Below are positions 1 to 64,000 of a stretch of DNA of 64,000 bases, piece after piece (the stretch's first letter is position 1; every line of letters starts with the position of its first letter). A model generated the notes under the pieces. It ran no database searches. It was not told where the DNA came from and saw only the letters and a program-made list of their open reading frames with translations. A program made the translations under genes and the position numbers. This stretch comes from Bacteroidota bacterium (GTDB lineage Bacteria > Bacteroidota > Bacteroidia > NORP154): positions 6,008 through 70,007 of the forward strand of contig JBDRNO010000145.1 of NCBI GenBank assembly GCA_043811005.1, given 5' to 3'.

Positions 1-1051
1 CATCCGGGATAACAATGATATATTGGCCGAGTATACCCCTTGCATAAAACATTTGGTGACCATTATAATCAATTAGCCACCATGAATAACCATACCTTTT
101 GTTTTTTGTCCCATCTTTTTCAATGATGTCGGCAGGTATAACAGATTGTTCAACATAGTATTCAGGAACAATTTGATTTCCATTCCATTTTCCTTTATTC
201 AAATATAGTTGTCCTATCCTTGCAAAATCCCGCACATTGGAATTGAAACAACAATACGCTTTTTCATCCCCGTTTTTATGGTCTAAGCTCCACCATGCAG
301 ATTTTTTTGCCTCTAATGGCTTCCAGAGCTTCTCAGATGCATATTCGCTCACGGTCATTCCCGTTGCCTCTTCCAATACGAAACCGAGAAGTTGAGTATT
401 CCCGCTCAAATATTTAAAGATCCTTCCGGGTTTTTCAACGACTTTATAATTAAATACTAATTTCTTCAAATCGGTACCATGATATGCTTGTGCCGGAAAA
501 GCAAATGGGTTTATGTAACTTTCGTCAAAGTTGATGCCCGAGCTCATTGTAAGTAAATGTTTAACAGTTATCCCGGCTTTTTCGCCTTCTTTATATTGTT
601 CGAGAAAATCACCAACCGGCTGATTAACGCTTTTAATTTTACCTTCATCAATAGCTATTCCTGTCAAAATGCTAATGATGGTCTTTGCCATAGAAAAGGA
701 ATTGGTGTAGGAATTTTCGCTATATCCTTCCCAATATTGTTCGTGCCTGATAGAATCATTTTTAATAATCAGGTAAGCAATTGTTTTATATTTTTCTAAT
801 GTTTTTAAATAGTTACCGGAGATTGTTTTAGTATTATAATCCTTCCCTAAATGCCATTTTTGGTGATTTCCTGCTTTTACCTCCCTGTTCTCGAAGATTA
901 TATATTCATCTATGCTTGCGGATACACGCCCTTTAAAATATGTGTTGGCAATACCCTTATAAAGGTATGTCCTACCGCTTATAATAATTGCAAGGTTGGC
1001 GATTACCAGAAAACCGGAAAAACCCAGTAATATTCGTTTTAGGGTTTTCAT
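1..1051 (-). CDS. Serine hydrolase, beta-lactamase class C-like family (3' end runs off the window)
   Basis: Not in ORF track; read manually from ATG at 1051: MKTLKRILLGFSGFLVIANLAIIISG..., with SFSMAKT (SxxK) near 681-701 and later HLLTMSSG. Confidence 0.85.
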   Translation of the reverse strand, partial: MKTLKRILLGFSGFLVIANLAIIISGRTYLYKGIANTYFKGRVSASIDEYIIFENREVKAGNHQKWHLGKDYNTKTISGNYLKTLEKYKTIAYLIIKNDSIRHEQYWEGYSENSYTNSFSMAKTIISILTGIAIDEGKIKSVNQPVGDFLEQYKEGEKAGITVKHLLTMSSGINFDESYINPFAFPAQAYHGTDLKKLVFNYKVVEKPGRIFKYLSGNTQLLGFVLEEATGMTVSEYASEKLWKPLEAKKSAWWSLDHKNGDEKAYCCFNSNVRDFARIGQLYLNKGKWNGNQIVPEYYVEQSVIPADIIEKDGTKNKRYGYSWWLIDYNGHQMFYARGILGQYIIVIPD

Positions 1052-1103
1052 AAATATTCGGTTATAAAGAAAAAAAATTGATTAATGTCATGCCCGAAGT
1101 AGA

Positions 1104-1186
1104 TCCGCCATGGCGGAAAATCACAGATTTCACTGATTACGCAACGCTAGTGAAAAAAGATATCTGTGTAATCGGTGAAATCTGTG
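1104..1186. repeat. TCCGCCATGGCGGA palindrome next to a CACAGATT-type nonamer inverted repeat
   Basis: tccgccatggcgga 1104-1117; cacagatttcactgattac (from 1122) pairs with gtaatcggtgaaatctgtg (to 1186). Confidence 0.75.
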
Positions 1187-1222
1187 GTTCCATTTACACC
1201 CGAACGATTTTTTATAGAATTA

Positions 1223-1924
1223 TTATACCAGTTCCATCTCAAAAACCTCAGCAATATGCTTTTTTAGCTTGTTTATAACATCTACAACATTGATATTTAT
1301 TTTCAATTCTTCTGCTAGTGAGGTAACTGATTTATCCAAAATTCCACAGGGGATAATGTTTTCAAAATAGCTCAGATCGGTATTTACATTTAAAGCAAAG
1401 CCATGCATTGTAACCCACCTGCTGCAGCGAACGCCCATTGCGCATATTTTTCTGGCTTTTGATGGTTTGCCTGGTTCAACCCAAACGCCAGTTGCTCCCG
1501 TAATCCTGCCTGCTGTTATATTATACTCCGCTAACATGCGAATTATTGTTTCTTCCAGATAACGCAAGTATTTACCTATGTCAGTAAAAAAATTATCCAG
1601 GTCGAGAACCGGATACACGACAATCTGACCGGGGCCATGGTAGGTAATATCTCCTCCCCTGTTAATTTTATAATATTCGATATTTTTGTTATTAAGTTGA
1701 ATATTGTCAATTAATAGGTTTTTTTCAAAGCCGCTTTTACCTAAGGTATAAACGTGTGGATGTTCGCAGAAAAGTAAATAGTTGGCGGTCGGCTGTTGGC
1801 GGTCGGCAGACAAATTCCTGTTATTAATTTTAACAGAAACAATTTCATTAAAAAGCTTTTCCTGGTAATCCCATGCTTCTTTGAACTCAATAAATCCTAA
1901 GTCTATGAAAGATACTTTTTGCAA
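1223..1924 (-). CDS. lipB: Lipoyl(octanoyl) transferase
   Basis: EHPHVYTLG, NRGGDITYHGPGQ, KICAMG, HGFALN and PCG motifs. Confidence 0.96.
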   Translation of the reverse strand: MQKVSFIDLGFIEFKEAWDYQEKLFNEIVSVKINNRNLSADRQQPTANYLLFCEHPHVYTLGKSGFEKNLLIDNIQLNNKNIEYYKINRGGDITYHGPGQIVVYPVLDLDNFFTDIGKYLRYLEETIIRMLAEYNITAGRITGATGVWVEPGKPSKARKICAMGVRCSRWVTMHGFALNVNTDLSYFENIIPCGILDKSVTSLAEELKININVVDVINKLKKHIAEVFEMELV

Positions 1925-1973
1925 TTTATGGATTATTGTTTCTTATCTAAAGATTTCCTAAATCTTAAAAAAT

Positions 1974-2960
1974 TTAGGAAATCTTAGCCAGCTCAGATTT
2001 TAAATAATTTATAACCTCAATCTCCATGACATCCACCTTATTCAATTCTGAAAGGAAGAATGAAGCCCAGTCGCCCAAATGGATGAGATAAATGGCTTTT
2101 TCTATGTGAGAGTTACCCCTGGAGTAGATTTCAATTATTGTTGAAGTGTATTTGGCAAAGATATCTTTACAGATCTCAATTCTTTTTTGGGTGCGGCTGA
2201 AATCAGTATCATTCCTGAAAATTACGATTGCCAGTTCTTCGTTTTTTTTTCTCCACCCAACCAGTTCATTATGGTTCATTTCAGGGAGCACATTAGTCCA
2301 GCACAGCATCTTTGCGTTCTCATTCAACTGCTGGCGAAAGCGGACTGCTACCCCTGCATTTGATGCGGTGCTATAAATAATTGGTATTTTATTAAATAAT
2401 CGCTGGGCAATTGATTTTGCCTGTTTAATAATATTTTCTTCCTCCTCATATAATAATTTTATTGATGCTTCAATATCGGTTTTAAAGCTATTTCCGATTA
2501 TTCCAAAATGATGTAATATATATAAAAGCTGTGTCATTGAATAGCCGAGGCAAGCCCTGGGCGGCATACCCCCGGGGATGACAATATAGTTTAAATTGTT
2601 TTTTTTGGCAGTATCCAACACTTCACCGCCAGAGGTAATGCAAACAATTTCTGCGTTCTTGTTGCCTGCGAGATTCATAGCGCTAATCGTTTCCTCTGTA
2701 TTTCCCGAATAGGAAGAAATTATCATCAAAGTGTGTTGATCCACATATTGGGGAATAAAGTAGTCTTTATTGACATTTATGGGAACGCTTGCTTCGTTCT
2801 CCACGATTTCTGAAACAATGCTCCCTCCAATTCCGGACCCCCCCAATCCGGATATCAATACATTGGTAATTTCGTTTACCGGACGTGAAAGCTGAGCGTT
2901 TTTTCCAATGTCTATTGCTTCTTCAAGCTGTTTGGAAAAGTTTGATATTAATGTTTTCAT
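1974..2960 (-). CDS. Bifunctional phosphoglucose/phosphomannose isomerase (SIS fold)
   Basis: GLGGSGIGG, SSYSGNTEET, QLNENAK and PEMNHNE motifs. Confidence 0.92.
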   Translation of the reverse strand: MKTLISNFSKQLEEAIDIGKNAQLSRPVNEITNVLISGLGGSGIGGSIVSEIVENEASVPINVNKDYFIPQYVDQHTLMIISSYSGNTEETISAMNLAGNKNAEIVCITSGGEVLDTAKKNNLNYIVIPGGMPPRACLGYSMTQLLYILHHFGIIGNSFKTDIEASIKLLYEEEENIIKQAKSIAQRLFNKIPIIYSTASNAGVAVRFRQQLNENAKMLCWTNVLPEMNHNELVGWRKKNEELAIVIFRNDTDFSRTQKRIEICKDIFAKYTSTIIEIYSRGNSHIEKAIYLIHLGDWASFFLSELNKVDVMEIEVINYLKSELAKIS

Positions 2961-2991
2961 TTTAATAAATATTTAGAACGTTTTATAATCA

Positions 2992-2999
2992 CAAAGATA
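2992..2999 (-). promoter_or_regulatory. Bacteroidota sigma-70 -7 element for the PGI/PMI-lipB unit
   Basis: TATCTTTG on the minus strand matches TAnnTTTG, about 30 nt before the ATG. Confidence 0.55.
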
Positions 3000-3023
3000 T
3001 ATAAATTTTGTGATTTTGCGTTT

Positions 3024-3096
3024 TTGTCAGGTGAAAACACCTGACAACACGCGAGGAAACATATGATAACACACGAGGAAACACCTGATAACACAC
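3024..3096. repeat. Palindrome overlapping three tandem 22-bp units
   Basis: ttgtcaggtg-aaaa-cacctgacaa (3024-3047); units gtgaaaacacctgacaacacgc / gaggaaacatatgataacacac / gaggaaacacctgataacacac. Confidence 0.8.
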
Positions 3097-3165
3097 GTGA
3101 TGGTGCGTGTTTCCACCCGACATTTTATTATTGTTTGAATAATAACATATTCCCATTTTTACCTT

Positions 3166-3173
3166 TATCTTTG
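3166..3173 (+). promoter_or_regulatory. Bacteroidota -7 promoter element upstream of lysS
   Basis: TATCTTTG matches TAnnTTTG. Confidence 0.55.
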
Positions 3174-3242
3174 CAACAAATCAAGGACATAACTTCCTAA
3201 ATTAATTTTATATAACACATTGAAATTCCAATATAAATAAAC

Positions 3243-4748
3243 ATGGCTGCCAAGTTAAGCGAACAAGAAATAATAAGGCGTAATTCATTAGATGAGCTGA
3301 GGAAATTGGGTATTGATCCCTATCCTGCAGAGTTATTTGAAATAAACGCCTCTGCAAAAGACATACTTAAAAATTACGAAAGAGATAAAATTCACTACAA
3401 AACGGTTAGCATTGCTGGGCGGATCATGAGCCGCAGAATAATGGGTAATGCTTCGTTTGCAGAGCTTCAGGATGCTACTGGGAAAATTCAATTGTACATA
3501 CGAAAAGAAGAAATTTGCCAAAACGAGAGCTGGTCTTTGTACGAAACAGTATTTAAGAAACTTCTCGATATTGGCGACATAATTGGTGTAACTGGATATG
3601 TTTTTACCACAAAAGTCGGGGAAATATCCATTCACGTATCAACATTAAAATTATTGTGTAAAACCCTGAGACCCCTGCCTGTTGTAAAGGAGAAAGAGGG
3701 TGAGGTTTATGATACTTTTACCGATCCGGAGCAGCGTTACCGCCAGAGGTCAGTTGATTTAATTGTAAATCCTAAGGTAAAGGAAGTTTTCATAAAAAGG
3801 ACACAATTGATAAATTCCATGCGTTCCTTTTTGAACAACAAAGGATATTTAGAAGTTGAAACACCTGTGTTACAGCCCGTTTATGGCGGTGCTGCTGCAC
3901 GTCCTTTTAAAACCCGCCATAATGTATTGGATATGACTCTTTATTTGCGCATTGCCGATGAATTGTACCTGAAAAGGTTAATTGTTGGCGGCTTTGATGG
4001 CGTTTATGAGTTTGCCAAAGATTTCAGGAATGTGGGAATGGACCGCTTCCACAATCCGGAATTTACCCAAATGGAACTCTATGTTGCCTATAAAGACTAT
4101 AACTGGATGATGGATTTGGTTGAAGAAATGATAGAGAAAATAACTCTTGATTTACATGGTAAAACAGAAATAGAAGTGGGTGATAAAGTGATCAATTTCC
4201 AGAAACCCTGGAAGAGATATTCGATGTATGAAGCCATTAACGAATTTACCGGGATTGATATTTCTAAGATGAGCGAAAAGGAACTGATTAAAACGGCAGA
4301 AGAACTCCAGGTTGATGTTGACGATAGAATGGGTAAAGGGAAATTGATAGATGAAATATTCAGCAAAACCTGCGAACCCAAGCTCATTCAGCCAACATTC
4401 ATTACTGATTATCCTGTGGAGATGTCTCCATTGGCAAAAAAACACAGGAACAGGGAAGGTTTAGCGGAAAGGTTTGAGATGATATGTAATGGAAAAGAGT
4501 TATGTAATGCCTTCTCAGAACTTAATGACCCTGTTGATCAGAGGGCAAGGTTAGAGGAACAATTGGAATTGGGCAAGAGGGGAGATGAAGAAGCCATGGT
4601 TTTAGATGAGGGCTTTTTACAGTCGATAGAATACGGAATGCCTCCCACAGCAGGGTTGGGCGTGGGTATTGATCGCCTTGTGATGATAATGACAAATTCC
4701 CAGTCAATTCAGGATGTTATTTTCTTTCCGCAGATGAGACCCAAGTGA
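3243..4748 (+). CDS. lysS: Lysine--tRNA ligase (class II)
   Basis: OB-fold N-terminus, GGAAARPF, HNPEFT, GMPPTAGLGVGIDRL. Confidence 0.98.
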   Translation: MAAKLSEQEIIRRNSLDELRKLGIDPYPAELFEINASAKDILKNYERDKIHYKTVSIAGRIMSRRIMGNASFAELQDATGKIQLYIRKEEICQNESWSLYETVFKKLLDIGDIIGVTGYVFTTKVGEISIHVSTLKLLCKTLRPLPVVKEKEGEVYDTFTDPEQRYRQRSVDLIVNPKVKEVFIKRTQLINSMRSFLNNKGYLEVETPVLQPVYGGAAARPFKTRHNVLDMTLYLRIADELYLKRLIVGGFDGVYEFAKDFRNVGMDRFHNPEFTQMELYVAYKDYNWMMDLVEEMIEKITLDLHGKTEIEVGDKVINFQKPWKRYSMYEAINEFTGIDISKMSEKELIKTAEELQVDVDDRMGKGKLIDEIFSKTCEPKLIQPTFITDYPVEMSPLAKKHRNREGLAERFEMICNGKELCNAFSELNDPVDQRARLEEQLELGKRGDEEAMVLDEGFLQSIEYGMPPTAGLGVGIDRLVMIMTNSQSIQDVIFFPQMRPK

Positions 4749-4755
4749 GCAATAT

Positions 4756-4784
4756 GCGTGGCACGGTTCAAAACCGTGTCACGC
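4756..4784. repeat. 29-bp REP-like palindrome (GCGTGxCACGGTT family), copy 1
   Basis: gcgtggcacggttcaaaaccgtgtcacgc; near-identical copies at 5119-5147 and 31530-31558. Confidence 0.85.
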
Positions 4785-4804
4785 GTCAACTAAATTTTTA
4801 CCGA

Positions 4805-5848
4805 ATGCCTTTAGAATTTATAAAAAACACAAACAAGCAACTCAAAATAGCAGTAATAGGTGGAGGCAGTTGGGCTACGGCTATAGTGAAAATATTGTCA
4901 AATAATCTCGACAATATTTATTGGTGGATGAGGAATAAAGACGCTGTTGAATACATAAAAGAATACCACCATAATCCAAATTATATTCGTTCAGTTAAAT
5001 TTGACCTTGAAAAACTTACGATAAGCACAGACCTTAAAGATATTATTTCAAAATCTGATATTCTCATTTTTGCCGTTCCATCCCCTTTTTTGAAAGAAGC
5101 GCTTGAGAGTGAATCTATGCGTGTCACGGTTCAAAACCGGGGCACGCTTCAAAATAAAATAATATTTTCTGCCATTAAGGGAATTGTTCCTGAAAATAAT
5201 GTTATTGTAGGTGAGTTTTTCCATAACCAATATAAGATTCCTTATGAAGATATTGGGGTAATTGCCGGACCATGCCATGCCGAAGAAGTTGCCATGGAAA
5301 AGCTGTCTTATTTAACCATTGCTTGCCAGGATGCCAATAAAGCTGAATTTCTGGCTTCCAACCTTGAATGCAGGTATATTAAGACCAAAGTATCAGATGA
5401 TATTTTCGGCACTGAATATGCAGCTGTTCTCAAAAACATTTTTGCCATTGCAAACGGTATTTTTCATGGTTTGGGCTATGGTGACAATTTCCAGGCGGTA
5501 TTAATATCCAATGCCATCCGCGAAATAAAACGTTTTGTTGATAAGGTGCATCCGATTGACAGAGATATTAAAAATTCTGCGTATTTAGGTGATCTGCTCG
5601 TTACGGCTTATTCACAATTCAGTAGGAACAGAACTTTTGGAAATATGATAGGCAAAGGGTATTCTGTTAAGTCAGCCCAGGTTGAAATGAAGATGATCGC
5701 TGAGGGTTATTATGCCGCGAAGTGTATTAAAGAAGTTAATAAAAAACATAGGGTTTACATGCCTATTACCGATGCTGTATATAATGTTTTATATGAATAC
5801 ATTTCCCCGGTTATTGAGATGAAGCTCTTAGCAGATAAGATAAATTGA
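4805..5848 (+). CDS. gpsA: NAD(P)H-dependent glycerol-3-phosphate dehydrogenase
   Basis: GGGSWAT, GPCHAEE, LKN, GDLLVT, SRNR; start moved from 4745 to ATG 4805 because the extension translates a palindrome. Confidence 0.93.
   Translation: MPLEFIKNTNKQLKIAVIGGGSWATAIVKILSNNLDNIYWWMRNKDAVEYIKEYHHNPNYIRSVKFDLEKLTISTDLKDIISKSDILIFAVPSPFLKEALESESMRVTVQNRGTLQNKIIFSAIKGIVPENNVIVGEFFHNQYKIPYEDIGVIAGPCHAEEVAMEKLSYLTIACQDANKAEFLASNLECRYIKTKVSDDIFGTEYAAVLKNIFAIANGIFHGLGYGDNFQAVLISNAIREIKRFVDKVHPIDRDIKNSAYLGDLLVTAYSQFSRNRTFGNMIGKGYSVKSAQVEMKMIAEGYYAAKCIKEVNKKHRVYMPITDAVYNVLYEYISPVIEMKLLADKIN
5119..5147. repeat. Same 29-bp palindrome in-frame inside gpsA
   Basis: gcgtgtcacggttcaaaaccggggcacgc encodes (M)RVTVQNRGT(L). 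Confidence 0.85.
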
Positions 5849-5940
5849 TAACAACCCACCCCCGCCCCCTCCCAACATCCCACTTCACCCCCTTCTCCGC
5901 CTTAGGCGAATAAACAAAAGTAAAACAAGAACAACGAATT

Positions 5941-7872
5941 TTATTTAAGGAGGTTAGTAAAATATTCAAATACTATCTTGGCTTTCGCTTTTCCAATAAC
6001 CTCCTCTAATTCAATTAAATCAGCTTTTTTAATTTTTTTAACCGATTGGAATTTTCTCAGAAGTGAATGTGAAGAGCTTTTACCGATCCCGTCAATTTCA
6101 AGCAGTTCCGACTTGATGGTTTCACGGAGTCGTTTGTTACGGTGGTGACTGATACCAAAACGGTGAGCTTCATTTCTTAAATGCTGGATGACCTTTAAGG
6201 TTTCAGATTTTTTATCTAAATACATCGGGGTGGGATCTCCGGGGAAATAGATCTCTTCCAATTTCTTGGCAATACCAATTATCCCGATTTTGCCACTGAT
6301 ATTTAATTTATCTAAACTCTTCATAGCAGAGTTTAATTGACCTTTGCCACCATCAACTATGATCAATTGAGGTAATGAGCTGTTTTCATCTAACAGCCGC
6401 CTGTATCTCCTGTAAACCACCTCTTCCATTGACGCAAAATCATTTGGTCCCCGGACGGTTTTTATATTGTAGTGCCTGTATTGTTTTTTTAATGGCTTGG
6501 CATTTTTAAATACGACCATTGCAGCCACGGGATATGCACCATGTATGTTGGAGTTATCAAAGCATTCAATATGAACGGGAGGTTTTACAAGCCGCAGGTC
6601 TTTCATCATTTGTTTGAGGATACGGTTTGTATGCTTTTTGAGCTGTACCTTTTCAGCCGATCTCTTTTTTTCCAACATAAAGTATTTTGCGTTTCTTTCG
6701 GAAAGTTCAAGCAATTTCTTCTTATCGCCTCTTTGCGGGACAGTAATAGAGACAACTCCTCCCCGGCTTTCCCCAATGGGAAGGGAGAGCCAACGCGCAG
6801 GGTTTCCCCCTCCCTTTGGGAGGTGGTCAGGGGGTGGGCTGGTAATTATCTCCATCGCATCACTGTTAAACCTCTGCCTGAGTTCAGTAATTGCAACAGA
6901 CAGCAATTCTTCAGAACTTTCATCGAGTTTCTTTTTAAGTTCAATAGTATGAGACTGTACGATAGCCCCATTTATAACTTTCATATAATTCACATAACCC
7001 GCCCTTTGATCAGTGGCAATAGAGAACACGTCCACATTGTTTATCCGTGGATTTACAACCGTTGACTTGCTTTGGTATTTCTTTAAAAGACCGATCTTTT
7101 CTTTTACCTGATGAGCTTTTTCGAATTCAAGCACCTTGGCATATTTTTTCATCAGCCCTTTTAAATGCTTAAAAACCCTTTTGATATTTCCTTTGATTAT
7201 TTCTTTGATCTCTGATATTGCCTGATCGTATTCTTCTTCTGTTTGAAGACCTTCACAGGGGCCCATGCAGATACCTATCTGGTAATCCAGGCATAAACTG
7301 AATTTCTTCCTTAGGACATTTTCTTTGGAGAGATTATAATTGCAGGTTCTGAGTTTATATAGTTGTTTAATGAGGTCTAAAATAGTATTCATCATTCTTA
7401 CAGACGCATACGGGCCAAAGTATAGCGAACCGTCATCAACTTTCCCGGGGCGTGAAGAGGGAGAAAAACGGTTGTAACGGGGCACATTGCGAGTGGTAAA
7501 GACCCGGGGGAACCTTTCGTTTTTGATGCAGATCCATGGATATGTTTTATCATCCTTCAACTGAATGTTGTATCTCGGTTGACACTTTTTTATAAGGGTG
7601 TTTTCCAATAACAGGGCTTCCATCTCCGTATCTACAATAATATACTTAATGTCCCTGGTTTTTTTTACAAGAAGAGCAGTTTTCCCAAACACCCTTGTTT
7701 TTTCCCCTTCGGCAGGAGCAAAATAAGAAGAGACCCTTTTTTTTAAGCTCTTTGCCTTACCGACATATAGTAGATGGTTGTTGCTGTCAAGGAATTGATA
7801 TATACCCGGCTTATCAGGCAGGGAACTGATTATGTTTTTAAGGTGTTGGGTATATTTGATATGCGAGGTCAT
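5941..7872 (-). CDS. uvrC: Excinuclease ABC subunit C
   Basis: GIY-YIG N-terminus (PGIYQF..YVGKAK), HIECFDNS, DGGKGQL, HhH C-terminus. Confidence 0.97.
   Translation of the reverse strand: MTSHIKYTQHLKNIISSLPDKPGIYQFLDSNNHLLYVGKAKSLKKRVSSYFAPAEGEKTRVFGKTALLVKKTRDIKYIIVDTEMEALLLENTLIKKCQPRYNIQLKDDKTYPWICIKNERFPRVFTTRNVPRYNRFSPSSRPGKVDDGSLYFGPYASVRMMNTILDLIKQLYKLRTCNYNLSKENVLRKKFSLCLDYQIGICMGPCEGLQTEEEYDQAISEIKEIIKGNIKRVFKHLKGLMKKYAKVLEFEKAHQVKEKIGLLKKYQSKSTVVNPRINNVDVFSIATDQRAGYVNYMKVINGAIVQSHTIELKKKLDESSEELLSVAITELRQRFNSDAMEIITSPPPDHLPKGGGNPARWLSLPIGESRGGVVSITVPQRGDKKKLLELSERNAKYFMLEKKRSAEKVQLKKHTNRILKQMMKDLRLVKPPVHIECFDNSNIHGAYPVAAMVVFKNAKPLKKQYRHYNIKTVRGPNDFASMEEVVYRRYRRLLDENSSLPQLIIVDGGKGQLNSAMKSLDKLNISGKIGIIGIAKKLEEIYFPGDPTPMYLDKKSETLKVIQHLRNEAHRFGISHHRNKRLRETIKSELLEIDGIGKSSSHSLLRKFQSVKKIKKADLIELEEVIGKAKAKIVFEYFTNLLK
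6755..6840. repeat. Inverted doublet of CCCCTCCC/GGGAGGGG REP-like hairpins in-frame inside uvrC
   Basis: ctcctccccggctttccccaatgggaagggag ... tccccctccctttgggaggtggtcagggggtggg; encodes SPPPDHLPKGGGNPARWLSLPIGESRGGV. Confidence 0.75.
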
Positions 7873-7877
7873 AATCC

Positions 7878-10800
7878 TTAGCGTACCAGGGTAACGTGCC
7901 CATTGTATTGATGGGTCTTTCCAAGGAGGTCTCTTGTTATGATCAGCCAGACGTATACTTCTGATTGTGCAAGCTCTCTGCCGTCATTTGCAGTGCCGTC
8001 CCATCCCAGGTAGGGGTCATCTGTGTAAAAGATCTCGTCTCCCCACCGGTTAAAGATGTACATTTTGTAATGGTTCTCATCTATTCCTTCGCCTATGGGC
8101 AAAAACACCTCGTTGAGCTCATCTTTGTTTGGCGTGAATACATTGGGAATGAAGAAAATATAATCGGGGTTTATTCTTACTATAAGTGAAACAACTTCTT
8201 CGCAACCATTTTTATCGGTAACCAGTAATTCAACAGTGTATGAACCCGTATCAGCATAGGTATGAACGGGGTTTTGAATATCAGAATAATACTCATCATC
8301 AAAATTCCATGACCAGCCGGCAAGACTATCACCCGTTGATACATCAGTAAAATAGATTGTGGGGTTCAAATTGGTTGTGAGTTGCGGAACTGCTGTAAAT
8401 TGGGGAACGGGATTAGGCAATACTGTAATCATATCAGGCATGGTGAGTATATCAGAACAACCAAATTGATTTTCTACGGTTAAGGAAACAGTGTAGGAAC
8501 CGGGATAATAGTATGTGTTGGATGGTGTGATATCAATTGATGTATTACCGTCACCAAAATCCCAGTACCATGAGATAGCATCTGAAGACGTATCAATAAA
8601 TTGGACAAGGGATTCAATACAAACTAAGGTATCACCGGAAGAAAATCCGGCTGTTGGGGATGGCAATGAAGTGATGGATATGGAAGCGGTGTCATAGCAG
8701 TAGTTATTGGAACCGGTTATAAGAGTGACAATATATGATCCTGTATCACCATAAGGGTGATTTGGGTTTTGTAATGTTGAATTGCCGCCATCACCAAAAT
8801 CCCACTGCCATGAAGTTGCGCCATAGGAACAGTCTAAGAACTGGGGGTTAAATGGATGGCAGCCGGGTTGTTCAATGGCTGATAAGCCCGCGACCGGGGA
8901 AGCATATACCATCACAGAATTCGGATGTGTTACAGTATCGGTATATACTCCGTTTGTAGCAGCTAATATTACGGAATACGCTCCTGATGTATTATAAGTA
9001 TGTACAACGGTATCACCACTTAATGTGTCAATTGTGCCATCCCCAAAATCCCAATACCAGGAGCCCGGGTTGCCAATGCTGGTATCAATAAATGTTACAG
9101 TGACGCTGTCACATGCCTGTATTACATTACTCATAAAGCCGGCAGCAACAAAGGGAGCAACCACTATGGTTAATGAGCCGTTGCAATATCCCGTGCATCC
9201 GTTTGAATCGGTAACAGATACCGAATAGCTATATGTCCCGGTAGCACCGTAATAATGCGTGGTAGTTGCGCCTGTATCAATACCGCTATCTCCGAAATCC
9301 CAGTTATATGTAAAAGGGGGTGTTCCAACTGTTGGTGTTGCACCGAAGAGGGTGTTTGCACCGAGATAAAATTTGGAAGAAATACAATTCACGATAGGTA
9401 GAGGGTTAACATTTATTGTAAGTGGTGCAGAAGCAGCTATTGCAACGCCATTTAATGGGCAGGGATAGGAACTTGTCATTATACAGGTTACAACATCGCC
9501 ATCGTTCAACGCTGAAGTGGTAAGTGAGCTAGAAGTGCCGGAAACAGAACTATTCACAAGCCACTGGTAGGTTGGGTTTGTGCCGCCATTAACTGGTACG
9601 GCACCAAATGTTACCTGGTCCCCGTCACAAATCCTGGTTGATGTTGCGGCAACATAAATCCCCGGCTCTAAAAAAGGAACTACATTTACTTCAAAAGTGT
9701 CAATTTTAGACCAACCGCAGCAGGGGGATTCGGTTTGCAGATGCACCTCATAAGTTCCCTCGTCAGTTGGGAAATTATGGATTATTGTTGGAGTTGTATA
9801 AGTAGTTATTGTATTGTCATAAACAGTCCATTCATAAGCCAAACCCGCATAGGAGCTGGAAAAGGAGCCGAAATCGCCCGGGCATATCACAGAGTCAGCG
9901 GACTGAACATAAGGAAGGTAAGGCGTGCCATCGCTAAATATTCCCACAAAGTCGGTAAAGATATATGGCACCCCGTTTACGACCAGGGTTATTGAATGAC
10001 GTCCCATTATAGTGTATTGAACAGTAGCTGAATTTCCGGTAGCGCTTAACGGTATAGTACCGCCATCAAAATACCAGAGGATTATACCTGTTGCATTGGT
10101 TGTATATTCAATGTCTGAGTATGTGCAGCCGGTGGATTTCACAAATATTTCCGGTTCTACCGGGCTACTCATATCTGATTGTGCAGCAGCAATGCCTCCC
10201 GGGTCTTCAAAGATCGGCAGACTGATACCTGGCGTACCATTTCCACCGTTTCCTCCTGTTCCGCCCGTTCCTCCTGTTCCGCCATCACCCGCAACACCGA
10301 GGTCGCAGTCGTAGCCGGGGGAGCTTGGCTGGTTACCTCCTATACCGCCAGTTCCTCCTGCACCACTGGCGCCTCCGGGCGAACCGCCCAGGCCGCCATA
10401 ACCGGGGATACCTGAATAAGTATAGCAATCCTTGATTTCGGTGTTGATGCTGTTAGCATATATATAGATACCAAAGGAACCGCCACCGCCTGTTCCTCCG
10501 GCTGCACCGGATCCGCCTTGTCCTCCTTCGCCACCACCGCCACCGCCTGCACCGGCACCGTTATAATTACCAAATAATGACCAGAGGCATCCCTGTGAGC
10601 CGCCACCGCCACCACCTCCTCCACCGGAACCATGCTCACCGATTTGGCCATCCTGACCAGTACCCTGTATGAAGAAATTGCTAAATAAAGGAACCCCGGG
10701 AAGCCCGTTCGCACCGATGGCGCCATCAGCTCCAGGAAGCCCGTCATCACCATTATTAGCCGAGCCGGCATCACAACCCATAGATAAACAAATGTTATCG

Positions 10801-11741
10801 CAATAACCATTTCCTCCTGATCCGCCAGCGCCTCCCCCGGAACCGATTCCGTTCTGTCCCGGGAGCCCGTCTGGGGCATCATTCCCTGACCCGAAACAGA
10901 GAGATGTACCGGAACCCCTTGGACCGCCATTACCTCCATTACCACCGCCATTGCTTCCGGGAAATGATCCTGAAGCACCTGCACCGCCTGCCGTACAGCA
11001 ACCTCCATCTCCATCCCCGTTTTGACCATTCAGACCATTTGCGCCATTAACACCGCCTGTCCCGGAAATCCCGTCTGAACCGTCAGTGCCATTGCCGGCA
11101 TTTATATTGCATCGGGTTATAGAATAATTATAACAGCTATCTATTTGGACCCCATAAGTGGTAACTCCATTGCCGACAGCATCTGCAACAATGACAGTAA
11201 GGTCATGCAGCCGGAAATTGCTGATACCTACACATGAGATTGCAACAAGCCGGTTGGGAGCAGTTTGAATATTGGAATTATTACGGTAGATGACAGTAGT
11301 TTGTGAATTGGATTTTATCCAGGTAGTAGGGTCAAAGCCACCTTCCATGGTAACACCGCTTATCAAATTGAGCGTGTTGGAAATTGTATAATTCCCGGCA
11401 GCGAGCCAAAGCTGGTTGTTAAAAGGATTAGCCAGTGACAAGCCATAAGAAAGGCTGGCAGGATTGGTAATAGAGCCGGCAGCTCCACTGGAAGCGCCTG
11501 TCGGAGTGATATAGATGATGTTGCATTGCTGGGGGAAACACAGATTACACAGATTTATGAAGATTACACAGATTATGATAGTTTTCAGTAGCATGGGATT
11601 GAATCGTGAAAATCGGATAAAAAAATTCCGTGGTCCTTTGTGAGAGCCCTGTACCCTCTGTTTTGGAAAATCCAATCCCAGTGAGCGCGGGAAACCCAGA
11701 TATAACGCAGAGAATATAGAAATGACAGGATGATTTTTCAT
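7878..11741 (-). CDS. Secreted glycine-rich, multi-PKD protein with T9SS type B (gliding motility-associated) C-terminal domain; paralogue A
   Basis: GGxGGxG tracts, repeated WDFGDG PKD motifs, C-terminal IPNVFTPN..IFNRWG..GWDG..VTLVR; true start may be ATG 11594. Confidence 0.85.
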   Translation of the reverse strand: MKNHPVISIFSALYLGFPRSLGLDFPKQRVQGSHKGPRNFFIRFSRFNPMLLKTIIICVIFINLCNLCFPQQCNIIYITPTGASSGAAGSITNPASLSYGLSLANPFNNQLWLAAGNYTISNTLNLISGVTMEGGFDPTTWIKSNSQTTVIYRNNSNIQTAPNRLVAISCVGISNFRLHDLTVIVADAVGNGVTTYGVQIDSCYNYSITRCNINAGNGTDGSDGISGTGGVNGANGLNGQNGDGDGGCCTAGGAGASGSFPGSNGGGNGGNGGPRGSGTSLCFGSGNDAPDGLPGQNGIGSGGGAGGSGGNGYCDNICLSMGCDAGSANNGDDGLPGADGAIGANGLPGVPLFSNFFIQGTGQDGQIGEHGSGGGGGGGGGSQGCLWSLFGNYNGAGAGGGGGGEGGQGGSGAAGGTGGGGSFGIYIYANSINTEIKDCYTYSGIPGYGGLGGSPGGASGAGGTGGIGGNQPSSPGYDCDLGVAGDGGTGGTGGTGGNGGNGTPGISLPIFEDPGGIAAAQSDMSSPVEPEIFVKSTGCTYSDIEYTTNATGIILWYFDGGTIPLSATGNSATVQYTIMGRHSITLVVNGVPYIFTDFVGIFSDGTPYLPYVQSADSVICPGDFGSFSSSYAGLAYEWTVYDNTITTYTTPTIIHNFPTDEGTYEVHLQTESPCCGWSKIDTFEVNVVPFLEPGIYVAATSTRICDGDQVTFGAVPVNGGTNPTYQWLVNSSVSGTSSSLTTSALNDGDVVTCIMTSSYPCPLNGVAIAASAPLTINVNPLPIVNCISSKFYLGANTLFGATPTVGTPPFTYNWDFGDSGIDTGATTTHYYGATGTYSYSVSVTDSNGCTGYCNGSLTIVVAPFVAAGFMSNVIQACDSVTVTFIDTSIGNPGSWYWDFGDGTIDTLSGDTVVHTYNTSGAYSVILAATNGVYTDTVTHPNSVMVYASPVAGLSAIEQPGCHPFNPQFLDCSYGATSWQWDFGDGGNSTLQNPNHPYGDTGSYIVTLITGSNNYCYDTASISITSLPSPTAGFSSGDTLVCIESLVQFIDTSSDAISWYWDFGDGNTSIDITPSNTYYYPGSYTVSLTVENQFGCSDILTMPDMITVLPNPVPQFTAVPQLTTNLNPTIYFTDVSTGDSLAGWSWNFDDEYYSDIQNPVHTYADTGSYTVELLVTDKNGCEEVVSLIVRINPDYIFFIPNVFTPNKDELNEVFLPIGEGIDENHYKMYIFNRWGDEIFYTDDPYLGWDGTANDGRELAQSEVYVWLIITRDLLGKTHQYNGHVTLVR

Positions 11742-11743
11742 TA

Positions 11744-13462
11744 TTATTCTATTATTATTCTTCCATTCTCTAACCTTTCATGCATTATTATTAACAAATT
11801 ATAAATACCGGATGGATAGATGGATAGGTCTATTTCGGATTGGGTATCGTAGATTTCGGATTGATAAATTACCTGCCCTAATACATCATATACCTTTATT
11901 TGTACATTCGTAATTCTTGGAAATTCGCAATTCGCAGTAATAGTAAACACGCCCCTGTTTGGATTGGGATAAATCTGAATAATTTTATTTGAAATAATAC
12001 TCCCCACACCTGTTCCCCCTTCTGTTACTGTTATTAAAATAGTATCGGAATAAGAGCATCCATTGCTATCTGTTACAGTAGCATAATAGGTATGTGTTCC
12101 TTCTCCAGCGATTGAACCATCTACTGTTAATGTTGAGTTTGTGGTACTATCATTCCATAAGTAATCAGTATAGCCGGAACCGGCATTTAAAGTAATTGTT
12201 TCATAAGTATAGATAGTTGTATCATTACCTATATTGTATGTTAGATTAATGACCGATAAGGTTGTTGCTATGATGCTGTCACATCCGTCAATTGATGTCA
12301 GTGAATCGTAATAGGTACCTGCTGTGGTTCTCCATGCCCCGGCTATAAAGACACTGTCTCCGTTACAGATTGTATTCATTTGCGGGAAGGTAAAAGTGTC
12401 ATAATTAACACCCCATACTTTGACAATTCTGAAATGTCCGTCATCAAAATCCTTATTTGCATTAGTTTCCGCACCAAGAGCGACCGTACTGGACAAGTCC
12501 CATGTACTTACACCATAAACTTTATCCCGGTGAAGATGCCCGGCAAACCAAATACCGATGCTATCCTTGTATATATCCAGGTAATTTGTGATGGAGTCAT
12601 ATTCACCATAAGAAAAGGCGCTTACAGGTCCCAAGGGGTCTTTTGTAGGAGGGAAGTGTGTAAATATCAGGATATTTTTTTCAGCTTTGGAGGGGTAGTC
12701 AGCTATCTGTTGTTTAAACCATTGCCATGTTCCACCTGGAAAATCCAATAGTTCTGCCTCGGGGCTAACTCCGGAAAAAAAGAGGGGAGCATGTTCGCGT
12801 GTACCGAAATCAGCGAGTACAAAAAAGTAATTTTCATATTCAAAAGAAAAGTTTTGCAGGTATGAATAACACGCTTGATCGGCATTCCAGACCCGGGTAA
12901 GCCTTGTGCCGTTATCCCATCCGGTGAACGTGGCTTGAAGCGTATCAAAATGTTCAGCAAAGATAGTGTTGAATATAGAGTCGCCATTGGGAGAAGGTGA
13001 TTCAACGCTTGAGGCATAAGGCCATACATCGTGATTCCCAATAAGCGGAATATATGGAATTGTTAAAGAATTCAGAATCTCCCTGAATTTGTAAAATTCA
13101 GACATTTCACCACAGTGGGTAAGGTCACCGGTAATTATAACAAATTTTATCTTCAGGTCGTTTGCGTTTTGATTGAGCCAGTTTACAATATTCCTCAGCC
13201 GAATAGCAGGATCGCCGATATCTCCAACCGGCATTGTATCATTGTAGCCCGGTGAGCCGTAATCATCATCCGGAGCACCTTCACCGATATGAACATCTGT
13301 GAGTTGTACAAAGGAAAACTGCCATGAAGAACAAGACAATGTTGTATTGTGTTCGATTATTACCGTATCAGGCAAATTTATTTGTCCTGTACACAGATTA
13401 CACAGATTTAGAAAGATTACACAGATAAGTAATGCTGAGAGAATTATTGTGAATTTTTTCAT
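11744..13462 (-). CDS. Secreted calcineurin-like metallophosphoesterase with T9SS type A C-terminal domain
   Basis: TDVH, TGD, GNHD and GHLH motifs; signal peptide; IYPNP..G.Y CTD. Confidence 0.85.
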   Translation of the reverse strand: MKKFTIILSALLICVIFLNLCNLCTGQINLPDTVIIEHNTTLSCSSWQFSFVQLTDVHIGEGAPDDDYGSPGYNDTMPVGDIGDPAIRLRNIVNWLNQNANDLKIKFVIITGDLTHCGEMSEFYKFREILNSLTIPYIPLIGNHDVWPYASSVESPSPNGDSIFNTIFAEHFDTLQATFTGWDNGTRLTRVWNADQACYSYLQNFSFEYENYFFVLADFGTREHAPLFFSGVSPEAELLDFPGGTWQWFKQQIADYPSKAEKNILIFTHFPPTKDPLGPVSAFSYGEYDSITNYLDIYKDSIGIWFAGHLHRDKVYGVSTWDLSSTVALGAETNANKDFDDGHFRIVKVWGVNYDTFTFPQMNTICNGDSVFIAGAWRTTAGTYYDSLTSIDGCDSIIATTLSVINLTYNIGNDTTIYTYETITLNAGSGYTDYLWNDSTTNSTLTVDGSIAGEGTHTYYATVTDSNGCSYSDTILITVTEGGTGVGSIISNKIIQIYPNPNRGVFTITANCEFPRITNVQIKVYDVLGQVIYQSEIYDTQSEIDLSIYPSGIYNLLIIMHERLENGRIIIE

Positions 13463-13468
13463 GGTTAA

Positions 13469-13588
13469 TTATCTCTTTTCGCCTTTAATCATTTCTTCCA
13501 TGGTCCTTTCAGCTTCTTCAACGAATTTTGTTGCTCTTTTGAATTGTAATTCCGCGTCTTCTTTTCTGATATCTACGAAATCTTGATA
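13469..13588 (-). pseudogene. Orphan 3' fragment resembling the C-terminal helix of a HEPN-domain protein
   Basis: Manual translation YQDFVDIRKEDAELQFKRATKFVEEAERTMEEMIKGEKR*; no start of its own, abuts the upstream stop. Confidence 0.45.
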
Positions 13589-13596
13589 AATTATTT

Positions 13597-16500
13597 TTAA
13601 TTTTTAATGATTCGCCTGTAATAACTCCGTCCGTTATAATTGATCTCTAAGAAATATAAGCCAGGGCTAAGACTTCCTATATTTTTAAAATTCAGGAAGT
13701 CTGACATTCTAAAAAGATGTATACCAGAAGCAGTTTGATTCTTCTCAATTATTTTTATCTTCTGTCCATGGATGTTCAATAAAGATACCTGAAAAGAACC
13801 TTCCTGGGGTAAATTTATAGAAACGTTAATTTCTAAAGAAAATGGATTCGGGTAAACCCGGGTCTCAAAACCTGCCTGTTCGTCTACTGGTGGAAACTCA
13901 TTTGTACCAGGAACTACATACTCTTCAACATTTATAAAGTTAGATTTTTGAATAGTGTCGGTGCATCCGTAATCATTGGTTATTATTAAAGTTACGGTAT
14001 AGTTTCCGGCAGTAGCATAAACATGCACAGGATTTTGAACAGTATCTGTACCACCATCTCCAAAATTCCAATCCCACATCCATGCATTGACGGAATTGTC
14101 GGCAAAATAAACAGTATCTCCCTCTTCTACAGTGGTTTGCGGAAATGCCTGGAAATTAGCAACAGGGCTTGGAAAAACCAATACCTGGTTTGTTACCGTA
14201 GCGCTGTCGCCACCAGGCCCTCCATAAGTATGTAAGGTAACAGTATAAGTTCCCGGGTTAATATAAGTATGGTTTGGGTTCTCAAAAATTGAAGTATTGC
14301 CATCTCCAAAATCCCATAAATAAGTGATCGCATCGATACTTGTATTTGTAAAGTCAACCAGCAGTGGGGCACAGCCGTTAAATGTTGAGGCGGTAAAATC
14401 CGCGGTTAACGTGCTTGATAGGGTAACGAGATTGTTACAGCTACCCGAACACCCGTTTGAATCAACAACTTCAACCTGTGCAAGATAAGTTCCGGCATTT
14501 AGATAGATATGAGCAACAGAATCTCCGGAACCCATCATTGCATCCCCGAAATTCCATATATAGGTGAATGGTGGCAATCCCCCGAAAATAACGGAAGCAG
14601 AAAAATAGGTGGGTTCACCTGTAATAAATGAATCGGCAGTGCAACTAATAACCGGAATGCCAACGACCGTAACAGTGATTGAGTTGGAAGTATCAACAAG
14701 GCCGCTTGAACAATTAAGAGTGGAAAAGACTATGCAATTCACCACGTCACTATCTGCAAGAGTTGAAGTAGAGAATGTCGGGCTGTTTGAGCCGGTAGGA
14801 ATTCCATTGACCTGCCAGAGGTAATTGGGGATTACACCGGCATCAGTAGTAGATGCGCTGAATGTGAGGGTAGTACCATTGCAAACCATGTTGGTGGTGT
14901 CGCTTGATTGAATAACCACAGATGGCTGGATGACGGGATTCACGGTTACTGTGAAAGTATCTGGGAAAGATATACCGGCACAGGAATTAATGGTTTGCAA
15001 AATTACATCATAAGTGCCTGCCGAGTCAAATGGGTAAGGTATTGATATGGATCCCGGGCCGGATACCGTATCAGAAGCGCCATTCCCCTGAATTATCCAT
15101 ATATAATCAGCAGCGGTTACAGAAGAGATGAACGTGCCCTGATCTCCTTCACAAAGCGAGTCGCTGGAAGAACCTATTGTTGGGTTCAGTCCGCTGCCAT
15201 TTTCATAAATTTCAATAAATTCATAATATGTGTAAGGAATTCCATTTACAACCATCGTAAAGGTTTTTCTTCCGGTTGTCGTAAATGTAGTTGTGGAAGG
15301 GCTGCCGCTTCCAAAAGAGGGTACAGCCCCGGCTCCATAATACCAGTCAATTGTTCCGGTTGAGGTGGTGGAAAAAGTAACAGGTGCGTCTGTATAACCT
15401 GAATATTTGATAAATACGAATGGTTGTTGTAAACTATTAATATTCATAAAGCTAACAGGGATGCCGGCGGGATCTTCATAAAGAGTGTAATTTACGCCAT
15501 TGGCGCCATTTCCTCCAGCTCCTCCGTCTCCGCCTTTACCGCCATTACCGCCATCACCTCCTGAGCCCACATAGCAATTACCATCCCCTCCTCTTGCACC
15601 TCCGTTACCGTTCAATCCACCAGTACCTCCTGCTCCGCCTAAACCACCTAAACCGGGGCTGCCGGGGGTTAGCTGGCAATCTCTGATAACACCGTTTCCT
15701 CCATTGGCATTGATATAAATAGCAAAAGACCCGCCACCACCGGTACCTCCAATCCCACCCTGTGCTGTCTGCCCTCCTTCGCCACCGCCACCGCCACCGG
15801 CACCGGAGCCGTTCCAATTTGGGGGCAAACCGAAAAGGCAATCATAAGGTATCCCTCCGAGAGAGCCACCACCACCTCCTCCGCCACCACCGGTACCATG
15901 TGTGCCTGCAGTGCCTGCAGTACCGTTGCCGGGAATAAAAAATCCACCGGCAAATATCTCTACTCCATCATTTCCTGGGGTTCCATCAGCGCCATCAGTA
16001 CCGTTAACTCCTGGGAAACCATCATGTTTATCAGGGGTACAAGTGACAGGATAATAGCAAACAATTACTTTCATACCGCCATTTCCACCGATACCACCAC
16101 CTGTTCCCGCTCCGGGTTGTCCGCTGTAACCATTAGTAGCATGAATGGGTTGACCGCATGCAAAAGCACAGTCAGCTGTTCCTCTTTCACCACCATCACC
16201 ACCATCTCCTCCGGCATTGCTCCCCACAAAAGAACCCGAAGCGCCATTACCTCCAAATGTACAGCAAGGACCTTGTTCATCTCCATCCTGTCCGGATGTT
16301 CCGTTGGCGCCTGCTATTCCATTAATACCATTTGTTCCATTATCCCCGTTACCTCCATTACCTGAAATAAATTTACACCTTATAATGTTATAATCAGAGC
16401 AATTGCCTAAATACAAAGCATAGGATGAAATTCCATTAGCAAAAGCGGCTGCGCTTCTGATGGTCAGGTCCTGCAGCCGGAAATTTGATATACTTATGCA

Positions 16501-16929
16501 ATACATTGCAACCAACCTGTTTGGTGATGGTTCAATGTTTGAGATATCCCTGTATATGGTGGTGGAAGTTGAATTGCTTTTTTCCCAGGTAATGGCGTCA
16601 AATCCGCCCTCGAGAGTAATATTGTTCAGCATATAAAGAGGATTATAGATAATATAAGTGCCGGAGGACATGTGTATTTTATTATCGGTTGCATTGACAA
16701 GAGTTAAGCCGTATAATAATTCTGCCGGGTTTGCCTTGGTTCCTGCTGCCCCGCTGGTGGCTCCGTTAGGGGTTACATAAACGATTTTGCATTCCTGGGC
16801 GAAAGCCCCTCCCTTGCCCTCCCAGAAGGGGAGGGAGAAAGGTATCGCACTGCAAATGATAGATATTACACAGTATAAAAGGAAGGATTTTATGTTTTTT
16901 GTTAAAGGCATTGTTTTTTTAATAATCAA
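13597..16929 (-). CDS. Secreted glycine-rich PKD protein with T9SS type A CTD; paralogue B
   Basis: Same N-terminal module as A and C (YVTPNGATSGAAGTKANPA), Gly tracts, PKD motifs, VYPNP CTD. Confidence 0.85.
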   Translation of the reverse strand: MIIKKTMPLTKNIKSFLLYCVISIICSAIPFSLPFWEGKGGAFAQECKIVYVTPNGATSGAAGTKANPAELLYGLTLVNATDNKIHMSSGTYIIYNPLYMLNNITLEGGFDAITWEKSNSTSTTIYRDISNIEPSPNRLVAMYCISISNFRLQDLTIRSAAAFANGISSYALYLGNCSDYNIIRCKFISGNGGNGDNGTNGINGIAGANGTSGQDGDEQGPCCTFGGNGASGSFVGSNAGGDGGDGGERGTADCAFACGQPIHATNGYSGQPGAGTGGGIGGNGGMKVIVCYYPVTCTPDKHDGFPGVNGTDGADGTPGNDGVEIFAGGFFIPGNGTAGTAGTHGTGGGGGGGGGSLGGIPYDCLFGLPPNWNGSGAGGGGGGEGGQTAQGGIGGTGGGGSFAIYINANGGNGVIRDCQLTPGSPGLGGLGGAGGTGGLNGNGGARGGDGNCYVGSGGDGGNGGKGGDGGAGGNGANGVNYTLYEDPAGIPVSFMNINSLQQPFVFIKYSGYTDAPVTFSTTSTGTIDWYYGAGAVPSFGSGSPSTTTFTTTGRKTFTMVVNGIPYTYYEFIEIYENGSGLNPTIGSSSDSLCEGDQGTFISSVTAADYIWIIQGNGASDTVSGPGSISIPYPFDSAGTYDVILQTINSCAGISFPDTFTVTVNPVIQPSVVIQSSDTTNMVCNGTTLTFSASTTDAGVIPNYLWQVNGIPTGSNSPTFSTSTLADSDVVNCIVFSTLNCSSGLVDTSNSITVTVVGIPVISCTADSFITGEPTYFSASVIFGGLPPFTYIWNFGDAMMGSGDSVAHIYLNAGTYLAQVEVVDSNGCSGSCNNLVTLSSTLTADFTASTFNGCAPLLVDFTNTSIDAITYLWDFGDGNTSIFENPNHTYINPGTYTVTLHTYGGPGGDSATVTNQVLVFPSPVANFQAFPQTTVEEGDTVYFADNSVNAWMWDWNFGDGGTDTVQNPVHVYATAGNYTVTLIITNDYGCTDTIQKSNFINVEEYVVPGTNEFPPVDEQAGFETRVYPNPFSLEINVSINLPQEGSFQVSLLNIHGQKIKIIEKNQTASGIHLFRMSDFLNFKNIGSLSPGLYFLEINYNGRSYYRRIIKN

Positions 16930-17091
16930 TTTTTATAGGGTCTTGCCTGGTATCGTATATATTAAGTAATATGATTCTATTCCCTTTTATTCTATAAACT
17001 AACATATTTTGAGGCGAGAATAGCAATTTTCTTAAGCCTTTTTTCTTTTGTGATTTTATAAAATCATGCGGATTTCGTTGAATTTTTCTCC

Positions 17092-20000
17092 TTAATAAAC
17101 TATAACTTTTTTAATTATAAATCCCTGCAATGATCGCAGTTTTACAAAATATATTCCTTTACCGGGTAAAGAGACATCATATTTCATGTCTTTATTGAGC
17201 GAAATATAATTTTGCTCTACCTTTTGACCCATAATATTGATAATTTTCAGGTCAAGTTCTTGTTCTGTATCAGGGTTTGCCTCTATTGTAAACTGCCCAT
17301 TATTTGGATTAGGATAAACCTGTAACCTGCAACTTGCAACCTGCAACTCATTCATTCCCACAGTAGTATCAACCGGCTCTTCGGGTTTTATCACTACTAT
17401 TATATCAGTTGCAAAATCAGAGCAATTATAATTATAGGCAGTTAAAGTAACATAATAGATACCCGTATCAACATAAGCATGGGTTGGGTTCTGAAGTGTG
17501 GAGATTTGGCTTCCGTCACCGAAATCCCATTCCCATGATGATGAGTTGATACAGGTGTTGGTGAAGGTTACCATTCCAAGTCCTTCAATGTCTACAGTAT
17601 CTGAGCTGGGGATAAAGCCCGCAACCAAGCCGAATGAAGCACAATCATTCAGTACATCTATTGTTGATAAAGCTGTGTCGAAGCATATTCCGTTACTGAC
17701 AATTAAAAATAATGGGTACTCCCCGGCAGAAGGATAGGTATGAGTTGGGTTTTGTGTGCTGTCATTGAGGGAGCCGTCACCGAAATTCCAGTTCCATATA
17801 GTTGGAGGAGGGGAGGAATTATCGGTAAATGAAACAGTGGCGTTAACAGTGGTTGAAGCAGGTGCGGTAAATGAAGCGGCTAAAGATGGAAGAACGGTAA
17901 GAACCATGTCGTCTTGAGCGGTGCATCCATATTGGTTGATCACGGTAACAGAATAAGTTCCTCCGCTTGTGGTTTGAAAAGATTGTGTGTTACTCCCCAA
18001 AGGTATACCATTTAATTCCCAAATATAATCAGAGCCAGGGTTTCCTGCATTTAAAACAGGGTTTGGCTCATTATCGCAGATCGTAAGGTTAACTCCAAGG
18101 TCAACAGTGGGCTCGCTTATAGATAATGTTAAGGCATCTGTGCCTGTACACCCCGTGGGGCTTATAACAGTAACTTCATAAGTGCCGGGAATTGTGGTTT
18201 GCAATGTTTGGGTATTTGTCCCTACAGGATTTCCGTCAAGTTCCCACATATAAGAAGCCATGCCGGGTATTCCGGCATCCAGAACAGGAAAAGGATCGGT
18301 TGTGCAAATGGCAGTATCGCCACCCAGGTCAACGGGCAGGGAAGTATATATGTCAAATATCATTGTGTCGGATTGAGAGCAGCTTCCATAGCTTACATTA
18401 ACGGAATATATACCCGGAGTGGAGGTTTGCAGGGTTTGGGAGTTGCCCCCAACAGGGCTTCCGTCCAGTGTCCATGAATATGTTGCACCGGGATTTCCAG
18501 CGTCAAGCACGGGGAGTGTGTCGGTAAAACAGATGGAAGTATCGGAACCAATATTAACGGCAACACTGCTTAATACGGTAATTTCAAGTTCGGTAAAGGA
18601 TGTGCCGCAACAGCTTGTTGTTTCAAGGGTGATATTATAAGCCCCGGGATTATTAAAAGTAACATAACCCGGATTTTGCTGGGTTGATGAGGTTATGGAA
18701 CCTCCGGGTATCGTCCAATTATAAGATAATGCGGTTGAAGAAGTGGAAAAATCAATACCATCACTTGTGCAGATGGTTAATGCTGTAGCGGTTATTTCCG
18801 GAGGGGTAAAATCCTGGGTAATATTGATGAAATTCGCAAAAGAATAAGGAGTGCCATCTACTATGAGAGTAATAGTTCTGAATCCCGGGTTGCCGTTATC
18901 GTATTGAACAGTTTCATTTGCGCCTGAGCCGGTTGCGGGATTTGCGCCAAAGCCAAAGATCCAATTGATATTACCTGTAGCAATAACGCTAAAGATAAAA
19001 TCCGTGTTCGAGCAGCCGGAATATTCAACCGTTATTTCGGGTTCAAACGGGTTGTAAGAATCGGAAAATAAAATAGGGTAGCCGGCAGGGTCCTGGTATA
19101 TATCCATACTTACGCCATCAGAGCCAGTCCCTCCGGCACCACCAGTACCGCCAGTACCGCCAGTACCTCCGTTTCCGCCTTCACCTGTATTACAACTGCC
19201 AATAAGATCCGGAGCTAAGCCGGTTTTACCACCTTGCCCGCCCGAACCACCGGTACCGCCGGCACCACCGGGCCCTCCGGCACCACCAGAACCACCGGGT
19301 CCGGGGTTTGTAACACAATCCCTGATCACCCCGTTAGCGCCATTTGACCATATAAAGACTGCAAAAGAACTACCTCCTCCATAGCCACCACTACCGGCAA
19401 ATCCACTCTGACCACCTTCACCGCCACCACCGCCACCGCCACCGGAGCCGGAGACGTAAGATATAGTATCTCCATCAAGTGGATCTATGACAGCGGGTTC
19501 GCAGCCTTTGGCGCCTCCACCGCCACCACCTCCGCCTCCTCCTGCGTGGATCCCGTCAGTTCCAATGGTACCGGTGCCAGGAATATAGAAACCGGCTGTG
19601 AGGACGGCAACACCCTGAGTTCCAACAGAACCGGCAGTTCCATCCACACCGTTTTGACCTGTTTCTCCGTGATTAGTGGGTTTTATATAACAACTGTCAA
19701 CATAGTATTGAAGTTCACACAATCCTGCCCCACCGTTACCTCCTGCACTTCCGCCTAAACCTAAGCCCGGATAACCGGGCGATCCGGGATTTGTATAATC
19801 GCTTCCGGGAGCAACATATACAAGTCCAAGAATAGAGTCAATTGAAAACCCACCTCTTTCTGCACCCAGTCCACCTACACCCCCGGCATTATTTCCGGCG
19901 AAAGAGCCGGAACCTCCCGCGCCACCCAACTTGCAGCAATTTCCCTCTTCCTGCCCGGATTCTCCCCCCAAACCATCTGCACCATTCATGCCATTTGCTC

Positions 20001-20541
20001 CGGGAGTGCCGGTAAACCCATCAGAACCATTTCCAGCATTGATGATACATCTTGATATAATATAATCAGAACATCCCGATAGATATATCCCGTAAGCAGT
20101 AACACCATCACCAAACGCATCATCCATATTGATGGTGATGTCTAATATCCTAAAAGTTGAGATACCAATACATGAAATAGCAATAAGGCGATTTGGCGAA
20201 GTGAGGATATTATTATTATCCCGGTGAATGATGGTTGTTGACATGTTGCTTTTAGCCCAGGTGGTAGAGTTAAAGCCCCCCTCTATAGTAAGGTTATCTT
20301 GCATATTCAGCTCAGATGAGATATTATAAGTACCTGAAGCCATCCTGATGATATTATCTGAAGGGCTGACGAGGGAGAGGCCAAAGGGGAGATCAGCTGG
20401 ATTGCTCTTTGTCCCTGCCGTTCCACTGGAAGCGCCACCGGGAGTGATGTAAATATATCCGCACTCTTGAGCCGGAGCAAAAGAAAATTGGGAAAGAAAA
20501 AAGTAAAAAGTAAATAATGTAAATATCTTTTTACGATTCAT
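17092..20541 (-). CDS. Secreted glycine-rich PKD protein with T9SS type A CTD; paralogue C
   Basis: Signal peptide from ATG 20541 (MNRKKIF; ORF track starts 20589), shared N-module, Gly tracts, LDAGNPG repeats, PKD, VYPNP CTD. Confidence 0.85.
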   Translation of the reverse strand: MNRKKIFTLFTFYFFLSQFSFAPAQECGYIYITPGGASSGTAGTKSNPADLPFGLSLVSPSDNIIRMASGTYNISSELNMQDNLTIEGGFNSTTWAKSNMSTTIIHRDNNNILTSPNRLIAISCIGISTFRILDITINMDDAFGDGVTAYGIYLSGCSDYIISRCIINAGNGSDGFTGTPGANGMNGADGLGGESGQEEGNCCKLGGAGGSGSFAGNNAGGVGGLGAERGGFSIDSILGLVYVAPGSDYTNPGSPGYPGLGLGGSAGGNGGAGLCELQYYVDSCYIKPTNHGETGQNGVDGTAGSVGTQGVAVLTAGFYIPGTGTIGTDGIHAGGGGGGGGGGAKGCEPAVIDPLDGDTISYVSGSGGGGGGGGEGGQSGFAGSGGYGGGSSFAVFIWSNGANGVIRDCVTNPGPGGSGGAGGPGGAGGTGGSGGQGGKTGLAPDLIGSCNTGEGGNGGTGGTGGTGGAGGTGSDGVSMDIYQDPAGYPILFSDSYNPFEPEITVEYSGCSNTDFIFSVIATGNINWIFGFGANPATGSGANETVQYDNGNPGFRTITLIVDGTPYSFANFINITQDFTPPEITATALTICTSDGIDFSTSSTALSYNWTIPGGSITSSTQQNPGYVTFNNPGAYNITLETTSCCGTSFTELEITVLSSVAVNIGSDTSICFTDTLPVLDAGNPGATYSWTLDGSPVGGNSQTLQTSTPGIYSVNVSYGSCSQSDTMIFDIYTSLPVDLGGDTAICTTDPFPVLDAGIPGMASYMWELDGNPVGTNTQTLQTTIPGTYEVTVISPTGCTGTDALTLSISEPTVDLGVNLTICDNEPNPVLNAGNPGSDYIWELNGIPLGSNTQSFQTTSGGTYSVTVINQYGCTAQDDMVLTVLPSLAASFTAPASTTVNATVSFTDNSSPPPTIWNWNFGDGSLNDSTQNPTHTYPSAGEYPLFLIVSNGICFDTALSTIDVLNDCASFGLVAGFIPSSDTVDIEGLGMVTFTNTCINSSSWEWDFGDGSQISTLQNPTHAYVDTGIYYVTLTAYNYNCSDFATDIIVVIKPEEPVDTTVGMNELQVASCRLQVYPNPNNGQFTIEANPDTEQELDLKIINIMGQKVEQNYISLNKDMKYDVSLPGKGIYFVKLRSLQGFIIKKVIVY

Positions 20542-20602
20542 TTTAGTATAATTTAATACAATGATAGAAAAAAAAATAAAAGTATACAAGTTAATAAATT
20601 GA

Positions 20603-20629
20603 AGACGGATTTTGGTTATATAAGTTGCC
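20603..20629 (-). promoter_or_regulatory. Possible ECF-sigma promoter for the glycine-rich gene cluster
   Basis: Minus strand reads GGCAAC-N16-CGTCT, the AAC/CGT pattern of ECF promoters, about 60 nt before ATG 20541. Confidence 0.3.
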
Positions 20630-20859
20630 TGTGATTATTATTTTATTAACGCAAGTTGCCACGTATTACTTTTTGTTTGGCATCAAATTTTCAAACGGGA
20701 CCGTCCGGACAGCCCAACATTCATGAACCGTCCAAGAACGAGTACGCATTTTACTCACTTTCAATTGTTTAAATCTTTATTATTTTAAGGTATAATATTT
20801 AATCATCAGTTACTAATTTCGATGTAAAATTATGGATTTATGAAATTTATACTGAAGAA

Positions 20860-22500
20860 ATGAGACGTTTTAAAATTACCTTGCTTCTATTACTGTTAAG
20901 TATTAATCTCTACATACCTATCGCATATTCTCAAATATTGAATAAAGACGGTACAATTGACTGTACTTCCCCAACAGAGATAACGATAACTTCAGATACG
21001 ACAATAATAACATCCAGCGGGGATTATGATTACTATAAACATTCAGCTAATCAGGTAATATTTTATAAGGAGAGCGATAAATATACATTTTGGTATAAGT
21101 TAATAATACAAGGTGATTGCAGGCTGACTTTTGATATATTTCCAACAGATCCAAACGATATTTACAATTTTTTTCTTTACAAGTATGAGGGGGACAATTT
21201 TTGCCATGGAATAATTAATAAAAACATATTGCCGGTGAGGGCAAATCTTTTCAGGAATAAAATAAACATGACCGGTACCGGTTTGACATCAACCCCTTCC
21301 ACCAGAGATGGCTTGCGGGATGAACAGGGACAGTACAATGATGCCGAAACTTTACGAACGGATGGCATAAGCTATTTTTATCACAGTTCTCACCATGAAT
21401 TCATAGATACAAAAGCCGGAGATGTATATTACCTCAATATTTATCATACCCTGGGAGATGACTGCGGGCATTTTTTTTATTTGAAAGCTTGTTCAGGTCC
21501 TGCAAAAATACAAGCAACTCACAAACCGTGTTTTATACCGCCTGATGGGGACATGTCGGCTTATATGGCTATTTCGGAAGAAAGACCATCTGAAGAATCA
21601 ATCCCTGATTTCATCGAGCGTAAGCCCATAGAAAGACCAATTGAAACAAAGTTGCCCGAAAAAGAGATTATGACAGCAATAGAAACAGCAGTAATTAATG
21701 AAGAGGAAAAGCTTGCGCAAAAAAGTTCTCACATTGCCAGCGAACCCTCCCGGACGAATTCCCATTTTGACGAGGTTAAGGATAGTGATTGTGAATTTTA
21801 TACAATAACCGGTTTTATAACGGAGGAGAAAAGGGGCTTTCCTTTAGATGCAGATGTTAAAATAGTTGAAGAAGATACAAAAAAAGAGATCCGGGTAGAA
21901 GTATCACCCAAAACAGGGGAATACACAGCCAAGCTAAAGAAGCATATGAACCATAAATTGATCTTTTCCGCTTTGGGATATATAGAGGATTCGTTGATAA
22001 TAGAATATAACCCGGCAATTGATTTAAGAGGGGGGGGAGAATCAAGTACACGTTACTTGCCGGATCAGGATGGATTTAACATTAAATTACAAAACGTTAA
22101 TTCTGGGGAAAACATTGTTTTGAACAATATATATTTCCACCCCAACACTTCGGTGTTTCGGACTAAATCAGACGTAGAATTAGAACGTTTGTTCAATTTC
22201 ATAAAAATAAATGATCATGCAGTAATTGAGATTCAGGGTTATACAAATGGAGATTATTATATTAAGAAGAGAAAGCAATATGCTCATTTGGGCGATGAAT
22301 GGAATTTCCAGGGAACAGCAAAAAAACTATCCAAATGTAGGGCAGAGGTTGTAAAAAAGTATTTGGTTGAAAAAGGTATTAATGAAGAAAGAATCATTAC
22401 CAGGGGATTTGGAGGAGAAAGAATGATTATTCCCGATCCTGTAAGTTACGTTGAAAGTTTGAAGAATATGAGGGTGGAGATTCTGATTCTGAATATTTAG
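20860..22500 (+). CDS. OmpA-family peptidoglycan-binding domain protein with uncharacterised N-terminal domain
   Basis: Signal peptide; C-terminal LNNIYF, IEIQGYT, LSKCRAEVV, NMRVEI. Confidence 0.85.
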   Translation: MRRFKITLLLLLLSINLYIPIAYSQILNKDGTIDCTSPTEITITSDTTIITSSGDYDYYKHSANQVIFYKESDKYTFWYKLIIQGDCRLTFDIFPTDPNDIYNFFLYKYEGDNFCHGIINKNILPVRANLFRNKINMTGTGLTSTPSTRDGLRDEQGQYNDAETLRTDGISYFYHSSHHEFIDTKAGDVYYLNIYHTLGDDCGHFFYLKACSGPAKIQATHKPCFIPPDGDMSAYMAISEERPSEESIPDFIERKPIERPIETKLPEKEIMTAIETAVINEEEKLAQKSSHIASEPSRTNSHFDEVKDSDCEFYTITGFITEEKRGFPLDADVKIVEEDTKKEIRVEVSPKTGEYTAKLKKHMNHKLIFSALGYIEDSLIIEYNPAIDLRGGGESSTRYLPDQDGFNIKLQNVNSGENIVLNNIYFHPNTSVFRTKSDVELERLFNFIKINDHAVIEIQGYTNGDYYIKKRKQYAHLGDEWNFQGTAKKLSKCRAEVVKKYLVEKGINEERIITRGFGGERMIIPDPVSYVESLKNMRVEILILNI

Positions 22501-22605
22501 GTACTTAAAATATTCTTATTGTCAACAACTTGTCACGTTGCACTTGCGGGGTCGAACAACCCCATAACGTGATGTTCGCCAGTTTGTGGATGAATTTCTA
22601 AGAAC

Positions 22606-24381
22606 CTATTTTTTAGAAGGTTTTTTCCTCATTACTTTTCCCTTTTCTTCTTTTATTTTATCTTCCGGAGAAAAATAGACTTCAGACAGGTCGCGGAGTT
22701 CCATTGCATTGATCGGGAAATTTCTCACATTAAGCTGCAATAGTCTGTAACTTTCATAATAATAAACCGGCATTATAGCGGCATCATCCGTTGCAACCTG
22801 GTCTGCTTGTCTATACAAATCATAGCGTTTTTCTCGATCGATCTCTCTGAGAGCTAAGGAAAACAGTGAGTCGAACTCTTCGCTTTTATATCTGACCGAG
22901 TTAAGATAGGATTTATCACTTAATTTTTCGGGAATATGCGGGCTGTATAACAGGGTGAGGAAGTTTTCAGGATCGGGATAATCGGCAATCCATCCTGTGC
23001 GCCAGAAAAGGGCTTTGCCGGTTTCTAAGTTTTCAAGGTGCTGTGCCCATGGCATTACATTTAGTTCAACATTAATATTTAAGTTTTCTTTAAGCATTTT
23101 TTGGATTACTTCAGATATTTGTATATTTTTAGTTCCTCCGCTGTTTAATTGAAGTGTTAGTGTTGGAAATCCGGCTCCATCGGGATAACCAGCTTCACCA
23201 AGAAGAAACCTGGCTTTACTGGCGTCAAATTTATACCCCCTAATAAGGTCATATTTATAATCACTAAATGCAGGAGGAACAATTCCATAGATACCCGGTC
23301 TTCCCTCTCCCTGCAAGGTATAAGTTACTAAGTTTTCCTTGTCAATAGCATAATTAAATGCCTGGCGAACAAGTTTATTGCTGAACAACTCACTTTTATG
23401 CTGAAAGCCGTAATAAAAAATACCGAGAGCAGGGGTTACCTGTAATTCAAAGTTTACACCTTGCTCCGATGCGTCCTCGAGTGCGCTCATAACCTCATCA
23501 ATCATTTCAAACGGCAATTCGAATACCATGTCCAGATTACTTTTCCTGAACTCTAAAAGCTCTGATTTTTTTTCTTTAAGAAAAGTAAATTTTATTGCTT
23601 CTAAAAAGGGTATTTTGTTTCCATATTCATCAACTCTCCAATAGTCGTCATTCCTAATCAGTATAACGGCTTCGCCTTCCTTGACAGTTTTAATTTTGAA
23701 AGGACCGGTTCCAACGCATTTGACCCTCATCTCTATTCCGTATTTCTCAACAGCTTCTTCCGGGAACACCCAGCAAAAAGGAGTAGCCAGAATTTGCAGA
23801 AAACCGGCAAAAGAATAGTTCAAATTCAACTGTATAGTATAGTCATCAATAACTTTAATCCCTTTTACTCCTTCTTGAAGAGGATTGCCTTCAACGGTTG
23901 AATTGAAGTATTCCTCGGCACCAACAAGCCTCTCCCGGATGAACTTAAAACCTTGGTTTTGAGGGTCGGAAGTACATAGTTTTGTAAAACAGTATTTGAA
24001 ATCCCGGGCTGTCACTTCCCTGCCTTTCCCTCCTGGAAAGCATGGGTCGTCATGAAATTTAATGCCTCTTCTTAAATGGAAGATAAATGATGTTGCTTCA
24101 TCATTTATCTCCCAACGTTCAGCTATGGAAGGAATAATGCTCAGGTTTTTTTGTGAAAGCTTAACCAATCCTTCATAGATTTGGTGGGTAATTCGGTGGC
24201 CAACTACTTCAGTAATATTTAAGGGATATAAAGTTCTAAAATCCTGAACTTCGTTCATCCTGAAAACGCCACCATAATATATCCCTCCTTTTCCCTTTGT
24301 AGCATAGTCTTTTTCTTTGTCTGGGGTGCAAGACCATAAGAGGCAGATACTTATCAATGATAGAGAAATTAATCTTTTCAT
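22606..24381 (-). CDS. ABC transporter substrate-binding lipoprotein, family 5 (peptide/nickel)
   Basis: Lipobox LWSC, IYEGLV, GTGPF, VRQAFNYAID, WIADYPDP. Confidence 0.92.
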   Translation of the reverse strand: MKRLISLSLISICLLWSCTPDKEKDYATKGKGGIYYGGVFRMNEVQDFRTLYPLNITEVVGHRITHQIYEGLVKLSQKNLSIIPSIAERWEINDEATSFIFHLRRGIKFHDDPCFPGGKGREVTARDFKYCFTKLCTSDPQNQGFKFIRERLVGAEEYFNSTVEGNPLQEGVKGIKVIDDYTIQLNLNYSFAGFLQILATPFCWVFPEEAVEKYGIEMRVKCVGTGPFKIKTVKEGEAVILIRNDDYWRVDEYGNKIPFLEAIKFTFLKEKKSELLEFRKSNLDMVFELPFEMIDEVMSALEDASEQGVNFELQVTPALGIFYYGFQHKSELFSNKLVRQAFNYAIDKENLVTYTLQGEGRPGIYGIVPPAFSDYKYDLIRGYKFDASKARFLLGEAGYPDGAGFPTLTLQLNSGGTKNIQISEVIQKMLKENLNINVELNVMPWAQHLENLETGKALFWRTGWIADYPDPENFLTLLYSPHIPEKLSDKSYLNSVRYKSEEFDSLFSLALREIDREKRYDLYRQADQVATDDAAIMPVYYYESYRLLQLNVRNFPINAMELRDLSEVYFSPEDKIKEEKGKVMRKKPSKK

Positions 24382-24683
24382 ATTACAAATGCTTAATAAT
24401 TAACGGTTTAAATTCGCTAGCAATCTGCAAAGATATGTATTAAAAACAAATATCATAAAAAAAAATTGTATATAAAGTTCTACATTAAATTCCGATACGA
24501 TCAATTATTGTATGATAAAATTGTTGACATTTTTATGGTCTGCTTGCAAATGTATTGTTTTTTTGAGTCTTGCAGGCGAACAAAAACATATTTTATACGT
24601 TATTATTGTGTAAAACGTTATAGTTTTAGTCTTTTTATTTTTTATTATCGTTAATGGCACATCATTTTTAACACAAATGCTTA

Positions 24684-27600
24684 ATGCTCAACTTAATGGC
24701 ATTTGAAAAAAAAAAGCGTCAAAGTAACCTTGACACGACACTGGTTGCCGGTATCCTGTCAAAAGTATTACTTATCGCGTTATTCATACTCTTTCCTTTT
24801 TTTCTTTACTCTCAGGAATTAAGCAATCTTCGCGTAAAAGAGATTTTTACACTATCGGATACTGTCAAAATTGACACATTGAGCATTATTGCCAACTCAA
24901 TTTCTATAGTTGATGCCAATGGAAAAGGAATTGATACTACATGCTATACAATTGATTATATAAATGCAACATTGGTTTGGAAGGATAAATTCAAAATTCA
25001 AGATTCAATTATTATTTTTTACAGGGTGTTTCCCTATCCTTTTTTCAAATCCTTCAAACAAAAAGATATTAAGAGGATAGAACCCGACAGGTCTGGAATG
25101 ATAAACCCGTTTGTTTATACTTATGATAAGTCAAAGAGAGATATTTTTAAGTTTGAAGGATTAAACAAAAGCGGTAGTATTTCTAGGGGCATTTCTTTTG
25201 GGAACAACCAGGACGTGATCGTCAGCTCGAGTCTCGATCTGCGGTTATCAGGCATGTTAAGCGAGAACATTAATATTCTTGCAGCAATAACAGATGACAA
25301 TATCCCCATACAGCCCGAGGGTAATACCCAACAAATTCAGGAATTCGACAAAGTTTTTATTCAATTGTCAAACCAAAGCTCAAAACTCATTGCCGGTGAT
25401 TTTGAACTGGAAAAACCCGAAAGCTATTTTATGAACTTCTATAAAAAAGCACAGGGAGTAAGTTTCGCGACCCTCATTAATACCGGAAAACCAAGCGATA
25501 ATTTGTCCAAAACAGATATTAGTCAGACTGGTAAATTAAAAATATCTACCAGCGCAGCTATTTCGAAAGGTAAATATGCCAGGTATCCTTTTACCGGAAT
25601 GGAAAGCAATCAGGGTCCATATAAACTCAAAGGAAGCGAGGATGAAACGTTTATAATTGTATTGTCAGGGACCGAAAAAGTTTATTTAGACGGTGAGTTG
25701 TTAACCAGGGGGCAGGAAAACGATTACGTAATTGACTACAATACTGCCGAAATCACTTTTACTCCAAAACGCTTAATAACAAAAGACAAACGGGTTATTG
25801 TTGAGTTCCAGTATTCGGAGAAGAATTATACAAGATCTTTGCTTTTTGCGGGAGGCGATTTGGAGAAAAACAAGCTGAAATTAAGATTTAATGTCTATTC
25901 TGAGCAGGATGCTAAAAACCAGCCATTGTTGCAGGAGTTAACCGATGAACAGAAAAAGCTGCTGGGCAACATCGGGGATAATCTCAATAAAGCAGTCTCT
26001 CCAATGATCGATAGTGTTGGATATATAAATGACAGGGTCCTGTATAAAAAAACAGACTCATTAGGATACGACTCGGTTTTTGTTTATTCTCCTGATAGCG
26101 GAGTGTATCAGCTGGGATTTTCGGATGTGGGTCAAGGTAATGGAAATTATGATAGGAATAATGAAACTACTGCCAACGGCAGAGTCTTCAGGTGGGTTGC
26201 TCCTGATACTGTTAGTGGAAATATAATCCCCAAAGGAAAGTATGAGCCTGTTATTCTGCTTATCACGCCGAAGAAGAAACAGTTAATAACATTTAGTGGA
26301 GATTACGATTTTTCCAAACGGACAAAAGCATCCTTTGAGATTGCGGCAAGCAATAATGACATCAATACTTTTTCCGGCAAAGATCAAGGTAATGATGCCG
26401 GTTATGCCTTTAAAATTAATTTTCAGAACACCCTTCCATTAGTTCCGGCAGGTCAGGAAGAAAGACCATGGATTCTTAGGTCAATAGTGAGCTATGAGCA
26501 AGTTTACAAACATTTTTCTTCTATTGAGCGTTACCGGGGTGTTGAGTTTGAAAGAGACTGGAATTTAGGTGACATAACAGAGAATGAATATATTTCCGGG
26601 CTTGATCTGTTACTGACCAGGAAAAAGACCGGTATAATTAACTATCAGTTTAAATCTTTTATAAAGGGTGATGAATACAATGCATTCAGGAATCAGGCGA
26701 AACTCAACCTGAATAAGCATGGCTTTCAGTTAATCTTCAATGGCAGCTTACTTCAGACCTCAACTTCCGTGAATAATACTCAATTTATCAGGTCTAAAGC
26801 AAGTTTCTCAAAAAAGTTCAAGTGGTTTACTGTTGGTGTAAATGAAGAGCAGGAAAGGAATAGCTTTAAAGACATTTCAACTGATACCCTCCAGGCAAAT
26901 AGCTTTGAGTTTTACGAATGTGGCGCTTTCATAAATAATGCAGATACCGCGGCTTATAAATTCACGCTAAACTATAAACAGAGAACCGATCTTGCGCCTT
27001 TAAACGACCGTTTTAACAAGTCTGCTATTGGTGAAAGCGTGAATTTTGCCGTTGATATCCTTAAAAATCCCAATAGCCGCTTTAAAGGAGGCGTTACATA
27101 CAGGGAACTTTCTATTGTTGACGACAATCTCACGGAAAACAAACCAGACAACTCATTGATCAGCCGTTTAGAATATACATTAAAGTTATTGAAAGGAACT
27201 ATTACATCCAGCACTTTTTATGAGATCGGCTCAGGGATGGAAGTAAAAAAGGAGTATTTATTCGTTAAAGTAGCGGCAGGACAAGGACTTTATGAATGGA
27301 TTGACAGGGATTCCAATAATATTGAAATTTTGGATGAATTTGAAGAAGCGGTATTTCAGGATAGAGCAGAATATATCAAGGTTTATACTCCAACCAATGA
27401 ATACATCAAAACCTACACAAACCTTTTTAACGAGGTGCTTTATATAAAACCGTCAATTATATGGCGCGGTAAGAAGGGCATAAGAAAATTCATTGGCAGG
27501 TTTTCAAATCAAGCGGCTTACAGAATTGACCGGAAAACCACTGACGATGATCTGTTATCGTCATACAATCCTTTTTTTGCTGAAACCGCGGACAGCAATT

Positions 27601-28304
27601 TACAAACTCTAAATTTTTCATTTAGAAATATTTTGTATTTTAATAGAACAAATCCAAAATTCGGAGCGGATATAACTTATCAGAATATTAAAAATAAAAT
27701 GTTATTGGTAAATGGCTATGACTCCAGGGTGGATAGCGCTTACAGTATTCGTTTCAGGTGGAACATGAGCAGAAATGTCACTTTAAATATTATTTACAAA
27801 AGAGGGGAAAAGAAAAACGCGTCTGAGCTTTTCCGATCAAAGAATTATAAGATATCTTATTATGAAACCGAGCCCAAATTAACCTACCAGCCCAACGCTA
27901 AGTTCAGGATTAGTCTGCTTTACAAGCTAACTAATAAAGAAAACAAGCCTTCAATATTTTCAACAGAGACTTTAACCGTTCCTTCCGGTGGCGAAACTTC
28001 AATTCATCAAAAGATCGGGATCGAGATCAAACACAATGTGGTATCAAAGGGAAATTTATTGATAAGGGCAGATTACATTAATATCACTTATAAAAATACC
28101 GGTAGTTCCAATGCTTCCCAAAATACCTCGTTGGCTTTTGAAATGCTGGAGGGGCTACAAACCGGGCAAAACATTACATGGAACGCGTCTTACCAAAGAA
28201 GCATTTCAAAACACATGCAGCTAAGTTTTATCTATGACGGGAGAAAATCAGAGGAGATCAACGCGATACATACAGGCAGGGTGCAGTTGAGGGCGTATTT
28301 TTAA
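24684..28304 (+). CDS. Large outer-membrane protein, probable beta-barrel, function unknown
   Basis: Signal peptide, amphipathic beta-strands, terminal VQLRAYF barrel signature. Confidence 0.7.
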   Translation: MLNLMAFEKKKRQSNLDTTLVAGILSKVLLIALFILFPFFLYSQELSNLRVKEIFTLSDTVKIDTLSIIANSISIVDANGKGIDTTCYTIDYINATLVWKDKFKIQDSIIIFYRVFPYPFFKSFKQKDIKRIEPDRSGMINPFVYTYDKSKRDIFKFEGLNKSGSISRGISFGNNQDVIVSSSLDLRLSGMLSENINILAAITDDNIPIQPEGNTQQIQEFDKVFIQLSNQSSKLIAGDFELEKPESYFMNFYKKAQGVSFATLINTGKPSDNLSKTDISQTGKLKISTSAAISKGKYARYPFTGMESNQGPYKLKGSEDETFIIVLSGTEKVYLDGELLTRGQENDYVIDYNTAEITFTPKRLITKDKRVIVEFQYSEKNYTRSLLFAGGDLEKNKLKLRFNVYSEQDAKNQPLLQELTDEQKKLLGNIGDNLNKAVSPMIDSVGYINDRVLYKKTDSLGYDSVFVYSPDSGVYQLGFSDVGQGNGNYDRNNETTANGRVFRWVAPDTVSGNIIPKGKYEPVILLITPKKKQLITFSGDYDFSKRTKASFEIAASNNDINTFSGKDQGNDAGYAFKINFQNTLPLVPAGQEERPWILRSIVSYEQVYKHFSSIERYRGVEFERDWNLGDITENEYISGLDLLLTRKKTGIINYQFKSFIKGDEYNAFRNQAKLNLNKHGFQLIFNGSLLQTSTSVNNTQFIRSKASFSKKFKWFTVGVNEEQERNSFKDISTDTLQANSFEFYECGAFINNADTAAYKFTLNYKQRTDLAPLNDRFNKSAIGESVNFAVDILKNPNSRFKGGVTYRELSIVDDNLTENKPDNSLISRLEYTLKLLKGTITSSTFYEIGSGMEVKKEYLFVKVAAGQGLYEWIDRDSNNIEILDEFEEAVFQDRAEYIKVYTPTNEYIKTYTNLFNEVLYIKPSIIWRGKKGIRKFIGRFSNQAAYRIDRKTTDDDLLSSYNPFFAETADSNLQTLNFSFRNILYFNRTNPKFGADITYQNIKNKMLLVNGYDSRVDSAYSIRFRWNMSRNVTLNIIYKRGEKKNASELFRSKNYKISYYETEPKLTYQPNAKFRISLLYKLTNKENKPSIFSTETLTVPSGGETSIHQKIGIEIKHNVVSKGNLLIRADYINITYKNTGSSNASQNTSLAFEMLEGLQTGQNITWNASYQRSISKHMQLSFIYDGRKSEEINAIHTGRVQLRAYF

Positions 28305-28325
28305 AGAAATGATAATATTGTAACG

Positions 28326-29282
28326 TTACTCCAGCTCAAACAAAGTCTCCCCAATATGATCTTTGTCAACAAAAATGTCTGCAGTATATTTTTGCGGTAA
28401 GAACTCCTCTTTTTTAGAAAAGTAGATGCACAGATCAATTTCCTGGTTCTGATAGTCTATTGTTTTTATAGCGCTGTATACGATCTCTTTTTCGATATTT
28501 TGTTCTTTATCATTATATAAAAATACGTTGGTACTATCACCACCTTTTGGGAAAACATCGCCATTTTTATCAGCCACACGAATATAAACATTTTTAGTCC
28601 CGCCCCCTGCAATTGTATTAGCGCCTATTGTAAAGCATATTTTTATTTTTTCAACCTTTCGCGCCCTGTTCTCTTCTTTTTCTTTTTTTCCCCCTGACTT
28701 GAAGCGTATTCCTTTTGCAAACATGTTATATGCTTTTAGCAGCGAACCCAATTCTACTTTTTCATTTAGGTGCGCCTTCTCCTTGATCAATTCTTTGGTC
28801 TTTACTTTCTCTTTTCCCAGATCGCTTTCAACCTGAAGTTTTTCTTCGCTGAGAACCGTGATAGTTGTGCCTAAAGAATCTATCTCCCGGAGATATCCTT
28901 TCAGAAGATTTCTGAGGGTTTGTGATTGTTTTTTATACTTCCACAGTAATTCCGAATCGGTTTTTAATTTTTTGATCTGCCCGAGCATCTCTTTTATTTT
29001 TGCTTTTTCCACACTTAGCTGATGCCCCAACTCTACGTTATCAACATTTAGCTTTTCGTATTCTACCAACAGATCATTCAATTCAAGCTGAACAGCTTCT
29101 TTATCAGTTTTTTCTTTTTCGGTAATTGATTTTTGCTCAAGAAACTGCCATCCCAAAATTGCAGCGACAATAAATAAAACAGCAACAATAATTGAGAATA
29201 ATATATTTGCAAATTTTCCCCTTTTATCCTTTTTGGGCGCTTGTTCCTTATGTTCTTCTTTTTGTTCCATAATAGGTTGCAA
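28326..29282 (-). CDS. Membrane-anchored coiled-coil protein with beta-rich C-terminal domain
   Basis: Single N-terminal TM helix, heptad-rich middle; start may be ATG 29270. Confidence 0.7.
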   Translation of the reverse strand: MQPIMEQKEEHKEQAPKKDKRGKFANILFSIIVAVLFIVAAILGWQFLEQKSITEKEKTDKEAVQLELNDLLVEYEKLNVDNVELGHQLSVEKAKIKEMLGQIKKLKTDSELLWKYKKQSQTLRNLLKGYLREIDSLGTTITVLSEEKLQVESDLGKEKVKTKELIKEKAHLNEKVELGSLLKAYNMFAKGIRFKSGGKKEKEENRARKVEKIKICFTIGANTIAGGGTKNVYIRVADKNGDVFPKGGDSTNVFLYNDKEQNIEKEIVYSAIKTIDYQNQEIDLCIYFSKKEEFLPQKYTADIFVDKDHIGETLFELE

Positions 29283-29316
29283 ATTTAATTTATAGGTATC
29301 GGAAATTCAATATTTT

Positions 29317-29439
29317 GCCACTAATTACACGAATTAACACTAATAATTATTGTTTTTTACAACTTAATTTTTCAAAAAATATATTTTGTGAGAATTAGTG
29401 AGAATTAATGTAATTAGTGGCATCCGCCAGCTGGCGGAT
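29317..29439. repeat. Inverted nonamer arrays (CACTAATT/AATTAGTG) abutting an 18-bp perfect palindrome
   Basis: gccactaattacacgaattaacactaat ... gtgagaattagtgagaattaatgtaattagtggc, then atccgccagctggcggat (29422-29439); related unit near 29589-29636. Confidence 0.8.
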
Positions 29440-29690
29440 TAATAAATTTACGAAGTTATGTTCTTTTTAAGTCATAAAGAAAACGTAAAAAAGTGTAATT
29501 TCGCATAATTTTGTGTTTTTTTCTGAATTTCATAAACAAACACAAATTGGTGCCTGGCTCTAAAGCCATTTATCAAAATGATAAAAAATCACAAATTACA
29601 CGAATAAATTGGTGAAAATTAGTGAAATTCGTGGCGAATAAAGATATTGGAAACAACCACTAATTAGATAGAATTTACATTATATTAAAA

Positions 29691-30374
29691 ATGCTCAGGG
29701 ACTTCATTTCTCTTATATATCCTCATATATGCATGTCATGCGGAAAGAGTCTTTTCAGGAAGGAAGCATGTATATGTACTTATTGTAAATATCATTTACC
29801 CAGAACCAACTTTCATCTTGTAGAAGAAAATCCCATAAGCCGTTTGTTTTGGGGAAAAGTTAATATTAACACCGCTGCTTCGTACTATCATTTTAATAAA
29901 GGGAGCAAAGTACAGCGATTAATACATCGGTTTAAATATAACGGACAAAAAGAAATTGGCATAGCAATCGGAGAATTTTATGGCAACGAACTTAGAGACT
30001 CTCCGCTATTTAATAATATTGATACGATAATTCCCGTCCCTCTTCACCAAAATAAGAAAAGGAAAAGGGGCTATAACCAAAGTGAATTTTTTGCCGGTGG
30101 GCTGGCAAAAAGTATGGGGGTCAAGCTTGATTCGGAGATACTTTTTCGCTCTTTTGATTCCAAAACACAAACCCGAAAGACCAGGTTTGAAAGGTGGAGG
30201 AATGTTGAAGCCATTTTTCAACTCAAAGAAAAGGATTCATTAAAGGGAAAGCATATATTGCTGGTTGATGATGTTTTAACAACCGGTTCTACCCTCGAAG
30301 CCTGTGCGCATGCTTTACTTGAAGTTCCCGGAACCAAAGTGAGTATTGTAACAATGGCGTTTGCTTCAAACTAG
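29691..30374 (+). CDS. comF: ComF family protein (double zinc ribbon + phosphoribosyltransferase)
   Basis: Two CxxC pairs, PVPLH, RGYNQ, LLVDDVLTTGST. Confidence 0.9.
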   Translation: MLRDFISLIYPHICMSCGKSLFRKEACICTYCKYHLPRTNFHLVEENPISRLFWGKVNINTAASYYHFNKGSKVQRLIHRFKYNGQKEIGIAIGEFYGNELRDSPLFNNIDTIIPVPLHQNKKRKRGYNQSEFFAGGLAKSMGVKLDSEILFRSFDSKTQTRKTRFERWRNVEAIFQLKEKDSLKGKHILLVDDVLTTGSTLEACAHALLEVPGTKVSIVTMAFASN

Positions 30375-30382
30375 TGTTATGG

Positions 30383-30676
30383 CCTGCCAGAGTTCGCAGA
30401 ACCTGGCAGGGTATGTTTGCCTTCAAAACCAAACACCGCTAAGAACTATTCATCCTGAACCCCCGACATTTATATCCATTTAGCGTGCTTTAATAAATAG
30501 TTTCCGATAAATTATAATAACGCTCAACTGATATTGACACTTGTGTCAGGGGTGAAGAATCTGCCAGATATTTGCACCTACCCTTCAAAAAGTATTTTGC
30601 CTGAGACGTCACGGCTATCCGGGAGATCCCTCGCGGAGTTTACACTGAGCGAAGCGAATGTGCTCGGGATGACAAT
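30383..30676. repeat. Cluster of REP-like palindromes
   Basis: cctgccagagttcgcagaacctggcagg; ccccgaca..tgtcagggg; gagatccctcgcggagtttacactgagcgaagcgaatgtgctcgggatgaca. Confidence 0.65.
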
Positions 30677-30742
30677 TTTATTTAAAGAAGTCAGTAATAA
30701 TATAGGTAGCGAAAATGTTTAATGTTTTATTACTTTTGAAGT

Positions 30743-32611
30743 ATGAAAAACATCCTTAATTTTAATAATCTCATTAATCTGTGTAATTTATGCTGTCTGT
30801 GTTTTATTCTCAGTAAATGTGCAACTATAGTCCCACCTTCGGGCGGACCAAAAGATATAACACCACCGGAAGTTGAAAAAAGTATTCCTGAAAATTATTC
30901 AACACAATTTAGCGCTAATGTTATTAAGATAACATTTAATAAATATATACAGCTAAACGATCTTTATAATCAACTCATTATATCTCCACCAATAGAACCA
31001 ATCCCTGATTTCAAGATAAAAGGCAAGACGCTGATAATTAAGCTTGATGTGGAATTTATGGGAAACACTACTTATTCCTTCAATTTTGGTGATGCTATCT
31101 GCGACATTAATGAGAACAACCCAATAGAAAATTTTCAATATGTTTTTTCAACAGGCGAATTTTTGGATTCCCTCTCAATTTCGGGCAAAGCAATGAATGC
31201 TTTTGACATGAAAGCGGAAAAAGGAATATTGGTGATGTTATATGATTGTGACCGTAGAGACGCGATTTCTCACCAGACGGGAGACGGGAATCGCGATTCT
31301 ATAGAAAATAAATGTGACTCTCTTCCTTACGTGAAACTGCCGGATTATTTCACCAAAACCGGTTCATCCGGGAAATTCAAGATCAATAACATCAAAAATG
31401 GAAAATATAAAGTATTTGCCTTAATGGATGAGAACAGGAACTATCTCTATGACCTGCCTAATGAACGAATTGCTTTCCTGGATAGAGTCATTGACCCGGC
31501 TGACACCCGCACTATCGCTCCTGACACAGGCGTATCACGGTTTAAAACCGTGCCACGCATTGCCGAAATACAACTTTCGCTTTTTGAGGAAAAAAAGACT
31601 AAACAGCGGTTGATAAAAGCGTATGCCGGACAATACGGGAAGATCACGCTCATCTTTAAGGAACCGGCAGACAATGTGCGTATCAGACCTCTGAATTTTT
31701 CCTCAAAAAAGCCATGGGAAATAGCGGATTTTTCAAAGAATAAAGACACGTTGCATTATTGGTTTACTATGGGAATCGATACTTTGGTTTTAGAAGTTAA
31801 CGATTATGAACCGGGTATAACTGGTCAACCGGTCTTTTCAGATACTGTAGAAATTCCGGTAGAAAAGGAAAAGGACAAGATAAAACTAAGTATAAAGACA
31901 AATCTGCCTGCCCCCGGAAAGATCAGGCCCGGCAAACAAAAGGGTATTACAAACGTACTTTTTGATCTATATGAAAACATTCAAGTGGTATTTTCTCATC
32001 CTGTCACTGCTTATGACTTCTCAAAGGTTATAATAACTGAAAGAATAGATACTATGAGAAAAGACACCATAAAATATGAAGTTATATTTGACGATAAAGC
32101 CATGAGGAGGTTTGAGCTAAAATATCCATGGAAACCGGATAGTGTTTACCAGTTATACATTCCCCAGGGGTGTTTTAAGGATATTTTTAATTTAACGAAT
32201 GACAGTTTGTGCGTTGATTTTAAAATTCGATCATTAAGTTATTATGGCAGTATTAAAGTAAAATTAGACATGAGTGAAAGGTTACCTGGTGAAATGCAGA
32301 GCTCACTATATGGAACCAAAAAAGATTCCACAATTGAGCATAATTATATTGTGCAGCTATTGGATGAAAAAGAGAACATTGTTGGAGAAAAGATCATTTC
32401 CTACACGGGTAGTGTAAAACAAGTGATCTGGTATGAATATCTCAAACCAAATAATTACAAGCTCAAAATGATCTATGACATTAATAACAACTCAAAATGG
32501 GATACCGGGAATTACCTTCAAAAACTACAGCCCGAAAAGGTTATCTACTATCCCGGTACTATAACCGTTCGTTCCAATTGGGATATTGAAGTGGAATGGA
32601 AGATGGAGTGA
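30743..32611 (+). CDS. Ig-like (Big_5-type) domain lipoprotein
   Basis: Lipoprotein Cys then CATIVPPSGGPKDITPP; YSFNFGDAI.D.NE.N; D.NNN.KWDTG. Confidence 0.8.
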   Translation: MKNILNFNNLINLCNLCCLCFILSKCATIVPPSGGPKDITPPEVEKSIPENYSTQFSANVIKITFNKYIQLNDLYNQLIISPPIEPIPDFKIKGKTLIIKLDVEFMGNTTYSFNFGDAICDINENNPIENFQYVFSTGEFLDSLSISGKAMNAFDMKAEKGILVMLYDCDRRDAISHQTGDGNRDSIENKCDSLPYVKLPDYFTKTGSSGKFKINNIKNGKYKVFALMDENRNYLYDLPNERIAFLDRVIDPADTRTIAPDTGVSRFKTVPRIAEIQLSLFEEKKTKQRLIKAYAGQYGKITLIFKEPADNVRIRPLNFSSKKPWEIADFSKNKDTLHYWFTMGIDTLVLEVNDYEPGITGQPVFSDTVEIPVEKEKDKIKLSIKTNLPAPGKIRPGKQKGITNVLFDLYENIQVVFSHPVTAYDFSKVIITERIDTMRKDTIKYEVIFDDKAMRRFELKYPWKPDSVYQLYIPQGCFKDIFNLTNDSLCVDFKIRSLSYYGSIKVKLDMSERLPGEMQSSLYGTKKDSTIEHNYIVQLLDEKENIVGEKIISYTGSVKQVIWYEYLKPNNYKLKMIYDINNNSKWDTGNYLQKLQPEKVIYYPGTITVRSNWDIEVEWKME

Positions 32612-32877
32612 TTGATGTGATTAGTTAGTTAGAGCGTAGTTGCCCCCGCAGGTATCCCAACGCGACAAACTACGTTCAGTTGGACAAATGATTCCCGGAG
32701 ATTTTTGTAAACGGTTAGCTATTAATAAATAAGAAGATTAGAAGCTTATAAACATTCTCTTATTCTTTTAATGCATCATTAATAAACTAAATTCAACAAC
32801 AATTATAAAAATAATCCTTAATTTAGTCAGCGAATAATTTATAGTTTCGGAGTTTCAATTTTTCAATAAAATTTGTT

Positions 32878-34914
32878 TTGATAACCAAGCCAACCATAGA
32901 TAAGATCTTTGATGCAGCCCGGATTGACGAGGTTGTAGGCGATTATGTCACTCTCAAAAAGAGGGGTGTTAACATGATTGCCCTATGTCCTTTTCACAAT
33001 GAGAAGACACCTTCGTTTACCGTTTCGCCTGCAAAAGGTATATACAAGTGTTTTGGCTGCGGTGCTGGCGGCAATGCCATCAATTTCGTGATGAAGCACG
33101 AAAAATACACTTATCCCGAAGCCCTGCGGTTCCTGGCAAAGAAATATAATATTGAAATTGAGGAAGAAGAACGCACGGAGGAAGAAGTTCAAAGAGAGGA
33201 AGAAAGCGAAAGCCTGTACGTGGTTCAATCTTTTGCACAGCAGTATTTCACCCGCAACCTCCACGAAACAGGTGAAGGCAAAGCTATTGGCTTGAGCTAT
33301 TTTAAAGAGAGGGGGTTCAGGGAAGAGACCATCAAAAGATTCCAGTTGGGCTATAGCCAGGAAGAGTGGGATGGATTTACAAAAACAGCCCTTAAAAGCG
33401 GATACAAATTGGAATTTTTAGTGAAAACCGGACTTACCATCTCGAGTCCCGGCTCCGGGGATGCAACCACTTCGGGCGATAAAAAACATTATGACAGGTT
33501 CAGGGGAAGGGTGATATTTCCAATACACAATCTTTCGGGAAGGGTGCCGGGCTTTGGTGGGCGTATCCTGAAAAGCGATGCAAAAGCCGCTAAATACATT
33601 AACTCTCCCGAATCTGAAATTTATGAAAAAAGAAAAAGTCTATACGGTTTATTTTTTGCAAAAAAATCAATTATTGCTGAAAATAATTGCTATTTGGTTG
33701 AGGGCTATACTGATGTTATCTCTCTTCACCAGGCAGGGATCGGGAATGTTGTTGCTTCCTCGGGTACATCTTTAACCGAAGAGCAAATCCGTCTTATAAA
33801 AAGATACACAAGGAGCATTACCTTCCTTTATGATGGAGACCCTGCGGGAATAAAGGCATCCCTTCGCGGAACGGATCTTGTTTTAGAACAGGGGATGAAT
33901 GTGAAAGTTGTCTTGTTCCCTGATGGAGAAGACCCGGATTCATTTGCTAAAAAGATCAATGATGCCGGATTGAAGCAATTCATCATTGATAATGCCAAGG
34001 ATTTCATTGTCTTTAAGACCCGCCTTCTCCTGGAGGAAAGCAAGAACGACCCCATTAAAAAAACAGCGCTTATAAGGGATATTGTTGAGTCCATCGCTGT
34101 TATTCCTGATGCTATTGCCCGCTCTGTTTATGTTCAGGAGTGCAGCAAGACATTAAATATATCTGAACAGGCGCTTCTCAATGAGTTAAACAAAATTCGC
34201 AGGAAAAAACTTGAAATAAGGATGAGGGATGAATTGGCAAAACAGAATTTGCAAGATATTCCCATTCCGGCAGGTACACCCACACAGCCATTTGAGGATG
34301 TGGAATTGCACAAATTACAAGATATTAAGAGCGCTGAATACCAGGAAAGAGATATAATTCGTTTTTTGTTGAATTATGGCAGCCACCGATTAGTGTTTCC
34401 CCGTCCCGGCATCGAAGAACCCGGGAGAGGAAGCGCACCCCCTGATGAAGATGGCCAATCAAACGTAGAAATATCTGTTGCTGAATTTATTATCAACGAG
34501 ATTGTGGATGACCAGATTGAGATTGAAAGCCCAATTTACCGGAAGATATTTGATGAGTTTTTAGATTCCATTGAAAAACAAATTATTCCTGACCAGCAGC
34601 ATTTTCTCAATCATCTGGATATCAAAATAAGTGAACTAGCCGTTAACCTGGTATTTTCGCCATATAGCTTAAGTGATAACTGGAAAAAACACAAGATCTA
34701 TGTAAGAACGGAGGATATGTTGCTTAAGCAAGCGGTGGAAAGGTCAGTCTATTCGTTAAAAATTTCAAAATTAAAAATCATGATCTCCGAGATGCAGAAT
34801 AATATTAAGGATGCCACGGCTGCGGAGGACAGGACTGACCTGATGCAGCAATATCATCGTCTTTTGGAAATAAAAAAGATAATTTCAAAACAATTGGGGA
34901 GGGTGATTAGTTAG
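32878..34914 (+). CDS. dnaG: DNA primase
   Basis: CPFHNEKTPSF zinc domain, DRFRGRVIFPI, KYINSPE, VEGYTD, TOPRIM YDGD. Confidence 0.97.
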   Translation: MITKPTIDKIFDAARIDEVVGDYVTLKKRGVNMIALCPFHNEKTPSFTVSPAKGIYKCFGCGAGGNAINFVMKHEKYTYPEALRFLAKKYNIEIEEEERTEEEVQREEESESLYVVQSFAQQYFTRNLHETGEGKAIGLSYFKERGFREETIKRFQLGYSQEEWDGFTKTALKSGYKLEFLVKTGLTISSPGSGDATTSGDKKHYDRFRGRVIFPIHNLSGRVPGFGGRILKSDAKAAKYINSPESEIYEKRKSLYGLFFAKKSIIAENNCYLVEGYTDVISLHQAGIGNVVASSGTSLTEEQIRLIKRYTRSITFLYDGDPAGIKASLRGTDLVLEQGMNVKVVLFPDGEDPDSFAKKINDAGLKQFIIDNAKDFIVFKTRLLLEESKNDPIKKTALIRDIVESIAVIPDAIARSVYVQECSKTLNISEQALLNELNKIRRKKLEIRMRDELAKQNLQDIPIPAGTPTQPFEDVELHKLQDIKSAEYQERDIIRFLLNYGSHRLVFPRPGIEEPGRGSAPPDEDGQSNVEISVAEFIINEIVDDQIEIESPIYRKIFDEFLDSIEKQIIPDQQHFLNHLDIKISELAVNLVFSPYSLSDNWKKHKIYVRTEDMLLKQAVERSVYSLKISKLKIMISEMQNNIKDATAAEDRTDLMQQYHRLLEIKKIISKQLGRVIS

Positions 34915-34936
34915 GGGCTTAAAAGTCAAAATTTAC

Positions 34937-35363
34937 TCCCGACAAGCTTGTCGGGATCGATAATTTTGTTGATGTTAATAAACAAGTTGACAGTTGACAG
35001 TATGCGGTTGGCAAAAAATAAATTGCCTACTGTCAATTGCCTACTTGTATCAAGTTTAGTAAAATTTATTTTCCGCTAAAATGGAGCCCTTCGTCCCTCA
35101 GGATAAACTCCGCGGAATTCACGAACACCTTTTCTATTCTCAATTTTCAAAATTATTTTCCAATCCCAATTATCCAACACCAATTTCCAATCTCCATTCT
35201 CCATTCCACACCGCCTCAAAATAAAATTTGACCTAAATCTAATAATCAAGGAAAAAATGATGGAGAATGACAATTGGTATTAAGGAGCGCCATCGTTCAG
35301 AAATTTCCCTGCCCCACACTCCCTGCAATCATGCATCCTTGCATCCTTGCAATCATACAGCCA
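34937..35363. repeat. Mosaic of several miniature repeat families between dnaG and recJ
   Basis: Perfect palindrome tcccgacaagcttgtcggga (34937-34956); inverted heptamers (34983-35047); cccttcgtccctcaggataaactccgcg; heptamers near 35130-35207; octamers tgcaatca/tgcatcct (35324-35363). Confidence 0.75.
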
Positions 35364-35377
35364 ACCATATAGCAATT

Positions 35378-37129
35378 TTACAATTTAGCCGCCCTGATGT
35401 CTTTAATATTCAACTGCAGCGAAACAACCCCATTCCATTCGTTTTCCTCAATAGTATAACAAATATCAAAAGGTGCGTTTTGAGAAACTGTTTTAAGGTG
35501 TTCGCCCTGTTTAAAGGCAATTGCAGAAAAACCCGGATTTGAACTGTTCTGGTCAATGATGTTTATTTTAAGGTGATTATTCCCCACAATGCGCGCAAAG
35601 CCCTTATCAACTACATTACAGGTTTTAAAAACAGGCATCATGTTCATGGGTCCAAAAGGGGCAAATTGATTAATGATGTTGAAAAAATTTTGGGTTATAT
35701 CGCTTAGTTTTATCTCTGCATCAATCTCAACTTCGGGAACGAGCAAACTGTCATCAATCATATCACTTACAATCCGTTCGAATTTTTCTTTAAAGGCAGG
35801 CAGGTTTTCCATTTTTAAAGTTAAGCCCGCTGCATACTTATGGCCGCCAAATTGTTCCAGCAAATCGCTGCATGCTTCAATAGCTTGGTAAACATTGAAG
35901 TTTTTGACCGTCCTTGCCGAACCGGTAGCCATTCCATTGGATTTTGTCAATATTATGGTTGGACGGTAATATTTTTCGATCACGCGGGAAGCCACTATGC
36001 CAATAACCCCTTTATGCCATCCCGGATCGAACAAAACTGTGGTTTTGCGATCAATAAGATTGCTGTCTCTTTCAATCATCTCAATGGCTTTAAGCGTTAT
36101 GTGGGCGTCAATATTTCTTCGTTCAGTATTGTTGATGTCAATACTTCTTCCTGAAGCATAGGCGGCTTCATCGTCCACGGAAAGAAGCAATTCAACCGCT
36201 TTCCTTCCGCTGTCTATTCTTCCGGCAGCATTTATTCTCGGACCTATAATAAAGACCAGGTTATTAACCGTGAGTTTCTTTTTAATATTGTTCAGATCTA
36301 AAATTGCCTTAATGCCGGGCCTGGGTTTTTCGTTAATCCGCTTTAATCCGAAATGGGTTAATATCCTGTTTTCGTCTATAATGGGAACAATATCAGATGC
36401 AATGCTGATGGCAGTTAGATCGAGACATTGTTCTAATTCCCGGAAGGGAATATTATTTTTTTGCGAATATGCATGCATGAGCTTAAAGCCAATGCCGCAG
36501 CCCGAAAGTTCATCAAAAGGATAATTGCAATCCTTGCGCTTAGGGTCTAATATGGCTATAGCGTCTGGAAGCAGCTCATTCCCGGTTTCTTTATCATAGC
36601 CCGGCAGATGGTGATCGCATACGATAAAATCAATACCTTTTTCCCTGGCATACCTGATCTTCTCAACTGCTTTTATCCCGCAATCAAGGCATATTATCAA
36701 TGAAAATCCATTATCTTTTGCAAAGTCTATTCCCAGAAAAGATACTCCATAGCCCTCTGTGTAGCGGTCGGGAATATAGTAACCGATCTTATTGGGGATT
36801 GTGGAATCATTAAGCGCTTTATTGAGGAAAGAATAAACCAATGCCACAGAAGAAGTGCCATCCACATCATAGTCGCCATAAACCAATATTTTCTCATCCG
36901 TACGGATAGCTCTTTCAATCCTCTCAACCGCGATATCCATATCTTTCATTAAAAAAGGATCGTGCAGTTTTATGATCTCAGGACGGAAAAAATCTTTTGA
37001 TTCATCAAAGGTCGTAATTCCCCTTTGCACCAGCAGGTTTGAAAGAATTTCACTGATGTTCAATTCTTCTGAAAGATGTTTTACAACATCAGGGCTGCCA
37101 TTCTCTTTTAAAACCCATCTTTTTTGCAT
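35378..37129 (-). CDS. recJ: Single-stranded-DNA-specific exonuclease RecJ
   Basis: GDYDVDG, DCG, DHH, GPRINAAGR, GGHKYAAG; start moved to MQKRW (37129) because the longer N-terminus translates a nonamer repeat. Confidence 0.96.
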   Translation of the reverse strand: MQKRWVLKENGSPDVVKHLSEELNISEILSNLLVQRGITTFDESKDFFRPEIIKLHDPFLMKDMDIAVERIERAIRTDEKILVYGDYDVDGTSSVALVYSFLNKALNDSTIPNKIGYYIPDRYTEGYGVSFLGIDFAKDNGFSLIICLDCGIKAVEKIRYAREKGIDFIVCDHHLPGYDKETGNELLPDAIAILDPKRKDCNYPFDELSGCGIGFKLMHAYSQKNNIPFRELEQCLDLTAISIASDIVPIIDENRILTHFGLKRINEKPRPGIKAILDLNNIKKKLTVNNLVFIIGPRINAAGRIDSGRKAVELLLSVDDEAAYASGRSIDINNTERRNIDAHITLKAIEMIERDSNLIDRKTTVLFDPGWHKGVIGIVASRVIEKYYRPTIILTKSNGMATGSARTVKNFNVYQAIEACSDLLEQFGGHKYAAGLTLKMENLPAFKEKFERIVSDMIDDSLLVPEVEIDAEIKLSDITQNFFNIINQFAPFGPMNMMPVFKTCNVVDKGFARIVGNNHLKINIIDQNSSNPGFSAIAFKQGEHLKTVSQNAPFDICYTIEENEWNGVVSLQLNIKDIRAAKL

Positions 37130-37274
37130 AATTTTAGCGTGAAAAATTTTTGTAAAATTAGTCATTAAATTTTTAGTATCAGAATTAAAATGTTTGCCAC
37201 GAATTTCACTAATTTTCACTAATTTTTTCTAATTATAATTGTTTAAATATAAAAAAGTGAACCATACAATAAAG

Positions 37275-38066
37275 ATGACTACATATTTAATATTAGTTTT
37301 TGCAATATTGGGAATAACCCTATGTATAACCTTATATAACATTCAGGAGAAGCTCATTTTTCATCCGGAAATTTTACCGCAGGATTATCAATTTGATTTT
37401 GAGCAGCAATTTGAAGAATTGTATTATGATGTGGATGAGAAAGTTAAGATCAATGCCCTGCATTTTAAAGCGGACAGCACCAAGGGCGCGGTCCTCTATT
37501 TTCACGGTAATGCCGGCAGCTTAAAGGGGTGGGGATATATTGCAGAAGATTTCACAAGGAATGGCTATGACCTTTTGATATTTGATTACAGGGGTTTTGG
37601 GAAAAGTACCGGCAAAATAACAAACGAAGAGGGTTTACATAATGATGCTGAAATTATATATAAAAAGTTATTAAAAGATTATCCCGAAGAAGACATTGTA
37701 ATTTATGGAAGGTCAATAGGTACAGGAATTGCGGTAAAACTTGCTTCTGAAAACTCCCCTAAAATGCTGATCCTTGAAACCCCTTATTTCAGTCTTCCGG
37801 ATTTAGCAAAGTATCATATGCCTTATATACCCCATTCATTGGCGTTGAAATATACATTCAAAACCTATCTATGGATCACTAAAGTGAAATGCCCGGTACA
37901 CATCTTTCATGGGACAGAAGACAGGATTGTGCCATACAATTCGAGTATTCGTTTGCTGAATTTGCTTGAAAACAATATTGCTCTAACCACGATTAAAGGA
38001 GGAACCCATAATGACCTTTCCTCTTATTCCGATTACCAGGATAAATTGGAATCGTTGTTAAACTAA
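37275..38066 (+). CDS. Alpha/beta hydrolase with N-terminal membrane anchor
   Basis: YFHGNAG, DYRGFGKS, GRSIG nucleophile elbow, HGTED, GTHND. Confidence 0.9.
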   Translation: MTTYLILVFAILGITLCITLYNIQEKLIFHPEILPQDYQFDFEQQFEELYYDVDEKVKINALHFKADSTKGAVLYFHGNAGSLKGWGYIAEDFTRNGYDLLIFDYRGFGKSTGKITNEEGLHNDAEIIYKKLLKDYPEEDIVIYGRSIGTGIAVKLASENSPKMLILETPYFSLPDLAKYHMPYIPHSLALKYTFKTYLWITKVKCPVHIFHGTEDRIVPYNSSIRLLNLLENNIALTTIKGGTHNDLSSYSDYQDKLESLLN

Positions 38067-38230
38067 GAACATAAATTTAGTGGAATTTAGTGTTTTTGTG
38101 CCTGGTGGCTAAACATTTAAATTTCGAAACGTATTAAATAGCAACTTGTCAAATAAAAATTTGGTTATTATCTTTTTATATTTATATTTGCCGCCTGAAA
38201 TCAAATTATTAATCTAAAAAAAAATAAGTT

Positions 38231-39148
38231 ATGAAAAAATCAAAAATTTTAGGATTGTTTTTAGTTACACTATTTCTAAGCAGTGTAGCCCTTTTTGAAG
38301 GTTGTAAAAAAGGGGAGGAAGACCCAGGTATTTCTTTTAGAGGCAGGGATTCAAGGGTTACCGGAACATGGACATTGAAAAGCTATGAAATAAATGGGAC
38401 TACAAGTGAAATTGTTAATGTTTCAAACGATGTTAACGATGACACGTTCTATTCAAAAGAAACCTCAACCTCGTCAATGAAATATAATGGCACGAGTATG
38501 GTTACTTCTGATATCTATAATTATGAAGATAGTGACGTTCACCTGGCATATGATTATGGTGATACAAAGTGGAAAGATTATGAAGCAGTGAGTGATAACG
38601 CATCAACGAGTAATTCTACAACAGCATACTCACTTACTCTGACCTTGTATAAAGACAATACATACGAAATTACAGTGACAACGGGGAATGCTTCCGGTTC
38701 TTCAACATGGGAGTGGTCATATGATATTACAGATGATGCAAATGGGGATAGTGATGATAGTGATGATGGAGATGATGATTGGTCTACTACAGAGACTTCT
38801 ACTTCCATAGAACAGGGAGCATGGTATTGGGAAGATGAAACAAAAAAAGAAAAATTGTTCCTTAATGCCGGACCAATAAAGGGCAAAGTAGTTAAATTGT
38901 CCAATAAAGAATTGTGGATTGAAATTCGTTACGGAGCGTTGTCCGATAATAACGGTGAGGAAACTTCAGATTTAGGGTCCAGTACTGATGTTGAAACGCT
39001 GGATTTACTGAAGTATGATGATGACAGTCCGGGAGACGTCAAAGAAGGAGACGAAACTACCATTACAACCTGGAATAACACAAACACTGAAGTCATGTGG
39101 GTTTTTGAAAAAACAGATAAAAATTCTAAAAGACATAAAGCTGAGTAA
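38231..39148 (+). CDS. Acidic Ser/Thr/Asp-rich lipoprotein of unknown function
   Basis: Lipobox FEGC, GTW lipocalin-like start; TATATTTG promoter at 38183-38190. Confidence 0.75.
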   Translation: MKKSKILGLFLVTLFLSSVALFEGCKKGEEDPGISFRGRDSRVTGTWTLKSYEINGTTSEIVNVSNDVNDDTFYSKETSTSSMKYNGTSMVTSDIYNYEDSDVHLAYDYGDTKWKDYEAVSDNASTSNSTTAYSLTLTLYKDNTYEITVTTGNASGSSTWEWSYDITDDANGDSDDSDDGDDDWSTTETSTSIEQGAWYWEDETKKEKLFLNAGPIKGKVVKLSNKELWIEIRYGALSDNNGEETSDLGSSTDVETLDLLKYDDDSPGDVKEGDETTITTWNNTNTEVMWVFEKTDKNSKRHKAE

Positions 39149-39186
39149 GCATCCTCCTCTCAGGAAATAGTTCTGATAGAATAATC

Positions 39187-39222
39187 AAAAAAAGCCGTCT
39201 CAAATGTGGGGCGGCTTTTTTT
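39187..39222 (+). terminator. Rho-independent terminator, possibly bidirectional
   Basis: aaaaaaagccgtctc-aaatgt-ggggcggc-ttttttt. Confidence 0.8.
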
Positions 39223-39268
39223 GTAAATAATATTACATTTGCAAAAAGCTTTAAACAATTAGGTATAA

Positions 39269-40390
39269 ATGCAGATAGACATAAAATATTTTGTTCTCCA
39301 TTTAAGTTTTATATGTGGCATTATCCTCTATGAAGGAATTTCTTTTGCACAGGTTGTTGATACCACGCTTAACGAAGAGGAAAGGCAATTCAGGGATTCA
39401 ATTGCATCACTGAATATTGATTTTGAGCTATTGCAGAAGTCTCAGGAATACTATAATGAAGGGATACAACTGTTTGAGCAGAAAAAGTATAAAGCAGCAA
39501 TAATGAGTTTTGATGCGGCTGTTGAACTTAATCCTGCATTTACAGAAGCATATTTTAACCGCGGGGCAGCCCATCTACAACTAAAAGAGTTCGAAAAGGC
39601 AGTTAATGATTTCAGTACAGTTATTGATTCTAATGCAACTCACGCTAATGCCCGCTTCAAAAGAGCGGAAACTTTTACGGGGTTGAAGGATTTTAAGAAG
39701 GCAATAATGGATTATAAAAAGGTTATTGAGCTGGAACCCCAAAATGCCAACGCCAGATACAATTTAGGGGATATTTTATTTATCATGGAAGATTATGAGA
39801 ACTCAATCGTGGAATTCAGTAAAGCCATAGCGTTAAAAAAAGATTATGCCTATGCCTATAATGACAGGGGAAGCTGTTACAGGCAGTTGGGAAAATACCC
39901 CGAAGCGATTTCCGATTATGAAAAAGCCGCCTCCATTAACCCCGGTCTTGCTTTTATTTATAATAATATTGGAAGCGCCAGGAAAAAAATGAAGGATTTC
40001 AATGGAGCCATAACCGCTTATAGCAATGCGATCAAAATAAATCCCGGATTTTTTCTCGCTTATAATAACAGAGGAGCCATTTTTCTTGAACAAGGCAAAT
40101 ACCAGGAAGCCATTACAAATTTCAACGAAGCGATAAAGCTTAATAGTAAATATGCATTGGCATACAACAATAGAGGCTTGGTAAAGCACAAGCTGGAGAA
40201 ATACCAGGAAGCCATTACTGACTTTGATAAGGCAATCCTGTTAAATTCAAATTATGCCATTGCGTATCTGAACAGGGGTATTACCAAAGAGATGGCAAGA
40301 GACCCTGAAGGCGCCTGTGCCGATTGGAAAAAGGCAAAAGAGCTGGGTGTAGAACAAGGGAAGAAGTATTTAATAAATGATTGTAACTGA
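39269..40390 (+). CDS. Exported tetratricopeptide repeat protein
   Basis: Tandem AYNNRG..A..D..KAI..NP units; C-terminal ACADWKKA. Confidence 0.92.
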   Translation: MQIDIKYFVLHLSFICGIILYEGISFAQVVDTTLNEEERQFRDSIASLNIDFELLQKSQEYYNEGIQLFEQKKYKAAIMSFDAAVELNPAFTEAYFNRGAAHLQLKEFEKAVNDFSTVIDSNATHANARFKRAETFTGLKDFKKAIMDYKKVIELEPQNANARYNLGDILFIMEDYENSIVEFSKAIALKKDYAYAYNDRGSCYRQLGKYPEAISDYEKAASINPGLAFIYNNIGSARKKMKDFNGAITAYSNAIKINPGFFLAYNNRGAIFLEQGKYQEAITNFNEAIKLNSKYALAYNNRGLVKHKLEKYQEAITDFDKAILLNSNYAIAYLNRGITKEMARDPEGACADWKKAKELGVEQGKKYLINDCN

Positions 40391-40438
40391 CATTCCCCTG
40401 CTCCAATGTTATTAAGTTAAAAGGGTAATATGTTTAAT

Positions 40439-40727
40439 ATCAGATTAGCACCACGCTTTAGGTGTCTAAATGAATTAAAATCGTTTTATAGTCCGCTTCA
40501 ACGGACTTCTGATAGAGTAAAGACATAAAAATCATGAAACATTCACACACACGTATTTGGGTTCATCTTATTTGGGGAACAAAAAACCATGAGCGCATTT
40601 TATTTAAGGAACAAGGGAAACAATTGTATAGCTTTTTGATGATTGAACATAGAAGCCCGCTGAAGCGGGCTAATAATAATTATGTTTATATTTCAAACAC
40701 CACGCTAAAGCGTGGTGCTAGTCTGAT
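40439..40727 (+). mobile_element. Internally deleted IS200/RAYT-like (Y1 HUH transposase) element with nested inverted repeats
   Basis: ORF 40534 starts MKHSHTRIWVHLIWGTKN (TnpA-Y1-type N-terminus) and breaks off; outer IR 40439-40461/40705-40727 (22/23); inner IR 40489-40510/40651-40672 (19/22). Confidence 0.8.
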
Positions 40728-40764
40728 GCTTTAAATAAAAGTTTTATGGCTTAACTTAATAACA

Positions 40765-42894
40765 TTGGGATTGAGGGGGATGAAAAAGACAATATATCAG
40801 ACGAAAAAGATACTCTATATAATTACTGTTGCTAGCTTAATGCTTAATACAGAGGCCCTTGCCCAAAACGTTGAATTCAAAGCGTCTAATTTCAAGGACA
40901 GAAAGGAAGAATTCAAAGTAGCGGTCAGTAACATTAAAGCAGGAGATGAATATTTGGAAGCTTCCAATGAAGCTGTTGCATTGGTAAAAAGCCCTGGCGA
41001 TGCATTTAAAAATGCATTGAAATTATTTTTAAACGCAAACGATTTCAACTCAAATAGCGCTATGCTCAACATGAAGATAGGTAATTGCTATTTATATACA
41101 AATGAAAAATTCAGGGCAAAAGAATACTTGGACAAATCTTTAAGGTTGGATAATGATGTTGATCCTATGCTTCATTTTTATTTAGGACAGTCATTTCAAC
41201 TGAACTATGAATTTGATAAAGCCATTGAACATTATAAAATATTTGAAGAAATCGCTAAAAATAAATATGTTGAAGAATACAAAAAGCTTACCACAAAATA
41301 TAAAGAAGAGTGCAAATCAGCTAAGGAGTTGATTCAAGACCCTCAAAGAGTTTGGGTTGATAATCTTGATAACATAAACACTTCCCGGGACGATTACAGC
41401 CCCTGTATTTCGGCAGACGGAGAACTTTTGATATTTACCTCCCGGAGGAAAAATTCCCATCAGCCAAATGGCCTGGGCGAATATGATTCCGATATTTATA
41501 CCTCTGCTTTAAAAGATGAGAAATGGTTGATGCCTGTAAATATGGGGAGCCCTCTAAATACAGAAGCTGACGAAACTGCTTCAGGATTATCCTATGATGG
41601 TCAAAGAATGTTGCTGTTCAAGGTAGAGAATAACAATGCTGATGTTTATGAAAGCGTGCTTAACGGAATAGAATGGAGCACTCCGAAAAGAAAAATGTCA
41701 AGTGTTAATAATACGGAAAAAAATGAGACCTATGCAAGTTACGAACCCCAGGATATAAAGGTTTATTATATAAACGATGGCGGTTTTAGGGGGGATAATG
41801 AAATATACTTTAGCGGTGTAATGGTTTATACAGTGGCAAGCTATAGGCCTTGGGGTAAAGGACAAAGTGTGGGACATAAGATAAATACCCATTTCCATGA
41901 AGGTTCTGTATTTATTCATCCTGACGGACAAACCATGTATTTTAGCTCTCAGGGACATAATTCAATGGGTGGTTATGATATATTTATATCAGTAAAAGAT
42001 AAATTAGCTCAATGGTCAATTCCAGTCAATTTAGGTTATCCGATCAATACTCCTTACGATGACCTGTTCTTTGCAGCGACAGCCAATGGCAAACATGCCT
42101 ATATTGCATCGAATCGTGATGGAGGTAAAGGGGGAATGGACATTTATAAAGTTACTTTCTGGGGACCTAAAAAACCAATATTGATTGACACTGAAGATTA
42201 TCTTTTAGCGAGCATTGCGGAACCAGTAAAAGATGTCCACATCGAAAAAGCAGTTGTGGTTGAAAGGAGAAGCTTGACCGTATTTAAAGGGAGAGTTATT
42301 GACGCTATTTCAAGGAAACCGGTGGAGGCGTCTATTGAAATAACGGATAATTTAAAAGGAGAGGTGATACAAATTCTTAAGTCAAACAGCGTAACCGGCA
42401 AGTTTTTGCTTTCACTTCCTTCGGGACTGAATTATGGAATTGCTGTTAAGGCAGAAGGTTATCTGTTCCATTCTGAAAATTTTGATATTCCCGAGTACAG
42501 TGAATTTAATATGGTAAATAAGGATATAGAATTAAAGAATATAGTTGTAGGCAGCAAAATCACCCTTAAAAATATTTTCTTTGCTTTCGCAAAAGCCGAC
42601 CTGACACCCGCTTCAAACATGGAATTGAGCCGTTTAGAAAAATTGCTTAATGAAATACCCACCCTGAAAATAGAAATCTCGGGGCATACGGATAATACCG
42701 GCTCAAAGGAATTTAACCTTAAACTGTCTGATGAAAGAGCCAAAGTTGTTGTTGAGTATTTGATCCAAAAGGGAATTAATGCTTCAAGATTGACAGCCAA
42801 AGGATATGGTCAGTTAAGACCTGTTGATACCAATGATACCTCCGAAGGCAGGCAGCAGAACAGGAGAACGGAGTTTGAGATAGTGGGGAATTAG
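40765..42894 (+). CDS. TPR + PD40 + carboxypeptidase-regulatory + OmpA domain protein (PorE-like architecture)
   Basis: PD40 motifs (SPCISADG, GGYDIF, NLGYPINT), EISGHTD, LSDERA, NRRTEF. Confidence 0.9.
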   Translation: MGLRGMKKTIYQTKKILYIITVASLMLNTEALAQNVEFKASNFKDRKEEFKVAVSNIKAGDEYLEASNEAVALVKSPGDAFKNALKLFLNANDFNSNSAMLNMKIGNCYLYTNEKFRAKEYLDKSLRLDNDVDPMLHFYLGQSFQLNYEFDKAIEHYKIFEEIAKNKYVEEYKKLTTKYKEECKSAKELIQDPQRVWVDNLDNINTSRDDYSPCISADGELLIFTSRRKNSHQPNGLGEYDSDIYTSALKDEKWLMPVNMGSPLNTEADETASGLSYDGQRMLLFKVENNNADVYESVLNGIEWSTPKRKMSSVNNTEKNETYASYEPQDIKVYYINDGGFRGDNEIYFSGVMVYTVASYRPWGKGQSVGHKINTHFHEGSVFIHPDGQTMYFSSQGHNSMGGYDIFISVKDKLAQWSIPVNLGYPINTPYDDLFFAATANGKHAYIASNRDGGKGGMDIYKVTFWGPKKPILIDTEDYLLASIAEPVKDVHIEKAVVVERRSLTVFKGRVIDAISRKPVEASIEITDNLKGEVIQILKSNSVTGKFLLSLPSGLNYGIAVKAEGYLFHSENFDIPEYSEFNMVNKDIELKNIVVGSKITLKNIFFAFAKADLTPASNMELSRLEKLLNEIPTLKIEISGHTDNTGSKEFNLKLSDERAKVVVEYLIQKGINASRLTAKGYGQLRPVDTNDTSEGRQQNRRTEFEIVGN

Positions 42895-42934
42895 TGTCTT
42901 ATTTTGTGCCATCTTGCTAAATTCTCATTATTTA

Positions 42935-43894
42935 TCACCCCCTCTGAACAAGAAACCCGATATAACCCGCATAAATCAACAGGAACACAATCCCGTTCCA
43001 TCTTTCAATAACATTCTTTTTCCCAAACGGCATTACTATAATCAGCAAAGCGCTTGAAAAAACAACCATTAAAATATCCGTGTTGCTCAAAACATCAAAT
43101 GGCAAAGGATTAATAACCGCACTCACACCCAGCACCCAAAGCAAATTGAAAATATTGGAGCCAACAACATTCCCGATAGCAATATCTGCGTTTCGTCTGT
43201 ACGCAGCCATTGCCGAAGTAACCAGTTCCGGCAGGGATGTCCCTACTGCTACAATCGTCAAACCTATAAAACTTTCACTCAAACCAAACAACCGGGCAAT
43301 CTCAACACCACCTTCAACCACCCATTTGCCCCCCAAAAACATACCCACGATACCAAAAACAATAAACACAACTGATTTACCCAATGGTAGTTCTTTAATT
43401 TTGCTATTGTTTCCCTTTCTATTGTTTTCTTTAGAAACCTTGAAAATATAAGCCATAAACAAAAGGAAAAACCCCAACAAAATCACTCCGTCATACCTGC
43501 TTATTGTTAAATACTCACCTTCATTAAACAGTGAGGCATTGGCAATAAACCCTACCAGCAAAGCAGCAGAAAGAGAAAAGGGAATCTCCGACAAAACCGT
43601 ATTCCTTTGTATCGGCAAATTACAAATCAATGCCGACACGCCTAATATCAAAAGAATATTCGCAATATTACTGCCGAACACATTACCAATCGCTATGTCA
43701 GCACTGCCGTTAATGCTTGCGATAATATTGACAATTAATTCCGGTGCAGAAGTACCGAATGACACAATGGTTAAACCAACAACAAGGTCAGAAACATTGA
43801 ACCTTTTGGCAACAGAAGCAGAACCACTCACTAAAATGTCTGCCCCTTTTATTAAAATGACAAACCCGGCAACAAATAAAATATACGTCAGCAT
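42935..43894 (-). CDS. Calcium/sodium antiporter (YrbG family)
   Basis: Two alpha repeats: GTSAPE..GNVFGSN and GTSLPE..GNVVGSN. Confidence 0.93.
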   Translation of the reverse strand: MLTYILFVAGFVILIKGADILVSGSASVAKRFNVSDLVVGLTIVSFGTSAPELIVNIIASINGSADIAIGNVFGSNIANILLILGVSALICNLPIQRNTVLSEIPFSLSAALLVGFIANASLFNEGEYLTISRYDGVILLGFFLLFMAYIFKVSKENNRKGNNSKIKELPLGKSVVFIVFGIVGMFLGGKWVVEGGVEIARLFGLSESFIGLTIVAVGTSLPELVTSAMAAYRRNADIAIGNVVGSNIFNLLWVLGVSAVINPLPFDVLSNTDILMVVFSSALLIIVMPFGKKNVIERWNGIVFLLIYAGYIGFLVQRG

Positions 43895-44349
43895 TGTGCT
43901 TTATCCTTTTTAAAAACCAACTTATAAAATCCATAACCCGTTATTACTCCAGTTAGATTCAATATCACATCATCAATATCCGTAATCCTGTTTGATGCAA
44001 ATAAAAACTGCCCCCCCTCAATAAAAAGAGAAACACCCAAACCGATAAGTATTACTTTCACCAAACCCGATAATCTAACATCTAATAAAGGAACGATAAA
44101 CCCCAACGGAATGAACATTAAAATATTCCCGATTAGATTTTTAATATTGGAAGTGCTAAACTCATACTCCATCCCCACGCTTATGTATTGATGAATGCTT
44201 TTAAAAGGAATAAAAATAAATGCTTGCGGTTTATTGGCATCTGTCGGAAATACTGTTATCTTAATCAAAACCAGCAGGTAAAAGAAAAATAACACAAGCC
44301 ATAATCCCTGTCTTAAAGATATTTTTGTCCCTTGCTTTTTATCTATCAT
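43888..44349 (-). CDS. VanZ family membrane protein
   Basis: GNILMFIPLG, SLFIE..Q, DIDDVILN..G. Confidence 0.9.
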   Translation of the reverse strand: MIDKKQGTKISLRQGLWLVLFFFYLLVLIKITVFPTDANKPQAFIFIPFKSIHQYISVGMEYEFSTSNIKNLIGNILMFIPLGFIVPLLDVRLSGLVKVILIGLGVSLFIEGGQFLFASNRITDIDDVILNLTGVITGYGFYKLVFKKDKAQC

Positions 44350-44390
44350 AAAGGCAATAATTGTTATTTTCTCATTCTTTACCCGTTAAG

Positions 44391-44651
44391 TTATAAGCTA
44401 TTCACAAACAAAACCATAAAATAAAAAATAAAATAAAAAGCAAGCAGCACATATACGGTAATTTCAGAATAGGTATTCTTTTTAGGTGAAGTGCTTTTAA
44501 CCAGAAAATAAACAGATATAATATAAAGGAAAAGTGCTGTAAGCAACATAGGTATCACAAGTATATGGGGCAGTGCCACCGCTATATGAAAAAGTGATAT
44601 AGAAAGGGGAATAAAACTGATATACAGAAACAACTTGCTTTTTTTATACAT
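44391..44651 (-). CDS. Small hypothetical membrane protein
   Basis: Three hydrophobic segments, co-oriented with neighbours. Confidence 0.55.
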   Translation of the reverse strand: MYKKSKLFLYISFIPLSISLFHIAVALPHILVIPMLLTALFLYIISVYFLVKSTSPKKNTYSEITVYVLLAFYFIFYFMVLFVNSL

Positions 44652-44785
44652 AATTCAAATTTTTAGAGTTATTATTAATTGCTTTTATTATAGATTTTAC
44701 ATTACAGCAAAATACTGATACCTGCTTTTCCCCACACTTTTTTACTTATTACCTGTCGCTAATTCCTTAATATTAAATTCATCAT

Positions 44786-45334
44786 TTACTGATGCCTGCC
44801 CGTTGTCCTTATACGCCCCTTATATCCGTTCAGCAAATTATTAATATGTGATAACAATATTTTACATTCAAATTCATCAAGCTCTATTCCAAAATCAAGC
44901 ATCTTGTTACCATCACTTACTCTGAAAACGCCCTTTTTTCTCAGCCCCTTCCAACTCCATTTGTCTGACTTATTCATATAAACATCAATTGAGTTATTGA
45001 GTACGATATGCTTTTCTTTAGAAGCATACAGCCCATAACTTCTTTTAACATAAAGGCAATTATCCCTAACTTCAATCAATTCTTCTCCAAATAAATACCA
45101 CAGCCATATTCTCATCATTATTACAACTCCAAGTGCTAAAAATGCAGGTAACATCATTGGATGATAACCCGACCTGTTATAAATCAGGTAAGCCAAATAA
45201 ACCCCGCTTAATATTGCCCCGGCTAAACAAATAATAAAAACCCCGTTACCCAGCCAGAATTTCCTTGCCATAATACGGATTCTAATTCCATTATCTCTGT
45301 TGTCAATATTAATCCTTAAGTTTTCTCCTGACAT
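44786..45334 (-). CDS. Hypothetical protein, two TM helices plus soluble domain
   Basis: Two TM segments followed by W.LFGEE.I and a beta-rich tail. Confidence 0.65.
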   Translation of the reverse strand: MSGENLRINIDNRDNGIRIRIMARKFWLGNGVFIICLAGAILSGVYLAYLIYNRSGYHPMMLPAFLALGVVIMMRIWLWYLFGEELIEVRDNCLYVKRSYGLYASKEKHIVLNNSIDVYMNKSDKWSWKGLRKKGVFRVSDGNKMLDFGIELDEFECKILLSHINNLLNGYKGRIRTTGRHQ

Positions 45335-45347
45335 ATTTTGTAATATT

Positions 45348-45449
45348 TCATCCGGTCATCATCACAGCAAGAATAAAACACACTATGACAAGTATTAAAA
45401 TAATTACTATCCTATATATAAGCACAGGTACTTTTTTCTTATTTCTCAT
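45348..45449 (-). CDS. Possible 33-aa single-pass membrane protein
   Basis: Manual translation MRNKKKVPVLIYRIVIILILVIVCFILAVMMTG*; fills the gap after the kinase. Confidence 0.4.
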   Translation of the reverse strand: MRNKKKVPVLIYRIVIILILVIVCFILAVMMTG

Positions 45450-45472
45450 CGCTGTTTTTATTTTATTCATTC

Positions 45473-46741
45473 CTACTCATAATCACCGGCATTAAAACTA
45501 ACCTTCAACACGTGAATATGCCCCTTCACCTCATAAGTAACCCCAAACCCGTACAAATCACAAATCTGCTTAACTATTGACAGCCCAAGTCCTGTCGAAT
45601 CCTCCGCTTTGCTCTGCTTTGCAAATTTTTCAAACATCAGTTCAGCAGGTGCTTCTAATCCCTCACCCGTATTGGCAATCTCAAGCGTTGAATCAACCAT
45701 TTTAATATTAATTAATCCGCTCTTTATATTATGTCTAACTGAATTTTGAATCAAGTTATTTATCAGTATTTCTGCCAGCACAGGGCTCATTTGAATCTCT
45801 AACGGCTCTTTAAATTCTTTAGACAATTTAATGTATTTAGAATTGATTTGTTCCGTATAGCCATCTGATACATCTTCAATCAATGATATTAATTTCACAT
45901 TCTCAACGTCTGTAAACTGCCTGTTCTCTATTTTTGAAAGCAGCAATATGGATTTATTCAGCTTTGAAAGCTGGGCTGCTGTATCATTAACACTCTGGAT
46001 TAGCTCCATCTCTTTTTTAGTTAAATTGTCATACTGTATCAGTTCCTCTAATGTAGCATTAATTACAGCCAAAGGTGTTTGTATTTCGTGCGATACATTA
46101 TCAATAAACTGCTTCTGGTTCTTATAATCATTTTGTATTCTAAACATCATATCACCTGCAACCTTGTTCAATTCATTAAATTCCTCAATTGCTGTATCAT
46201 TAAATGCAATTTCCCTTTTATCATCCAGTTTATATCTTTTCAACTTATTAAGTATATCATAAAAAGGGTCCCACAAACTTTTTGAAATTCGCCTGTTAAT
46301 AATCACAAAGCAAAGCGTCAGCAATCCAAACAATAAAACTCCTATGATAATGATCCCGTATATCAAATCATCCGATTCAACCAGCGACCTGCTTATAATA
46401 ATTTCATAAAACTCACCTTTTACCATAATTGAACCATACAACTGCCTGTACGGTTCTTCTTCTTCCTCAATAGGGTCATAAATGGAAATATTCCTGAATT
46501 GGTCTTGAATATACCTGTTTTTAGAGATTTCCTTTATGTGATATTCTTTCATCAGGTTAGAAGGAATACTCTCCGATTCTTTTAATTGACTGGTAACCTC
46601 CTCTTTTTCCGCTAAAAGCGATTCCTCTACCTTTGCAGTTATTATCCATACCAGCAAATAATAAAAAATACATGCACATACAATAAATACAGGAATAGCA
46701 ATTGAAAGGTACAGTTTGGTTGTTTTATTCAGTAATTTCAT
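45473..46741 (-). CDS. Sensor histidine kinase
   Basis: Two TM helices, SHEIQTPL H-box, NLIQNS N-box, GLGLSIV. Confidence 0.95.
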   Translation of the reverse strand: MKLLNKTTKLYLSIAIPVFIVCACIFYYLLVWIITAKVEESLLAEKEEVTSQLKESESIPSNLMKEYHIKEISKNRYIQDQFRNISIYDPIEEEEEPYRQLYGSIMVKGEFYEIIISRSLVESDDLIYGIIIIGVLLFGLLTLCFVIINRRISKSLWDPFYDILNKLKRYKLDDKREIAFNDTAIEEFNELNKVAGDMMFRIQNDYKNQKQFIDNVSHEIQTPLAVINATLEELIQYDNLTKKEMELIQSVNDTAAQLSKLNKSILLLSKIENRQFTDVENVKLISLIEDVSDGYTEQINSKYIKLSKEFKEPLEIQMSPVLAEILINNLIQNSVRHNIKSGLINIKMVDSTLEIANTGEGLEAPAELMFEKFAKQSKAEDSTGLGLSIVKQICDLYGFGVTYEVKGHIHVLKVSFNAGDYE

Positions 46742-47415
46742 TATGTAATAAATTTATACCCGATTCCGTAAATATTTTTTAAATAATTCCCGCATCCCTT
46801 ATCAACAAGTTTTTTTCGCAGGTTTTTTATTTGCGCATAAATAAAATCGTACGAACTTGCCATATCCATATAATCCCCCCACAGCCGCTCTGAAATAGAA
46901 CTTTTTTTTACCACTCTGTTCTTATTGGTAATCAAATATATTAATAGCTCATATTCCTTTGGTGTTAAAACCACCGGTTCGTCATTCACATAAACACTGT
47001 GTGAATTCAAATCAATCTTAATCTCGTTATGTTTAATAATATTAGACCCCTCAAAACATTTCCTGCGTATCACCGCCTTTACCCGTGCATTCAGTTCTGA
47101 TAAATGAAACGGCTTTGTCAGGTAATCATCACTGCCCAGTTCCAACCCCTTTATCTTATCATCCAGCGCATCCTTTGCCGAAATAATGATTATGCCCGTT
47201 TTCTTATCCTTTTCTTTCAGTTCCTTAATCAAATCCAGCCCGCTGCCGTCTGGCAGCATTATATCAACTATCACGCAGTCATACTCATTCAAATAAATCT
47301 TTTCTGAAGCATCCCCATAATCCACTGAAATATCACATACATAGTTCTCCCTCTTAAAGTAATTCAATATAGAATCCAGCAGCTTTTTTTGGTCCTCTAC
47401 TATTAAAATTTTCAT
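46741..47415 (-). CDS. OmpR-family response regulator
   Basis: ILIVED, DIMLPDGSG, DDYLTKPF, winged helix ending GIGYK. Confidence 0.96.
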   Translation of the reverse strand: MKILIVEDQKKLLDSILNYFKRENYVCDISVDYGDASEKIYLNEYDCVIVDIMLPDGSGLDLIKELKEKDKKTGIIIISAKDALDDKIKGLELGSDDYLTKPFHLSELNARVKAVIRRKCFEGSNIIKHNEIKIDLNSHSVYVNDEPVVLTPKEYELLIYLITNKNRVVKKSSISERLWGDYMDMASSYDFIYAQIKNLRKKLVDKGCGNYLKNIYGIGYKFIT

Positions 47416-47426
47416 ATCTGTATCAA

Positions 47427-47672
47427 TTAATTATTTTCATTCAGCGCTTTCTCAACATAAGCAACCGCATCCCCAACCGTATGCAGCCCTTTCGCATCTT
47501 CATCTGTAATGGAAATATTAAATTCAATCCTAAGCTCAAGGATAAGATCTATAATATCAAGATTATCCAAACCCAGATCATTTCCAAGATTTAATTCAGG
47601 CGTGATCTTGCTTTCATCTATATCAGTTATTTTCGCAATAATCGCCTTTACTTTTTTTTCTATATCTGTCAT
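47427..47672 (-). CDS. Acyl carrier protein homologue with Asn in place of the phosphopantetheine Ser
   Basis: KVKAII..DLGLDNLD..EFNISI.DEDA..L.TVGDAV.Y aligns by eye to AcpP. Confidence 0.85.
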   Translation of the reverse strand: MTDIEKKVKAIIAKITDIDESKITPELNLGNDLGLDNLDIIDLILELRIEFNISITDEDAKGLHTVGDAVAYVEKALNENN

Positions 47673-47683
47673 AACTGTTAAAA

Positions 47684-48196
47684 TTAAAATTTAATTTTAT
47701 TAAACCTTGCTTTCTCCGAAAACACCCCCTCACTTAACATCCTTTCCAATTCAGCTTTGCCCGGGTTAATAATATAACCCTCTATTTTCCCTGTATCAGA
47801 AGTAGAATACACCTCCTTTACATTGGTAATTTTTTTCAACATTTCTATTTTCACTGCATTATCACCATCAATCGCCCATAAAAGCAAATCATTGCCCTTT
47901 ACTTCACCCACAAGCAATCTCCACAAACTATCTCTCCTCTCATTCAAAAAATAATAATTACCCCCCTTTTTTAGAATCAGATTTTCCGACAATTCCCCCT
48001 CTTTATAATCCTCATACCTGAATGATATATCATTAATCACCAGGGTATCGTTATTCTTATCAACATAACTTCCCTGCAAATTCCCCGGAAACATCTTTTC
48101 ACTACCCGTTCCCGGTGGTTGAGGTTCAGCAAACCAAACTTCAGTGCAAGAACATATTAAAACAAATAAAATCAAATATAGTATTGACTGTTTCAT
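47684..48196 (-). CDS. Hypothetical lipoprotein
   Basis: Lipobox ICSC then V.F.EPQP. Confidence 0.75.
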   Translation of the reverse strand: MKQSILYLILFVLICSCTEVWFAEPQPPGTGSEKMFPGNLQGSYVDKNNDTLVINDISFRYEDYKEGELSENLILKKGGNYYFLNERRDSLWRLLVGEVKGNDLLLWAIDGDNAVKIEMLKKITNVKEVYSTSDTGKIEGYIINPGKAELERMLSEGVFSEKARFNKIKF

Positions 48197-48339
48197 TTTA
48201 AAAAAAGTTAAAACACAAATTAAACAATCAATACTGTAGAAAATTTGAAATTCTTTTCAAGAAAAAAACAATAAATTGCAAAATTTCAATATTTCTACAG
48301 AATCACATTTTATCTTTATCTCAAATTAAATTTATTATT

Positions 48340-48561
48340 ATGAAAAAATTAGCTTTAATCACATTGGTAGCATTTGCCTTTGCATCATGTGATACCATAA
48401 CCGAAAAATCTAAAGAAAACGAAGAAGAAGTCGTAATAGAGGTCAAAGAAGAAGCAGGAAAATTGCCTGAAAAGATAGAAGAACAAAAGGCAATAAAAGA
48501 CACCACAGCCAATGCCCCGGCTGATACGGTAAAACAAGAGGCAAAAAAACAAGAAAATTGA
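48340..48561 (+). CDS. Small low-complexity lipoprotein
   Basis: MKKLALITLVAFAFASC lipobox, Glu/Lys-rich tail. Confidence 0.75.
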   Translation: MKKLALITLVAFAFASCDTITEKSKENEEEVVIEVKEEAGKLPEKIEEQKAIKDTTANAPADTVKQEAKKQEN

Positions 48562-48745
48562 AATTCCAAACCACAATGCTCTTATGTAATTCTTTTATCG
48601 TTTTTTAGGAATAAATTTTTGAATTTTAGATAAAAGACATTAGTTTTGTCATGACAATAATGTTCCGGCATATTTTATACGTATCGGAATTTCAATGTCT
48701 ATGGCTTGATAATTACTAATTTTATTATATTTCACATATTTTTGG

Positions 48746-48814
48746 AGTCGGCAGGCCACAGTCAGCAGTCCGCAATTTTCATTTTTGCCGACTGAGGATT
48801 GCCGACTGCCGACT
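48746..48814. repeat. Gene-less inverted heptamer arrays
   Basis: agtcggc aggccac agtcagc agtccgc ... tgccgac tgaggat tgccgac tgccgac. Confidence 0.75.
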
Positions 48815-48931
48815 ATTTTTAATAATGCACAAATATTAGATTAAAACTTTTTTAATAAATTTACGAAGTTAAATTCTTAATGACATTTGCCGGGATATTT
48901 ATAAATATTTAACCTAAAAAATCAAAGAGCT

Positions 48932-50155
48932 ATGAAAAAAATTTACTTATCATTAACAGCAACACTGGTTAGCTGTATTTTTATGGTTAATTGCAGTTAC
49001 GCTCAAATAGCGAGTTTTTGGGCGAGCAGTGGATGTAATGCTACCGACACAGTTACATTCTCAAATTACTCTTCAGGAGCAACTACGTATTTTTGGGATT
49101 TTGGCGATGGCGGAACATCTACTCTTATGAATCCGACACATAACTATTCAAGCGCAGGCATATACAGTGTTATGCTGGTTGCTGCTGATATAGATTCTGA
49201 TACATCAATACAAGATGTAATAGTCCCTGCCGGACCTTATTCCATTTCCGGACAAGCTACGATTGATAGTGCAGGCGCAGAGAATGCACTGATTACACTT
49301 TATTATGATAACGGTAGTGTGGGTCAGTGGACAGTGTTAACAACAACATACGCTGATTATATGGGCTATTATTATTTTGATGGGGGATTATTACAGGGAA
49401 ATTATATCATAATGGCTGACCCTGATACTCTAATGTACCCGAATGCAATCCCTACTTATTACATGTCAACACACAGGTGGGATTTAGCAGAAGTAGTTAA
49501 TGCCGGCTGTTATGATGAGATATCATCTGCAAATATTTCTATAGTTAGCTTACCGCCATTGACCGGAACATCAGACCTTTCGGGCACAATGCAAGCTGCT
49601 GTAAAAAAAGCCGATCCGGTTCCCGGGGTAAATATATCATTAGAGCAGGTGCCCGGGAGCGTTGTTGCATCGGATAAAACTGACAACGATGGCAACTTTT
49701 CGTTTACCAATGTACCTCAGGGAAATTTTACTCTTCGCGTAAGCATACCCGGAATGGAAATGACATCAACTTATAATATTGACCTGACTTCTGATGATTC
49801 TACTATTGCAGGGCTTGATTTCGCAGTGGGAGATTCAACAATTATTGCCACCGGTCCCGGATCTACAGGAAAAGAAATAATCATTGCCAATTTGTTCAAT
49901 ATCAAAATTTACCCAAATCCATATAAGGAATTCACAACTTTTGAATATACCCTGGAAAAAGAGAATAGTGTAACCATTGAGGTGTATAATATGTTGGGTG
50001 AGTTAGTTTTCAGCGAGCAGGAAAAAGGACAGGCAGCCGGAACCTATAAGACAAGATTCAGCGCCAAAGAGTTGGGAGAAGCACCGGGAGTATATACCGC
50101 AAAAATAAAGGTAGGCAATAACGTGTATTCAACTTCGCTTCTGGAGCTTAGATAG
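48932..50155 (+). CDS. T9SS type A secreted PKD / carboxypeptidase-regulatory-like domain protein
   Basis: Signal peptide, WDFGDG, TDNDGNFSF, IYPNP CTD. Confidence 0.85.
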   Translation: MKKIYLSLTATLVSCIFMVNCSYAQIASFWASSGCNATDTVTFSNYSSGATTYFWDFGDGGTSTLMNPTHNYSSAGIYSVMLVAADIDSDTSIQDVIVPAGPYSISGQATIDSAGAENALITLYYDNGSVGQWTVLTTTYADYMGYYYFDGGLLQGNYIIMADPDTLMYPNAIPTYYMSTHRWDLAEVVNAGCYDEISSANISIVSLPPLTGTSDLSGTMQAAVKKADPVPGVNISLEQVPGSVVASDKTDNDGNFSFTNVPQGNFTLRVSIPGMEMTSTYNIDLTSDDSTIAGLDFAVGDSTIIATGPGSTGKEIIIANLFNIKIYPNPYKEFTTFEYTLEKENSVTIEVYNMLGELVFSEQEKGQAAGTYKTRFSAKELGEAPGVYTAKIKVGNNVYSTSLLELR

Positions 50156-50179
50156 GTATAGAGATAACATAAATTTTGT

Positions 50180-50207
50180 AAAAACGCCTTCTTTGGAGGC
50201 GTTTTTT
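50180..50207 (+). terminator. Rho-independent terminator
   Basis: aaaaacgccttc-ttt-ggaggcgtttttt. Confidence 0.8.
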
Positions 50208-50327
50208 ATTTGTTCATATAGACAAAACAGGTTCTTTTTATATTTAACTCAACTCTAAATAATTTCTTTTTTTAATCAAATTACAAAGTTATGTTCTTAT
50301 TTTAGCAAGCTATAAATACTGCGAATA

Positions 50328-53300
50328 GTGAAACGTTTATTTTATATATCATTGGTTTTTCTGCTTTTTTCCGGAGGAATATTGTCTCTGAAAACATCTT
50401 TTTCGCAAACCTACAATTTTGATAACTTTTCGGTGGAAGATGGTTTGGTGCAAACCCAGGTTCTTTCAATATGCCAGGACAGCAAAGGATACATCTGGTT
50501 CGGGACGAATAGTGGGGGAATAAGCATCTATGACGGCAATAAATTCAGCTCTCTTACTAAATCAGACGGATTGGTGGATAATGTTGTATACTCTATTATT
50601 GAGGGAAAAAACGGCAAAATGTTCATTGGCACTACAGGTGGTTTAAGTGTATATGACGGACATGGTTTCACAAATTATACGGAAACTGATGGGCTTCCGG
50701 ATAATATGGTATTTGCTGTGCTGGAAGATGCGGAAAACAATATCGTTTGGCTTGCTACCACAAAAGGTATTGCAAAACTTGTAGAAGGAAAGATAGAAAT
50801 GTTTGACGGAGGCCCGGCACTGAATGATGTTCACGTATTTACTCTATATAAAGATAAGGAAGGCAATATTTGGTTTGGTACTGTAAATAAGGGAGCTATT
50901 AAATATGATGGGAAGAGTTTTACTGTTTTTAATACCGAAAAAGGACTGACCCATTCTTTTGTATGGACAATTATTGAGGATAAGGATGGCAATATTTGGG
51001 TTGGAACTATAAAAGGTCTTAACATCATAAACAAAAATAATAAAGTAGAGGAAATAAGGATAAATCAAGCAGAATCTCAACGGACAATCACATCTTCAAC
51101 ATTATCAAAAGACGGAGATCTTTGGTTTGGAACTAAAGTGGGGGCTGTTTTCTATGATGGCAGTACGTTCAAAAATTACAGGGAGCAAAACGGGCTTAGT
51201 ACTAATGATATATGGTCAATAATGCAAGACAGGGAGGGCAATATATGGTTTGGAACTATGGGAAAGGGAGTTGTTAAATTCAGGTATAAAGGAGAAGTGT
51301 TTAAAAATTATAGCCGGAAGGATTCCCTTCCTAATGATATGATTCATGTCATTTTTGAAGACAGTAAAGGGGATTATTGGCTTGGTTCCGAATCAGGCAT
51401 TGCCAAGATGACAAACGGGCAAATTAAGGTATTTACCAGAAAGAACGAGGATAATATTAATCTGGGAATTGCCACTAATACATATTCCGTTGCAGAAGAC
51501 CGTTCGGGAAATCTGTGGTTTGCAACAAGAGGTAGTGGCTTGTTCAGATATGATGGTTCTGATTTCAAAAAATACACCATAAATGATGGATTGAATGATA
51601 ATCTTGTCTATTCTATTCTGATTGACAACAAAGGAACAATGTGGTTTGGTACTGCAAAAGGGGTATCAAAAATGGAGAATGGTGAAATATCTGAATTTGG
51701 AGAGATAACAAAAATAAATATTTGGACAATATTCCAGGATAAAGAAAATAATTATTGGTTTGCCACTGAAAAAGGTGCATCAAAATATGACGGTACGAGC
51801 ATGCAGTATTTTACCGGCAAAGACGGTTTTGTTGATGATAGGGTGCTGACAGTTTTGCAGGATAACCAGGGATATTATTGGTTTGCAACCGATGAAGGTG
51901 TATTCTGCTACGATTCAAAAAAATTCAAAAAAATCAGTCAGGATGACGGATTGAGCTTCAATAAAATTTACCTGCTGGTGATGGACAGGAATGGAGACCT
52001 GTGGATAGGAACAACCAAGGGCCTGGACAAATTAGATGTGGAAGCTTATCATTCAAGGAATGAGATTAAACTAATCCATTATGGCAAAGATGAGGGCTTT
52101 ATCGGTTTGGAGTGTAATAGTAATGCCGGCTATAGGGACAGTAAGGGACATTTGTGGTTTGGTACGGCAAAAGGGGTAACCATCTTTAATCCCGATTTGG
52201 AGACAACCAATACAGAGGAGCCATTAACAAGCATTACCAATATCCGCCTGGAATTTGAGGATTTTGATTGGACAGAATTTTACGATACGATTGACCTGGT
52301 AACGAAACTACCCGTGAACCTTACACTTCCCCACAATAAAAATCACCTTACGTTCGATTATATCGGTGTGAGCATGACCATTCCAAAAAAGGTGAAATAT
52401 CAGTACAAACTGGTTCCGTTAGAAGATTATTGGCTACATGCAACCGATAAAAATGAAGCCGTTTATTCTCATATTCCTCCGGGGGAATATACATTTATGG
52501 TAAAGGCGATGAATAATGACGGGCTTTGGAACAAGCAGCCGGTAGAGTTTCTTTTCAGGGTCCTGCCTCCCTGGTATCAAACGTGGTGGTTTTACACGCT
52601 TTGTGTTGTAGTTGCATTTGCCGGTGTTTATTCTTTTATAACAATAAGAATGCGTAATCTTCAAAAACAGAAAAGAGTGCTGGAGGAGAAAGTGCTTAAA
52701 AGAACAGCAGAATTAAGGAAAGAAAAGGAAAAAGTGGAGCAGAGTAATATAGAAATTAGTAAAAAGAACAAGATCATTGAGACAAAGAACAAAGACATCA
52801 CCGATAGTATCGCTTACGCCAAGCGCATACAAGAGGCAATTCTTCCCTTGGACAATGAAAGATTGCGGCATTTTCCAGAATCATTTATTCTTTTTAAACC
52901 TAAGGATATTGTAAGTGGTGATTTTTATTGGCTTACTAAAAAGGATGAAATTGCAATCATAGCAGCAGCGGATTGTACAGGACACGGGGTTCCGGGTGCA
53001 TTTATGTCAATGATCGGCAATTCACTATTAAATGAAATAGTAATTGAAAAAGGTAATACCAAACCGGCAAAGATATTAGATGCTATGAAAGAGGGTATTA
53101 TCAATGCCTTGAAGCAAAAGGGCGAATCCGGTGAACAAAAAGATGGGATGGATATTGGGCTACTCGCTTTGAATTATTCAAAAAATACTGCTGAGTTTGC
53201 CGGGGCATACAACTCCTTGCTCCTGGCAAGAAAAGGCGAGCTGGAAGAAATAAAAGCTGATCGTATGCCCATAGGAATTTTCGAGGATGATGGCGGAAAA

Positions 53301-53570
53301 AGATTTACTAATCAACTTATTGAACTCCAAAAAGGAGATACCCTTTACATTTTTTCTGATGGATATACAGACCAGTTTGGGGGTCATAAAGGGAAAAAAT
53401 TTAGGAGCAATCGATTTAAACAACTGATTCTTGACATACAACCCATGAGTATGGATGATCAAAAGGCATGTTTAGATAAAACAATAGAAGACTGGAAAGC
53501 TCACAATGACCAGGAAGGCAACATTTACGAGCAGTTGGATGATATATTGGTGATAGGTGTCAGGGTTTGA
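50328..53570 (+). CDS. Membrane sensor: periplasmic beta-propeller + Y_Y_Y + TM + SpoIIE/PP2C phosphatase
   Basis: Many D..G.IWFGT repeats, PPWYQTWWF TM, VSGDFYW, DCTGHGVPGA, FSDG, DDILV. Confidence 0.93.
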   Translation: MKRLFYISLVFLLFSGGILSLKTSFSQTYNFDNFSVEDGLVQTQVLSICQDSKGYIWFGTNSGGISIYDGNKFSSLTKSDGLVDNVVYSIIEGKNGKMFIGTTGGLSVYDGHGFTNYTETDGLPDNMVFAVLEDAENNIVWLATTKGIAKLVEGKIEMFDGGPALNDVHVFTLYKDKEGNIWFGTVNKGAIKYDGKSFTVFNTEKGLTHSFVWTIIEDKDGNIWVGTIKGLNIINKNNKVEEIRINQAESQRTITSSTLSKDGDLWFGTKVGAVFYDGSTFKNYREQNGLSTNDIWSIMQDREGNIWFGTMGKGVVKFRYKGEVFKNYSRKDSLPNDMIHVIFEDSKGDYWLGSESGIAKMTNGQIKVFTRKNEDNINLGIATNTYSVAEDRSGNLWFATRGSGLFRYDGSDFKKYTINDGLNDNLVYSILIDNKGTMWFGTAKGVSKMENGEISEFGEITKINIWTIFQDKENNYWFATEKGASKYDGTSMQYFTGKDGFVDDRVLTVLQDNQGYYWFATDEGVFCYDSKKFKKISQDDGLSFNKIYLLVMDRNGDLWIGTTKGLDKLDVEAYHSRNEIKLIHYGKDEGFIGLECNSNAGYRDSKGHLWFGTAKGVTIFNPDLETTNTEEPLTSITNIRLEFEDFDWTEFYDTIDLVTKLPVNLTLPHNKNHLTFDYIGVSMTIPKKVKYQYKLVPLEDYWLHATDKNEAVYSHIPPGEYTFMVKAMNNDGLWNKQPVEFLFRVLPPWYQTWWFYTLCVVVAFAGVYSFITIRMRNLQKQKRVLEEKVLKRTAELRKEKEKVEQSNIEISKKNKIIETKNKDITDSIAYAKRIQEAILPLDNERLRHFPESFILFKPKDIVSGDFYWLTKKDEIAIIAAADCTGHGVPGAFMSMIGNSLLNEIVIEKGNTKPAKILDAMKEGIINALKQKGESGEQKDGMDIGLLALNYSKNTAEFAGAYNSLLLARKGELEEIKADRMPIGIFEDDGGKRFTNQLIELQKGDTLYIFSDGYTDQFGGHKGKKFRSNRFKQLILDIQPMSMDDQKACLDKTIEDWKAHNDQEGNIYEQLDDILVIGVRV

Positions 53571-53572
53571 TT

Positions 53573-53628
53573 CGATGGAATGTTGGAATGTTGGAAAGAT
53601 GGAATATTGGAAAGATGGAGTGTTGGAA
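53573..53628. repeat. Left octamer tandem array, 7 units ending TGGAA
   Basis: cgatggaa tgttggaa tgttggaa agatggaa tattggaa agatggag tgttggaa. Confidence 0.9.
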
Positions 53629-53655
53629 TGATGATTAATGTAATTTAAAGTTTAA

Positions 53656-54786
53656 ATGAAACGGTTAACCTTCCTAATATTCATTGTACCAATGCTTGCT
53701 TTGGGACAAGAAAAACGTGGATACATTGACGAAAATGGATGGAAACAAGGAGTTTTCAAGGAATATTATTCTAATGGAAATGTAGAATTTATTCGAACAT
53801 ATAGAAATGATACTTTAAATGGCTTTTTAGGGTGTTATCACAAAGATGGCAGCAAGAAAAGTGAAGAATACCGAAGAAATGGAGAAATAGATAGTATTTG
53901 CATTGAATACTACTATGGAAGCAATATAGTGGAAAAGAAAAGTTTTTATAAATCGGCAAAAAAAAATGGTGAATTTATTTACTATTATGAAAGCGGGAAG
54001 ATCAGTTACAATGCAACTTTTCAAAATGACACTTTAGTTGGTAATGAAACCTATTTCTTTGAAAATGGAAAAATTCAAGCTTCAGGAAACCGAAGAAATG
54101 GAACATGGAAAGCTTATTGTTCCAATGGACAATTAACATTAGAACAAAAATTCAGAAATAGCAGATTAGTTGGTGAAACAAAACTATATGCTGATGACGG
54201 TAAATTATTGATTCCAACTTTTATTAAAGAGAAAGAAATTAAATCAGACACTTCAATTATTAATGAAACAGACTTAAAAGTGTTCATCTTATTTGACCAG
54301 TACAACAAAAAAGACAGATTACTTAAATTTAGAGAATCTTTGTTCTATGGTGCAAAAGTTTGTAAAAAAGAAAATTTAATAATACAGATAGGCAGAGAAA
54401 TTTTTATTGTAAAAAGAAATGGAGTAGAAATTCATGAAACTTTAGAGGTGAATTGTGAGAATGAAATTGAAACCAAAAAGTATGGTATTAACAGAGAGGT
54501 CAAGGAATTACCAAGTGGTAAAAGGGATGTCAAATACGTAAATGAAAAAATAATTCATAAGATTGGATTGGGAAATCTGGAAGTAGAAAGAAAACGATTG
54601 AAATGTGATGATACCGGGACAAATCCTATAACAATTTATAGAAACGGAAAAAAATTAGAATTCAAAGAAATTGATAACTTGCAATTCTTTGAATTTGACA
54701 CGGATTCAAACGGGAAAAATGAACTATATGTATTAACATATCGAAGCTGTAGCGGTCTTTTGAGAATTTATAAAATAGATGAATAA
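53656..54786 (+). CDS. Exported MORN-variant repeat protein (YwqK-like)
   Basis: Signal peptide; repeats KQGVFKEYYSNG, NGEFIYYYESG, YFFENG. Confidence 0.8.
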   Translation: MKRLTFLIFIVPMLALGQEKRGYIDENGWKQGVFKEYYSNGNVEFIRTYRNDTLNGFLGCYHKDGSKKSEEYRRNGEIDSICIEYYYGSNIVEKKSFYKSAKKNGEFIYYYESGKISYNATFQNDTLVGNETYFFENGKIQASGNRRNGTWKAYCSNGQLTLEQKFRNSRLVGETKLYADDGKLLIPTFIKEKEIKSDTSIINETDLKVFILFDQYNKKDRLLKFRESLFYGAKVCKKENLIIQIGREIFIVKRNGVEIHETLEVNCENEIETKKYGINREVKELPSGKRDVKYVNEKIIHKIGLGNLEVERKRLKCDDTGTNPITIYRNGKKLEFKEIDNLQFFEFDTDSNGKNELYVLTYRSCSGLLRIYKIDE

Positions 54787-55192
54787 AAGAAAAAATATTA
54801 ATCGTGGATTTAAGAAACTTCGGGTGTGGCAGGATGCCGTTACACTATATGTTTTAGCTTGTAAAATATTATCTAAATTTCCGTTTGAACTAAAAAAGGC
54901 AGCTGCTAACAGTATTGATGCGTCACACAGCATTTCGCGAAATATAGCGGAGGGGAATTGTAGAAGAAGTATTAAGGAATATTTAAATTATCTGAATATA
55001 TCACTTGCATCATGTGGTGAATTTCATTCTTCTTATTGTAGCTTTTATCAGGCAAAACAAATCACAGAAGATGAATTCGAACAACTTGATGAACTGCATT
55101 ATAAAGTTGAGAACCAACTGCTAAAACTTATTGAATCGCTACAAAAGAAACAGAAAATTGGAGATTGGGAGGATACTTTTTATCAGAGTTAA
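54779..55192 (+). CDS. Four-helix-bundle protein (23S rRNA IVP / TIGR02436-like)
   Basis: FKKLRVWQ, SISRNIAEG, YLNISLASCGE motifs. Confidence 0.9.
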   Translation: MNKRKNINRGFKKLRVWQDAVTLYVLACKILSKFPFELKKAAANSIDASHSISRNIAEGNCRRSIKEYLNYLNISLASCGEFHSSYCSFYQAKQITEDEFEQLDELHYKVENQLLKLIESLQKKQKIGDWEDTFYQS

Positions 55193-55296
55193 TTCCACTG
55201 TTCCAACATTCCATCATTCCATCATTCCATCTTTCCATCTTTCCATTATTCCATCATTCCAATATTCCATCATTCCAATATTCCAATATTCCAATT
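55193..55296. repeat. Right octamer tandem array, 13 x TTCCANNN, reverse complement of the left array
   Basis: ttccactg ttccaaca ttccatca ttccatca ttccatct ttccatct ttccatta ttccatca ttccaata ttccatca ttccaata ttccaata ttccaatt. Confidence 0.92.
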
Positions 55297-55360
55297 AGGT
55301 TGTGGCTTGTAGGGCTTATAATGTATAAAATTGCGTTTTTATTGCAAGTAAGCTCCGCCA

Positions 55361-58300
55361 TCACACCGGCCATTCCCTCGGCTTATCATAGCCCTTAATT
55401 TTAGCATATTCCCTTGCCTGGTGCATGAACGCCTCAAGCCGTGTTTCAATACCGGTATCGTCCTGGCCATCATAAGCAATATTTTCCCATGGAATATTAT
55501 CGTGGTCTTTTCTAAAGACATGGGAAACCGACTCTATGAGTGTCCCGGGCAAGCACGAAAAGGGCAGGATATTAACAATGCCCGAGATCCCTGTATTAGT
55601 GAGACCCGCTGCAGACCCGATCGCAATTGCAGGGTCTCCATCGTAATCTTTATGGACATAAGGCCCGCATAGGTCAAGCATCTCTTTTACGGGGATTTCC
55701 CTCTCCAATTCAGCAGCATCTCCAATTGCATTATGATACTTTTTGGCTGAGACGCTCTGTGAGAATTGCTGGGTTTTTGACTTAAAGAGCCCTTTTATAT
55801 CCCTTTTCCATATACTGTCCCTTGTATAGCGGTAGGTTGAATAGGAAATCCATTCAGCAAAAGGCGCAATAAGCGTTTCAGCGCCCATCTCTTCAAGCTT
55901 CTGTACAAGAAAACCGCTGCAGTATGGATTATCCCGCATAAATATCTCACCCACAATAGAAACAACGGGTTTTCTTATACCATTGGCAACTTTAATTCCC
56001 TTAAATGCCTTTGCTGCCTGTTTAAGAACTTCTGCAAGGTCCTTAGTGCCTCTCTCAACAGAGGATATCACCTCTTGAAGCCAGTGTTGATATACCCTGT
56101 CGGTCTCTCCTTTAACAACTTCGTAAGGTCTTCTCTCCTGCAGTAATTTGCGAAGCAGGTCAATCGCAACAAAACCCTTCCATGCACCAAAGCGGAATTT
56201 CGTTCCTTTACCACCTGAAATATCTTCGTAAGAATTTTCGTCACTGGGAGAAATAAGATTAACATCATGAAAACCAGCCCGGTTAAAAATTATCTTCTGC
56301 AGTTTATTATATTGACCAAAACGGCAGGGTCCATTGTGGTCTGGCATGAAAAAACTTACTTTCTTAGGGTCGCAACCCGGTTCCATCAGCTTTTTCAGAA
56401 AACTGCCTGTTGTGCATATCATAGGGAAACACTCCCTGGATGAGGTGTATTTTCTGCCAAGTTCAATATCTGTTTCATCCTGTTTGGGTAAAACCTCCGC
56501 ATGGATACCGCAACTTCGGCATGCGGCAGCCATAGCATACCCGCCATCGCACATATAGGGGACATAAAGCACTCTGTCTGCAGTAGGCGCGGAAAGCAAT
56601 TTGCCCGGGCGATAGATCTTTTCTTTTTCTATATTAACCTTCCGGTATCCTTTAAGACTGTCAAGAAAAGCTTCGCACCTGGTGAGCATACCCGCATCAG
56701 CGCTGTGTTCATCAACTTCGATCTGAAGATATGGCTTTCCACGCATCTCTTCACGCACATAATGGGAAAGGAAGGAATCAGGACCGCACTTGAAATTACC
56801 GAGATAAACAGCATGAAGACGGGCATCCTTGGCTATTATTCGTGAGCCGGAAATTATTTTCTGCCCGTTTGGCCAATACATCTTGGTGTAGTTATTAAAA
56901 ATATACTCGTTATCAAGTGGAAGAAAATCAACCGGTATGGGAAGAACATCCAGGTTGATCAGCTTTTCAGCGAGGCGAAGATTTAACTCCGGATCACCGG
57001 TATTGTATGGCCTGCCAAGAATAACAAGCGCCTCCTTGTCCTGCGGGAGATCGTTCAGCGCCTCTTGTCCCCTGATCTCAACAGCTCTCTCAAAGGCATC
57101 TTGTGCCTCGTCTGCTGACCTTATTGCTTTTACTACTTTTGATTTGGAAATACCGAATTTTTCACTCATAAAGCGGGAGAGCTCTTTGTTCAGCATTCTG
57201 CCGGTATAACGAAAATGAAGTGTCGGGATCAGGAGCTTTTCTTTATCTTTATTATCTGCGAGAGCCGCACGTATCATAAACGGATATGATTGTATCCATG
57301 GGCAGTTACAGTTACTTGTAGGATTATTCTTAGCTGCTTTTTGATTAACTATAAAGGGGGTAAAGACATAATCAACATTTTTCTTTAACAGGTCATGAAC
57401 ATGTCCATGCATGATCTCCACCGGCAAGCACGTCTCGGTAGCCAGTAGTTCAAGCGATTTTGCGACCATCGGGCGGTCGGTAGGGGATGACAGGACGACA
57501 TGAAAGCCCAGTTCACGGAAGAAAGTGCGCCAAAAAGGAAATTGCTGGTAAAAGATAGAGAGTCCGCGCGTGATACCAATAGTTATCCTGTTATTTTTTG
57601 CCTCCTTTTCATAGTCACCTAAAAGCAGCTTCAGGCGTTCTTCAAAAAGATTTGGAATATCCTTTCCTTTGCCCTTCCGCTCTTTTATCTCGAATTTTTC
57701 GCAACGCCCTCCATAAAAAAGAGATTTTTTGCTTCCTTCGATCTTTACTCTCCGTATTTCACACCGGTTAGAGCATGGTTCTTTTTTGTCATTAAACTTT
57801 GCCTTACATGTGAATTTATCTATTGAAAATGATGTTTTACTTATATTAAAGGTTTTAAATCGCGTTTTTGCACCAATTTCGTTATTCATCTTGTCTCTGG
57901 CGAGCATTGCTACACCAATAGCTCCGGTAACATCAAAATGAGGTGGTACGATTACCGGTTTCCCAAGGATTTTTTCAAAAGCGGCAACAACTGCCTTGTT
58001 GTTGGTTACACCCCCCTGAAAGAAAATTTTATTTCCAATACGCTTGTCGCCTACAACCTTCTGTAAATAATTTTGAACTATTGAGTATGCCAGCCCGCCA
58101 ACCAGGTCTTCTTTAGGAACACCTTTTTGCTGGTGTGAGTTAAGATCAGATTCCATAAAGACCGTACATCTGTCACCGAGCCGTACCGGCTTCTGTGCGT
58201 TAAGAGCCATCTTGCCGAACTCTTCTTTAATGTTTATCTTAAGCTTTTCTGCCTGCTCTTCCAAAAAGGAGCCGGTTCCTGCCGCACAAACCTTGTTCAT

Positions 58301-59623
58301 CTCGAAATCTACGACAACACCGCTTTCAACACTTATATACTTTGAATCCTGTCCCCCGATCTCAAAAATGGTATCAACTGATTGGTCATAATAAATAGTA
58401 GCTGTAGCTTGTGCGGTGATCTCATTTTGGATGATGTCGGCACCGATGAAATCTCCTGTCAGGTAACGACCCGAGCCTGTTGTCCCGGCAGCTTTTACTT
58501 CTACTTTATCCCCAACCTCTTCATAGATCTCGGATAAGCCACTTTGTATTGCATCAAGGGGTTTGCTTGCTGTTGGCAGATACCTTCGTGCAACCACATT
58601 GTTCTCATCATCAATTAAAACCACGTTGGTGCTAAGGGAGCCGACATCGAGACCGAGGTAAACACCGAGTTTCTCACTTCCGTTCCATTTAAGGACTATA
58701 TTATCCGGATACCTGTTACCGGACAATTTCAGCGGTTCCAGGTGAGAGCTGTCAGGTTTTTCATTAGTAAGATAAATATTAAGCTCTTTCAATCCCTTAA
58801 AAGGTTTTTCTGCCCCGGGAGGATGGTCGAGGATGTGAAACAGAGCGCCAATAGCGCCCATTGAGGCATGGTATTTCGGAATTATTAGATCGTCTTCCTT
58901 CAGGTTAAGGATTTCCCTGAAAGCACGAACCACACCGGCATTGGCAGCAACCCCTCCCTGGAAGATCACTGGTTTGGCAAGCTCTTTACCACGAGCCATA
59001 ATGCTCTTAAAATTACGGGCTACCGCAAAACACAAGCCGGCTACAATATCATGAACAGGTGTGGCAATCTGCTGGAGATGGATCATATCACTTTTGGCAA
59101 ACACACTGCACCTTCCGGCAATGTGTGGCGGGTTTTCCGATTTAAGGGCTAATTCGCCAAATTCATTTTCAATTGACACACCAATTCTTTTTGCCTGCTG
59201 GTCAAGGAAAGAGCCGGTGCCGGCTGCACAAAGGGTGTTCATAGCGAAATCAGACAAGCTGGATTTATGATCGACCTCTTTTCCTTCCATAAGTATGAGC
59301 TTGGAGTCCTCTCCACCTATTTCAATGACCGAATTGGCTTTGGGATATAAAACAGCTACGGAAGAGGATTGGGCAATTATCTCATTCACAAAATGACCCC
59401 CGATAAACTCTGCCGCAAGCTTGCCCCCGGTGCCGGTTATGGCTGTAATACCAATCTTTTCCGTCCCGTGTGACTCTATGATCTCTGAAAGGATATCTTT
59501 TAAAACAAGAAATGGCTTGCCGTGACAATAATTATAGCGATTCTCAACTATGTTCCTGTCTTTATCAATCAGTACCGTGTTGATTGATATAGAGCCGATA
59601 TCTAATCCTAAATGTAACTTCAT
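55361..59623 (-). CDS. Fused 2-hydroxyacyl-CoA dehydratase activator-like protein (two BcrAD/BadFG ATPase modules + DUF2229-like regions)
   Basis: Two sets of GLD.GS, EIGG.DSK, CAAGTGSFL and RC.VF motifs; CGPDS, PFSCLPG. Confidence 0.9.
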   Translation of the reverse strand: MKLHLGLDIGSISINTVLIDKDRNIVENRYNYCHGKPFLVLKDILSEIIESHGTEKIGITAITGTGGKLAAEFIGGHFVNEIIAQSSSVAVLYPKANSVIEIGGEDSKLILMEGKEVDHKSSLSDFAMNTLCAAGTGSFLDQQAKRIGVSIENEFGELALKSENPPHIAGRCSVFAKSDMIHLQQIATPVHDIVAGLCFAVARNFKSIMARGKELAKPVIFQGGVAANAGVVRAFREILNLKEDDLIIPKYHASMGAIGALFHILDHPPGAEKPFKGLKELNIYLTNEKPDSSHLEPLKLSGNRYPDNIVLKWNGSEKLGVYLGLDVGSLSTNVVLIDDENNVVARRYLPTASKPLDAIQSGLSEIYEEVGDKVEVKAAGTTGSGRYLTGDFIGADIIQNEITAQATATIYYDQSVDTIFEIGGQDSKYISVESGVVVDFEMNKVCAAGTGSFLEEQAEKLKINIKEEFGKMALNAQKPVRLGDRCTVFMESDLNSHQQKGVPKEDLVGGLAYSIVQNYLQKVVGDKRIGNKIFFQGGVTNNKAVVAAFEKILGKPVIVPPHFDVTGAIGVAMLARDKMNNEIGAKTRFKTFNISKTSFSIDKFTCKAKFNDKKEPCSNRCEIRRVKIEGSKKSLFYGGRCEKFEIKERKGKGKDIPNLFEERLKLLLGDYEKEAKNNRITIGITRGLSIFYQQFPFWRTFFRELGFHVVLSSPTDRPMVAKSLELLATETCLPVEIMHGHVHDLLKKNVDYVFTPFIVNQKAAKNNPTSNCNCPWIQSYPFMIRAALADNKDKEKLLIPTLHFRYTGRMLNKELSRFMSEKFGISKSKVVKAIRSADEAQDAFERAVEIRGQEALNDLPQDKEALVILGRPYNTGDPELNLRLAEKLINLDVLPIPVDFLPLDNEYIFNNYTKMYWPNGQKIISGSRIIAKDARLHAVYLGNFKCGPDSFLSHYVREEMRGKPYLQIEVDEHSADAGMLTRCEAFLDSLKGYRKVNIEKEKIYRPGKLLSAPTADRVLYVPYMCDGGYAMAAACRSCGIHAEVLPKQDETDIELGRKYTSSRECFPMICTTGSFLKKLMEPGCDPKKVSFFMPDHNGPCRFGQYNKLQKIIFNRAGFHDVNLISPSDENSYEDISGGKGTKFRFGAWKGFVAIDLLRKLLQERRPYEVVKGETDRVYQHWLQEVISSVERGTKDLAEVLKQAAKAFKGIKVANGIRKPVVSIVGEIFMRDNPYCSGFLVQKLEEMGAETLIAPFAEWISYSTYRYTRDSIWKRDIKGLFKSKTQQFSQSVSAKKYHNAIGDAAELEREIPVKEMLDLCGPYVHKDYDGDPAIAIGSAAGLTNTGISGIVNILPFSCLPGTLIESVSHVFRKDHDNIPWENIAYDGQDDTGIETRLEAFMHQAREYAKIKGYDKPREWPV

Positions 59624-59842
59624 CTCTTTTTTCTAATAATTTTTAAAGTATTTGCTTTTTTGCAATTAACAATCAGGTTCTGGGCTCTGGGTTCTGGTGT
59701 TGTGGTTTTTTACACAACCCCAAAATCAGCACATACCTCCCAGCACACAGTAACCAGCAACATTATCTTATTTATATTTAACTCAATTCAATATAAATTC
59801 TTTTTTCAACTTACAAAGATAATATTGTTTACTGATAAATAT

Positions 59843-59874
59843 TTTGTAAAGGAATATAAATCGGGTTATATTTG
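59843..59874 (+). promoter_or_regulatory. Bacteroidota sigma-70 promoter of the tRNA locus
   Basis: TTTG (59843-59846), 20-nt spacer, TATATTTG (59867-59874). Confidence 0.7.
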
Positions 59875-59888
59875 CACCTTCTTTCAAA

Positions 59889-59952
59889 GGGCGGTTAGCT
59901 CAGTTGGTTCAGACCCTCCCGATCCGCCAGCTGGCGGATCGGGAGGGTCTGA
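59889..59952 (+). pseudogene. Truncated tRNA 5' fragment running into a 44-bp perfect palindrome
   Basis: gggcggttagctcagttggttcaga matches the downstream tRNA-Val 5' end at 23/25; palindrome 59909-59952. Confidence 0.75.
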
Positions 59953-59978
59953 GGTTGTTGAAGAAGATAGAATATTAT

Positions 59979-60053
59979 GGGCGCTTAGCTCAGCTGGTTC
60001 AGAGCACCTGCCTTACAAGCAGGGGGTCACAAGTTCGAATCTTGTAGCGCCCA
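59979..60053 (+). tRNA. tRNA-Val(TAC)
   Basis: Acceptor GGGCGCT/AGCGCCC, anticodon arm cctgc-ctTACaa-gcagg, TTCGAAT T-loop. Confidence 0.96.
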
Positions 60054-60070
60054 CCTTCCATTTCTCCTAG

Positions 60071-60610
60071 TCAGGCATCACCTTGTTTTGCAGAAGGTAG
60101 GTGTACCCTATGTTTTGCAACAACTGCAAAGCAGGTATCTGCGAGATGTGGTTTTCTTTGAAAGATAGGGGTTTCATTTGTTTTCGTTATTGTTTCCCTC
60201 CTGGGAGGGGTTAGGGGTGGGTTCCCTACCCGGCACCCCCCCCTATGTTCAATTATCCAATTTTCAATAGTTCTTAAAACATTGGTCATCTCTTTTTTTA
60301 CTTCCCTATCATCAAATCTCAAAAATCTAACTCCAAGAGATTCCAACCTTTTCTGTCTTTTTACATCTGCTTTTTTCACTTCTTCTTTATCATGGCTACA
60401 GCCATCTATTTCTATTGCCAACATGAGGTCTTTGCAATAAAAGGCTACGATAAAATGATCTATTGGTCTTTGGCGGTCAAAATCGTAGCCCGGCATTTTC
60501 TTTTGTTTCAGTTCATTCCACAGCAATACTTCCGATAAGGTCATGTTTTTTCTAAGCTGCTTTGCTCTTTCTTTTAGTATGGGGTTGTATGGTATTATTT
60601 TTCTTTTCAT
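60071..60610 (-). CDS. DUF559 / Vsr-like endonuclease domain protein
   Basis: AKQLRKNMT.SE..LW, F.RQ.PI, AIEIDG.SH, RQ..LESLG..FLRF; the tail reads through a REP. Confidence 0.88.
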   Translation of the reverse strand: MKRKIIPYNPILKERAKQLRKNMTLSEVLLWNELKQKKMPGYDFDRQRPIDHFIVAFYCKDLMLAIEIDGCSHDKEEVKKADVKRQKRLESLGVRFLRFDDREVKKEMTNVLRTIENWIIEHRGGCRVGNPPLTPPRRETITKTNETPIFQRKPHLADTCFAVVAKHRVHLPSAKQGDA

Positions 60611-60671
60611 TTTTTCCTGTTTTTTCGGGAGGGGTTATTACCCACCCCTAAATCCCCTCCCGGGAGGGGAC
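60194..60671. repeat. Inverted pair of CCCCTCCC/GGGAGGGG REP-like hairpins bracketing the DUF559 domain
   Basis: ttccctcctgggaggggttaggggtgggt (about 60194-60222) vs acccacccctaaatcccctcccgggaggggac (about 60640-60671). Confidence 0.85.
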
Positions 60672-60897
60672 TTTTCGTTGTTGCTTCCATTGTTGTCAAT
60701 TAGTGTTTAATATTCTCTATCCAGCATTTTTCTTGAACTCACTGACTCCTCTTAATAATCTTCCGCAGAATCTTCTCTTCACCCACCTCAATTATTATGT
60801 CCTTTTTTATACGAATAACCCGTAACACGCAACAATAAGCAAATAGAATTTTAGTTATTAACTGTTTTTACAAGCGAAATAGTTACTGCTAAGGAAT

Positions 60898-61506
60898 TTA
60901 CACCCCTAATATCATAATCAAGACAGAAATAATACCGAGAAAGAACCCGGTGTAAATTTGAGCGGGGCAATGAGCATTTAGCTTTAATCGTGAAAACCCG
61001 ATAAACCCCGCACAAAGGATTAATAGCATAATAACAGCGCTAATATCCACCATAAATCGCTGTGAGATACCGATCATTGCCCCAAGCACCCCCCCGATAC
61101 CTATCATATGCATGCTTATCTTCCATCTTAAATTTATTATAAAAGCAATAATAATTGATAATATAGCGCCCAGAATTAACATATAAACTATAGGTGGTAA
61201 TGGTATTTGTTTTAAAAAAAAGTACGCAAAGCAATAATAAACAATTGCCAGCACGTAAGGGAATTTCCTTTCTTTAATCGTCTCCAGGTTCAAACTTCGA
61301 ATCGTTCCTTTTTTCATCAAAAAGATTGCGTTTATAACTGGCAAGAGAATGGTAAAAATAAATACAACCAGATATACTATTTTTTTTGATAAAGGAGGAA
61401 CAGAGTATGTTAAGTAAGTATCGGTGTTAAAGACTAGATAAAGCCCAAAAATTGGCATTATCAAAGGATGAAAAAGGAATGAAATGACTTTAGCGAATTT
61501 AGTCAT
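60898..61506 (-). CDS. Multi-pass membrane protein (PAP2-like)
   Basis: S..FHPL..P, ER..P, WKISMH, SRL.L.AH...Q...G. Confidence 0.75.
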   Translation of the reverse strand: MTKFAKVISFLFHPLIMPIFGLYLVFNTDTYLTYSVPPLSKKIVYLVVFIFTILLPVINAIFLMKKGTIRSLNLETIKERKFPYVLAIVYYCFAYFFLKQIPLPPIVYMLILGAILSIIIAFIINLRWKISMHMIGIGGVLGAMIGISQRFMVDISAVIMLLILCAGFIGFSRLKLNAHCPAQIYTGFFLGIISVLIMILGV

Positions 61507-61587
61507 TGGTGGATTGTGGAGTTAGTAAATCAACTAATTAATTGTATCGGAATTTTTATTTTTTAAACAAATTACGCAGCTATGTTC

Positions 61588-63081
61588 TCACAATTCTTTT
61601 CTAAGCCGTGCAACAGGAATGTTGAGCTGTTCACGGTATTTAGCAATTGTTCTCCGTGCTATGTTATATCCTTTTTCTTTAAGGATTTTGGTTAACTTTT
61701 CATCAGCTAACGGCTTCTTTTTATATTCAGCAGCGATACAGTCTTCGAGTATCTTTTTAATTTCTCTTGTAGAAACCTCCTCCCCACTATCAGTTTGCAG
61801 GGATTCGGAAAAAAAGGTTTTTAATAAGAATGTGCCAAAAGGGGTTTGAACGTATTTACTATTTGCAACCCTTGAAATTGTTGAAATATCAAGATTAACC
61901 ATTTCGGCAATGTCTTTCAGTATCATTGGCTTAAGCTTTGTATCATCCCCATCTTGGAAATATTCTTTTTGATAATTTATTATTGCTGCCATTGTCTTGA
62001 TGAGCGTTTCCTGTCTTTGTTTAATAGCATCAATAAACCATTTAGCAGCATCAAGCTTTTGCTTAACAAACATTAAAGTTTCTTTTTGTTTTTTATCTGG
62101 CTTGCCCTTTTTGTTTATATGATCCATCAGCATACTGGAATAGCTTTTGCTCACTCTTAATTCCGGGGCATTAGAGGAGTTTAAGCTCAGATCAAGCGCT
62201 CCGTCATTATTTACAATTGTAAAATCAGGAACAATATACTGAATTGGCTTTTGGCTTTCTGCCAATGAATTTCCGGGTTTGGGGTTTAGTTTTAATATCT
62301 CATCTATTGCGTTTTTTAATTTTTCGAGACTGATATTCAGCTTTACGGTTATTTTATCATAATGTTTTTTAGTAAACTCGATAAAATGTTTGTCAATAAT
62401 TTGCATTGCTGTTTTACCGGCTTCGTTATGTGGGGCTTTTCTTTTTAGTTGTATTCGCAAACATTCTCTCAAATCTCTTGCACCAACACCAGGCGGGTCA
62501 AAATCCTGAATGATCTCAAGTAATGATAGCAATTCGTCTTCAGTAGTAGCAATATTTTGAGAAAAAGCCATGTCGTCAACAATTGCGGATAAATGACGCC
62601 TCAGATAACCGTCATCATCAATGCTGCCTATCAGGTGCAACGCTTTTGCATATTGATCTTCATCTAAAATTTGCAATCCAAGCTGGCTTATAAGCAATTC
62701 GTGAAAGGTCATACTAACAGCGAAAGGAATTGTCTTGTTTTCTTCATCTCTACCGGCATTTTTTGCAGTTAATTTATAAGATGGGATATCATCATCATCC
62801 AAATAGTCAGTTAAATCAAATTCATCATCATTGTTTTTGCTTTCTTCTTGCAATTCCCCATCTTCGGTATAATCAAAATCTTCTGTATCATCAGATGAAT
62901 CGTCCTGTACTTTTTCATCATCTTCATCACTTCCTTCTTCAAGAGTGGGATTGTTCTCGATCTCTTCCTTTATTCTTTGTTCAAGCGCCACAGTAGGTAT
63001 CTGGAGCAATTTCATCAACTGAATTTGCTGGGGAGACAGCTTTTGCTGCAGCTTTTGTTGTAGCTTTTGCTTTAGCATCAT
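61588..63081 (-). CDS. rpoN: RNA polymerase sigma-54 factor
   Basis: Gln-rich region I, DPPGVGAR, STISR HTH, RpoN box ARRTIAKYR. Confidence 0.97.
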   Translation of the reverse strand: MMLKQKLQQKLQQKLSPQQIQLMKLLQIPTVALEQRIKEEIENNPTLEEGSDEDDEKVQDDSSDDTEDFDYTEDGELQEESKNNDDEFDLTDYLDDDDIPSYKLTAKNAGRDEENKTIPFAVSMTFHELLISQLGLQILDEDQYAKALHLIGSIDDDGYLRRHLSAIVDDMAFSQNIATTEDELLSLLEIIQDFDPPGVGARDLRECLRIQLKRKAPHNEAGKTAMQIIDKHFIEFTKKHYDKITVKLNISLEKLKNAIDEILKLNPKPGNSLAESQKPIQYIVPDFTIVNNDGALDLSLNSSNAPELRVSKSYSSMLMDHINKKGKPDKKQKETLMFVKQKLDAAKWFIDAIKQRQETLIKTMAAIINYQKEYFQDGDDTKLKPMILKDIAEMVNLDISTISRVANSKYVQTPFGTFLLKTFFSESLQTDSGEEVSTREIKKILEDCIAAEYKKKPLADEKLTKILKEKGYNIARRTIAKYREQLNIPVARLRKEL

Positions 63082-63136
63082 GCAAAAAAATTAATAGCTT
63101 TGCAAGTTATTAAAACATTTAAAAAGACACAAAAAT

Positions 63137-64000
63137 ATGCAAATTAAAGATTTTTATAAATACGAAAGGAAACAAATAACAGTAAAGGGCTGGGTAGCCA
63201 ACAAAAGAACAGGCAAGGGTATTGTATTTATTATTCTGAGAGACGGCAGCGGCTTTGCTCAATGTGTTGTCAGTGAAGACAATGTTAGCAGTGAGTTATT
63301 TGAGAATGCAAGGATATTGACACAGGAATCATCAGTTGAATTGACAGGGAAAGTGGTAAAAGACGAAAGGCAGGTTGGGGGCTATGAATTACATGTTGAT
63401 GACTTGAAAATTATTTCTATTGCTGATGAATACCCTATCTCAAAAAAATCTCACGGTGTTGAGTTCCTGGCTGATAACCGTCATTTATGGCTGCGCTCCA
63501 GGCGGCAATGGGCAATTATGCGTATCCGCAACCAGATCATCTTTTCCATTCATAAATTTTTCCAGGGGCAAGGATTTGTGCAGATGGATTCACCAATATT
63601 TACAGGTAATGCTTGTGAAGGCACGAGCGACCTGTTTGAGACCGAATATTTTGACCGTCCTGCCTATTTAGCACAATCAGGACAGCTTTACGGAGAGGCA
63701 ATGGCAATGGCAATGGGCAAGATATATACCTTTGGTCCAACCTTCCGTGCCGAGAAATCCAAAACCCGCAGGCATCTGACAGAATTCTGGATGATAGAGC
63801 CTGAGATGGCATTTTATGACAATGACCAAAATATGGATTTAATAGAAGAATTCATAAAAAAAATAGTGAAGGATGTATTAAAAAACTGCAATAACGAACT
63901 CGATATCATTGAAAGAGATAGGTGCATGCTTGAGAAGGCGTTACAGGATTTTCCCCGGATCACTTATGATGAAGCCGTTAAAATAATGAAAGGAGAGAAA
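63137..64000 (+). CDS. asnS: Asparagine--tRNA ligase (runs off the window)
   Basis: Manual translation from ATG 63137: VKGWV, LRDGSG, RHLWLRS, YLAQSGQLY, FGPTFRAEKSKTRRHLTEFWMIEPE. Confidence 0.93.
   Translation, partial: MQIKDFYKYERKQITVKGWVANKRTGKGIVFIILRDGSGFAQCVVSEDNVSSELFENARILTQESSVELTGKVVKDERQVGGYELHVDDLKIISIADEYPISKKSHGVEFLADNRHLWLRSRRQWAIMRIRNQIIFSIHKFFQGQGFVQMDSPIFTGNACEGTSDLFETEYFDRPAYLAQSGQLYGEAMAMAMGKIYTFGPTFRAEKSKTRRHLTEFWMIEPEMAFYDNDQNMDLIEEFIKKIVKDVLKNCNNELDIIERDRCMLEKALQDFPRITYDEAVKIMKGEK

Follow-up and report, generated by a model that had tools for sequence, protein, structure and literature searches.

Three paralogous genes for predicted T9SS cargo

We analysed a window of 64,000 nt from an uncultured Bacteroidota bacterium. 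Minus-strand ORFs at 7878-11741, 13597-16929 and 17092-20589 encode P0001 (1287 aa), P0002 (1110 aa) and P0003 (1165 aa), which are called A, B and C here. The true starts are likely Met50 of P0001 (11594), Met7 of P0002 (16911) and Met17 of P0003 (20541); the database entry P0006 (1104 aa) uses the same start as Met7 of P0002. The genes and their parts, from the N to the C terminus, were as follows.

17092..20541, minus strand: gene C (P0003), 1149 aa from Met17, ORF extending to 20589; signal peptide, head module, Ig-like/PKD stalk, T9SS type A sorting domain
13597..16911, minus strand: gene B (P0002), 1104 aa from Met7, ORF extending to 16929; signal peptide, head module, three PKD stretches, T9SS type A sorting domain
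11744..13462, minus strand: P0004, T9SS type A metallophosphoesterase, 572 aa, inserted between B and A
7878..11594, minus strand: gene A (P0001), probably from Met50, ORF extending to 11741; signal peptide, head module, five PKD stretches, T9SS type B (CHU_C) sorting domain

P0001 shared 42% and 38% identity with P0002 and P0003 over the full length, and the head of P0002 was 50-51% identical to the heads of P0001 and P0003. An earlier, sequence-only reading had described three tandem paralogues, and all the features that it quoted were found in place. The genes are paralogues on the same strand, but they are not strictly tandem, with the P0004 gene lying between B and A. P0004 is not part of the conserved unit described below, as it was missing at the equivalent position in the loci of seven relatives.

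Predicted export, anchoring and stalk

N-terminal hydrophobic leaders were legible in all three protein sequences. The C-terminal sorting domains and the start of one stalk were located as follows.

13600..13857, minus strand: T9SS type A sorting domain of B, aa 1025-1110 (equivalent in C, 17095-17319)
7881..8150, minus strand: T9SS type B sorting domain of A, aa 1198-1287
15181..15492, minus strand: linker and first Ig-like domain after the head of B, aa 480-583, with beta-sandwich strands in the model

The assignment of one type B and two type A domains, made in the earlier reading, was confirmed with Pfam and TIGR models. TIGR04131 scored 40.4 bits in P0001 (curated cut-off, 35), TIGR04183 scored 37.8 and 43.7 bits in P0002 and P0003 (curated cut-off, 23), and the Pfam models CHU_C and Por_Secre_tail were likewise over their cut-offs. 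As expected of T9SS cargo, the sorting domains were accompanied by the machinery in the same genome, where a PorU sortase (1454.6 bits) and 37 PorP/SprF-family matches were over the cut-off. A profile search of the window's contig found no PorP/SprF gene for the type B protein A, a point against the reading preferred below.

The stalks differed, as had been noticed, with five, three and three PKD stretches in P0001, P0002 and P0003, to which P0003 adds BiPBP_C-like and PKD_3-like repeats. The head module was N-terminal in 175 of 208 full-length matches. When 14 further family members were scanned, a T9SS sorting domain together with Ig-like, SprB, PKD or HYR repeats was present in 12; no Pfam match was obtained for the two shortest, of 537 and 633 aa.

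A glycine-rich scaffold of fixed length

An N-terminal head of about 450 residues is common to A, B and C, and no sequence match to it was found in Pfam, NCBIfam or PDB. Its parts are listed below, with fold descriptions taken from the models.

16366..16800, minus strand: N-module of the B head, aa 44-188; predicted first rungs of a right-handed parallel beta-helix, pLDDT 92-98
15493..16365, minus strand: predicted glycine lattice of the B head, aa 189-479; 39% Gly, 13 Pro; predicted to be compact and non-alpha/non-beta with a few beta-helix rungs
11100..11531, minus strand: N-module of the A head, aa 71-214
10224..11099, minus strand: predicted glycine lattice of the A head, aa 215-506; 40% Gly
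20038..20472, minus strand: N-module of the C head, aa 40-184
19111..20037, minus strand: predicted glycine lattice of the C head, aa 185-493; 38% Gly
15862..15897, minus strand: G9 tract of B, length kept in 206/207 (A, 10596-10631; C, 19510-19545)
15766..15804, minus strand: G6EGGQ tract of B, length kept in 207/207 (A, 10515-10553; C, 19405-19443)
16132..16182, minus strand: loop L1 of B, aa 250-266, pLDDT dips to 77 (A, 10869-10916; C, 19786-19854)
16021..16074, minus strand: loop L2 of B, aa 286-303, pLDDT dips to 82 (A, 10752-10811; C, 19669-19728)
15811..15861, minus strand: loop L3 of B, aa 357-373, pLDDT dips to 80 (A, 10560-10595; C, 19450-19509)
15562..15597, minus strand: loop L4 of B, aa 445-456 (A, 10293-10343; C, 19180-19236)

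The glycine region (about 290 residues; 291-309) contained 38-40% Gly and 12-13 Pro, and Gly-Gly pairs at a lag of 3 occurred at 1.70-1.86 times the expected number. About 40% Gly, a three-residue periodicity and few Pro place the region, by sequence, in the glycine-rich PPII/PGII class. A set of 105 Gly columns showed 86-92% identity both within and between paralogue groups, and glycine tract lengths were unchanged in 184-207 of 207 relatives. The likeness of the three proteins is far beyond chance. The shared motifs pointed out earlier (the CC pair, GSF.G.N.GG, the H-G9 tract and the G6-7EGGQ tract) aligned in all three proteins. The CC pair had also been called conserved, which held for orthologues of A (0.90) and C (1.0) but not for those of B (0.42) or for other members (0.11-0.16). 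The longest G-x-x run, of about 10 triplets, comes after the N-module, and predicted beta-helix rungs and conserved cysteines are interspersed among the glycine segments. Among the non-Gly scaffold residues, small or polar ones prevailed (N 20, A 16, T 14, D 11 and S 10 of 227).

Four loops lie between the glycine tracts and ranged from 3 to 36 residues in length across the 207 relatives. The three loop sets quoted in the earlier reading are exactly L1, L2 and L3; the fourth variable loop, L4, was missing from that list. Loop identity was 0.36-0.60 within orthologue groups and 0.12-0.34 between paralogue groups, compared with 0.54-0.58 and 0.47-0.50 for the N-module. The least conserved part of the head was the non-Gly exposed scaffold, with 0.36-0.42 identity within orthologue groups. 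The loops had been called hypervariable, which is apt for the comparison between paralogues (12-34%) and for length across the family, but not among orthologues (36-60%), where their identity equalled or exceeded that of the exposed scaffold. Nothing pointed to diversification still under way: a search for long repeats in the DNA and for template/variable repeat pairs came back empty.

Predicted fold of the head

The head of B with its first Ig domain was predicted by AlphaFold2 with pLDDT 93.8 and pTM 0.79 (56-sequence alignment), and the glycine part of B alone with pLDDT 94.7 and pTM 0.84. A second prediction program gave a chain pLDDT of 84-88. The pLDDT of the glycine region was 94-98 outside the loops, and dips were confined to the loops.

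One alternative is that the glycine region is a spacer, disordered or collagen-like, and that the high confidence of the model is an artefact of its low complexity; a Gly content of 38-40% with G-x-x runs of about ten triplets, and the near absence of secondary structure by DSSP, would fit such a spacer. A spacer, however, would tolerate length change, and the lengths of the two long Gly tracts were invariant (206/207 and 207/207). The identity of the Gly columns across paralogues, the low number of prolines, the beta-helix rungs and conserved cysteines interleaved with glycine segments, and the high pLDDT with dips at loops only also argue against a spacer, which we regard as extremely improbable. 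The earlier reading had itself named a disordered or collagen-like region as the outcome that would speak against it; the prediction gave a compact, ordered fold. A collagen-like triple helix was rejected, as the G-x-x run reaches only about 10 triplets, Pro is about 4%, loops and beta rungs interrupt the region, and it is predicted to be compact.

In the model, the N-module is a right-handed parallel beta-helix. The B head matched Pel9A (1ru4_A) with Z 15.7 and rmsd 2.6 Å over 175 aligned residues (model range 3-525, 17% identity) and 6kfn_A with Z 15.2, and Foldseek matched it to 5olr_C with E 9.2e-4. Beta-helix-type names were borne by all 50 neighbours listed for the whole head, a fold match that covers the N-module and a few later rungs only. 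The best of them were PL9 pectate and rhamnogalacturonan lyases, alginate lyase, glycoside hydrolases and phage depolymerases (Z 10-15.7; Foldseek E 9e-4), and this resemblance raises the possibility that the head is an enzyme, with the beta-helix as the frame of a polysaccharide lyase or hydrolase and the glycine lattice as an accessory or substrate-binding platform. Conservation of the polar N-module residues K74, R84, D111, Y127, Y137 and R141 (97-100% over 207 sequences) would suit an enzyme. A regular beta-helix is, however, formed by about 145 residues (5-6 rungs) only, family models of lyases, hydrolases and esterases did not match even at E <= 10, and beta-helices are also common among adhesins such as PfbA, found in the same neighbour list. 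We consider an enzymatic head improbable. As an observation in its own right, the beta-helix part is as similar to polysaccharide lyases and hydrolases as to adhesins, and such highly conserved polar residues could point to an enzyme, against the reading preferred below.

The glycine part contained nearly no DSSP helix or strand, and just 10 of 48,161 PDB chains matched it at Z >= 2. Its top neighbours were gp38 (6f45_D, Z 3.6), 7jjv_B (3.0), 2pne_A (2.5) and Obg (1lnz_B, 2.2), the last tied with the Pam3 fibre (7ypx_A) at Z 2.2. In the literature, these neighbours are treated as glycine-rich PPII lattices. These matches are weak (Z 2.2-3.6, rmsd 3.9-7.2 Å) and insufficient taken alone. With Foldseek, only four rows were obtained at E <= 10, representing the Bxb1 tail tip and the ALK glycine-rich domain. 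Because all structural matches of the glycine part are weak, its topology is without a solved counterpart. The glycine segments are predicted to pack as a large lattice of polyproline-II/polyglycine-II type.

Two antifreeze proteins, from springtail and snow flea (7jjv_B and 2pne_A), rank among the four top neighbours and suggest another use of such a lattice: its flat face could be the working surface for ice, a mineral or a crystalline surface, as in springtail PPII antifreeze proteins, with the loops secondary. The largely small or polar non-Gly scaffold residues would agree with this. The antifreeze matches are weak (Z 2.5-3.0), however, and a precise ice-matching face should be conserved, whereas the non-Gly scaffold positions are the least conserved of the head. 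A role of this kind is very unlikely.

Gene order and a possible heteromeric fibre

The head module was found in 1007 cluster representatives. Orthologue clades were recovered for C (8 sequences, support 1.0), B (98 sequences, support 1.0) and A (20 sequences, support 0.96; type B domain in 15 of the 19 other members), and the sorting-domain type was retained within each clade. The order C-B-A, with gaps of 0-4 bases or overlaps, was present in three relatives (G001, G013 and G007), and the conserved order spans several genera and families. A paralogue of 1240-1330 aa directly followed B in six of the seven relatives' loci that were fetched. The flanking genes of the C-B-A unit were not conserved. 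C, B and A are old paralogues and, judging by gene spacing, probably co-transcribed.

The sequence-only reading had raised the possibility of a hetero-oligomer, in which the heads or stalks of A, B and C would join into one heteromeric fibre and the three loop sets would form a composite tip. The conserved, tightly spaced gene order is compatible with this, and a preprint describes the T9SS fibril GhpA as a seven-stranded parallel bundle. When the A and B heads were predicted as a complex, the result was a weak in-silico pass, with ipSAE 0.39 (runs 0.39, 0.25 and 0.48), the best of three controls being 0.00; the runs shared at least 80% of contacts, and partner pLDDT was at least 84. In calibration, 116 of 157 solved complexes passed, as did 2 of 215 mismatched pairs; passes at ipSAE <= 0.60 comprised 18 of the 157 solved complexes and both passing mismatches. 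The method itself rates a pass at such an ipSAE as more often wrong than right. The signal may also reflect self-association or plain likeness, A and B being 50% identical, and the prediction, which covered the A and B heads only, gave no reported interface. The C-type gene lies on a separate contig in four genomes (G010, G003, G017 and G020), the order in G017 is A, then another ORF, then B, and the unlike sorting-domain types imply unlike anchoring. A heteromeric fibre thus seems unlikely, though less so than an enzymatic head.

Proposed role of the heads

We favour the reading that A, B and C are short surface fibrils tipped by recognition heads, with one specificity per paralogue, and put its probability at about 0.55. 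Each protein would leave the cell via Sec and then the type IX secretion system, and would be attached to the outer membrane by the sorting domain at its C terminus, of type B in A and of type A in the other two. The Ig-like/PKD stalk would point outward from the cell. Since the stalk would project outward from the C-terminal anchor, the N-terminal head would be the distal tip. The earlier proposal of an adhesin or recognition protein fits a head placed at the far end of an anchored Ig-like stalk.

The head would be a single conserved unit. It would consist of a right-handed beta-helix in which eight glycine-rich segments, with a period of three residues, enlarge the later turns. Four loops would come out between glycine motifs of fixed length, several of them with conserved cysteines that probably form disulfides. 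The loops, unlike between A, B and C yet retained in each orthologue line, may form paralogue-specific ligand-binding sites, perhaps together with conserved polar residues of the beta-helix. A cell would then show three related heads with three specificities.

From the earlier interpretation as a whole, the ordered glycine fold, the gp38-like alternation and the distal head were retained, and hypervariability among orthologues was not. If the predicted fold is correct, the glycine lattice, exceptionally large, densely packed and bearing variable loops, would belong to a rare fold type known mainly from phage receptor-binding tips and so far undescribed for this very common family of bacterial surface proteins.

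Comparison with known systems

Right-handed beta-helix proteins of the Pel9A type (PDB 1RU4) superpose with the N-module and the interspersed rungs of the model. They differ in that about 290 residues of predicted glycine lattice take the place of most of the helix here, and their family models did not match.

The analogy with phage gp38 had been drawn from sequence, and S16 gp38 (PDB 6F45) was the best structural neighbour of the glycine part. The PPII-type lattice of gp38 is made of conserved glycine-rich motifs with variable loops between them, and fixed tracts likewise alternate with loops of 3-36 residues here; in both, a beta-structured base would underlie the lattice, and the domain would form the far end of a fibre. 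For S16 gp38, the Pam3 paper mentions a beta-helix domain. The fit is weak, however (Z 3.6, rmsd 7.2 Å, 98/313 residues aligned), and the PPII segments of gp38 are tabulated at residues 115-230 with 10 helices, compared with a glycine region of about 290 residues. Furthermore, gp38 is a phage protein with hypervariable segments, whereas A, B and C are predicted bacterial T9SS cargo whose loops are stable within orthologues (36-60%, scaffold 36-42%). Pfam families, including the gp38 and ALK models, did not match the three heads even at E <= 10, nor was a PDB sequence match to 6F45 found at E <= 10. Given the lack of a family-model match, the head is probably not a member of the gp38 or ALK family, and gp38 is regarded as an analogue, not a relative.

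The glycine lattice of ALK is tied to a TNF-like domain; the lattice proposed here would differ in sitting on a right-handed beta-helix. The ALK/LTK glycine-rich domain (PDB 7LS0, 7NX3, 7N00, 7NX1) is similar in that G6-G9 runs form a multilayer PPII honeycomb. The likeness to ALK, a comparison suggested in the earlier reading, proved weaker than that with gp38, the matches being 7ls0_B (E 3.2, TM 0.14) and 7nx3_F (E 7.3), with TM 0.10-0.14 and both at Z < 2.

As described in the available part of the Pam3 paper, cyanophage Pam3 gp24 (PDB 7YPX) has a domain of 39% Gly with stacked extended motifs on a beta-structured base, and its less conserved distal tip was proposed as the receptor binder. 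It is trimeric and has 12 motifs and a TNF-like base; Z was just 2.2, and no sequence relation was found. Mycobacterial PE_PGRS proteins (PMC9436101) are also bacterial surface proteins whose Gly triplet repeats are, in the excerpted text, predicted by AlphaFold as PGII sandwiches. They belong to another phylum and export route, and the same excerpts, which mention no beta-helix base, describe a highly variable helix number and tolerance of large indels, unlike the fixed scaffold length here; the likeness is one of description only.

The overall architecture is that of SprB/GhpA-type fibrils such as GhpA of Aureispira (PDB 9FLP), with a Sec leader, an N-terminal distal head, an Ig-like stalk and a C-terminal T9SS sorting domain. 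The family profile matched the GhpA stem repeats (9flp_A) with E 1.7e-210 in 13 stretches at profile positions of about 541-962, that is, in the stalk only, and the stem relation holds at the profile level only, as the single sequences P0001 and P0003 did not reach GhpA at 1e-5. GhpA is far longer (5898 aa compared with 1100-1290 aa here), and its head was without any match. In the available text of the GhpA preprint, its hook is likened to Antigen I/II adhesins.

The paralogue genes and their conserved order

Three minus-strand paralogues, A (P0001), B (P0002) and C (P0003), form a unit in the window, followed after A by a UvrC-like gene and flanked by housekeeping genes and an OmpA-family gene. 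Their large ORFs, and the gene between B and A, are as follows.

17092-20589, minus: gene C, P0003
13597-16929, minus: gene B, P0002
11744-13462, minus: P0004, a calcineurin-like metallophosphoesterase with a type IX secretion system (T9SS) type A sorting domain
7878-11741, minus: gene A, P0001

P0001-P0003 aligned end to end, with full-length identities to P0001 of 42% and 38%; the C and A heads (the N-terminal ~450 residues, comprising an N-module and a glycine region) were 51% and 50% identical to the B head. The sequence-only reading had described a common scaffold with unrelated loops, and this description stands with corrections. The CC pair, GSF.G.N.GG, the H-G9 tract and G6-7EGGQ were all present and aligned, and the three quoted loop sets were exactly the loops that we call L1, L2 and L3. 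A fourth variable loop, L4, was found in addition.

Pfam and NCBIfam matches were confined to the C-terminal halves: PKD domains with a type B sorting domain (CHU_C / TIGR04131) in P0001, and PKD domains with a type A sorting domain (Por_Secre_tail / TIGR04183) in P0002 and P0003, the latter with additional BiPBP_C-like and PKD_3-like repeats. The P0001 ORF carries a 49-residue N-terminal extension (11594-11741, minus) upstream of a typical signal peptide starting MLLKTIIICVIF, and the true start is probably Met50. A 36-nt stretch coding for the P0004 signal peptide (13391-13426) was 94% identical to a P0001 stretch (11538-11573), which suggests that the P0004 insertion copied, or shares, the P0001 leader. 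P0004 lies between B and A in the window alone, and was absent from that place in the loci of seven relatives.

In whole-genome searches and fetched loci, C, B and A came again in this order and on a single strand, overlapping or only a few bases apart; the genes flanking the unit vary from genome to genome. The order was present in the relatives G001, G013 and G007. In G013 the C gene (L009, G013:C53, 6083-9554) is split into two overlapping frames of 470 and 740 aa; a frameshift or an error in assembly may be the cause. G007 has a fourth paralogue between B and A (L010, G007:C103, 12467-15799; 1111 aa, 40% identical to B). A paralogue of 1240-1330 aa directly followed B in 6 of 7 loci; in G017 the order was A, one ORF, then B.

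A 546-aa protein with a C-terminal OmpA domain (20860-22500, plus) adjoins gene C in divergent orientation. It was considered as a PorE-like anchoring partner and rejected, because the gene is not beside the unit in the loci of seven relatives. A 1420-aa ORF in a GC-richer stretch (55361-59623, minus) was rejected as a further paralogue, since it is not glycine-rich; judged by its translation alone, it resembles an ATPase/activase-type protein that has been duplicated and fused. Two other ORFs in the window, of 1206 aa (24684-28304, plus) and 318 aa (28326-29282, minus), had no Pfam match at E <= 1e-5. In public sequencing runs, no RNA run was listed, and the matching DNA runs shared at most 0.10 of words.

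The head is a large family without a name

No Pfam match was found in the first ~500 residues of the three proteins, even at E <= 10, and NCBIfam, searched with the full proteins and with the heads alone, gave nothing in the same region. A sequence search of the PDB with the B head returned only low-complexity noise (ribosomal protein uS5 tails at E >= 0.11). In the ESM Atlas only unnamed clusters came up, none above 0.87, and one in which 11% of members carried DUF1565; we treat these as leads only.

Searched exhaustively and without a profile, 1.84 billion cluster representatives (50% identity) yielded 1007 matches to the B head at E <= 1e-3, 443 at E <= 1e-10 and 149 at E <= 1e-30, and the matches mostly ran the full length of the head. 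Of 8000 candidates scored in a word-indexed search, 585 proteins had E <= 1e-3. Their source names, if any, were 'PKD domain-containing protein', 'T9SS type A sorting domain-containing protein', 'gliding motility-associated-like protein' or 'hypothetical'. Among the collected proteins, the module was N-terminal in 175 of 208 full-length matches and began ~360-630 residues in for the other 33, in proteins of up to 5035 aa. SprB, Ig_7, PKD or HYR repeats with a T9SS sorting domain were found in 12 of 14 further members scanned; the two shortest scanned members (537 and 633 aa) had no Pfam match. In P0164, a giant member of 2482 aa, stalk residues 1598-1640 matched Pfam Mycobacteriophage_Gp53 (E 2e-13).

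The window's own genome (G000; 4.6 Mb, 310 contigs, 83% complete) has five copies of the head, three of them at this locus. The other two are in ORFs of 1985 aa (G000:C17, ~8900-10500) and 1761 aa (G000:C249, ~6900-8500; loci L004-L007), and in both the match falls into two pieces, one in the N-module and one late in the glycine region. Of 31 related genomes, the window's own counted, 14 had a match at E <= 1e-20, among them all seven other genomes of the same family; of 300 high-quality genomes sampled evenly across the phylum, only 2 had a match. The module is thus common in particular lineages, not phylum-wide.

The predicted fold joins a beta-helix to a glycine lattice

B aa 44-600 were modelled with AlphaFold2 from a 56-sequence alignment, and the glycine part (B aa 183-495) was folded separately. 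The longer model had a mean pLDDT of 93.8 and a pTM of 0.79. Its regions, in model numbering, were as follows.

1-145: regular strands
146-436: almost no DSSP helix or strand, pLDDT 94-98
~460-535: Ig-like sandwich

The pLDDT fell to 77-91 precisely at L1-L4.

In a structural search against all representatives, the whole model grouped with right-handed parallel beta-helices. The best neighbours were Pel9A (1ru4_A; Z 15.7, rmsd 2.6 A, 175 aligned) and alginate lyase 6kfn_A (Z 15.2), and all 50 listed neighbours were, by name, lyases, hydrolases, esterases, tailspikes or adhesins of that fold, with alignments covering model residues 3 to ~456. Foldseek agreed (5olr_C, E 9.2e-4). Since both searches returned this fold, the N-module is, by prediction, the start of a beta-helix, and the few strands within the glycine region (FFIPG, SFAIYINANGGNGVIRDC and YTLYED) are modelled as its continuing rungs. 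These neighbours bear on one main rival reading, in which the head is an enzymatic beta-helix; K74, R84, D111, Y127, Y137 and R141, conserved at 97-100%, suggest such a role.

The glycine part alone was predicted with a pLDDT of 94.7 and a pTM of 0.84. Only 10 of 48,161 representative chains reached Z >= 2 against it, and none reached Z >= 5.

Best neighbours of the separately folded glycine part
Phage S16 gp38 (6f45_D): Z 3.6, rmsd 7.2 A, 98 aligned
Nine-helix springtail antifreeze (7jjv_B): Z 3.0
Snow-flea antifreeze (2pne_A): Z 2.5
Obg (1lnz_B): Z 2.2
Pam3 fibre (7ypx_A): Z 2.2, tied with Obg

A Foldseek search of the PDB returned nothing significant; its only four rows at E <= 10 came from the mycobacteriophage Bxb1 tail tip (two chains) and the ALK glycine-rich domain (two entries). 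When these four chains were superposed in a second structural look, only Bxb1 9d93_Qb reached Z 2.1, and ALK stayed below Z 2. The BFVD viral models held no match at E <= 0.001; the top rows were glycine-rich, collagen-like or Gp38-named, with TM ~0.1. Gp38, the springtail antifreezes, Obg and the Pam3 fibre are listed as glycine-rich polyproline-II (PPII) lattices in the literature (PMC13243192; bioRxiv 10.1101/2023.11.25.568672; PMC9608196). We read the glycine domain as a predicted member of this PPII/polyglycine-II (PGII) class, in a topology without solved counterpart. A lattice that binds ice or a surface is a further main rival for its role.

The sequence itself fits a folded lattice. 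Glycine makes up 38-40% of the glycine region, whose 291-309 residues include just 12-13 Pro. Gly-Gly pairs were 1.70-1.86 times as frequent as expected at lag 3 and ~1.45 times at lag 6, and near expectation at lags 1, 2, 4 and 5, a pattern that fits three residues per turn. Segment lengths were near-fixed: the common length was kept in 206 of 207 members for the G9 tract, 207 of 207 for G6EGGQ, 202 of 207 for GGx segment h and 184 of 207 for GGx segment g. Either a disordered spacer, the rival reading of the glycine region, or a collagen-like rod would tolerate length change, so both the near-fixed lengths and the predicted confidence argue for the folded lattice. The sequence-only reading had named a disordered or collagen-like glycine region as grounds for its own refutation; the prediction shows neither.

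Loops are specific to each paralogue and then maintained

The length change across the family sits in the loops, which measure 3-35 (L1), 9-36 (L2), 3-29 (L3) and 5-20 (L4) residues. A FastTree phylogeny of 208 domains resolved clade A (20 sequences, support 0.96), clade B (98, 1.0) and clade C (8, 1.0). The type of sorting domain tracked the clade. Among 19 other clade A members, 15 had type B, one had type A and three had none at 1e-6, one of which (P0088) is partial by its source's name; type A was found in 6 of 7 other clade C members.

Mean pairwise identity by segment, within clades (B / A / C) and between clades; between-clade loop values may be underestimates, because loop columns are hard to align across clades, and clade A takes in a few outliers
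N-module: 0.54 / 0.58 / 0.57; between 0.47-0.50
Glycine columns: 0.91 / 0.88 / 0.92; between 0.86-0.90
Non-Gly scaffold: 0.36 / 0.42 / 0.37; between 0.26-0.29
L1: 0.46 / 0.39 / 0.36; between 0.14-0.27
L2: 0.37 / 0.45 / 0.41; between 0.18-0.24
L3: 0.45 / 0.49 / 0.57; between 0.12-0.31
L4: 0.51 / 0.42 / 0.60; between 0.30-0.34

The loops had been called hypervariable. Divergence between paralogues (0.12-0.34) bore this out, but among orthologues the loops were maintained (0.36-0.60); for example, the L3 of P0002 equals the consensus of 97 B orthologues except at two positions. By these identities, the loops of orthologues do vary, though not to the point of hypervariability; each paralogue has its own set and has kept it. 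Such a pattern is expected if each paralogue has an ancient separate function, not under ongoing diversification. No long near-identical DNA repeats linked A, B and C, the repeat families all being short Gly-codon or PKD-motif repeats, so nothing pointed to recent gene conversion or to pairs of template and variable repeats. Orthologues shared at most 74% amino-acid identity and were too diverged for dN/dS.

Cysteines were conserved at several loop or rung positions (columns 134, 142, 254, 375 and 409). The CC pair was conserved in clades A and C, but in only 0.42 of clade B. We infer disulfides in the head.

Export, stalk and proposed role

The window's genome encodes the PorU sortase. It also has 37 PorP/SprF-family matches over the curated cut-off, none of them on the window's contig; so many, in a 4.6-Mb genome that is 83% complete, imply that type B T9SS cargo is very numerous. 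It is established that the C-terminal domain of T9SS cargo serves as its export and anchoring signal, as summed up in the GhpA preprint. The N-terminal head of A, B and C would therefore be the distal end, pointing outward.

In that preprint GhpA, the grappling-hook protein of Aureispira, is a T9SS fibril whose Ig-like stem bears an adhesin head at the N-terminus, which makes it a solved precedent. The Ig-like repeats of its stem matched our family profile (9flp_A, E 1.7e-210, 13 stretches). The match spans only profile positions ~541-1047, so the head lies outside it, and the likeness is at the profile level, since GhpA was not reached at 1e-5 from the single sequences P0001 and P0003.

With the head distal and GhpA as precedent, we propose that A, B and C are short fibrils whose heads recognise ligands, the paralogue-specific loops maintained on a rigid glycine scaffold being the likeliest determinants of specificity. 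We hold this reading to be somewhat better than an even bet (about 0.55).

A further main rival is that A, B and C form one heteromeric tip, as the sequence-only reading had considered. Complex prediction of the B and A heads gave an ipSAE of 0.39 (runs 0.39, 0.25 and 0.48), against 0.00 for the best of three controls; the runs agreed in at least 80% of contacts, with partner pLDDT of at least 84. In the tool's calibration, 116 of 157 solved complexes passed the mark used, as did 2 of 215 mismatched pairs, and passing values of 0.60 or under came from only 18 of the 157 solved complexes and from both passing mismatches. The prediction thus lends weak support to an association, but because the A and B heads are paralogues it does not separate hetero- from homo-association.

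A more far-reaching form goes beyond the short fibrils that we prefer, and we consider it improbable. In it, a right-handed beta-helix would lead, in a fold without solved counterpart, into one of the largest natural PPII/PGII lattices (~290 residues in ~eight glycine segments), a T9SS-displayed cellular equivalent of the tips with which phages bind receptors. Side by side, the products of the conserved C-B-A operon would make up one fibre tip, and twelve paralogue-specific, disulfide-braced loops would make a composite recognition surface.

Comparison with known systems

Neither this module nor any PPII lattice in T9SS cargo turned up in searches of open-access papers and preprints. The novelty would lie in a recognition head built on a PPII lattice, with a predicted topology that is itself new, from a bacterial family that is very large and unannotated. 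Only a handful of solved glycine-rich PPII lattices are known: springtail antifreezes, Obg, two carboxylases, phage gp38, Pam3 gp24 and ALK/LTK (PMC13243192; bioRxiv 10.1101/2023.11.25.568672; PMC9608196). Protein design has an interest in such lattices as a third type of building block. Here, a module with 1007 representatives and no family name has a very large lattice, predicted with high confidence and fused to a beta-helix; if a structure confirms it, the natural repertoire would be greatly enlarged. Many Bacteroidota fibril tips that are now just 'PKD domain-containing protein' would also gain a domain annotation. With its paralogue-specific loops, the conserved three-gene unit lends itself naturally to studying how specificity is encoded by sets of loops on an unchanging glycine scaffold.

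By architecture, A, B and C are T9SS fibrils, and by its model the head belongs to the beta-helix fold class through the N-module. The ALK glycine-rich domain has no model match to the head, and its superposition is weak at best. The likeness to gp38-type tips holds for the fixed glycine motifs, the variable loops and the distal position, but the head has no match to the gp38 family model, superposes weakly and lacks hypervariability among close relatives. If a structure bears out the prediction, bacteria and phages would have reached the same solution, a rigid glycine scaffold with exchangeable loops for recognition at surfaces.

What the first reader, a model, noticed from the sequence alone, without database searches (positions are those of the whole stretch)
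53573..55296. Four-helix-bundle cassette bounded by inverted octamer arrays: candidate mobile unit without a transposase
Seen: seven octamers ending TGGAA start 3 nt after the sensor stop. Thirteen TTCCANNN octamers start immediately after the four-helix-bundle stop. The two arrays are reverse complements, with a near-fixed TTCCA core and a variable trinucleotide. They enclose exactly two overlapping genes, an AT-rich MORN-variant exported protein and the four-helix-bundle protein. Known: this family (TIGR02436-like) has no established function and shares a fold with Avd, the accessory protein of diversity-generating retroelements. Inference: the arrays are cis-acting ends or an RNA duplex recognised by the helix-bundle protein, and the MORN gene is cargo.
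Basis: partly seen in the sequence, partly recalled or inferred. Interest (0 to 1): 0.85.

Follow-up and report, generated by a model that had tools for sequence, protein, structure and literature searches.

The report
Helix-bundle gene inside inverted repeat arrays
A small four-helix-bundle gene of unknown function sits between two mirror-image arrays of 8-base repeats, and the same gene-plus-arrays package recurs in very different bacteria, which suggests a small mobile unit with no transposase gene inside it here.

Summary
Seven NNNTGGAA octamers (53573-53633) and thirteen TTCCANNN octamers (55193-55296) are reverse complements. They enclose two overlapping genes: a MORN-repeat gene and a PF05635/TIGR02436 four-helix-bundle (4HB) gene.

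This is not a local oddity:
- In this genome 4HB genes are strongly enriched between complementary flanks.
- 5 of 31 inverted-array loops hold a 4HB gene; 0 of 92 non-inverted loops do.
- Close homologues of this 4HB (56-81% identity) in other phyla carry the same arrays, TGGAA upstream and TTCCA downstream. More distant ones carry compensatory variants (TGGAG/CTCCA).
- Nostoc and Riemerella 4HB genes show the same design with other units.
- Orthologous loci in relatives differ in presence or absence of the gene.
- Dispersed ORF-less TGGAA/TTCCA hairpins occur almost only in genomes that hold this 4HB subfamily.

Best reading: an element like the 23S rRNA intervening sequence (IVS), but lying outside rRNA. 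Its stem is built of tandem units, and it is inherited and transferred as one package, with the MORN gene as cargo.

Not shown: RNase III processing, binding of the arrays by the 4HB protein, and how the unit moves. In one deltaproteobacterial clade an IS91-like transposase gene lies inside the arrays. No paper making this link was found in the library searched.

The parts
50328..53570 (+). Upstream neighbour (context, not part of the unit): sensor-type protein with Reg_prop propeller repeats, Y_Y_Y and SpoIIE phosphatase domains. Its stop lies 2 nt before the left array.
   Evidence: ORF; Pfam (Reg_prop 218.8 bits, SpoIIE 64.6 bits, Y_Y_Y 57.4 bits).
53573..53633 (+). Left array: seven octamers NNNTGGAA (one is TGGAG) plus a short tail. 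It is the 5' arm of the long stem.
   Evidence: Sequence; TRF; duplex with the right array -86.2 kcal/mol against -34.9 +/- 4.8 for shuffles, and 54 long-range pairs in the MFE fold.
53656..54786 (+). MORN-repeat-variant protein of 376 aa. Its N-terminus looks hydrophobic and signal-like by eye (MKRLTFLIFIVPMLALGQ; no signal-peptide tool was run). Probable cargo inside the loop. Its stop overlaps the 4HB start by 8 nt.
   Evidence: ORF; MORN_2 44.9 bits. GC 29.5% is the 1.8th percentile of genes over 600 nt. Only distant hits (<=40% identity, N-terminal repeats only) in 300 genomes of the phylum. 0 hits in 67 other 4HB loci.
54779..55192 (+). [quoted passage not shown]
   Evidence: PF05635 63.1 bits (cut-off 33.8) and TIGR02436 61.3 bits (cut-off 24). 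AF2 model pLDDT 92.2 with four long helices. Foldseek: 2gsc TMt 0.93-0.95, 2rld, Avd 4dwl TMt 0.87.
55193..55296 (+). Right array: thirteen octamers TTCCANNN starting at the base after the 4HB stop. It is the 3' arm of the stem.
   Evidence: Sequence; TRF; duplex and fold.
55361..59623 (-). Downstream neighbour (context): convergent BcrAD_BadFG/DUF2229 CoA-enzyme activase.
   Evidence: ORF; Pfam.

Best explanation
The segment 53573-55296 is one co-inherited, horizontally mobile cassette of the type known from intervening sequences (IVS) of 23S rRNA. A 4HB (S23p/Avd-fold) gene is carried in the loop of a long stem. Here the stem arms are inverted arrays of a short tandem unit, TGGAANNN on the 5' side and TTCCANNN on the 3' side, and the cassette lies between protein genes rather than in rRNA.

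Shown:
- The arrays are complementary.
- This gene subfamily carries these same arrays across phyla.
- The two arms change together in diverged copies.
- The unit is present or absent at orthologous sites.
- ORF-less hairpins of the same unit are dispersed in just those genomes that hold the cognate gene.

Inferred:
- The cassette is transcribed by read-through from the upstream gene.
- The two arrays pair in the RNA into a duplex of about 55 bp.
- RNase III cuts that duplex, as it cuts the 28-bp stem of the Coxiella IVS, releasing the MORN-4HB message.
- The 4HB oligomer binds the repeated core, as Avd binds an RNA stem-loop.
- The MORN gene was captured into the loop as cargo.

How the unit moves is unknown. 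Candidates are recombination into resident hairpins of the same unit, or trans-acting enzymes.
For: 1. Complementarity.

2. Own genome.
- Flank duplex energy was computed for 2707 crude genes. Of the 16 4HB genes, 13 could be tested; 3 were dropped (two pseudogenes, one at a contig end). 8 of the 13 rank in the top 142 and 10 of the 13 in the top 215 (binomial p 5.8e-8 and 2.3e-9).
- Six 4HB loci have same-period arrays on both sides that are inverted within 1 mismatch.
- 5 of 31 inverted-array loops (gap 60-1000 nt) hold a 4HB gene, against 0 of 92 non-inverted loops (Fisher p 7.9e-4).

3. Family relatives: by my reading of the 24 loci, at least 10 have visibly inverted degenerate arrays.

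4. Across phyla.
- The closest homologues (71-81% aa identity) are in Desulfobacterota-type, KSB1, Calditrichaceae and Fischerbacteria assemblies, and one at 66% in Balneolaceae. Most of these are closer than the same-family copies (69%, 62%).
- 19 of 24 loci have at least 3 TGGAA upstream and at least 2 TTCCA downstream. Of the five exceptions, two are cut by contig ends, one has an IS91-like ORF in between, and two carry compensatory variants: TGGAG/CTCCA, and GGGGAAAA/TTTTCCCC.
- 24 of 28 periodic TGGAA arrays lie within 200 nt upstream of the 4HB gene: 23 as the script classed them, plus one (L146) that abuts the start codon and was misclassed. 24 of 28 periodic TTCCA arrays lie within 300 nt downstream. 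These flanks make up 8.8% of the bases.

5. Complete records: Nostoc edaphicum, N. punctiforme and Riemerella 4HB genes all show inverted arrays of other units, 3 of 3 inspected out of 12 plasmid hits.

6. Gain and loss at the surE-X-lpxB locus. The 4HB is present in G001, G003 and G005. G006 keeps an array remnant. G000 has an ORF-less hairpin. G004 has a 43-nt spacer. G002 has no spacer. Two further loci are present in a relative and absent in G000.

7. Co-occurrence of a run of three TGGAA octamers with the subfamily 4HB.
- Family: 3 of 3 genomes with the gene against 0 of 5 without it, with 54-161 matches against 0.
- Phylum sample: 3 of 5 against 4 of 295 (Fisher p 7.7e-5).

8. RNA level: ORF-less hairpins in co-directional gaps fold more stably on the sense strand, 30 against 13 (Wilcoxon p 0.007).

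9. Precedents, from passages read. In Coxiella the S23p ORF is bordered by a 28-bp stem cut by RNase III (PMC4990558). The Avd pentamer binds an 11-bp RNA stem-loop (bioRxiv 10.1101/2023.10.23.563531).
Against: - There are no expression or processing data: no RNA run is listed, and promoter and terminator scans are at chance level.
- For 4HB flanks the sense-versus-antisense test is not significant: 21 against 13, p 0.23. The hairpin signal could come from strand-biased mutation rather than selection.
- Array pairs as far apart as the window's are inverted only at the background rate. A second gene between the left array and the 4HB gene was seen in none of the other loci whose flanks were read. 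MORN itself has no hit in 67 other loci.
- Unit-to-protein co-variation is not strict. C250 and C247 are 78% identical but carry different units. The largest array family of G000 (CCCAG heptamers) has no clean cognate 4HB. G107 and G277 hold subfamily genes (41% and 35% identity) but no TGGAA arrays. Four genomes have 5 or more array matches without a detected gene.
- Some 4HB genes show no clear arrays, and L099 has arrays in direct orientation.
- Presence or absence could reflect deletion only; G006 clearly lost the gene.
- In the deltaproteobacterial assembly the multi-copy unit has its own sharp ends and an IS91-like gene, which could account for its mobility there.
- The genomes compared are related, and assemblies break at arrays: 104 of 620 contig ends have an array within 150 nt.
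Confidence: 0.6

Rival explanations
1. DNA-level element. The arrays are hairpin-forming ends used in single-stranded DNA by a trans-acting HUH-type transposase (IS91/Y2 or IS200/Y1 family) or by host recombination. The 4HB protein is an accessory factor or a passenger. Pairing is selected in DNA, not RNA.
For: - In one deltaproteobacterial assembly a 1.6-kb unit made of [TGGAA array - 4HB - IS91-family transposase fragment - TTCCA array] occurs at 6 or more sites. The copies are 99.3-99.8% identical, have sharp junctions and show no target duplication.
- IS91-like sequence lies next to the 4HB gene in 9 of 67 loci.
- ORF-less hairpins of the same unit are dispersed like MITEs or REPINs; the C220 and C266 copies share flanking sequence.
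- The sense-strand advantage of 4HB flanks is not significant.
Against: - No Y2 transposase was found in the own genome (tblastn). The genome is 83% complete, and the family control rang nowhere.
- The two Y1 transposase genes found are not next to arrays. The one inspected is flanked by GC-rich REP palindromes of another kind.
- In the deltaproteobacterial element the conserved ends lie outside the arrays, so the arrays are not its termini.
- Most loci, 58 of 67, have no transposase sequence nearby.
Confidence: 0.2
2. The arrays are generic intergenic hairpins of this lineage, like cyanobacterial STRR sequences. They would act on transcript stability, termination or translational coupling. 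4HB genes merely tend to insert into, or survive in, such hairpin loops, and gene and arrays have no functional tie.
For: - The genome holds 1370 short-period arrays of at least 2.8 copies, and 76% are non-genic.
- Inverted neighbours are frequent: 58 of 148 at a gap under 100 nt.
- Most array families and most hairpins have no 4HB gene.
- STRR hairpins between genes are known in Nostoc and Anabaena, with function unknown (PMC2670836, passages).
Against: - The same TGGAA/TTCCA unit stays with this 4HB subfamily across phyla at 56-81% protein identity.
- TGGAA arrays are absent from the 5 family genomes that lack the gene and abundant in the 3 that have it.
- The phylum sample agrees.
Confidence: 0.12
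3. The two arrays in the window are unrelated neighbours. The right array belongs to the 4HB gene. The left array is an independent repeat after the sensor gene, and MORN is an ordinary resident gene.
For: - Inverted matches at 700-4000 nt are at the background rate.
- TGGAA-type arrays occur at 20 or more other places in the genome.
- No other locus whose flanks were read has a gene between the left array and the 4HB gene.
Against: - Every intact homologue has a TGGAA array upstream, and here there is none between MORN and the 4HB gene, because the two genes overlap.
- Solo TGGAA arrays in this genome normally have their TTCCA partner within about 40 nt, and the left array has none.
- The MORN gene has foreign composition.
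Confidence: 0.06

Closest known systems
23S rRNA intervening sequences (IVS) that encode S23p (Leptospira, Coxiella, Xanthomonas, Brucella)
   Same: - Same protein family (PF05635).
- Same architecture: the ORF lies in the loop of a stem formed by complementary termini. In Coxiella that stem is 28 bp and is cut by RNase III (PMC4990558, passages).
- Patchy distribution attributed to horizontal transfer, and an old proposal that the IVS is mobile (same paper, citing Ralph and McClelland 1993, which I did not read).
   Different: - The unit here is not in rRNA; it lies between protein-coding genes.
- The stem arms are arrays of a 7-10-nt tandem unit, 7 and 13 octamers in the window, rather than a unique inverted repeat.
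- A second gene is carried in the loop.
- ORF-less copies are dispersed in the genome.
- RNase III cleavage is untested here.
REPIN-RAYT systems.
   Same: - A single gene is flanked by inverted copies of a short repeat.
- Many ORF-less inverted doublets of the same repeat are dispersed in the genome.
- Gene and repeat co-occur across genomes.
- Different gene subfamilies go with different repeats.
   Different: - The gene is a 4HB protein, not an HUH Y1 transposase.
- The repeats are tandem arrays of 7-10-mers, not single REP palindromes.
- The genome's own RAYT-like gene sits among separate GC-rich REP palindromes.
Cyanobacterial STRR (short tandemly repeated repetitive) heptamer hairpins
   Same: Tandem 7-nt units in intergenic regions can form hairpins, for example between hupS and hupL. 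Their function is unknown (PMC2670836, passages). Two Nostoc plasmid 4HB genes are flanked by such heptamer arrays in inverted orientation.
   Different: In the papers I could search, STRR sequences are not linked to any gene family. Here arrays of 6-10-nt units in a non-cyanobacterial genome are tied to 4HB genes.
Avd, the accessory protein of diversity-generating retroelements
   Same: Same fold: 4dwl TMt 0.87, rmsd 1.9 A. Avd is a positively charged pentamer that binds an RNA stem-loop through flipped-out bases (bioRxiv 10.1101/2023.10.23.563531, passages). PF05635 is treated as the Avd-like family (PMC10053308, passage).
   Different: No reverse transcriptase, template repeat or variable repeat lies nearby. 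The only RT match in the genome is on another contig and contains a stop codon.
IS91-family insertion sequences
   Same: In a deltaproteobacterial assembly the same array-4HB module lies inside a multi-copy element. That element encodes Zn_Tnp_IS91 and part of Y2_Tnp, has sharp ends and makes no target duplication.
   Different: The window and 58 of 67 other loci have no such gene. None was found in the own genome.

Membership tests
TIGR02436 / PF05635 four-helix-bundle (23S rRNA IVS protein) family | Profile score above the curated cut-off | tested here: met
   TIGR02436 61.3 bits (cut-off 24); PF05635 63.1 bits (cut-off 33.8).
TIGR02436 / PF05635 four-helix-bundle (23S rRNA IVS protein) family | Four-helix-bundle fold like XCC0516 (2gsc) and BT_0352 (2rld) | tested here: met
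   AF2 model pLDDT 92.2. Foldseek 2gsc TMt 0.93-0.95 at rmsd 0.7-0.9 A; 2rld TMt 0.77-0.86.
TIGR02436 / PF05635 four-helix-bundle (23S rRNA IVS protein) family | Homopentameric ring | not tested
   No oligomer prediction was run. The pentamer is known for 2gsc and Avd from the literature.
23S rRNA intervening sequence (IVS) element | Inserted in a helix of the 23S rRNA gene | tested here: not met
   The unit lies between a sensor gene and a CoA-activase gene.
23S rRNA intervening sequence (IVS) element | S23p ORF bordered by complementary termini that form a long stem | tested here: met
   Duplex -86.2 kcal/mol against -34.9 +/- 4.8 for shuffles; 54 long-range pairs in the MFE fold.
23S rRNA intervening sequence (IVS) element | Excision of the stem-loop by RNase III | not testable with these tools
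   No RNA run is listed; contigs only.
Diversity-generating retroelement (Avd component) | Adjacent reverse transcriptase with template and variable repeats | tested here: not met
   There is one RVT_1 match in the genome, on contig C293 and containing a TGA stop. None of the 16 4HB genes is on that contig.
REPIN-RAYT-like system | Gene flanked by inverted repeats, with dispersed ORF-less inverted doublets of the same repeat | tested here: met
   At least 12 TGGAA-loop-TTCCA hairpins without an ORF in G000.
REPIN-RAYT-like system | Co-occurrence of gene and repeat across genomes | tested here: met
   Family: 3 of 3 against 0 of 5. Phylum sample: 3 of 5 against 4 of 295. The genomes are related, so this is not a clean statistic.
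REPIN-RAYT-like system | The gene is an HUH Y1 (IS200-like) transposase | tested here: not met
   The gene is PF05635, not PF01797. The Y1_Tnp genes of the genome lie elsewhere.
Classical transposon or MITE | Target-site duplication at the outer edges | tested here: not met
   No direct repeat at the window's array edges, nor at 5 junction pairs of the deltaproteobacterial multi-copy unit.
Classical transposon or MITE | Transposase gene inside, or found in trans | tested here: not met
   The only ORFs inside are MORN and 4HB. No IS91-type gene was found in the genome. The genome is 83% complete.
STRR-type short tandem repeat hairpins | Intergenic tandem units of about 7 nt able to form hairpins | tested here: met
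   1370 arrays of period 5-10, 76% non-genic. 58 of 148 close same-period neighbours are inverted.

The most novel reading that the evidence does not exclude
4HB (S23p/Avd-fold) proteins are the trans-acting partners of a transposase-free system that resembles REPIN-RAYT. Each subfamily recognises its own short unit (here TGGAA). It drives the birth, spread or maintenance of tandem-unit hairpins across the genome.

Under this reading, the STRR heptamer arrays of cyanobacteria, the 7-8-mer arrays of this lineage and the S23p-bearing IVS of 23S rRNA are products of one class of mobile element. The element can also carry cargo genes in its loop.
Probability: 0.3. Interest if true: 0.92.

Novelty: new variant of a known kind. 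Interest (0 to 1): 0.8.

Why it matters
The 4HB/S23p family is large and widespread, and it has had no function since it was found in 23S rRNA intervening sequences. Short tandem repeat arrays (STRR) in cyanobacteria have likewise remained unexplained.

The data here tie the two together:
- 4HB genes sit inside inverted arrays of a subfamily-specific unit.
- Gene and arrays cross phyla together.
- Dispersed hairpins of the unit track the presence of the gene.

This turns both puzzles into testable questions. Does the protein bind its unit? Is the stem an RNase III site? Does the gene control the number of arrays?

It would also define a small mobile package that moves without a transposase gene of its own and can hold cargo. 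Practically, these arrays break assemblies (104 of 620 contig ends in this genome lie within 150 nt of one).

Tried and rejected
Empty site at the window's own locus.
- The activase C-terminus found no orthologue in 40 relatives.
- The best metagenome relatives are 67% identical and have no sensor, MORN or 4HB next to the activase in the 30 loci listed.
- The test was therefore done at loci of related copies instead.

Expression.
- No RNA holder is listed.
- The one DNA run (X1, contigs) has two exact short pieces at 52646-52796 and 55377-55700, but no contig spans the cassette.
- No conclusion was drawn from either.

Promoter and terminator scan: at chance level.

Strand tests for RNA-level pairing.
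- 4HB flanks: 21 against 13, not significant.
- Hairpins: 30 against 13. This is kept as weak evidence only.

RAYT idea. The Y1 transposase at G000:C158 has strongly complementary flanks, but they are GC-rich REP palindromes, not arrays. Rejected as the driver.

Other small ORFs with complementary flanks.
- 17 were scanned.
- 14 have no Pfam hit.
- The other three match Y1_Tnp, ParE and a GNAT fragment.
- This gave no further lead.

Second array family. CCCAG heptamers give 56 matches in G000, 10 in G005 and 0 in the other six family genomes, with no clean cognate 4HB. This does not support 'one 4HB per array family'.

MORN homologues: only distant repeat-region hits.

Reverse-transcriptase link: one RT with an internal stop codon, on another contig.

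Literature.
- No paper held both members of these term pairs: 'four helix bundle protein' + heptanucleotide; 'rRNA intervening sequence protein' + 'tandem repeats'.
- No paper held TIGR02436, nor 'S23 ribosomal' + repeats + flanked.
- PF05635 gave one paper and 'S23 ribosomal protein' gave one.
- 'Avd-like' / 'four-helix bundle' / mobile gave nothing relevant.
- The STRR search gave fingerprinting and hairpin mentions only.
- The family-name phrase gave 7 papers, none about flanking repeats as far as the listing and passages show.
- A figure legend in PMC10910872 lists '23S rRNA IVP' among proteins associated with CRISPR adaptation modules. I saw only the legend.

Full report
1. WHAT IS THERE

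The sensor ORF (50328-53570; Reg_prop, Y_Y_Y and SpoIIE domains) ends in TGA. Two bases later seven octamers begin, six ending TGGAA and one ending TGGAG (53573-53633).

A 376-aa MORN_2 protein is encoded at 53656-54786. A 137-aa PF05635/TIGR02436 four-helix-bundle (4HB) protein is encoded at 54779-55192. The two genes overlap by 8 nt. Thirteen TTCCANNN octamers follow the 4HB stop directly (55193-55296). A convergent CoA-activase gene ends at 55361.

The arrays pair. RNAduplex gives -86.2 kcal/mol, against -34.9 +/- 4.8 for 200 shuffles. The MFE fold of the whole 1.75-kb RNA keeps 54 long-range pairs between them.

A T9SS sorting domain in a neighbouring gene suggests a Bacteroidota genome.

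2. THE PATTERN ACROSS THE GENOME

The window lies in a 4.6-Mb, 310-contig assembly that is 83% complete and holds 16 TIGR02436 matches. Tandem Repeats Finder (TRF) finds 1370 non-overlapping arrays of period 5-10 with at least 2.8 copies, mostly of period 7 and 8, and 76% are non-genic.

Same-period neighbouring arrays were scored as inverted if their units matched within 1 mismatch:

| Gap between the two arrays | Inverted pairs |
|---|---|
| under 100 nt | 58 of 148 |
| 100-300 nt | 20 of 95 |
| 300-700 nt | 6 of 60 |
| 700-4000 nt | 23 of 495 |
| random pairs (background) | 4.65% |

Short hairpins made of tandem units are thus a common intergenic feature of this genome. Array pairs as far apart as the window's are not enriched by unit match alone.

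3. 4HB GENES ARE WHAT FILLS THE LARGE LOOPS

- Locus maps and the pair list show six 4HB loci with same-period arrays on both sides that are inverted within 1 mismatch: C230, C124, C250, C273, C137 and the window.
- Among adjacent pairs with a gap of 60-1000 nt, 5 of 31 inverted loops hold a 4HB gene. These are 5 of the 6 loops longer than 300 nt. Among non-inverted loops the count is 0 of 92 (Fisher p 7.9e-4).
- A unit-free test computed the RNA duplex energy between the 170-nt upstream and downstream flanks of 2707 crude gene calls. The 13 testable 4HB genes rank 11, 24, 44, 53, 55, 80, 102, 142, 174, 215, 435, 2191 and 2489. Three of the 16 were dropped: two pseudogenes and one at a contig end.
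- The last rank, 2489, is the window's 4HB taken alone, because its left flank is the MORN gene. The two-gene cassette as a whole gives -111.9 kcal/mol.
- 15 of the 16 4HB genes are co-directional with their upstream neighbour, against 73% for all gene pairs. By my own arithmetic this excess is only marginal.

4. RELATIVES AND OTHER PHYLA

In seven genomes of the same family, six hold 4HB genes. By my reading of the 24 flanks, at least ten show inverted degenerate arrays, one (L099) has direct arrays, and several show none.

The window's protein is closest to G001:C80 (69% identity), G005:C298 (62%) and G003:C252 (46-48%). The G001 and G005 copies carry the same units, NNNTGGAA upstream and TTCCANNN downstream, with very long downstream arrays.

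A scan of one genome per species returned 37 loci. The best matches, 71-81% identical, come from Desulfobacterota-type, Syntrophorhabdus, KSB1, Calditrichaceae and Fischerbacteria assemblies, with one at 66% from Balneolaceae. Most are closer than the same-family copies, which points to horizontal transfer.

I tabulated 24 of those loci:
- 19 have at least 3 TGGAA within 160 nt upstream and at least 2 TTCCA within 200 nt downstream.
- L131 and L132 are cut by contig ends.
- L142 has an IS91-like ORF before the right array.
- L155 (56% identity) has TGGAG upstream and CTCCA downstream.
- L166 (35% identity) has GGGGAAAA-type units upstream and TTTTCCCC downstream.
- L154 mixes TGGAT/ATCCA with TGGAA/TTCCA.

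Over the 127,378 bases of these loci, 24 of 28 periodic TGGAA arrays lie within 200 nt upstream of the 4HB gene. That is 23 as the script classed them, plus L146, whose array abuts the start codon and was misclassed. 24 of 28 periodic TTCCA arrays lie within 300 nt downstream. These flanks are 8.8% of the bases.

Further copies fit the pattern. G167 (60% identity) and G053 (42%) have the same arrays. G107 (41%) has a plain inverted repeat instead.

In complete, named records three other unit types appear with the same design (3 inspected of 12 plasmid hits):

| Record | Upstream of the 4HB gene | Downstream of the 4HB gene |
|---|---|---|
| Nostoc edaphicum pNe_5 | GGGAACA units | TGTTCCC units |
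| N. punctiforme pNPUN01 | GGGTGTG units | CCCACAC/CCTACAC units |
| Riemerella plasmid | GGTTTAA/GGTTCAA-type units | AACCTT-type units |

The arms therefore co-vary to keep complementarity, while the core stays fixed within a subfamily.

5. GAIN AND LOSS

The three closest family copies lie in a different context from the window's: surE, a small membrane protein X, the 4HB, then lpxB. I compared that site across the eight family genomes:

| Genome (genus) | State between X and lpxB |
|---|---|
| G001 (g2) | arrays and 4HB |
| G003, G005 (g4) | arrays and 4HB |
| G006 (g2) | two TTCCA units plus a tail homologous to G001's right flank: a deletion derivative |
| G004 (g2) | 43-nt spacer, no arrays |
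| G002 (g3) | stop of X overlaps the lpxB start |
| G000 (own genome) | 183-nt gap holding an ORF-less inverted-array hairpin |
| G007 | lpxB not found |

Two more loci hold a 4HB gene in a relative but not in G000. One of them leaves a short array in G000.

The same gene lineage with the same units thus occupies different sites in different genera. No relative close enough exists to test the window's own site.

6. DISPERSED ORF-LESS HAIRPINS TRACK THE GENE

G000 holds at least 12 TGGAA-loop-TTCCA hairpins without an ORF, and two of them share flanking sequence.

I searched for a run of three TGGAA octamers.

| Sample | Result |
|---|---|
| Family: G000, G001, G005 | 55, 54 and 161 matches |
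| Family: the other five genomes | 0 matches |
| Phylum (300 genomes), with a subfamily 4HB | G167 34, G053 16, G209 13, G107 0, G277 0 |
| Phylum, 295 genomes without one | four have 5-12 matches; the rest have 3 or fewer |

The three family positives are exactly the genomes whose 4HB is at least 62% identical to the window's. In the phylum sample the three richest genomes are the three with the closest genes (Fisher p 7.7e-5). The genomes are related to one another, so these p-values overstate the case.

A second family, the CCCAG heptamers, gave no such clean link.

7. THE PROTEIN

The AF2 model (pLDDT 92.2) is a four-helix bundle. Foldseek finds 2gsc (TMt 0.93-0.95), 2rld (BT_0352) and Avd 4dwl (TMt 0.87), as well as the Avd chains of the DGR ribonucleoprotein.

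E58 and E81 are invariant, and S51 is nearly so, in 30 aligned sequences.

No reverse transcriptase lies near any 4HB gene.

8. MECHANISM

Shown: one co-inherited and horizontally transferred package of arrays plus the 4HB gene, with selection on arm complementarity and on a subfamily-specific core.

Inferred by analogy:
- The family's name-giving copies sit in 23S rRNA as an ORF in the loop of a stem cut by RNase III (PMC4990558, passages).
- Avd binds an RNA stem-loop (bioRxiv 10.1101/2023.10.23.563531, passages).

I therefore favour an RNA-level stem that RNase III processes out of a read-through transcript, with the 4HB oligomer binding the repeated core.

Weak support comes from ORF-less hairpins between co-directional genes, which fold better on the sense strand (30 against 13, Wilcoxon p 0.007). 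The same test on 4HB flanks is not significant (21 against 13). Strand-biased mutation could mimic the signal.

A DNA-level role is the main rival. In one deltaproteobacterial assembly the module lies inside a 1.6-kb element that encodes an IS91-family transposase fragment. That element is present at 6 or more sites at 99.3-99.8% identity, with sharp ends outside the arrays and no target duplication. No such gene was found in the own genome.

9. THE MORN GENE

- Its GC content is 29.5%, the 1.8th percentile of genes, against 37.8% for the genome.
- It has only distant homologues, restricted to the repeat region.
- It occurs in none of 67 other 4HB loci.
- It replaces the short leader that elsewhere separates the left array from the 4HB start.

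Cargo is the simplest reading, but it rests on this one case.

10. NOVELTY

The parts are known: the 4HB/S23p family, IVS stems and STRR hairpins (PMC2670836, passages). My ten searches of the held library found no paper linking 4HB genes with flanking tandem arrays. Supplementary files and subscription journals were not searchable.

I file this as a new variant of a known kind: an IVS-type element outside rRNA, with array stems, cargo and dispersed ORF-less copies. The bolder REPIN-RAYT-like reading stays open.

Noticed in passing
window 35155-35280: Another ORF-less hairpin of tandem units: TCCAATC/TCCATTC heptamers at 35155-35206, with a partial inverted partner (GATGGAGAATG...AATTGG) about 50 nt downstream.
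   Followed up: partly
window 29388-29419, 29606-29627, 37204-37234, 38074-38092: Four arrays of a 10-nt unit of the AATTAGTGAT family, in both orientations (TRF). The family has 23 arrays genome-wide and no 4HB gene flanked by it.
   Followed up: no
window 11538-11578 and 13390-13426: 9-nt ACACAGATT arrays in direct orientation. They lie inside two large minus-strand ORFs (7878-11741 and 11744-13462), so they are coding repeats, not part of this phenomenon.
   Followed up: partly
G000:C158:15334-15780 (L177): An IS200-like Y1 transposase (Y1_Tnp, 89.7 bits) embedded among GC-rich REP-type palindromes. It is a RAYT-like gene with its own, separate repeat family. A second Y1_Tnp lies at G000:C164:3859-4239.
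   Followed up: partly
L147-L152, L160 (one deltaproteobacterial assembly); element at L147:2835-4447: A 1.6-kb multi-copy element (6 or more sites, 99.3-99.8% identical) that combines the TGGAA array, a 4HB gene interrupted by a 38-nt GC-rich palindromic insert, a truncated IS91-family transposase and the TTCCA array. L150 and L151 diverge from L147 after about position 4133 and match its next 100 nt again at about 6330. I read this as an insert of about 2.2 kb and did not examine it.
   Followed up: partly
G000:C91:7634-7818 (L122/L123): An ORF-less inverted-array hairpin (GGAAATAG-type and CTATACC-type units) at the exact site between the small membrane protein X and lpxB where relatives carry a 4HB gene.
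   Followed up: yes
L134, L139, L145, L159: After the 4HB stop a second TGGAA array is followed by a short loop and then the TTCCA array. The 3' arm can therefore pair either locally or with the far upstream array. These could be alternative structures.
   Followed up: no
G000:C293:1228-1893 (L198): The only reverse-transcriptase match of the genome (RVT_1, 153 bits). It has an in-frame TGA and lies on a 3.4-kb contig.
   Followed up: no
G000, all contigs: 104 of 620 contig ends have a short-period array within 150 nt, so these arrays are a major cause of assembly breaks. G005 breaks inside the long TTCCA array next to its 4HB gene.
   Followed up: partly
PMC10910872, figure legend: '23S rRNA IVP' is listed among proteins newly associated with CRISPR adaptation modules. 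I saw only the legend. Whether flanking repeat arrays contribute to that score is unknown.
   Followed up: no

Follow-up and report, generated by a model that had tools for sequence, protein, structure and literature searches.

A DUF559 nuclease gene with intrastrand triplex motif ends as a candidate copy of a compact selfish cassette

INTRODUCTION

RAYT (TnpA-REP) genes encode HUH Y1 transposases and are flanked by REP/BIME sequences. Such arrangements go by the name "REPtrons" (PMC3733652). A different kind of palindromic repeat, the Rickettsia palindromic elements, was reportedly described by Ogata et al. in 2000 as short repeats that lie in frame in coding genes and are translated, and no nuclease gene is known to be associated with them.

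The intrastrand triplex motif (TM/PIT/boxC) is known from >260 genomes (Holder et al. 2015 NAR, PMC4666352). As laid out in the text of that paper, it consists of a pyrimidine arm, a short loop, a purine arm, a 3-nt loop and a G/T strand that mirrors the purine arm, with the consensus CCCTCNCCC N3-6 GGGNGAGGG N3 GGGNGAGGG and either TTA or CCG as the second loop. The E. coli TM sequence formed a triplex in vitro, and the in vivo footprint of the same authors did not support a stable triplex (PMC4666352). Holder et al. describe E. coli TMs as always intergenic, tie TM sites to genomic instability in E. coli, never found remnants of transposases or integrases near TMs, and cite earlier work in which TMs had no promoter or terminator activity (PMC4666352). 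The terms "DUF559", "endonuclease" and "ycjD" each have 0 occurrences in the text of PMC4666352.

Nucleases of the Vsr fold have been described in several settings. YcjD, the E. coli DUF559 member, was grouped with Vsr among the PD-(D/E)XK nucleases by Kosinski et al. 2005 (PMC1189080), and Vsr-like EDxHD homing endonucleases are known from work on I-Bth0305I (PMC3239194) and on "fractured genes" (PMC2677866). ShiLan is an actively homing insertion in actinophage DNA methylases (Arsenault, Gosselin, and Gogarten 2025, PMC11855218). Together, TM repeats, REP/RAYT, Vsr-like homing endonucleases, ShiLan and the Rickettsia palindromic elements are the nearest published things to the locus described here. 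The literature searched, whose scope left out subscription journals and supplements, holds no description of a DUF559-TM link or of an in-frame cassette, and the texts it offered report no nuclease activity or target for any DUF559 protein.

Here, we analyze a DUF559 gene within a 64,000-nucleotide stretch of a Bacteroidota genome (GCA_043811005.1, JBDRNO010000145.1:6008-70007), which we call the window. The original prediction for this locus was a nuclease-REP partnership, analogous to REP/RAYT, between a Vsr-like nuclease and hairpins that flank it and are dispersed into other genes. The genome of the window (G000) is represented by an 83%-complete assembly.

RESULTS

A DUF559 gene lies between mutually inverted hairpin-plus-tail elements

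The features of the locus are listed below in window coordinates.

59979..60055, plus strand: tRNA-Val(TAC), a neighbor outside the element, 140 nt beyond the 3' element
60071..60610, minus strand: DUF559 (Vsr-like PD-(D/E)XK) ORF of 179 aa, with the domain at 60260-60574
60195..60222, plus strand: 3' terminal element, repeating the 5' element in inverted orientation and included in the translated ORF
60223..60245, no strand assigned: G-rich stretch adjoining the 3' element on its inner side, scored as a G-type tail and reading GGGGGGGGTGCCGGGTAGGG along the gene strand
60443..60445, minus strand: codon GCC for Ala56, at the position of the conserved Asp in (I/V)-x-D-F, from alignment
60627..60634, no strand assigned: additional GGGAGGGG arm, downstream of the 5' element and upstream of the start codon, read from the sequence
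60640..60670, minus strand: 5' terminal element (5' relative to the gene), tail towards the gene, stem of 9 with 0 mismatches

Pfam DUF559 (PF04480) matches residues 13-117 of the ORF with an E value of 7.3e-28 and 97.1 bits, against a curated cut-off of 20.6, and the "endonuclease-like protein" of PDB entry 3hrl matches residues 23-115 (E 6.3e-12). An ATG of its own starts the ORF, and 9 codons before it stands an in-frame TAA. No stop codon is present before the 3' hairpin, and the frame continues across that hairpin to 60071. At residue 56, which aligns to IVDF of 3hrl, the window copy alone has Ala, whereas 30/31 aligned DUF559 copies have Asp; GCC is one base from GAC. The E-x-D-G..H motif is retained. 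By analogy with the PD-(D/E)XK fold, the Asp of (I/V)-x-D-F would be catalytic. In the tree, the branch of the window copy measures 0.29, versus 0.07 and 0.14 for its sisters. Because the conserved Asp is lost and there is no stop before the 3' end, this DUF559 member by descent is probably inactive and decaying. The window copy itself is an ordinary member of its family, free-standing and intergenic, and its value is as an entry point to the rest.

The gene is bracketed, as predicted, by inverted hairpin-plus-G-tail elements that are mutually inverted copies, at 60195-60222 and 60640-60670; the coordinates and description given in the original prediction are correct. On the plus strand, 60640-60670 reads ACCCACCCC-TAAAT-CCCCTCCC-GGGAGGGG-A. 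Read along the gene strand, this 5' element is a hairpin TCCCCTCCC/GGGAGGGGA with the loop TTTA and the G-tail GGGGTGGGT. Written as a triplex-type motif it becomes TCCCCTCCC-GGGAGGGGA-TTT-AGGGGTGGG (60670-60640), in which GGGAGGGGA and AGGGGTGGG mirror each other about TTT without a mismatch. The 3' element at 60195-60222 reads T-CCCTCC-T-GGGAGGG-G-TTA-GGGGTGGG-T on the plus strand, that is, a hairpin CCCTCC(T)GGGAGGG, a TTA loop and the G-tail GGGGTGGG; the gene-strand reading is ACCCACCCC-TAA-CCCCTCCCAGGAGGGA (60222-60195). The extra GGGAGGGG arm at 60627..60634 could pair with CCCCTCCC at 60654-60661 in a predicted alternative hairpin, and GGGGGGGGTGCCGGGTAGGG is possibly a degenerate second motif with a CCG loop.

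Allowing <=1 mismatch, CCCTCCCRGGAGGG has 5 matches at 3 sites against 0.01 expected. The 12-mer tail occurs 2 times in the window against 0.18 expected, a count reached by 2/100 shuffles, and the 2 occurrences in the whole 4.6-Mb assembly are both at the window DUF559 gene. Given these shuffles and expected counts, chance is excluded for the window hairpins and tail.

The neighborhood of the gene is less telling. The tRNA-Val is present where the original prediction placed it, at 59979-60055(+), but its proximity is incidental: 1/54 DUF559 loci has a tRNA in the surrounding DNA, and a tRNA association of DUF559 cassettes is thereby ruled out. Rfam found the tRNA as its sole match over the window stretch, with no hairpin family and no intron. 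A search through the neighboring membrane-protein gene in 8 same-family genomes (G000 included) identified no empty site for the window copy; in relatives, that gene lies at three loci without tRNA-Val and with other neighbors; synteny differs. Contigs from 4 runs of public DNA reads over 58800-62200 yielded just short fragments, some from the organism and others from a relative with about 95% likeness, and none joins across the cassette. In run X4, a base at 60500, within the ORF, is missing from one contig at a depth of 3.67 of 7.18, which is too thin to count.

The hairpins are triplex motifs dispersed through the genome

On sequence grounds, the hairpin family is identified as the published intrastrand triplex motif (TM/PIT/boxC) and not as a new REP. 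In its G-rich tail the sequence of the hairpin's purine arm recurs as a mirror image, in which T or A stands opposite each A. We examined this mirror rule in 38 hairpin-plus-G-tail elements of G000 that had been picked without it, using 200 permutations. A positions were mirrored in 72/80 cases (null mean 0.69, maximum 0.825), and the overall mirror match was 0.946 (null mean 0.811, maximum 0.854). The window elements have the layout of the TM consensus and its TTA loop; their stems are CCCCTCCC, and their hairpin loop of 0-1 nt falls outside N3-6. Other motif copies in G000 are nearer to the consensus than the window copy.

A motif finder run over G000 returned 125 matches, versus 22 and 26 in two shuffled genomes; with stems of at least 7, there were 69 matches, versus 6 and 5. 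The family amounts to about 60-70 copies in G000, and several longer repeat families of this genome end in the triplex-type motif. Many copies are inside long open frames and in frame with them, as in uvrC and in AlaRS, which carries two solo elements. Singlets and doublets of the same ends, without a nuclease, are scattered in the genome and often in frame. Two of these copies are in the window.

6755..6840, minus strand: nuclease-less repeat doublet, in frame in uvrC (5941..7872, minus strand), reading SPPPDHLPKGGGNPARWLSLPIGESRGGVV
16807..16835, minus strand: solo triplex-type motif, read in frame within the N-terminal signal region of the ORF at 13597..16929 (minus strand)

The original prediction held that the flanking hairpins are dispersed into other genes. 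This is true of the motif family, but the exact window variant is found nowhere else. The doublet proposed in uvrC at 6755-6840 proves genuine, with two elements of this family in frame; on the gene strand the doublet runs C-tail/hairpin, an 18-nt spacer, hairpin/G-tail, which is the layout of the ends of an in-frame DUF559 cassette minus the nuclease. The copy proposed in the signal peptide of paralogue B likewise holds up, at 16807-16835, as a perfect hairpin with a mirror tail. The similar motif reported at about 5854-5875 does not: 5851-5875 has merely a degenerate purine arm and a G-tail, with no matching pyrimidine arm. We also asked whether motif pairs in G000 frame small genes other than DUF559; the two pairs that were checked both surround host protein sequence (AlaRS and a glycosyltransferase-like ORF), and the idea was set aside.

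DUF559 genes and the motif are paired across related genomes

To place the window copy in context, we compared 41 genomes, namely, G000 and 40 relatives of the same class, of which 25 have DUF559. Flanks were counted for 54 full-length DUF559 copies from these 25 genomes, leaving out 8 partial or weak rows. The upstream motif was sought within 170 nt, and control windows were taken at least 500 nt away at the same loci. The motif finder used for the flanks was a loosened one, run with controls, since a stricter version missed the window copy and others.

The motif lies on at least one side of 45/54 DUF559 copies: upstream of 35, downstream of 37 and on both sides of 27, with no detectable end motif at the remaining 9/54. 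Counted by flank, 72/108 are motif positive, compared with 29/768 control windows. In G000, a hairpin with a G/C tail brackets all four DUF559 copies (4/4).

We then compared the two ends of each cassette by scoring the alignment of the left end with the inverted right end in 49 copies, 5 having been dropped for short flanks or N. The mean score of a left end with its own right end is 20.2, versus 11.4 with those of other genomes and 12.1 with those of different cassettes within one genome. Of the 49 own pairs, 26 score beyond the 95th percentile and 18 are the best in their row; the window copy scores 22, above the 17 that marks the 95th percentile of mismatched pairs. The two ends of each cassette co-vary, in support of the original prediction.

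The pattern GGRGRGGN{2,5}GGGGDG has at least 15 matches in 10 genomes, all DUF559-positive (10/10), and 0-11 matches in the 16 genomes without a DUF559 match; after subtraction of a reversed-pattern control, an excess of at least 10 remains in 8 genomes, again all positive (8/8), although these counts come from related, non-independent genomes and the pattern misses variant motifs. The motif is therefore not equally abundant where DUF559 is missing, nor is it unenriched beside the gene. The genome with the most pattern matches (G032, 123 matches) nevertheless has a sole DUF559 match with an internal stop.

The original idea of a nuclease-REP partnership is accordingly right in part. The pairing of DUF559 with hairpins is real and non-random, but the hairpin is the published TM, and the cassette itself moves with its ends. 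RAYT was also considered as the true partner of the hairpins and rejected: G000 has a genuine RAYT-like Y1 transposase, at C158, with its own, different REP arrays, and the Y1 transposase at C164 is without these motifs.

In E. coli K-12, the annotated DUF559 gene ycjD is followed about 170 nt downstream by a published-type TM, and a degenerate TM spans its stop codon; between these TMs is a partial duplication of the 3' end of ycjD. Its 5' side has just an AT-rich hairpin.

The gene and its ends are copied as one unit

The nearest relatives of the window copy are in G006 and G001 (same family), where the cassette is fused to the 3' end of thiE, and then in G028. These stand in other contexts; between the 5' and 3' elements, both included, they resemble the window copy, and beyond them similarity is about 45%. 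Because similarity starts at the 5' element and stops at the 3' element, alignment places the unit at about 60195-60670. It has terminal inverted repeats, and DUF559 is its sole ORF; no transposase of a known family is present within the window cassette.

DUF559 is a multi-copy gene, with up to 10 copies per genome. Recent copying to the matching site of a diverged gene shows most clearly, on alignment, in a pair of SpoIIE-phosphatase paralogues in G013. The cassettes that they share are 97-100% identical in DNA apart from one 82% patch, and identity drops to 45-55% right after the G-tail. These alignments show that the cassette, ends included, recurs in unrelated contexts, that its ends co-vary and that it has been copied recently between diverged paralogues.

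The orientation of the ends depends on the setting. Free-standing copies such as that of the window mostly have tails that point inward, and in-frame copies have C-tail/hairpin upstream and hairpin/G-tail downstream, so that the tails point outward.

Some cassettes reside in frame within host genes

Fusion in frame to a host gene was found for 17/54 DUF559 copies, distributed as follows.

Internal (14): LeuRS (5), SpoIIE (3), HsdR (2), RecJ, family III CoA-transferase, MeaB-methylmalonyl-CoA mutase fusion, Eco57I/MmeI-type enzyme
C-terminal (2): ThiE
N-terminal (1): SpvB/TcdB-like protein

All of the internal copies (14/14) are open and in frame with the host at both junctions, and no intein family was detected at E<=1e-5 in 16 host frames. 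For these two reasons, the insert is evidently translated and not spliced at the protein level. Cassette ends in host frames read as Pro/Ser/Gly-rich linkers.

In G000, in-frame cassettes are hosted by leuS (C240) and by a TPR-SpoIIE gene (C33), and a search of its 83%-complete assembly turned up no further leuS. LeuRS site 1 is between NWIGRSEGA..F and EVFTTRPDT. It is filled in 4 genomes of 4 families and empty, with the halves adjacent, in other genomes, including 6/7 of the same family (G007 gave no informative LeuRS match). In G030, a solo TM occupies the same site in the same frame and reads ASPRPSPKER, compared with LSPGPSPKERG in G000. No target-site duplication is visible at the LeuRS junctions. 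On the evidence of these frames and empty alleles, one lineage lives translated in frame in host proteins, and the sites it occupies recur (LeuRS, SpoIIE phosphatase, HsdR, RecJ) and lack the cassette in relatives.

A supported clade (97/89) unites six in-frame copies in four host genes of three genomes. The DUF559 domains at LeuRS site 1 are not one clade, so the choice of site is not simply tied to the nuclease lineage. This polyphyly argues against simple sequence-specific homing by a co-evolving nuclease.

In a global protein collection, the G000 insert matches 630 longer proteins at E<=1e-10. Among the 120 of these matches that were listed, Pfam content assigns 94 to LeuRS-type proteins, 12 to acetyl-CoA synthetase-type proteins, 5 to RecJ and 2 to MetH. 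The source names of matching proteins span Flavobacteriia isolates to Patescibacteria, and those of LeuRS with the insert include Salegentibacter salegens and Joostella sp., so cultured hosts exist. In a LeuRS of Candidatus Uhrbacteria (Patescibacteria), both the position of the insert and its hairpin-coded linkers are the same. Comparison of host and insert identity between the LeuRS of G000 and Patescibacteria does not discriminate transfer, as the LeuRS core itself is well conserved.

DISCUSSION

Taken together, these observations lead us to lean, by a narrow preference, towards reading 60195-60670 of the window as one copy of a compact selfish cassette, a Vsr-like DUF559 nuclease with TM ends, that would spread in a homing-like manner. 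A broader form of this proposal is more tentative, and we hold it at somewhat short of an even chance: a Vsr-like cassette with triplex-forming inverted repeats would live unspliced and translated in essential proteins (LeuRS, RecJ, HsdR, MetH and acetyl-CoA synthetase) and would spread within genomes and across phyla by structure-directed cutting and repair. Mechanistically, the DUF559 nuclease would nick or cut DNA at or beside TM structures or empty sites, and repair templated by a filled copy would then spread the cassette, which amounts to homing-like gene conversion. Solo TMs may be non-autonomous derivatives of the cassette or its landing pads. The cassette is loosely RAYT-like. It is nearer to a homing element than to a domesticated transposase acting in trans because the whole of it, hairpins included, recurs in new contexts, often in frame in host genes. 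Several points weigh against the homing-like reading: the papers searched report no activity or target for a DUF559 protein, no empty site of the window copy turned up in the relatives and read contigs searched, the LeuRS junctions show no target-site duplication, the site 1 domains are polyphyletic, 9/54 copies have no detectable end motif, G032 combines 123 pattern matches with a DUF559 gene interrupted by a stop, the exact window variant is not dispersed, the published in vivo footprint gave no support for a stable triplex (PMC4666352), and the genome counts derive from related genomes and from a pattern that overlooks variant motifs.

The closest rival is a strict REP/RAYT analogue, in which a single-copy, domesticated DUF559 protein targets solo hairpins in trans, either spreading or maintaining them throughout the genome, the gene-adjacent hairpins being merely its nearest substrates. 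Such an arrangement would account for the concentration of at least 15 pattern matches in 10/25 DUF559-positive and 0/16 DUF559-negative genomes, for the 69 motifs with stems of at least 7 in G000 (6 and 5 in the shuffles), and for the variant beside DUF559 being the dominant variant of the genome in G032 and G030. We nonetheless think it unlikely, since DUF559 is multi-copy and is copied together with its ends, the end pairs are specific to the cassette and not to the genome, and the window variant has no copies elsewhere. The 123 matches of G032 next to a DUF559 gene that contains a stop also count against it, as does the fact that no strand-transfer chemistry is known for PD-(D/E)XK nucleases. 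That the hairpins are instead expression signals of DUF559 (a terminator, an insulator or mRNA-stabilizing stems) kept for regulation is a slim prospect. Both hairpins are within about 100 nt of the ORF ends and GC-rich stems could stabilize a transcript, yet the same ends flank copies that are translated in the middle of host ORFs, a U-run is absent after the window hairpins, and no Rfam family matches them. The earlier work cited by Holder et al., in which TMs had neither promoter nor terminator activity, points the same way (PMC4666352).

It is also conceivable that the hairpins are independent, structure-prone repeats and that DUF559 is a host repair or resolution nuclease, or one that lands at recombination hot spots, with no nuclease-driven mobility. 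The reported link of E. coli TM sites to genomic instability (PMC4666352) and the repair role of the Vsr family (PMC1189080) fit such a picture, and E. coli has 23 TMs but one DUF559 gene, with the motif on one side only. This explanation is nevertheless improbable in our judgment: it offers no account of 14 host genes with both junctions in frame, of two diverged paralogues whose identical cassettes stop precisely at the tail, or of the co-variation of ends cassette by cassette. Nothing beyond the low complexity of the motif speaks for a chance or compositional artifact, that is, GC-rich palindromes that happen to be near a small gene in an AT-rich genome. The shuffle controls, the control windows (29/768) and the mirroring of each tail to its own purine arm, with 72/80 A positions matched (null mean 0.69, maximum 0.825), have already refuted it.

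If the homing-like reading is true, it would provide a source and a mechanism for bacterial TM/PIT/boxC repeats, which have been catalogued for 25 years without one, and a role for the large uncharacterized DUF559 family, including E. coli YcjD. It would further add to introns and inteins a third mode by which a nuclease gene can reside inside an essential gene, namely, as a tolerated in-frame domain with hairpin-coded Pro/Gly-rich linkers. The reading is directly testable in cultured carriers (Salegentibacter salegens, Joostella sp.) and at E. coli K-12 ycjD, which lies beside a TM.

Each of the nearest published systems shares some of these features and departs from others. Like REP/RAYT, the cassette has a small nuclease-type gene between inverted palindromic repeats whose family is dispersed in the genome. 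Its gene, however, is a PD-(D/E)XK Vsr-like one and not an HUH Y1 transposase (PF01797); DUF559 is multi-copy and moves with its ends, and the repeats occur inside ORFs in frame. From the Rickettsia palindromic elements, the cassette differs in sequence and in its triplex-type tail.

The relationship to the TM is one of shared identity with a different setting. The sequences in Table 1 of Holder et al. are close to the commonest G000 variant, CCCTCTCCTTCGGAGAGGGCCGGGGAGAGG, inverted pairs are found both in the published set and in G000, and the mirror rule holds in G000 (PMC4666352). The E. coli copies described there are intergenic and no mobility gene was found near the published copies, whereas here many copies are read in frame as part of genes and the motif provides both ends of a nuclease cassette; the 5' hairpin of the window has no loop where the published motif has N3-6 (PMC4666352).

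EDxHD homing endonucleases resemble the DUF559 cassette in being Vsr-fold selfish nucleases that occupy conserved positions in essential genes, positions where relatives have no insert (PMC3239194, PMC2677866). The combination of a conserved host site with empty alleles holds for the copies at LeuRS site 1, the window copy being intergenic. As described in those two papers, EDxHD endonucleases occupy group I introns or the space between split inteins, and splicing removes them (PMC3239194, PMC2677866), while the DUF559 cassette has no detectable intron or intein and its nuclease is translated within the host protein. Its terminal triplex-type inverted repeats have no counterpart in the EDxHD homing endonucleases as these texts present them. 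ShiLan, as described by Arsenault, Gosselin, and Gogarten, similarly keeps the host frame free of stops, has no detectable self-splicing element and is thought to be tolerated as a loop, but it is an HNH enzyme with out-of-frame coding and no terminal hairpins, in a phage host and in one gene family (PMC11855218).

A 14-nt palindrome at hairpin apices

The genome assembly that holds the window (G000) contains 137 copies of a 14-nt palindrome, CCGCCAGCTGGCGG, versus 0 to 2 per genome in 40 relatives. This sequence forms the apex of many hairpins that are otherwise unrelated. Among them are triplex motifs (hairpins with a G tail), including those at the ends of three of the four G000 cassettes that carry the DUF559 nuclease gene, as well as the REP units adjoining a Y1 transposase and terminator-like stems. 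From this distribution, a tiny palindrome appears to have undergone a burst specific to this lineage, with hairpin tips as its targets.

One copy lies directly upstream of tRNA-Val(TAC), the neighbor of the window's DUF559 cassette, at the center of a perfect palindrome that truncates a partial tRNA.

Features upstream of tRNA-Val in the window
59889-59913, 25-nt copy of a tRNA 5' end (acceptor and D arm)
59910-59951, perfect 42-nt palindrome centered on CCGCCAGCTGGCGG
59979-60055 (+), tRNA-Val(TAC)

The partial copy is close in sequence to the downstream tRNA-Val and lacks the 3' half; neither ARAGORN nor Rfam calls a tRNA at 59889-59913. Elsewhere in the assembly, ARAGORN calls a tRNA-SeC(TCA) on contig C95 (about 2482-2562), with a long variable arm built from CCGCCAGCTGGCGG.

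Variation at individual DUF559 loci

In the related genome G013, the cassettes of two SpoIIE-phosphatase paralogues (L039 and L040) are 97 to 100% identical except for one 60-nt patch of 82% identity (alignment columns 180 to 240), suggesting that a third copy donated a short conversion tract. At another locus of this genome (L038, contig C20), DUF559 is fused in frame to the N terminus of a large SpvB/TcdB-like protein with FG-GAP repeats.

The G000 leuS gene that carries an in-frame cassette (L001, contig C240) shifts frame within a run of 11 A's at about 50835-50846, and the remainder of LeuRS continues intact in a different frame. The change is likely a homopolymer assembly error or a slippage site.

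Other repeat families

At least 15 places in G000, for example, C75:26116, C101:44018, and C309:9510, carry a repeat roughly 110 nt long (...CCATTTTCCAGCGGATG...GATGATGTGTTGAGCG.TGGGTCTCCCTCTCC...). Its terminus is a triplex-type motif, and it is a longer, MITE-like family sharing this type of end.

A Y1 (IS200/IS605-type) transposase gene of G000 (contig C158, 15430-15771) has arrays of two further hairpin repeats, CTCATGGCGTCAGCCATGAG and GCCCCGAAGGGGC, on either side of it. The layout is that of a classical RAYT/REP system and is distinct from the DUF559 cassettes.
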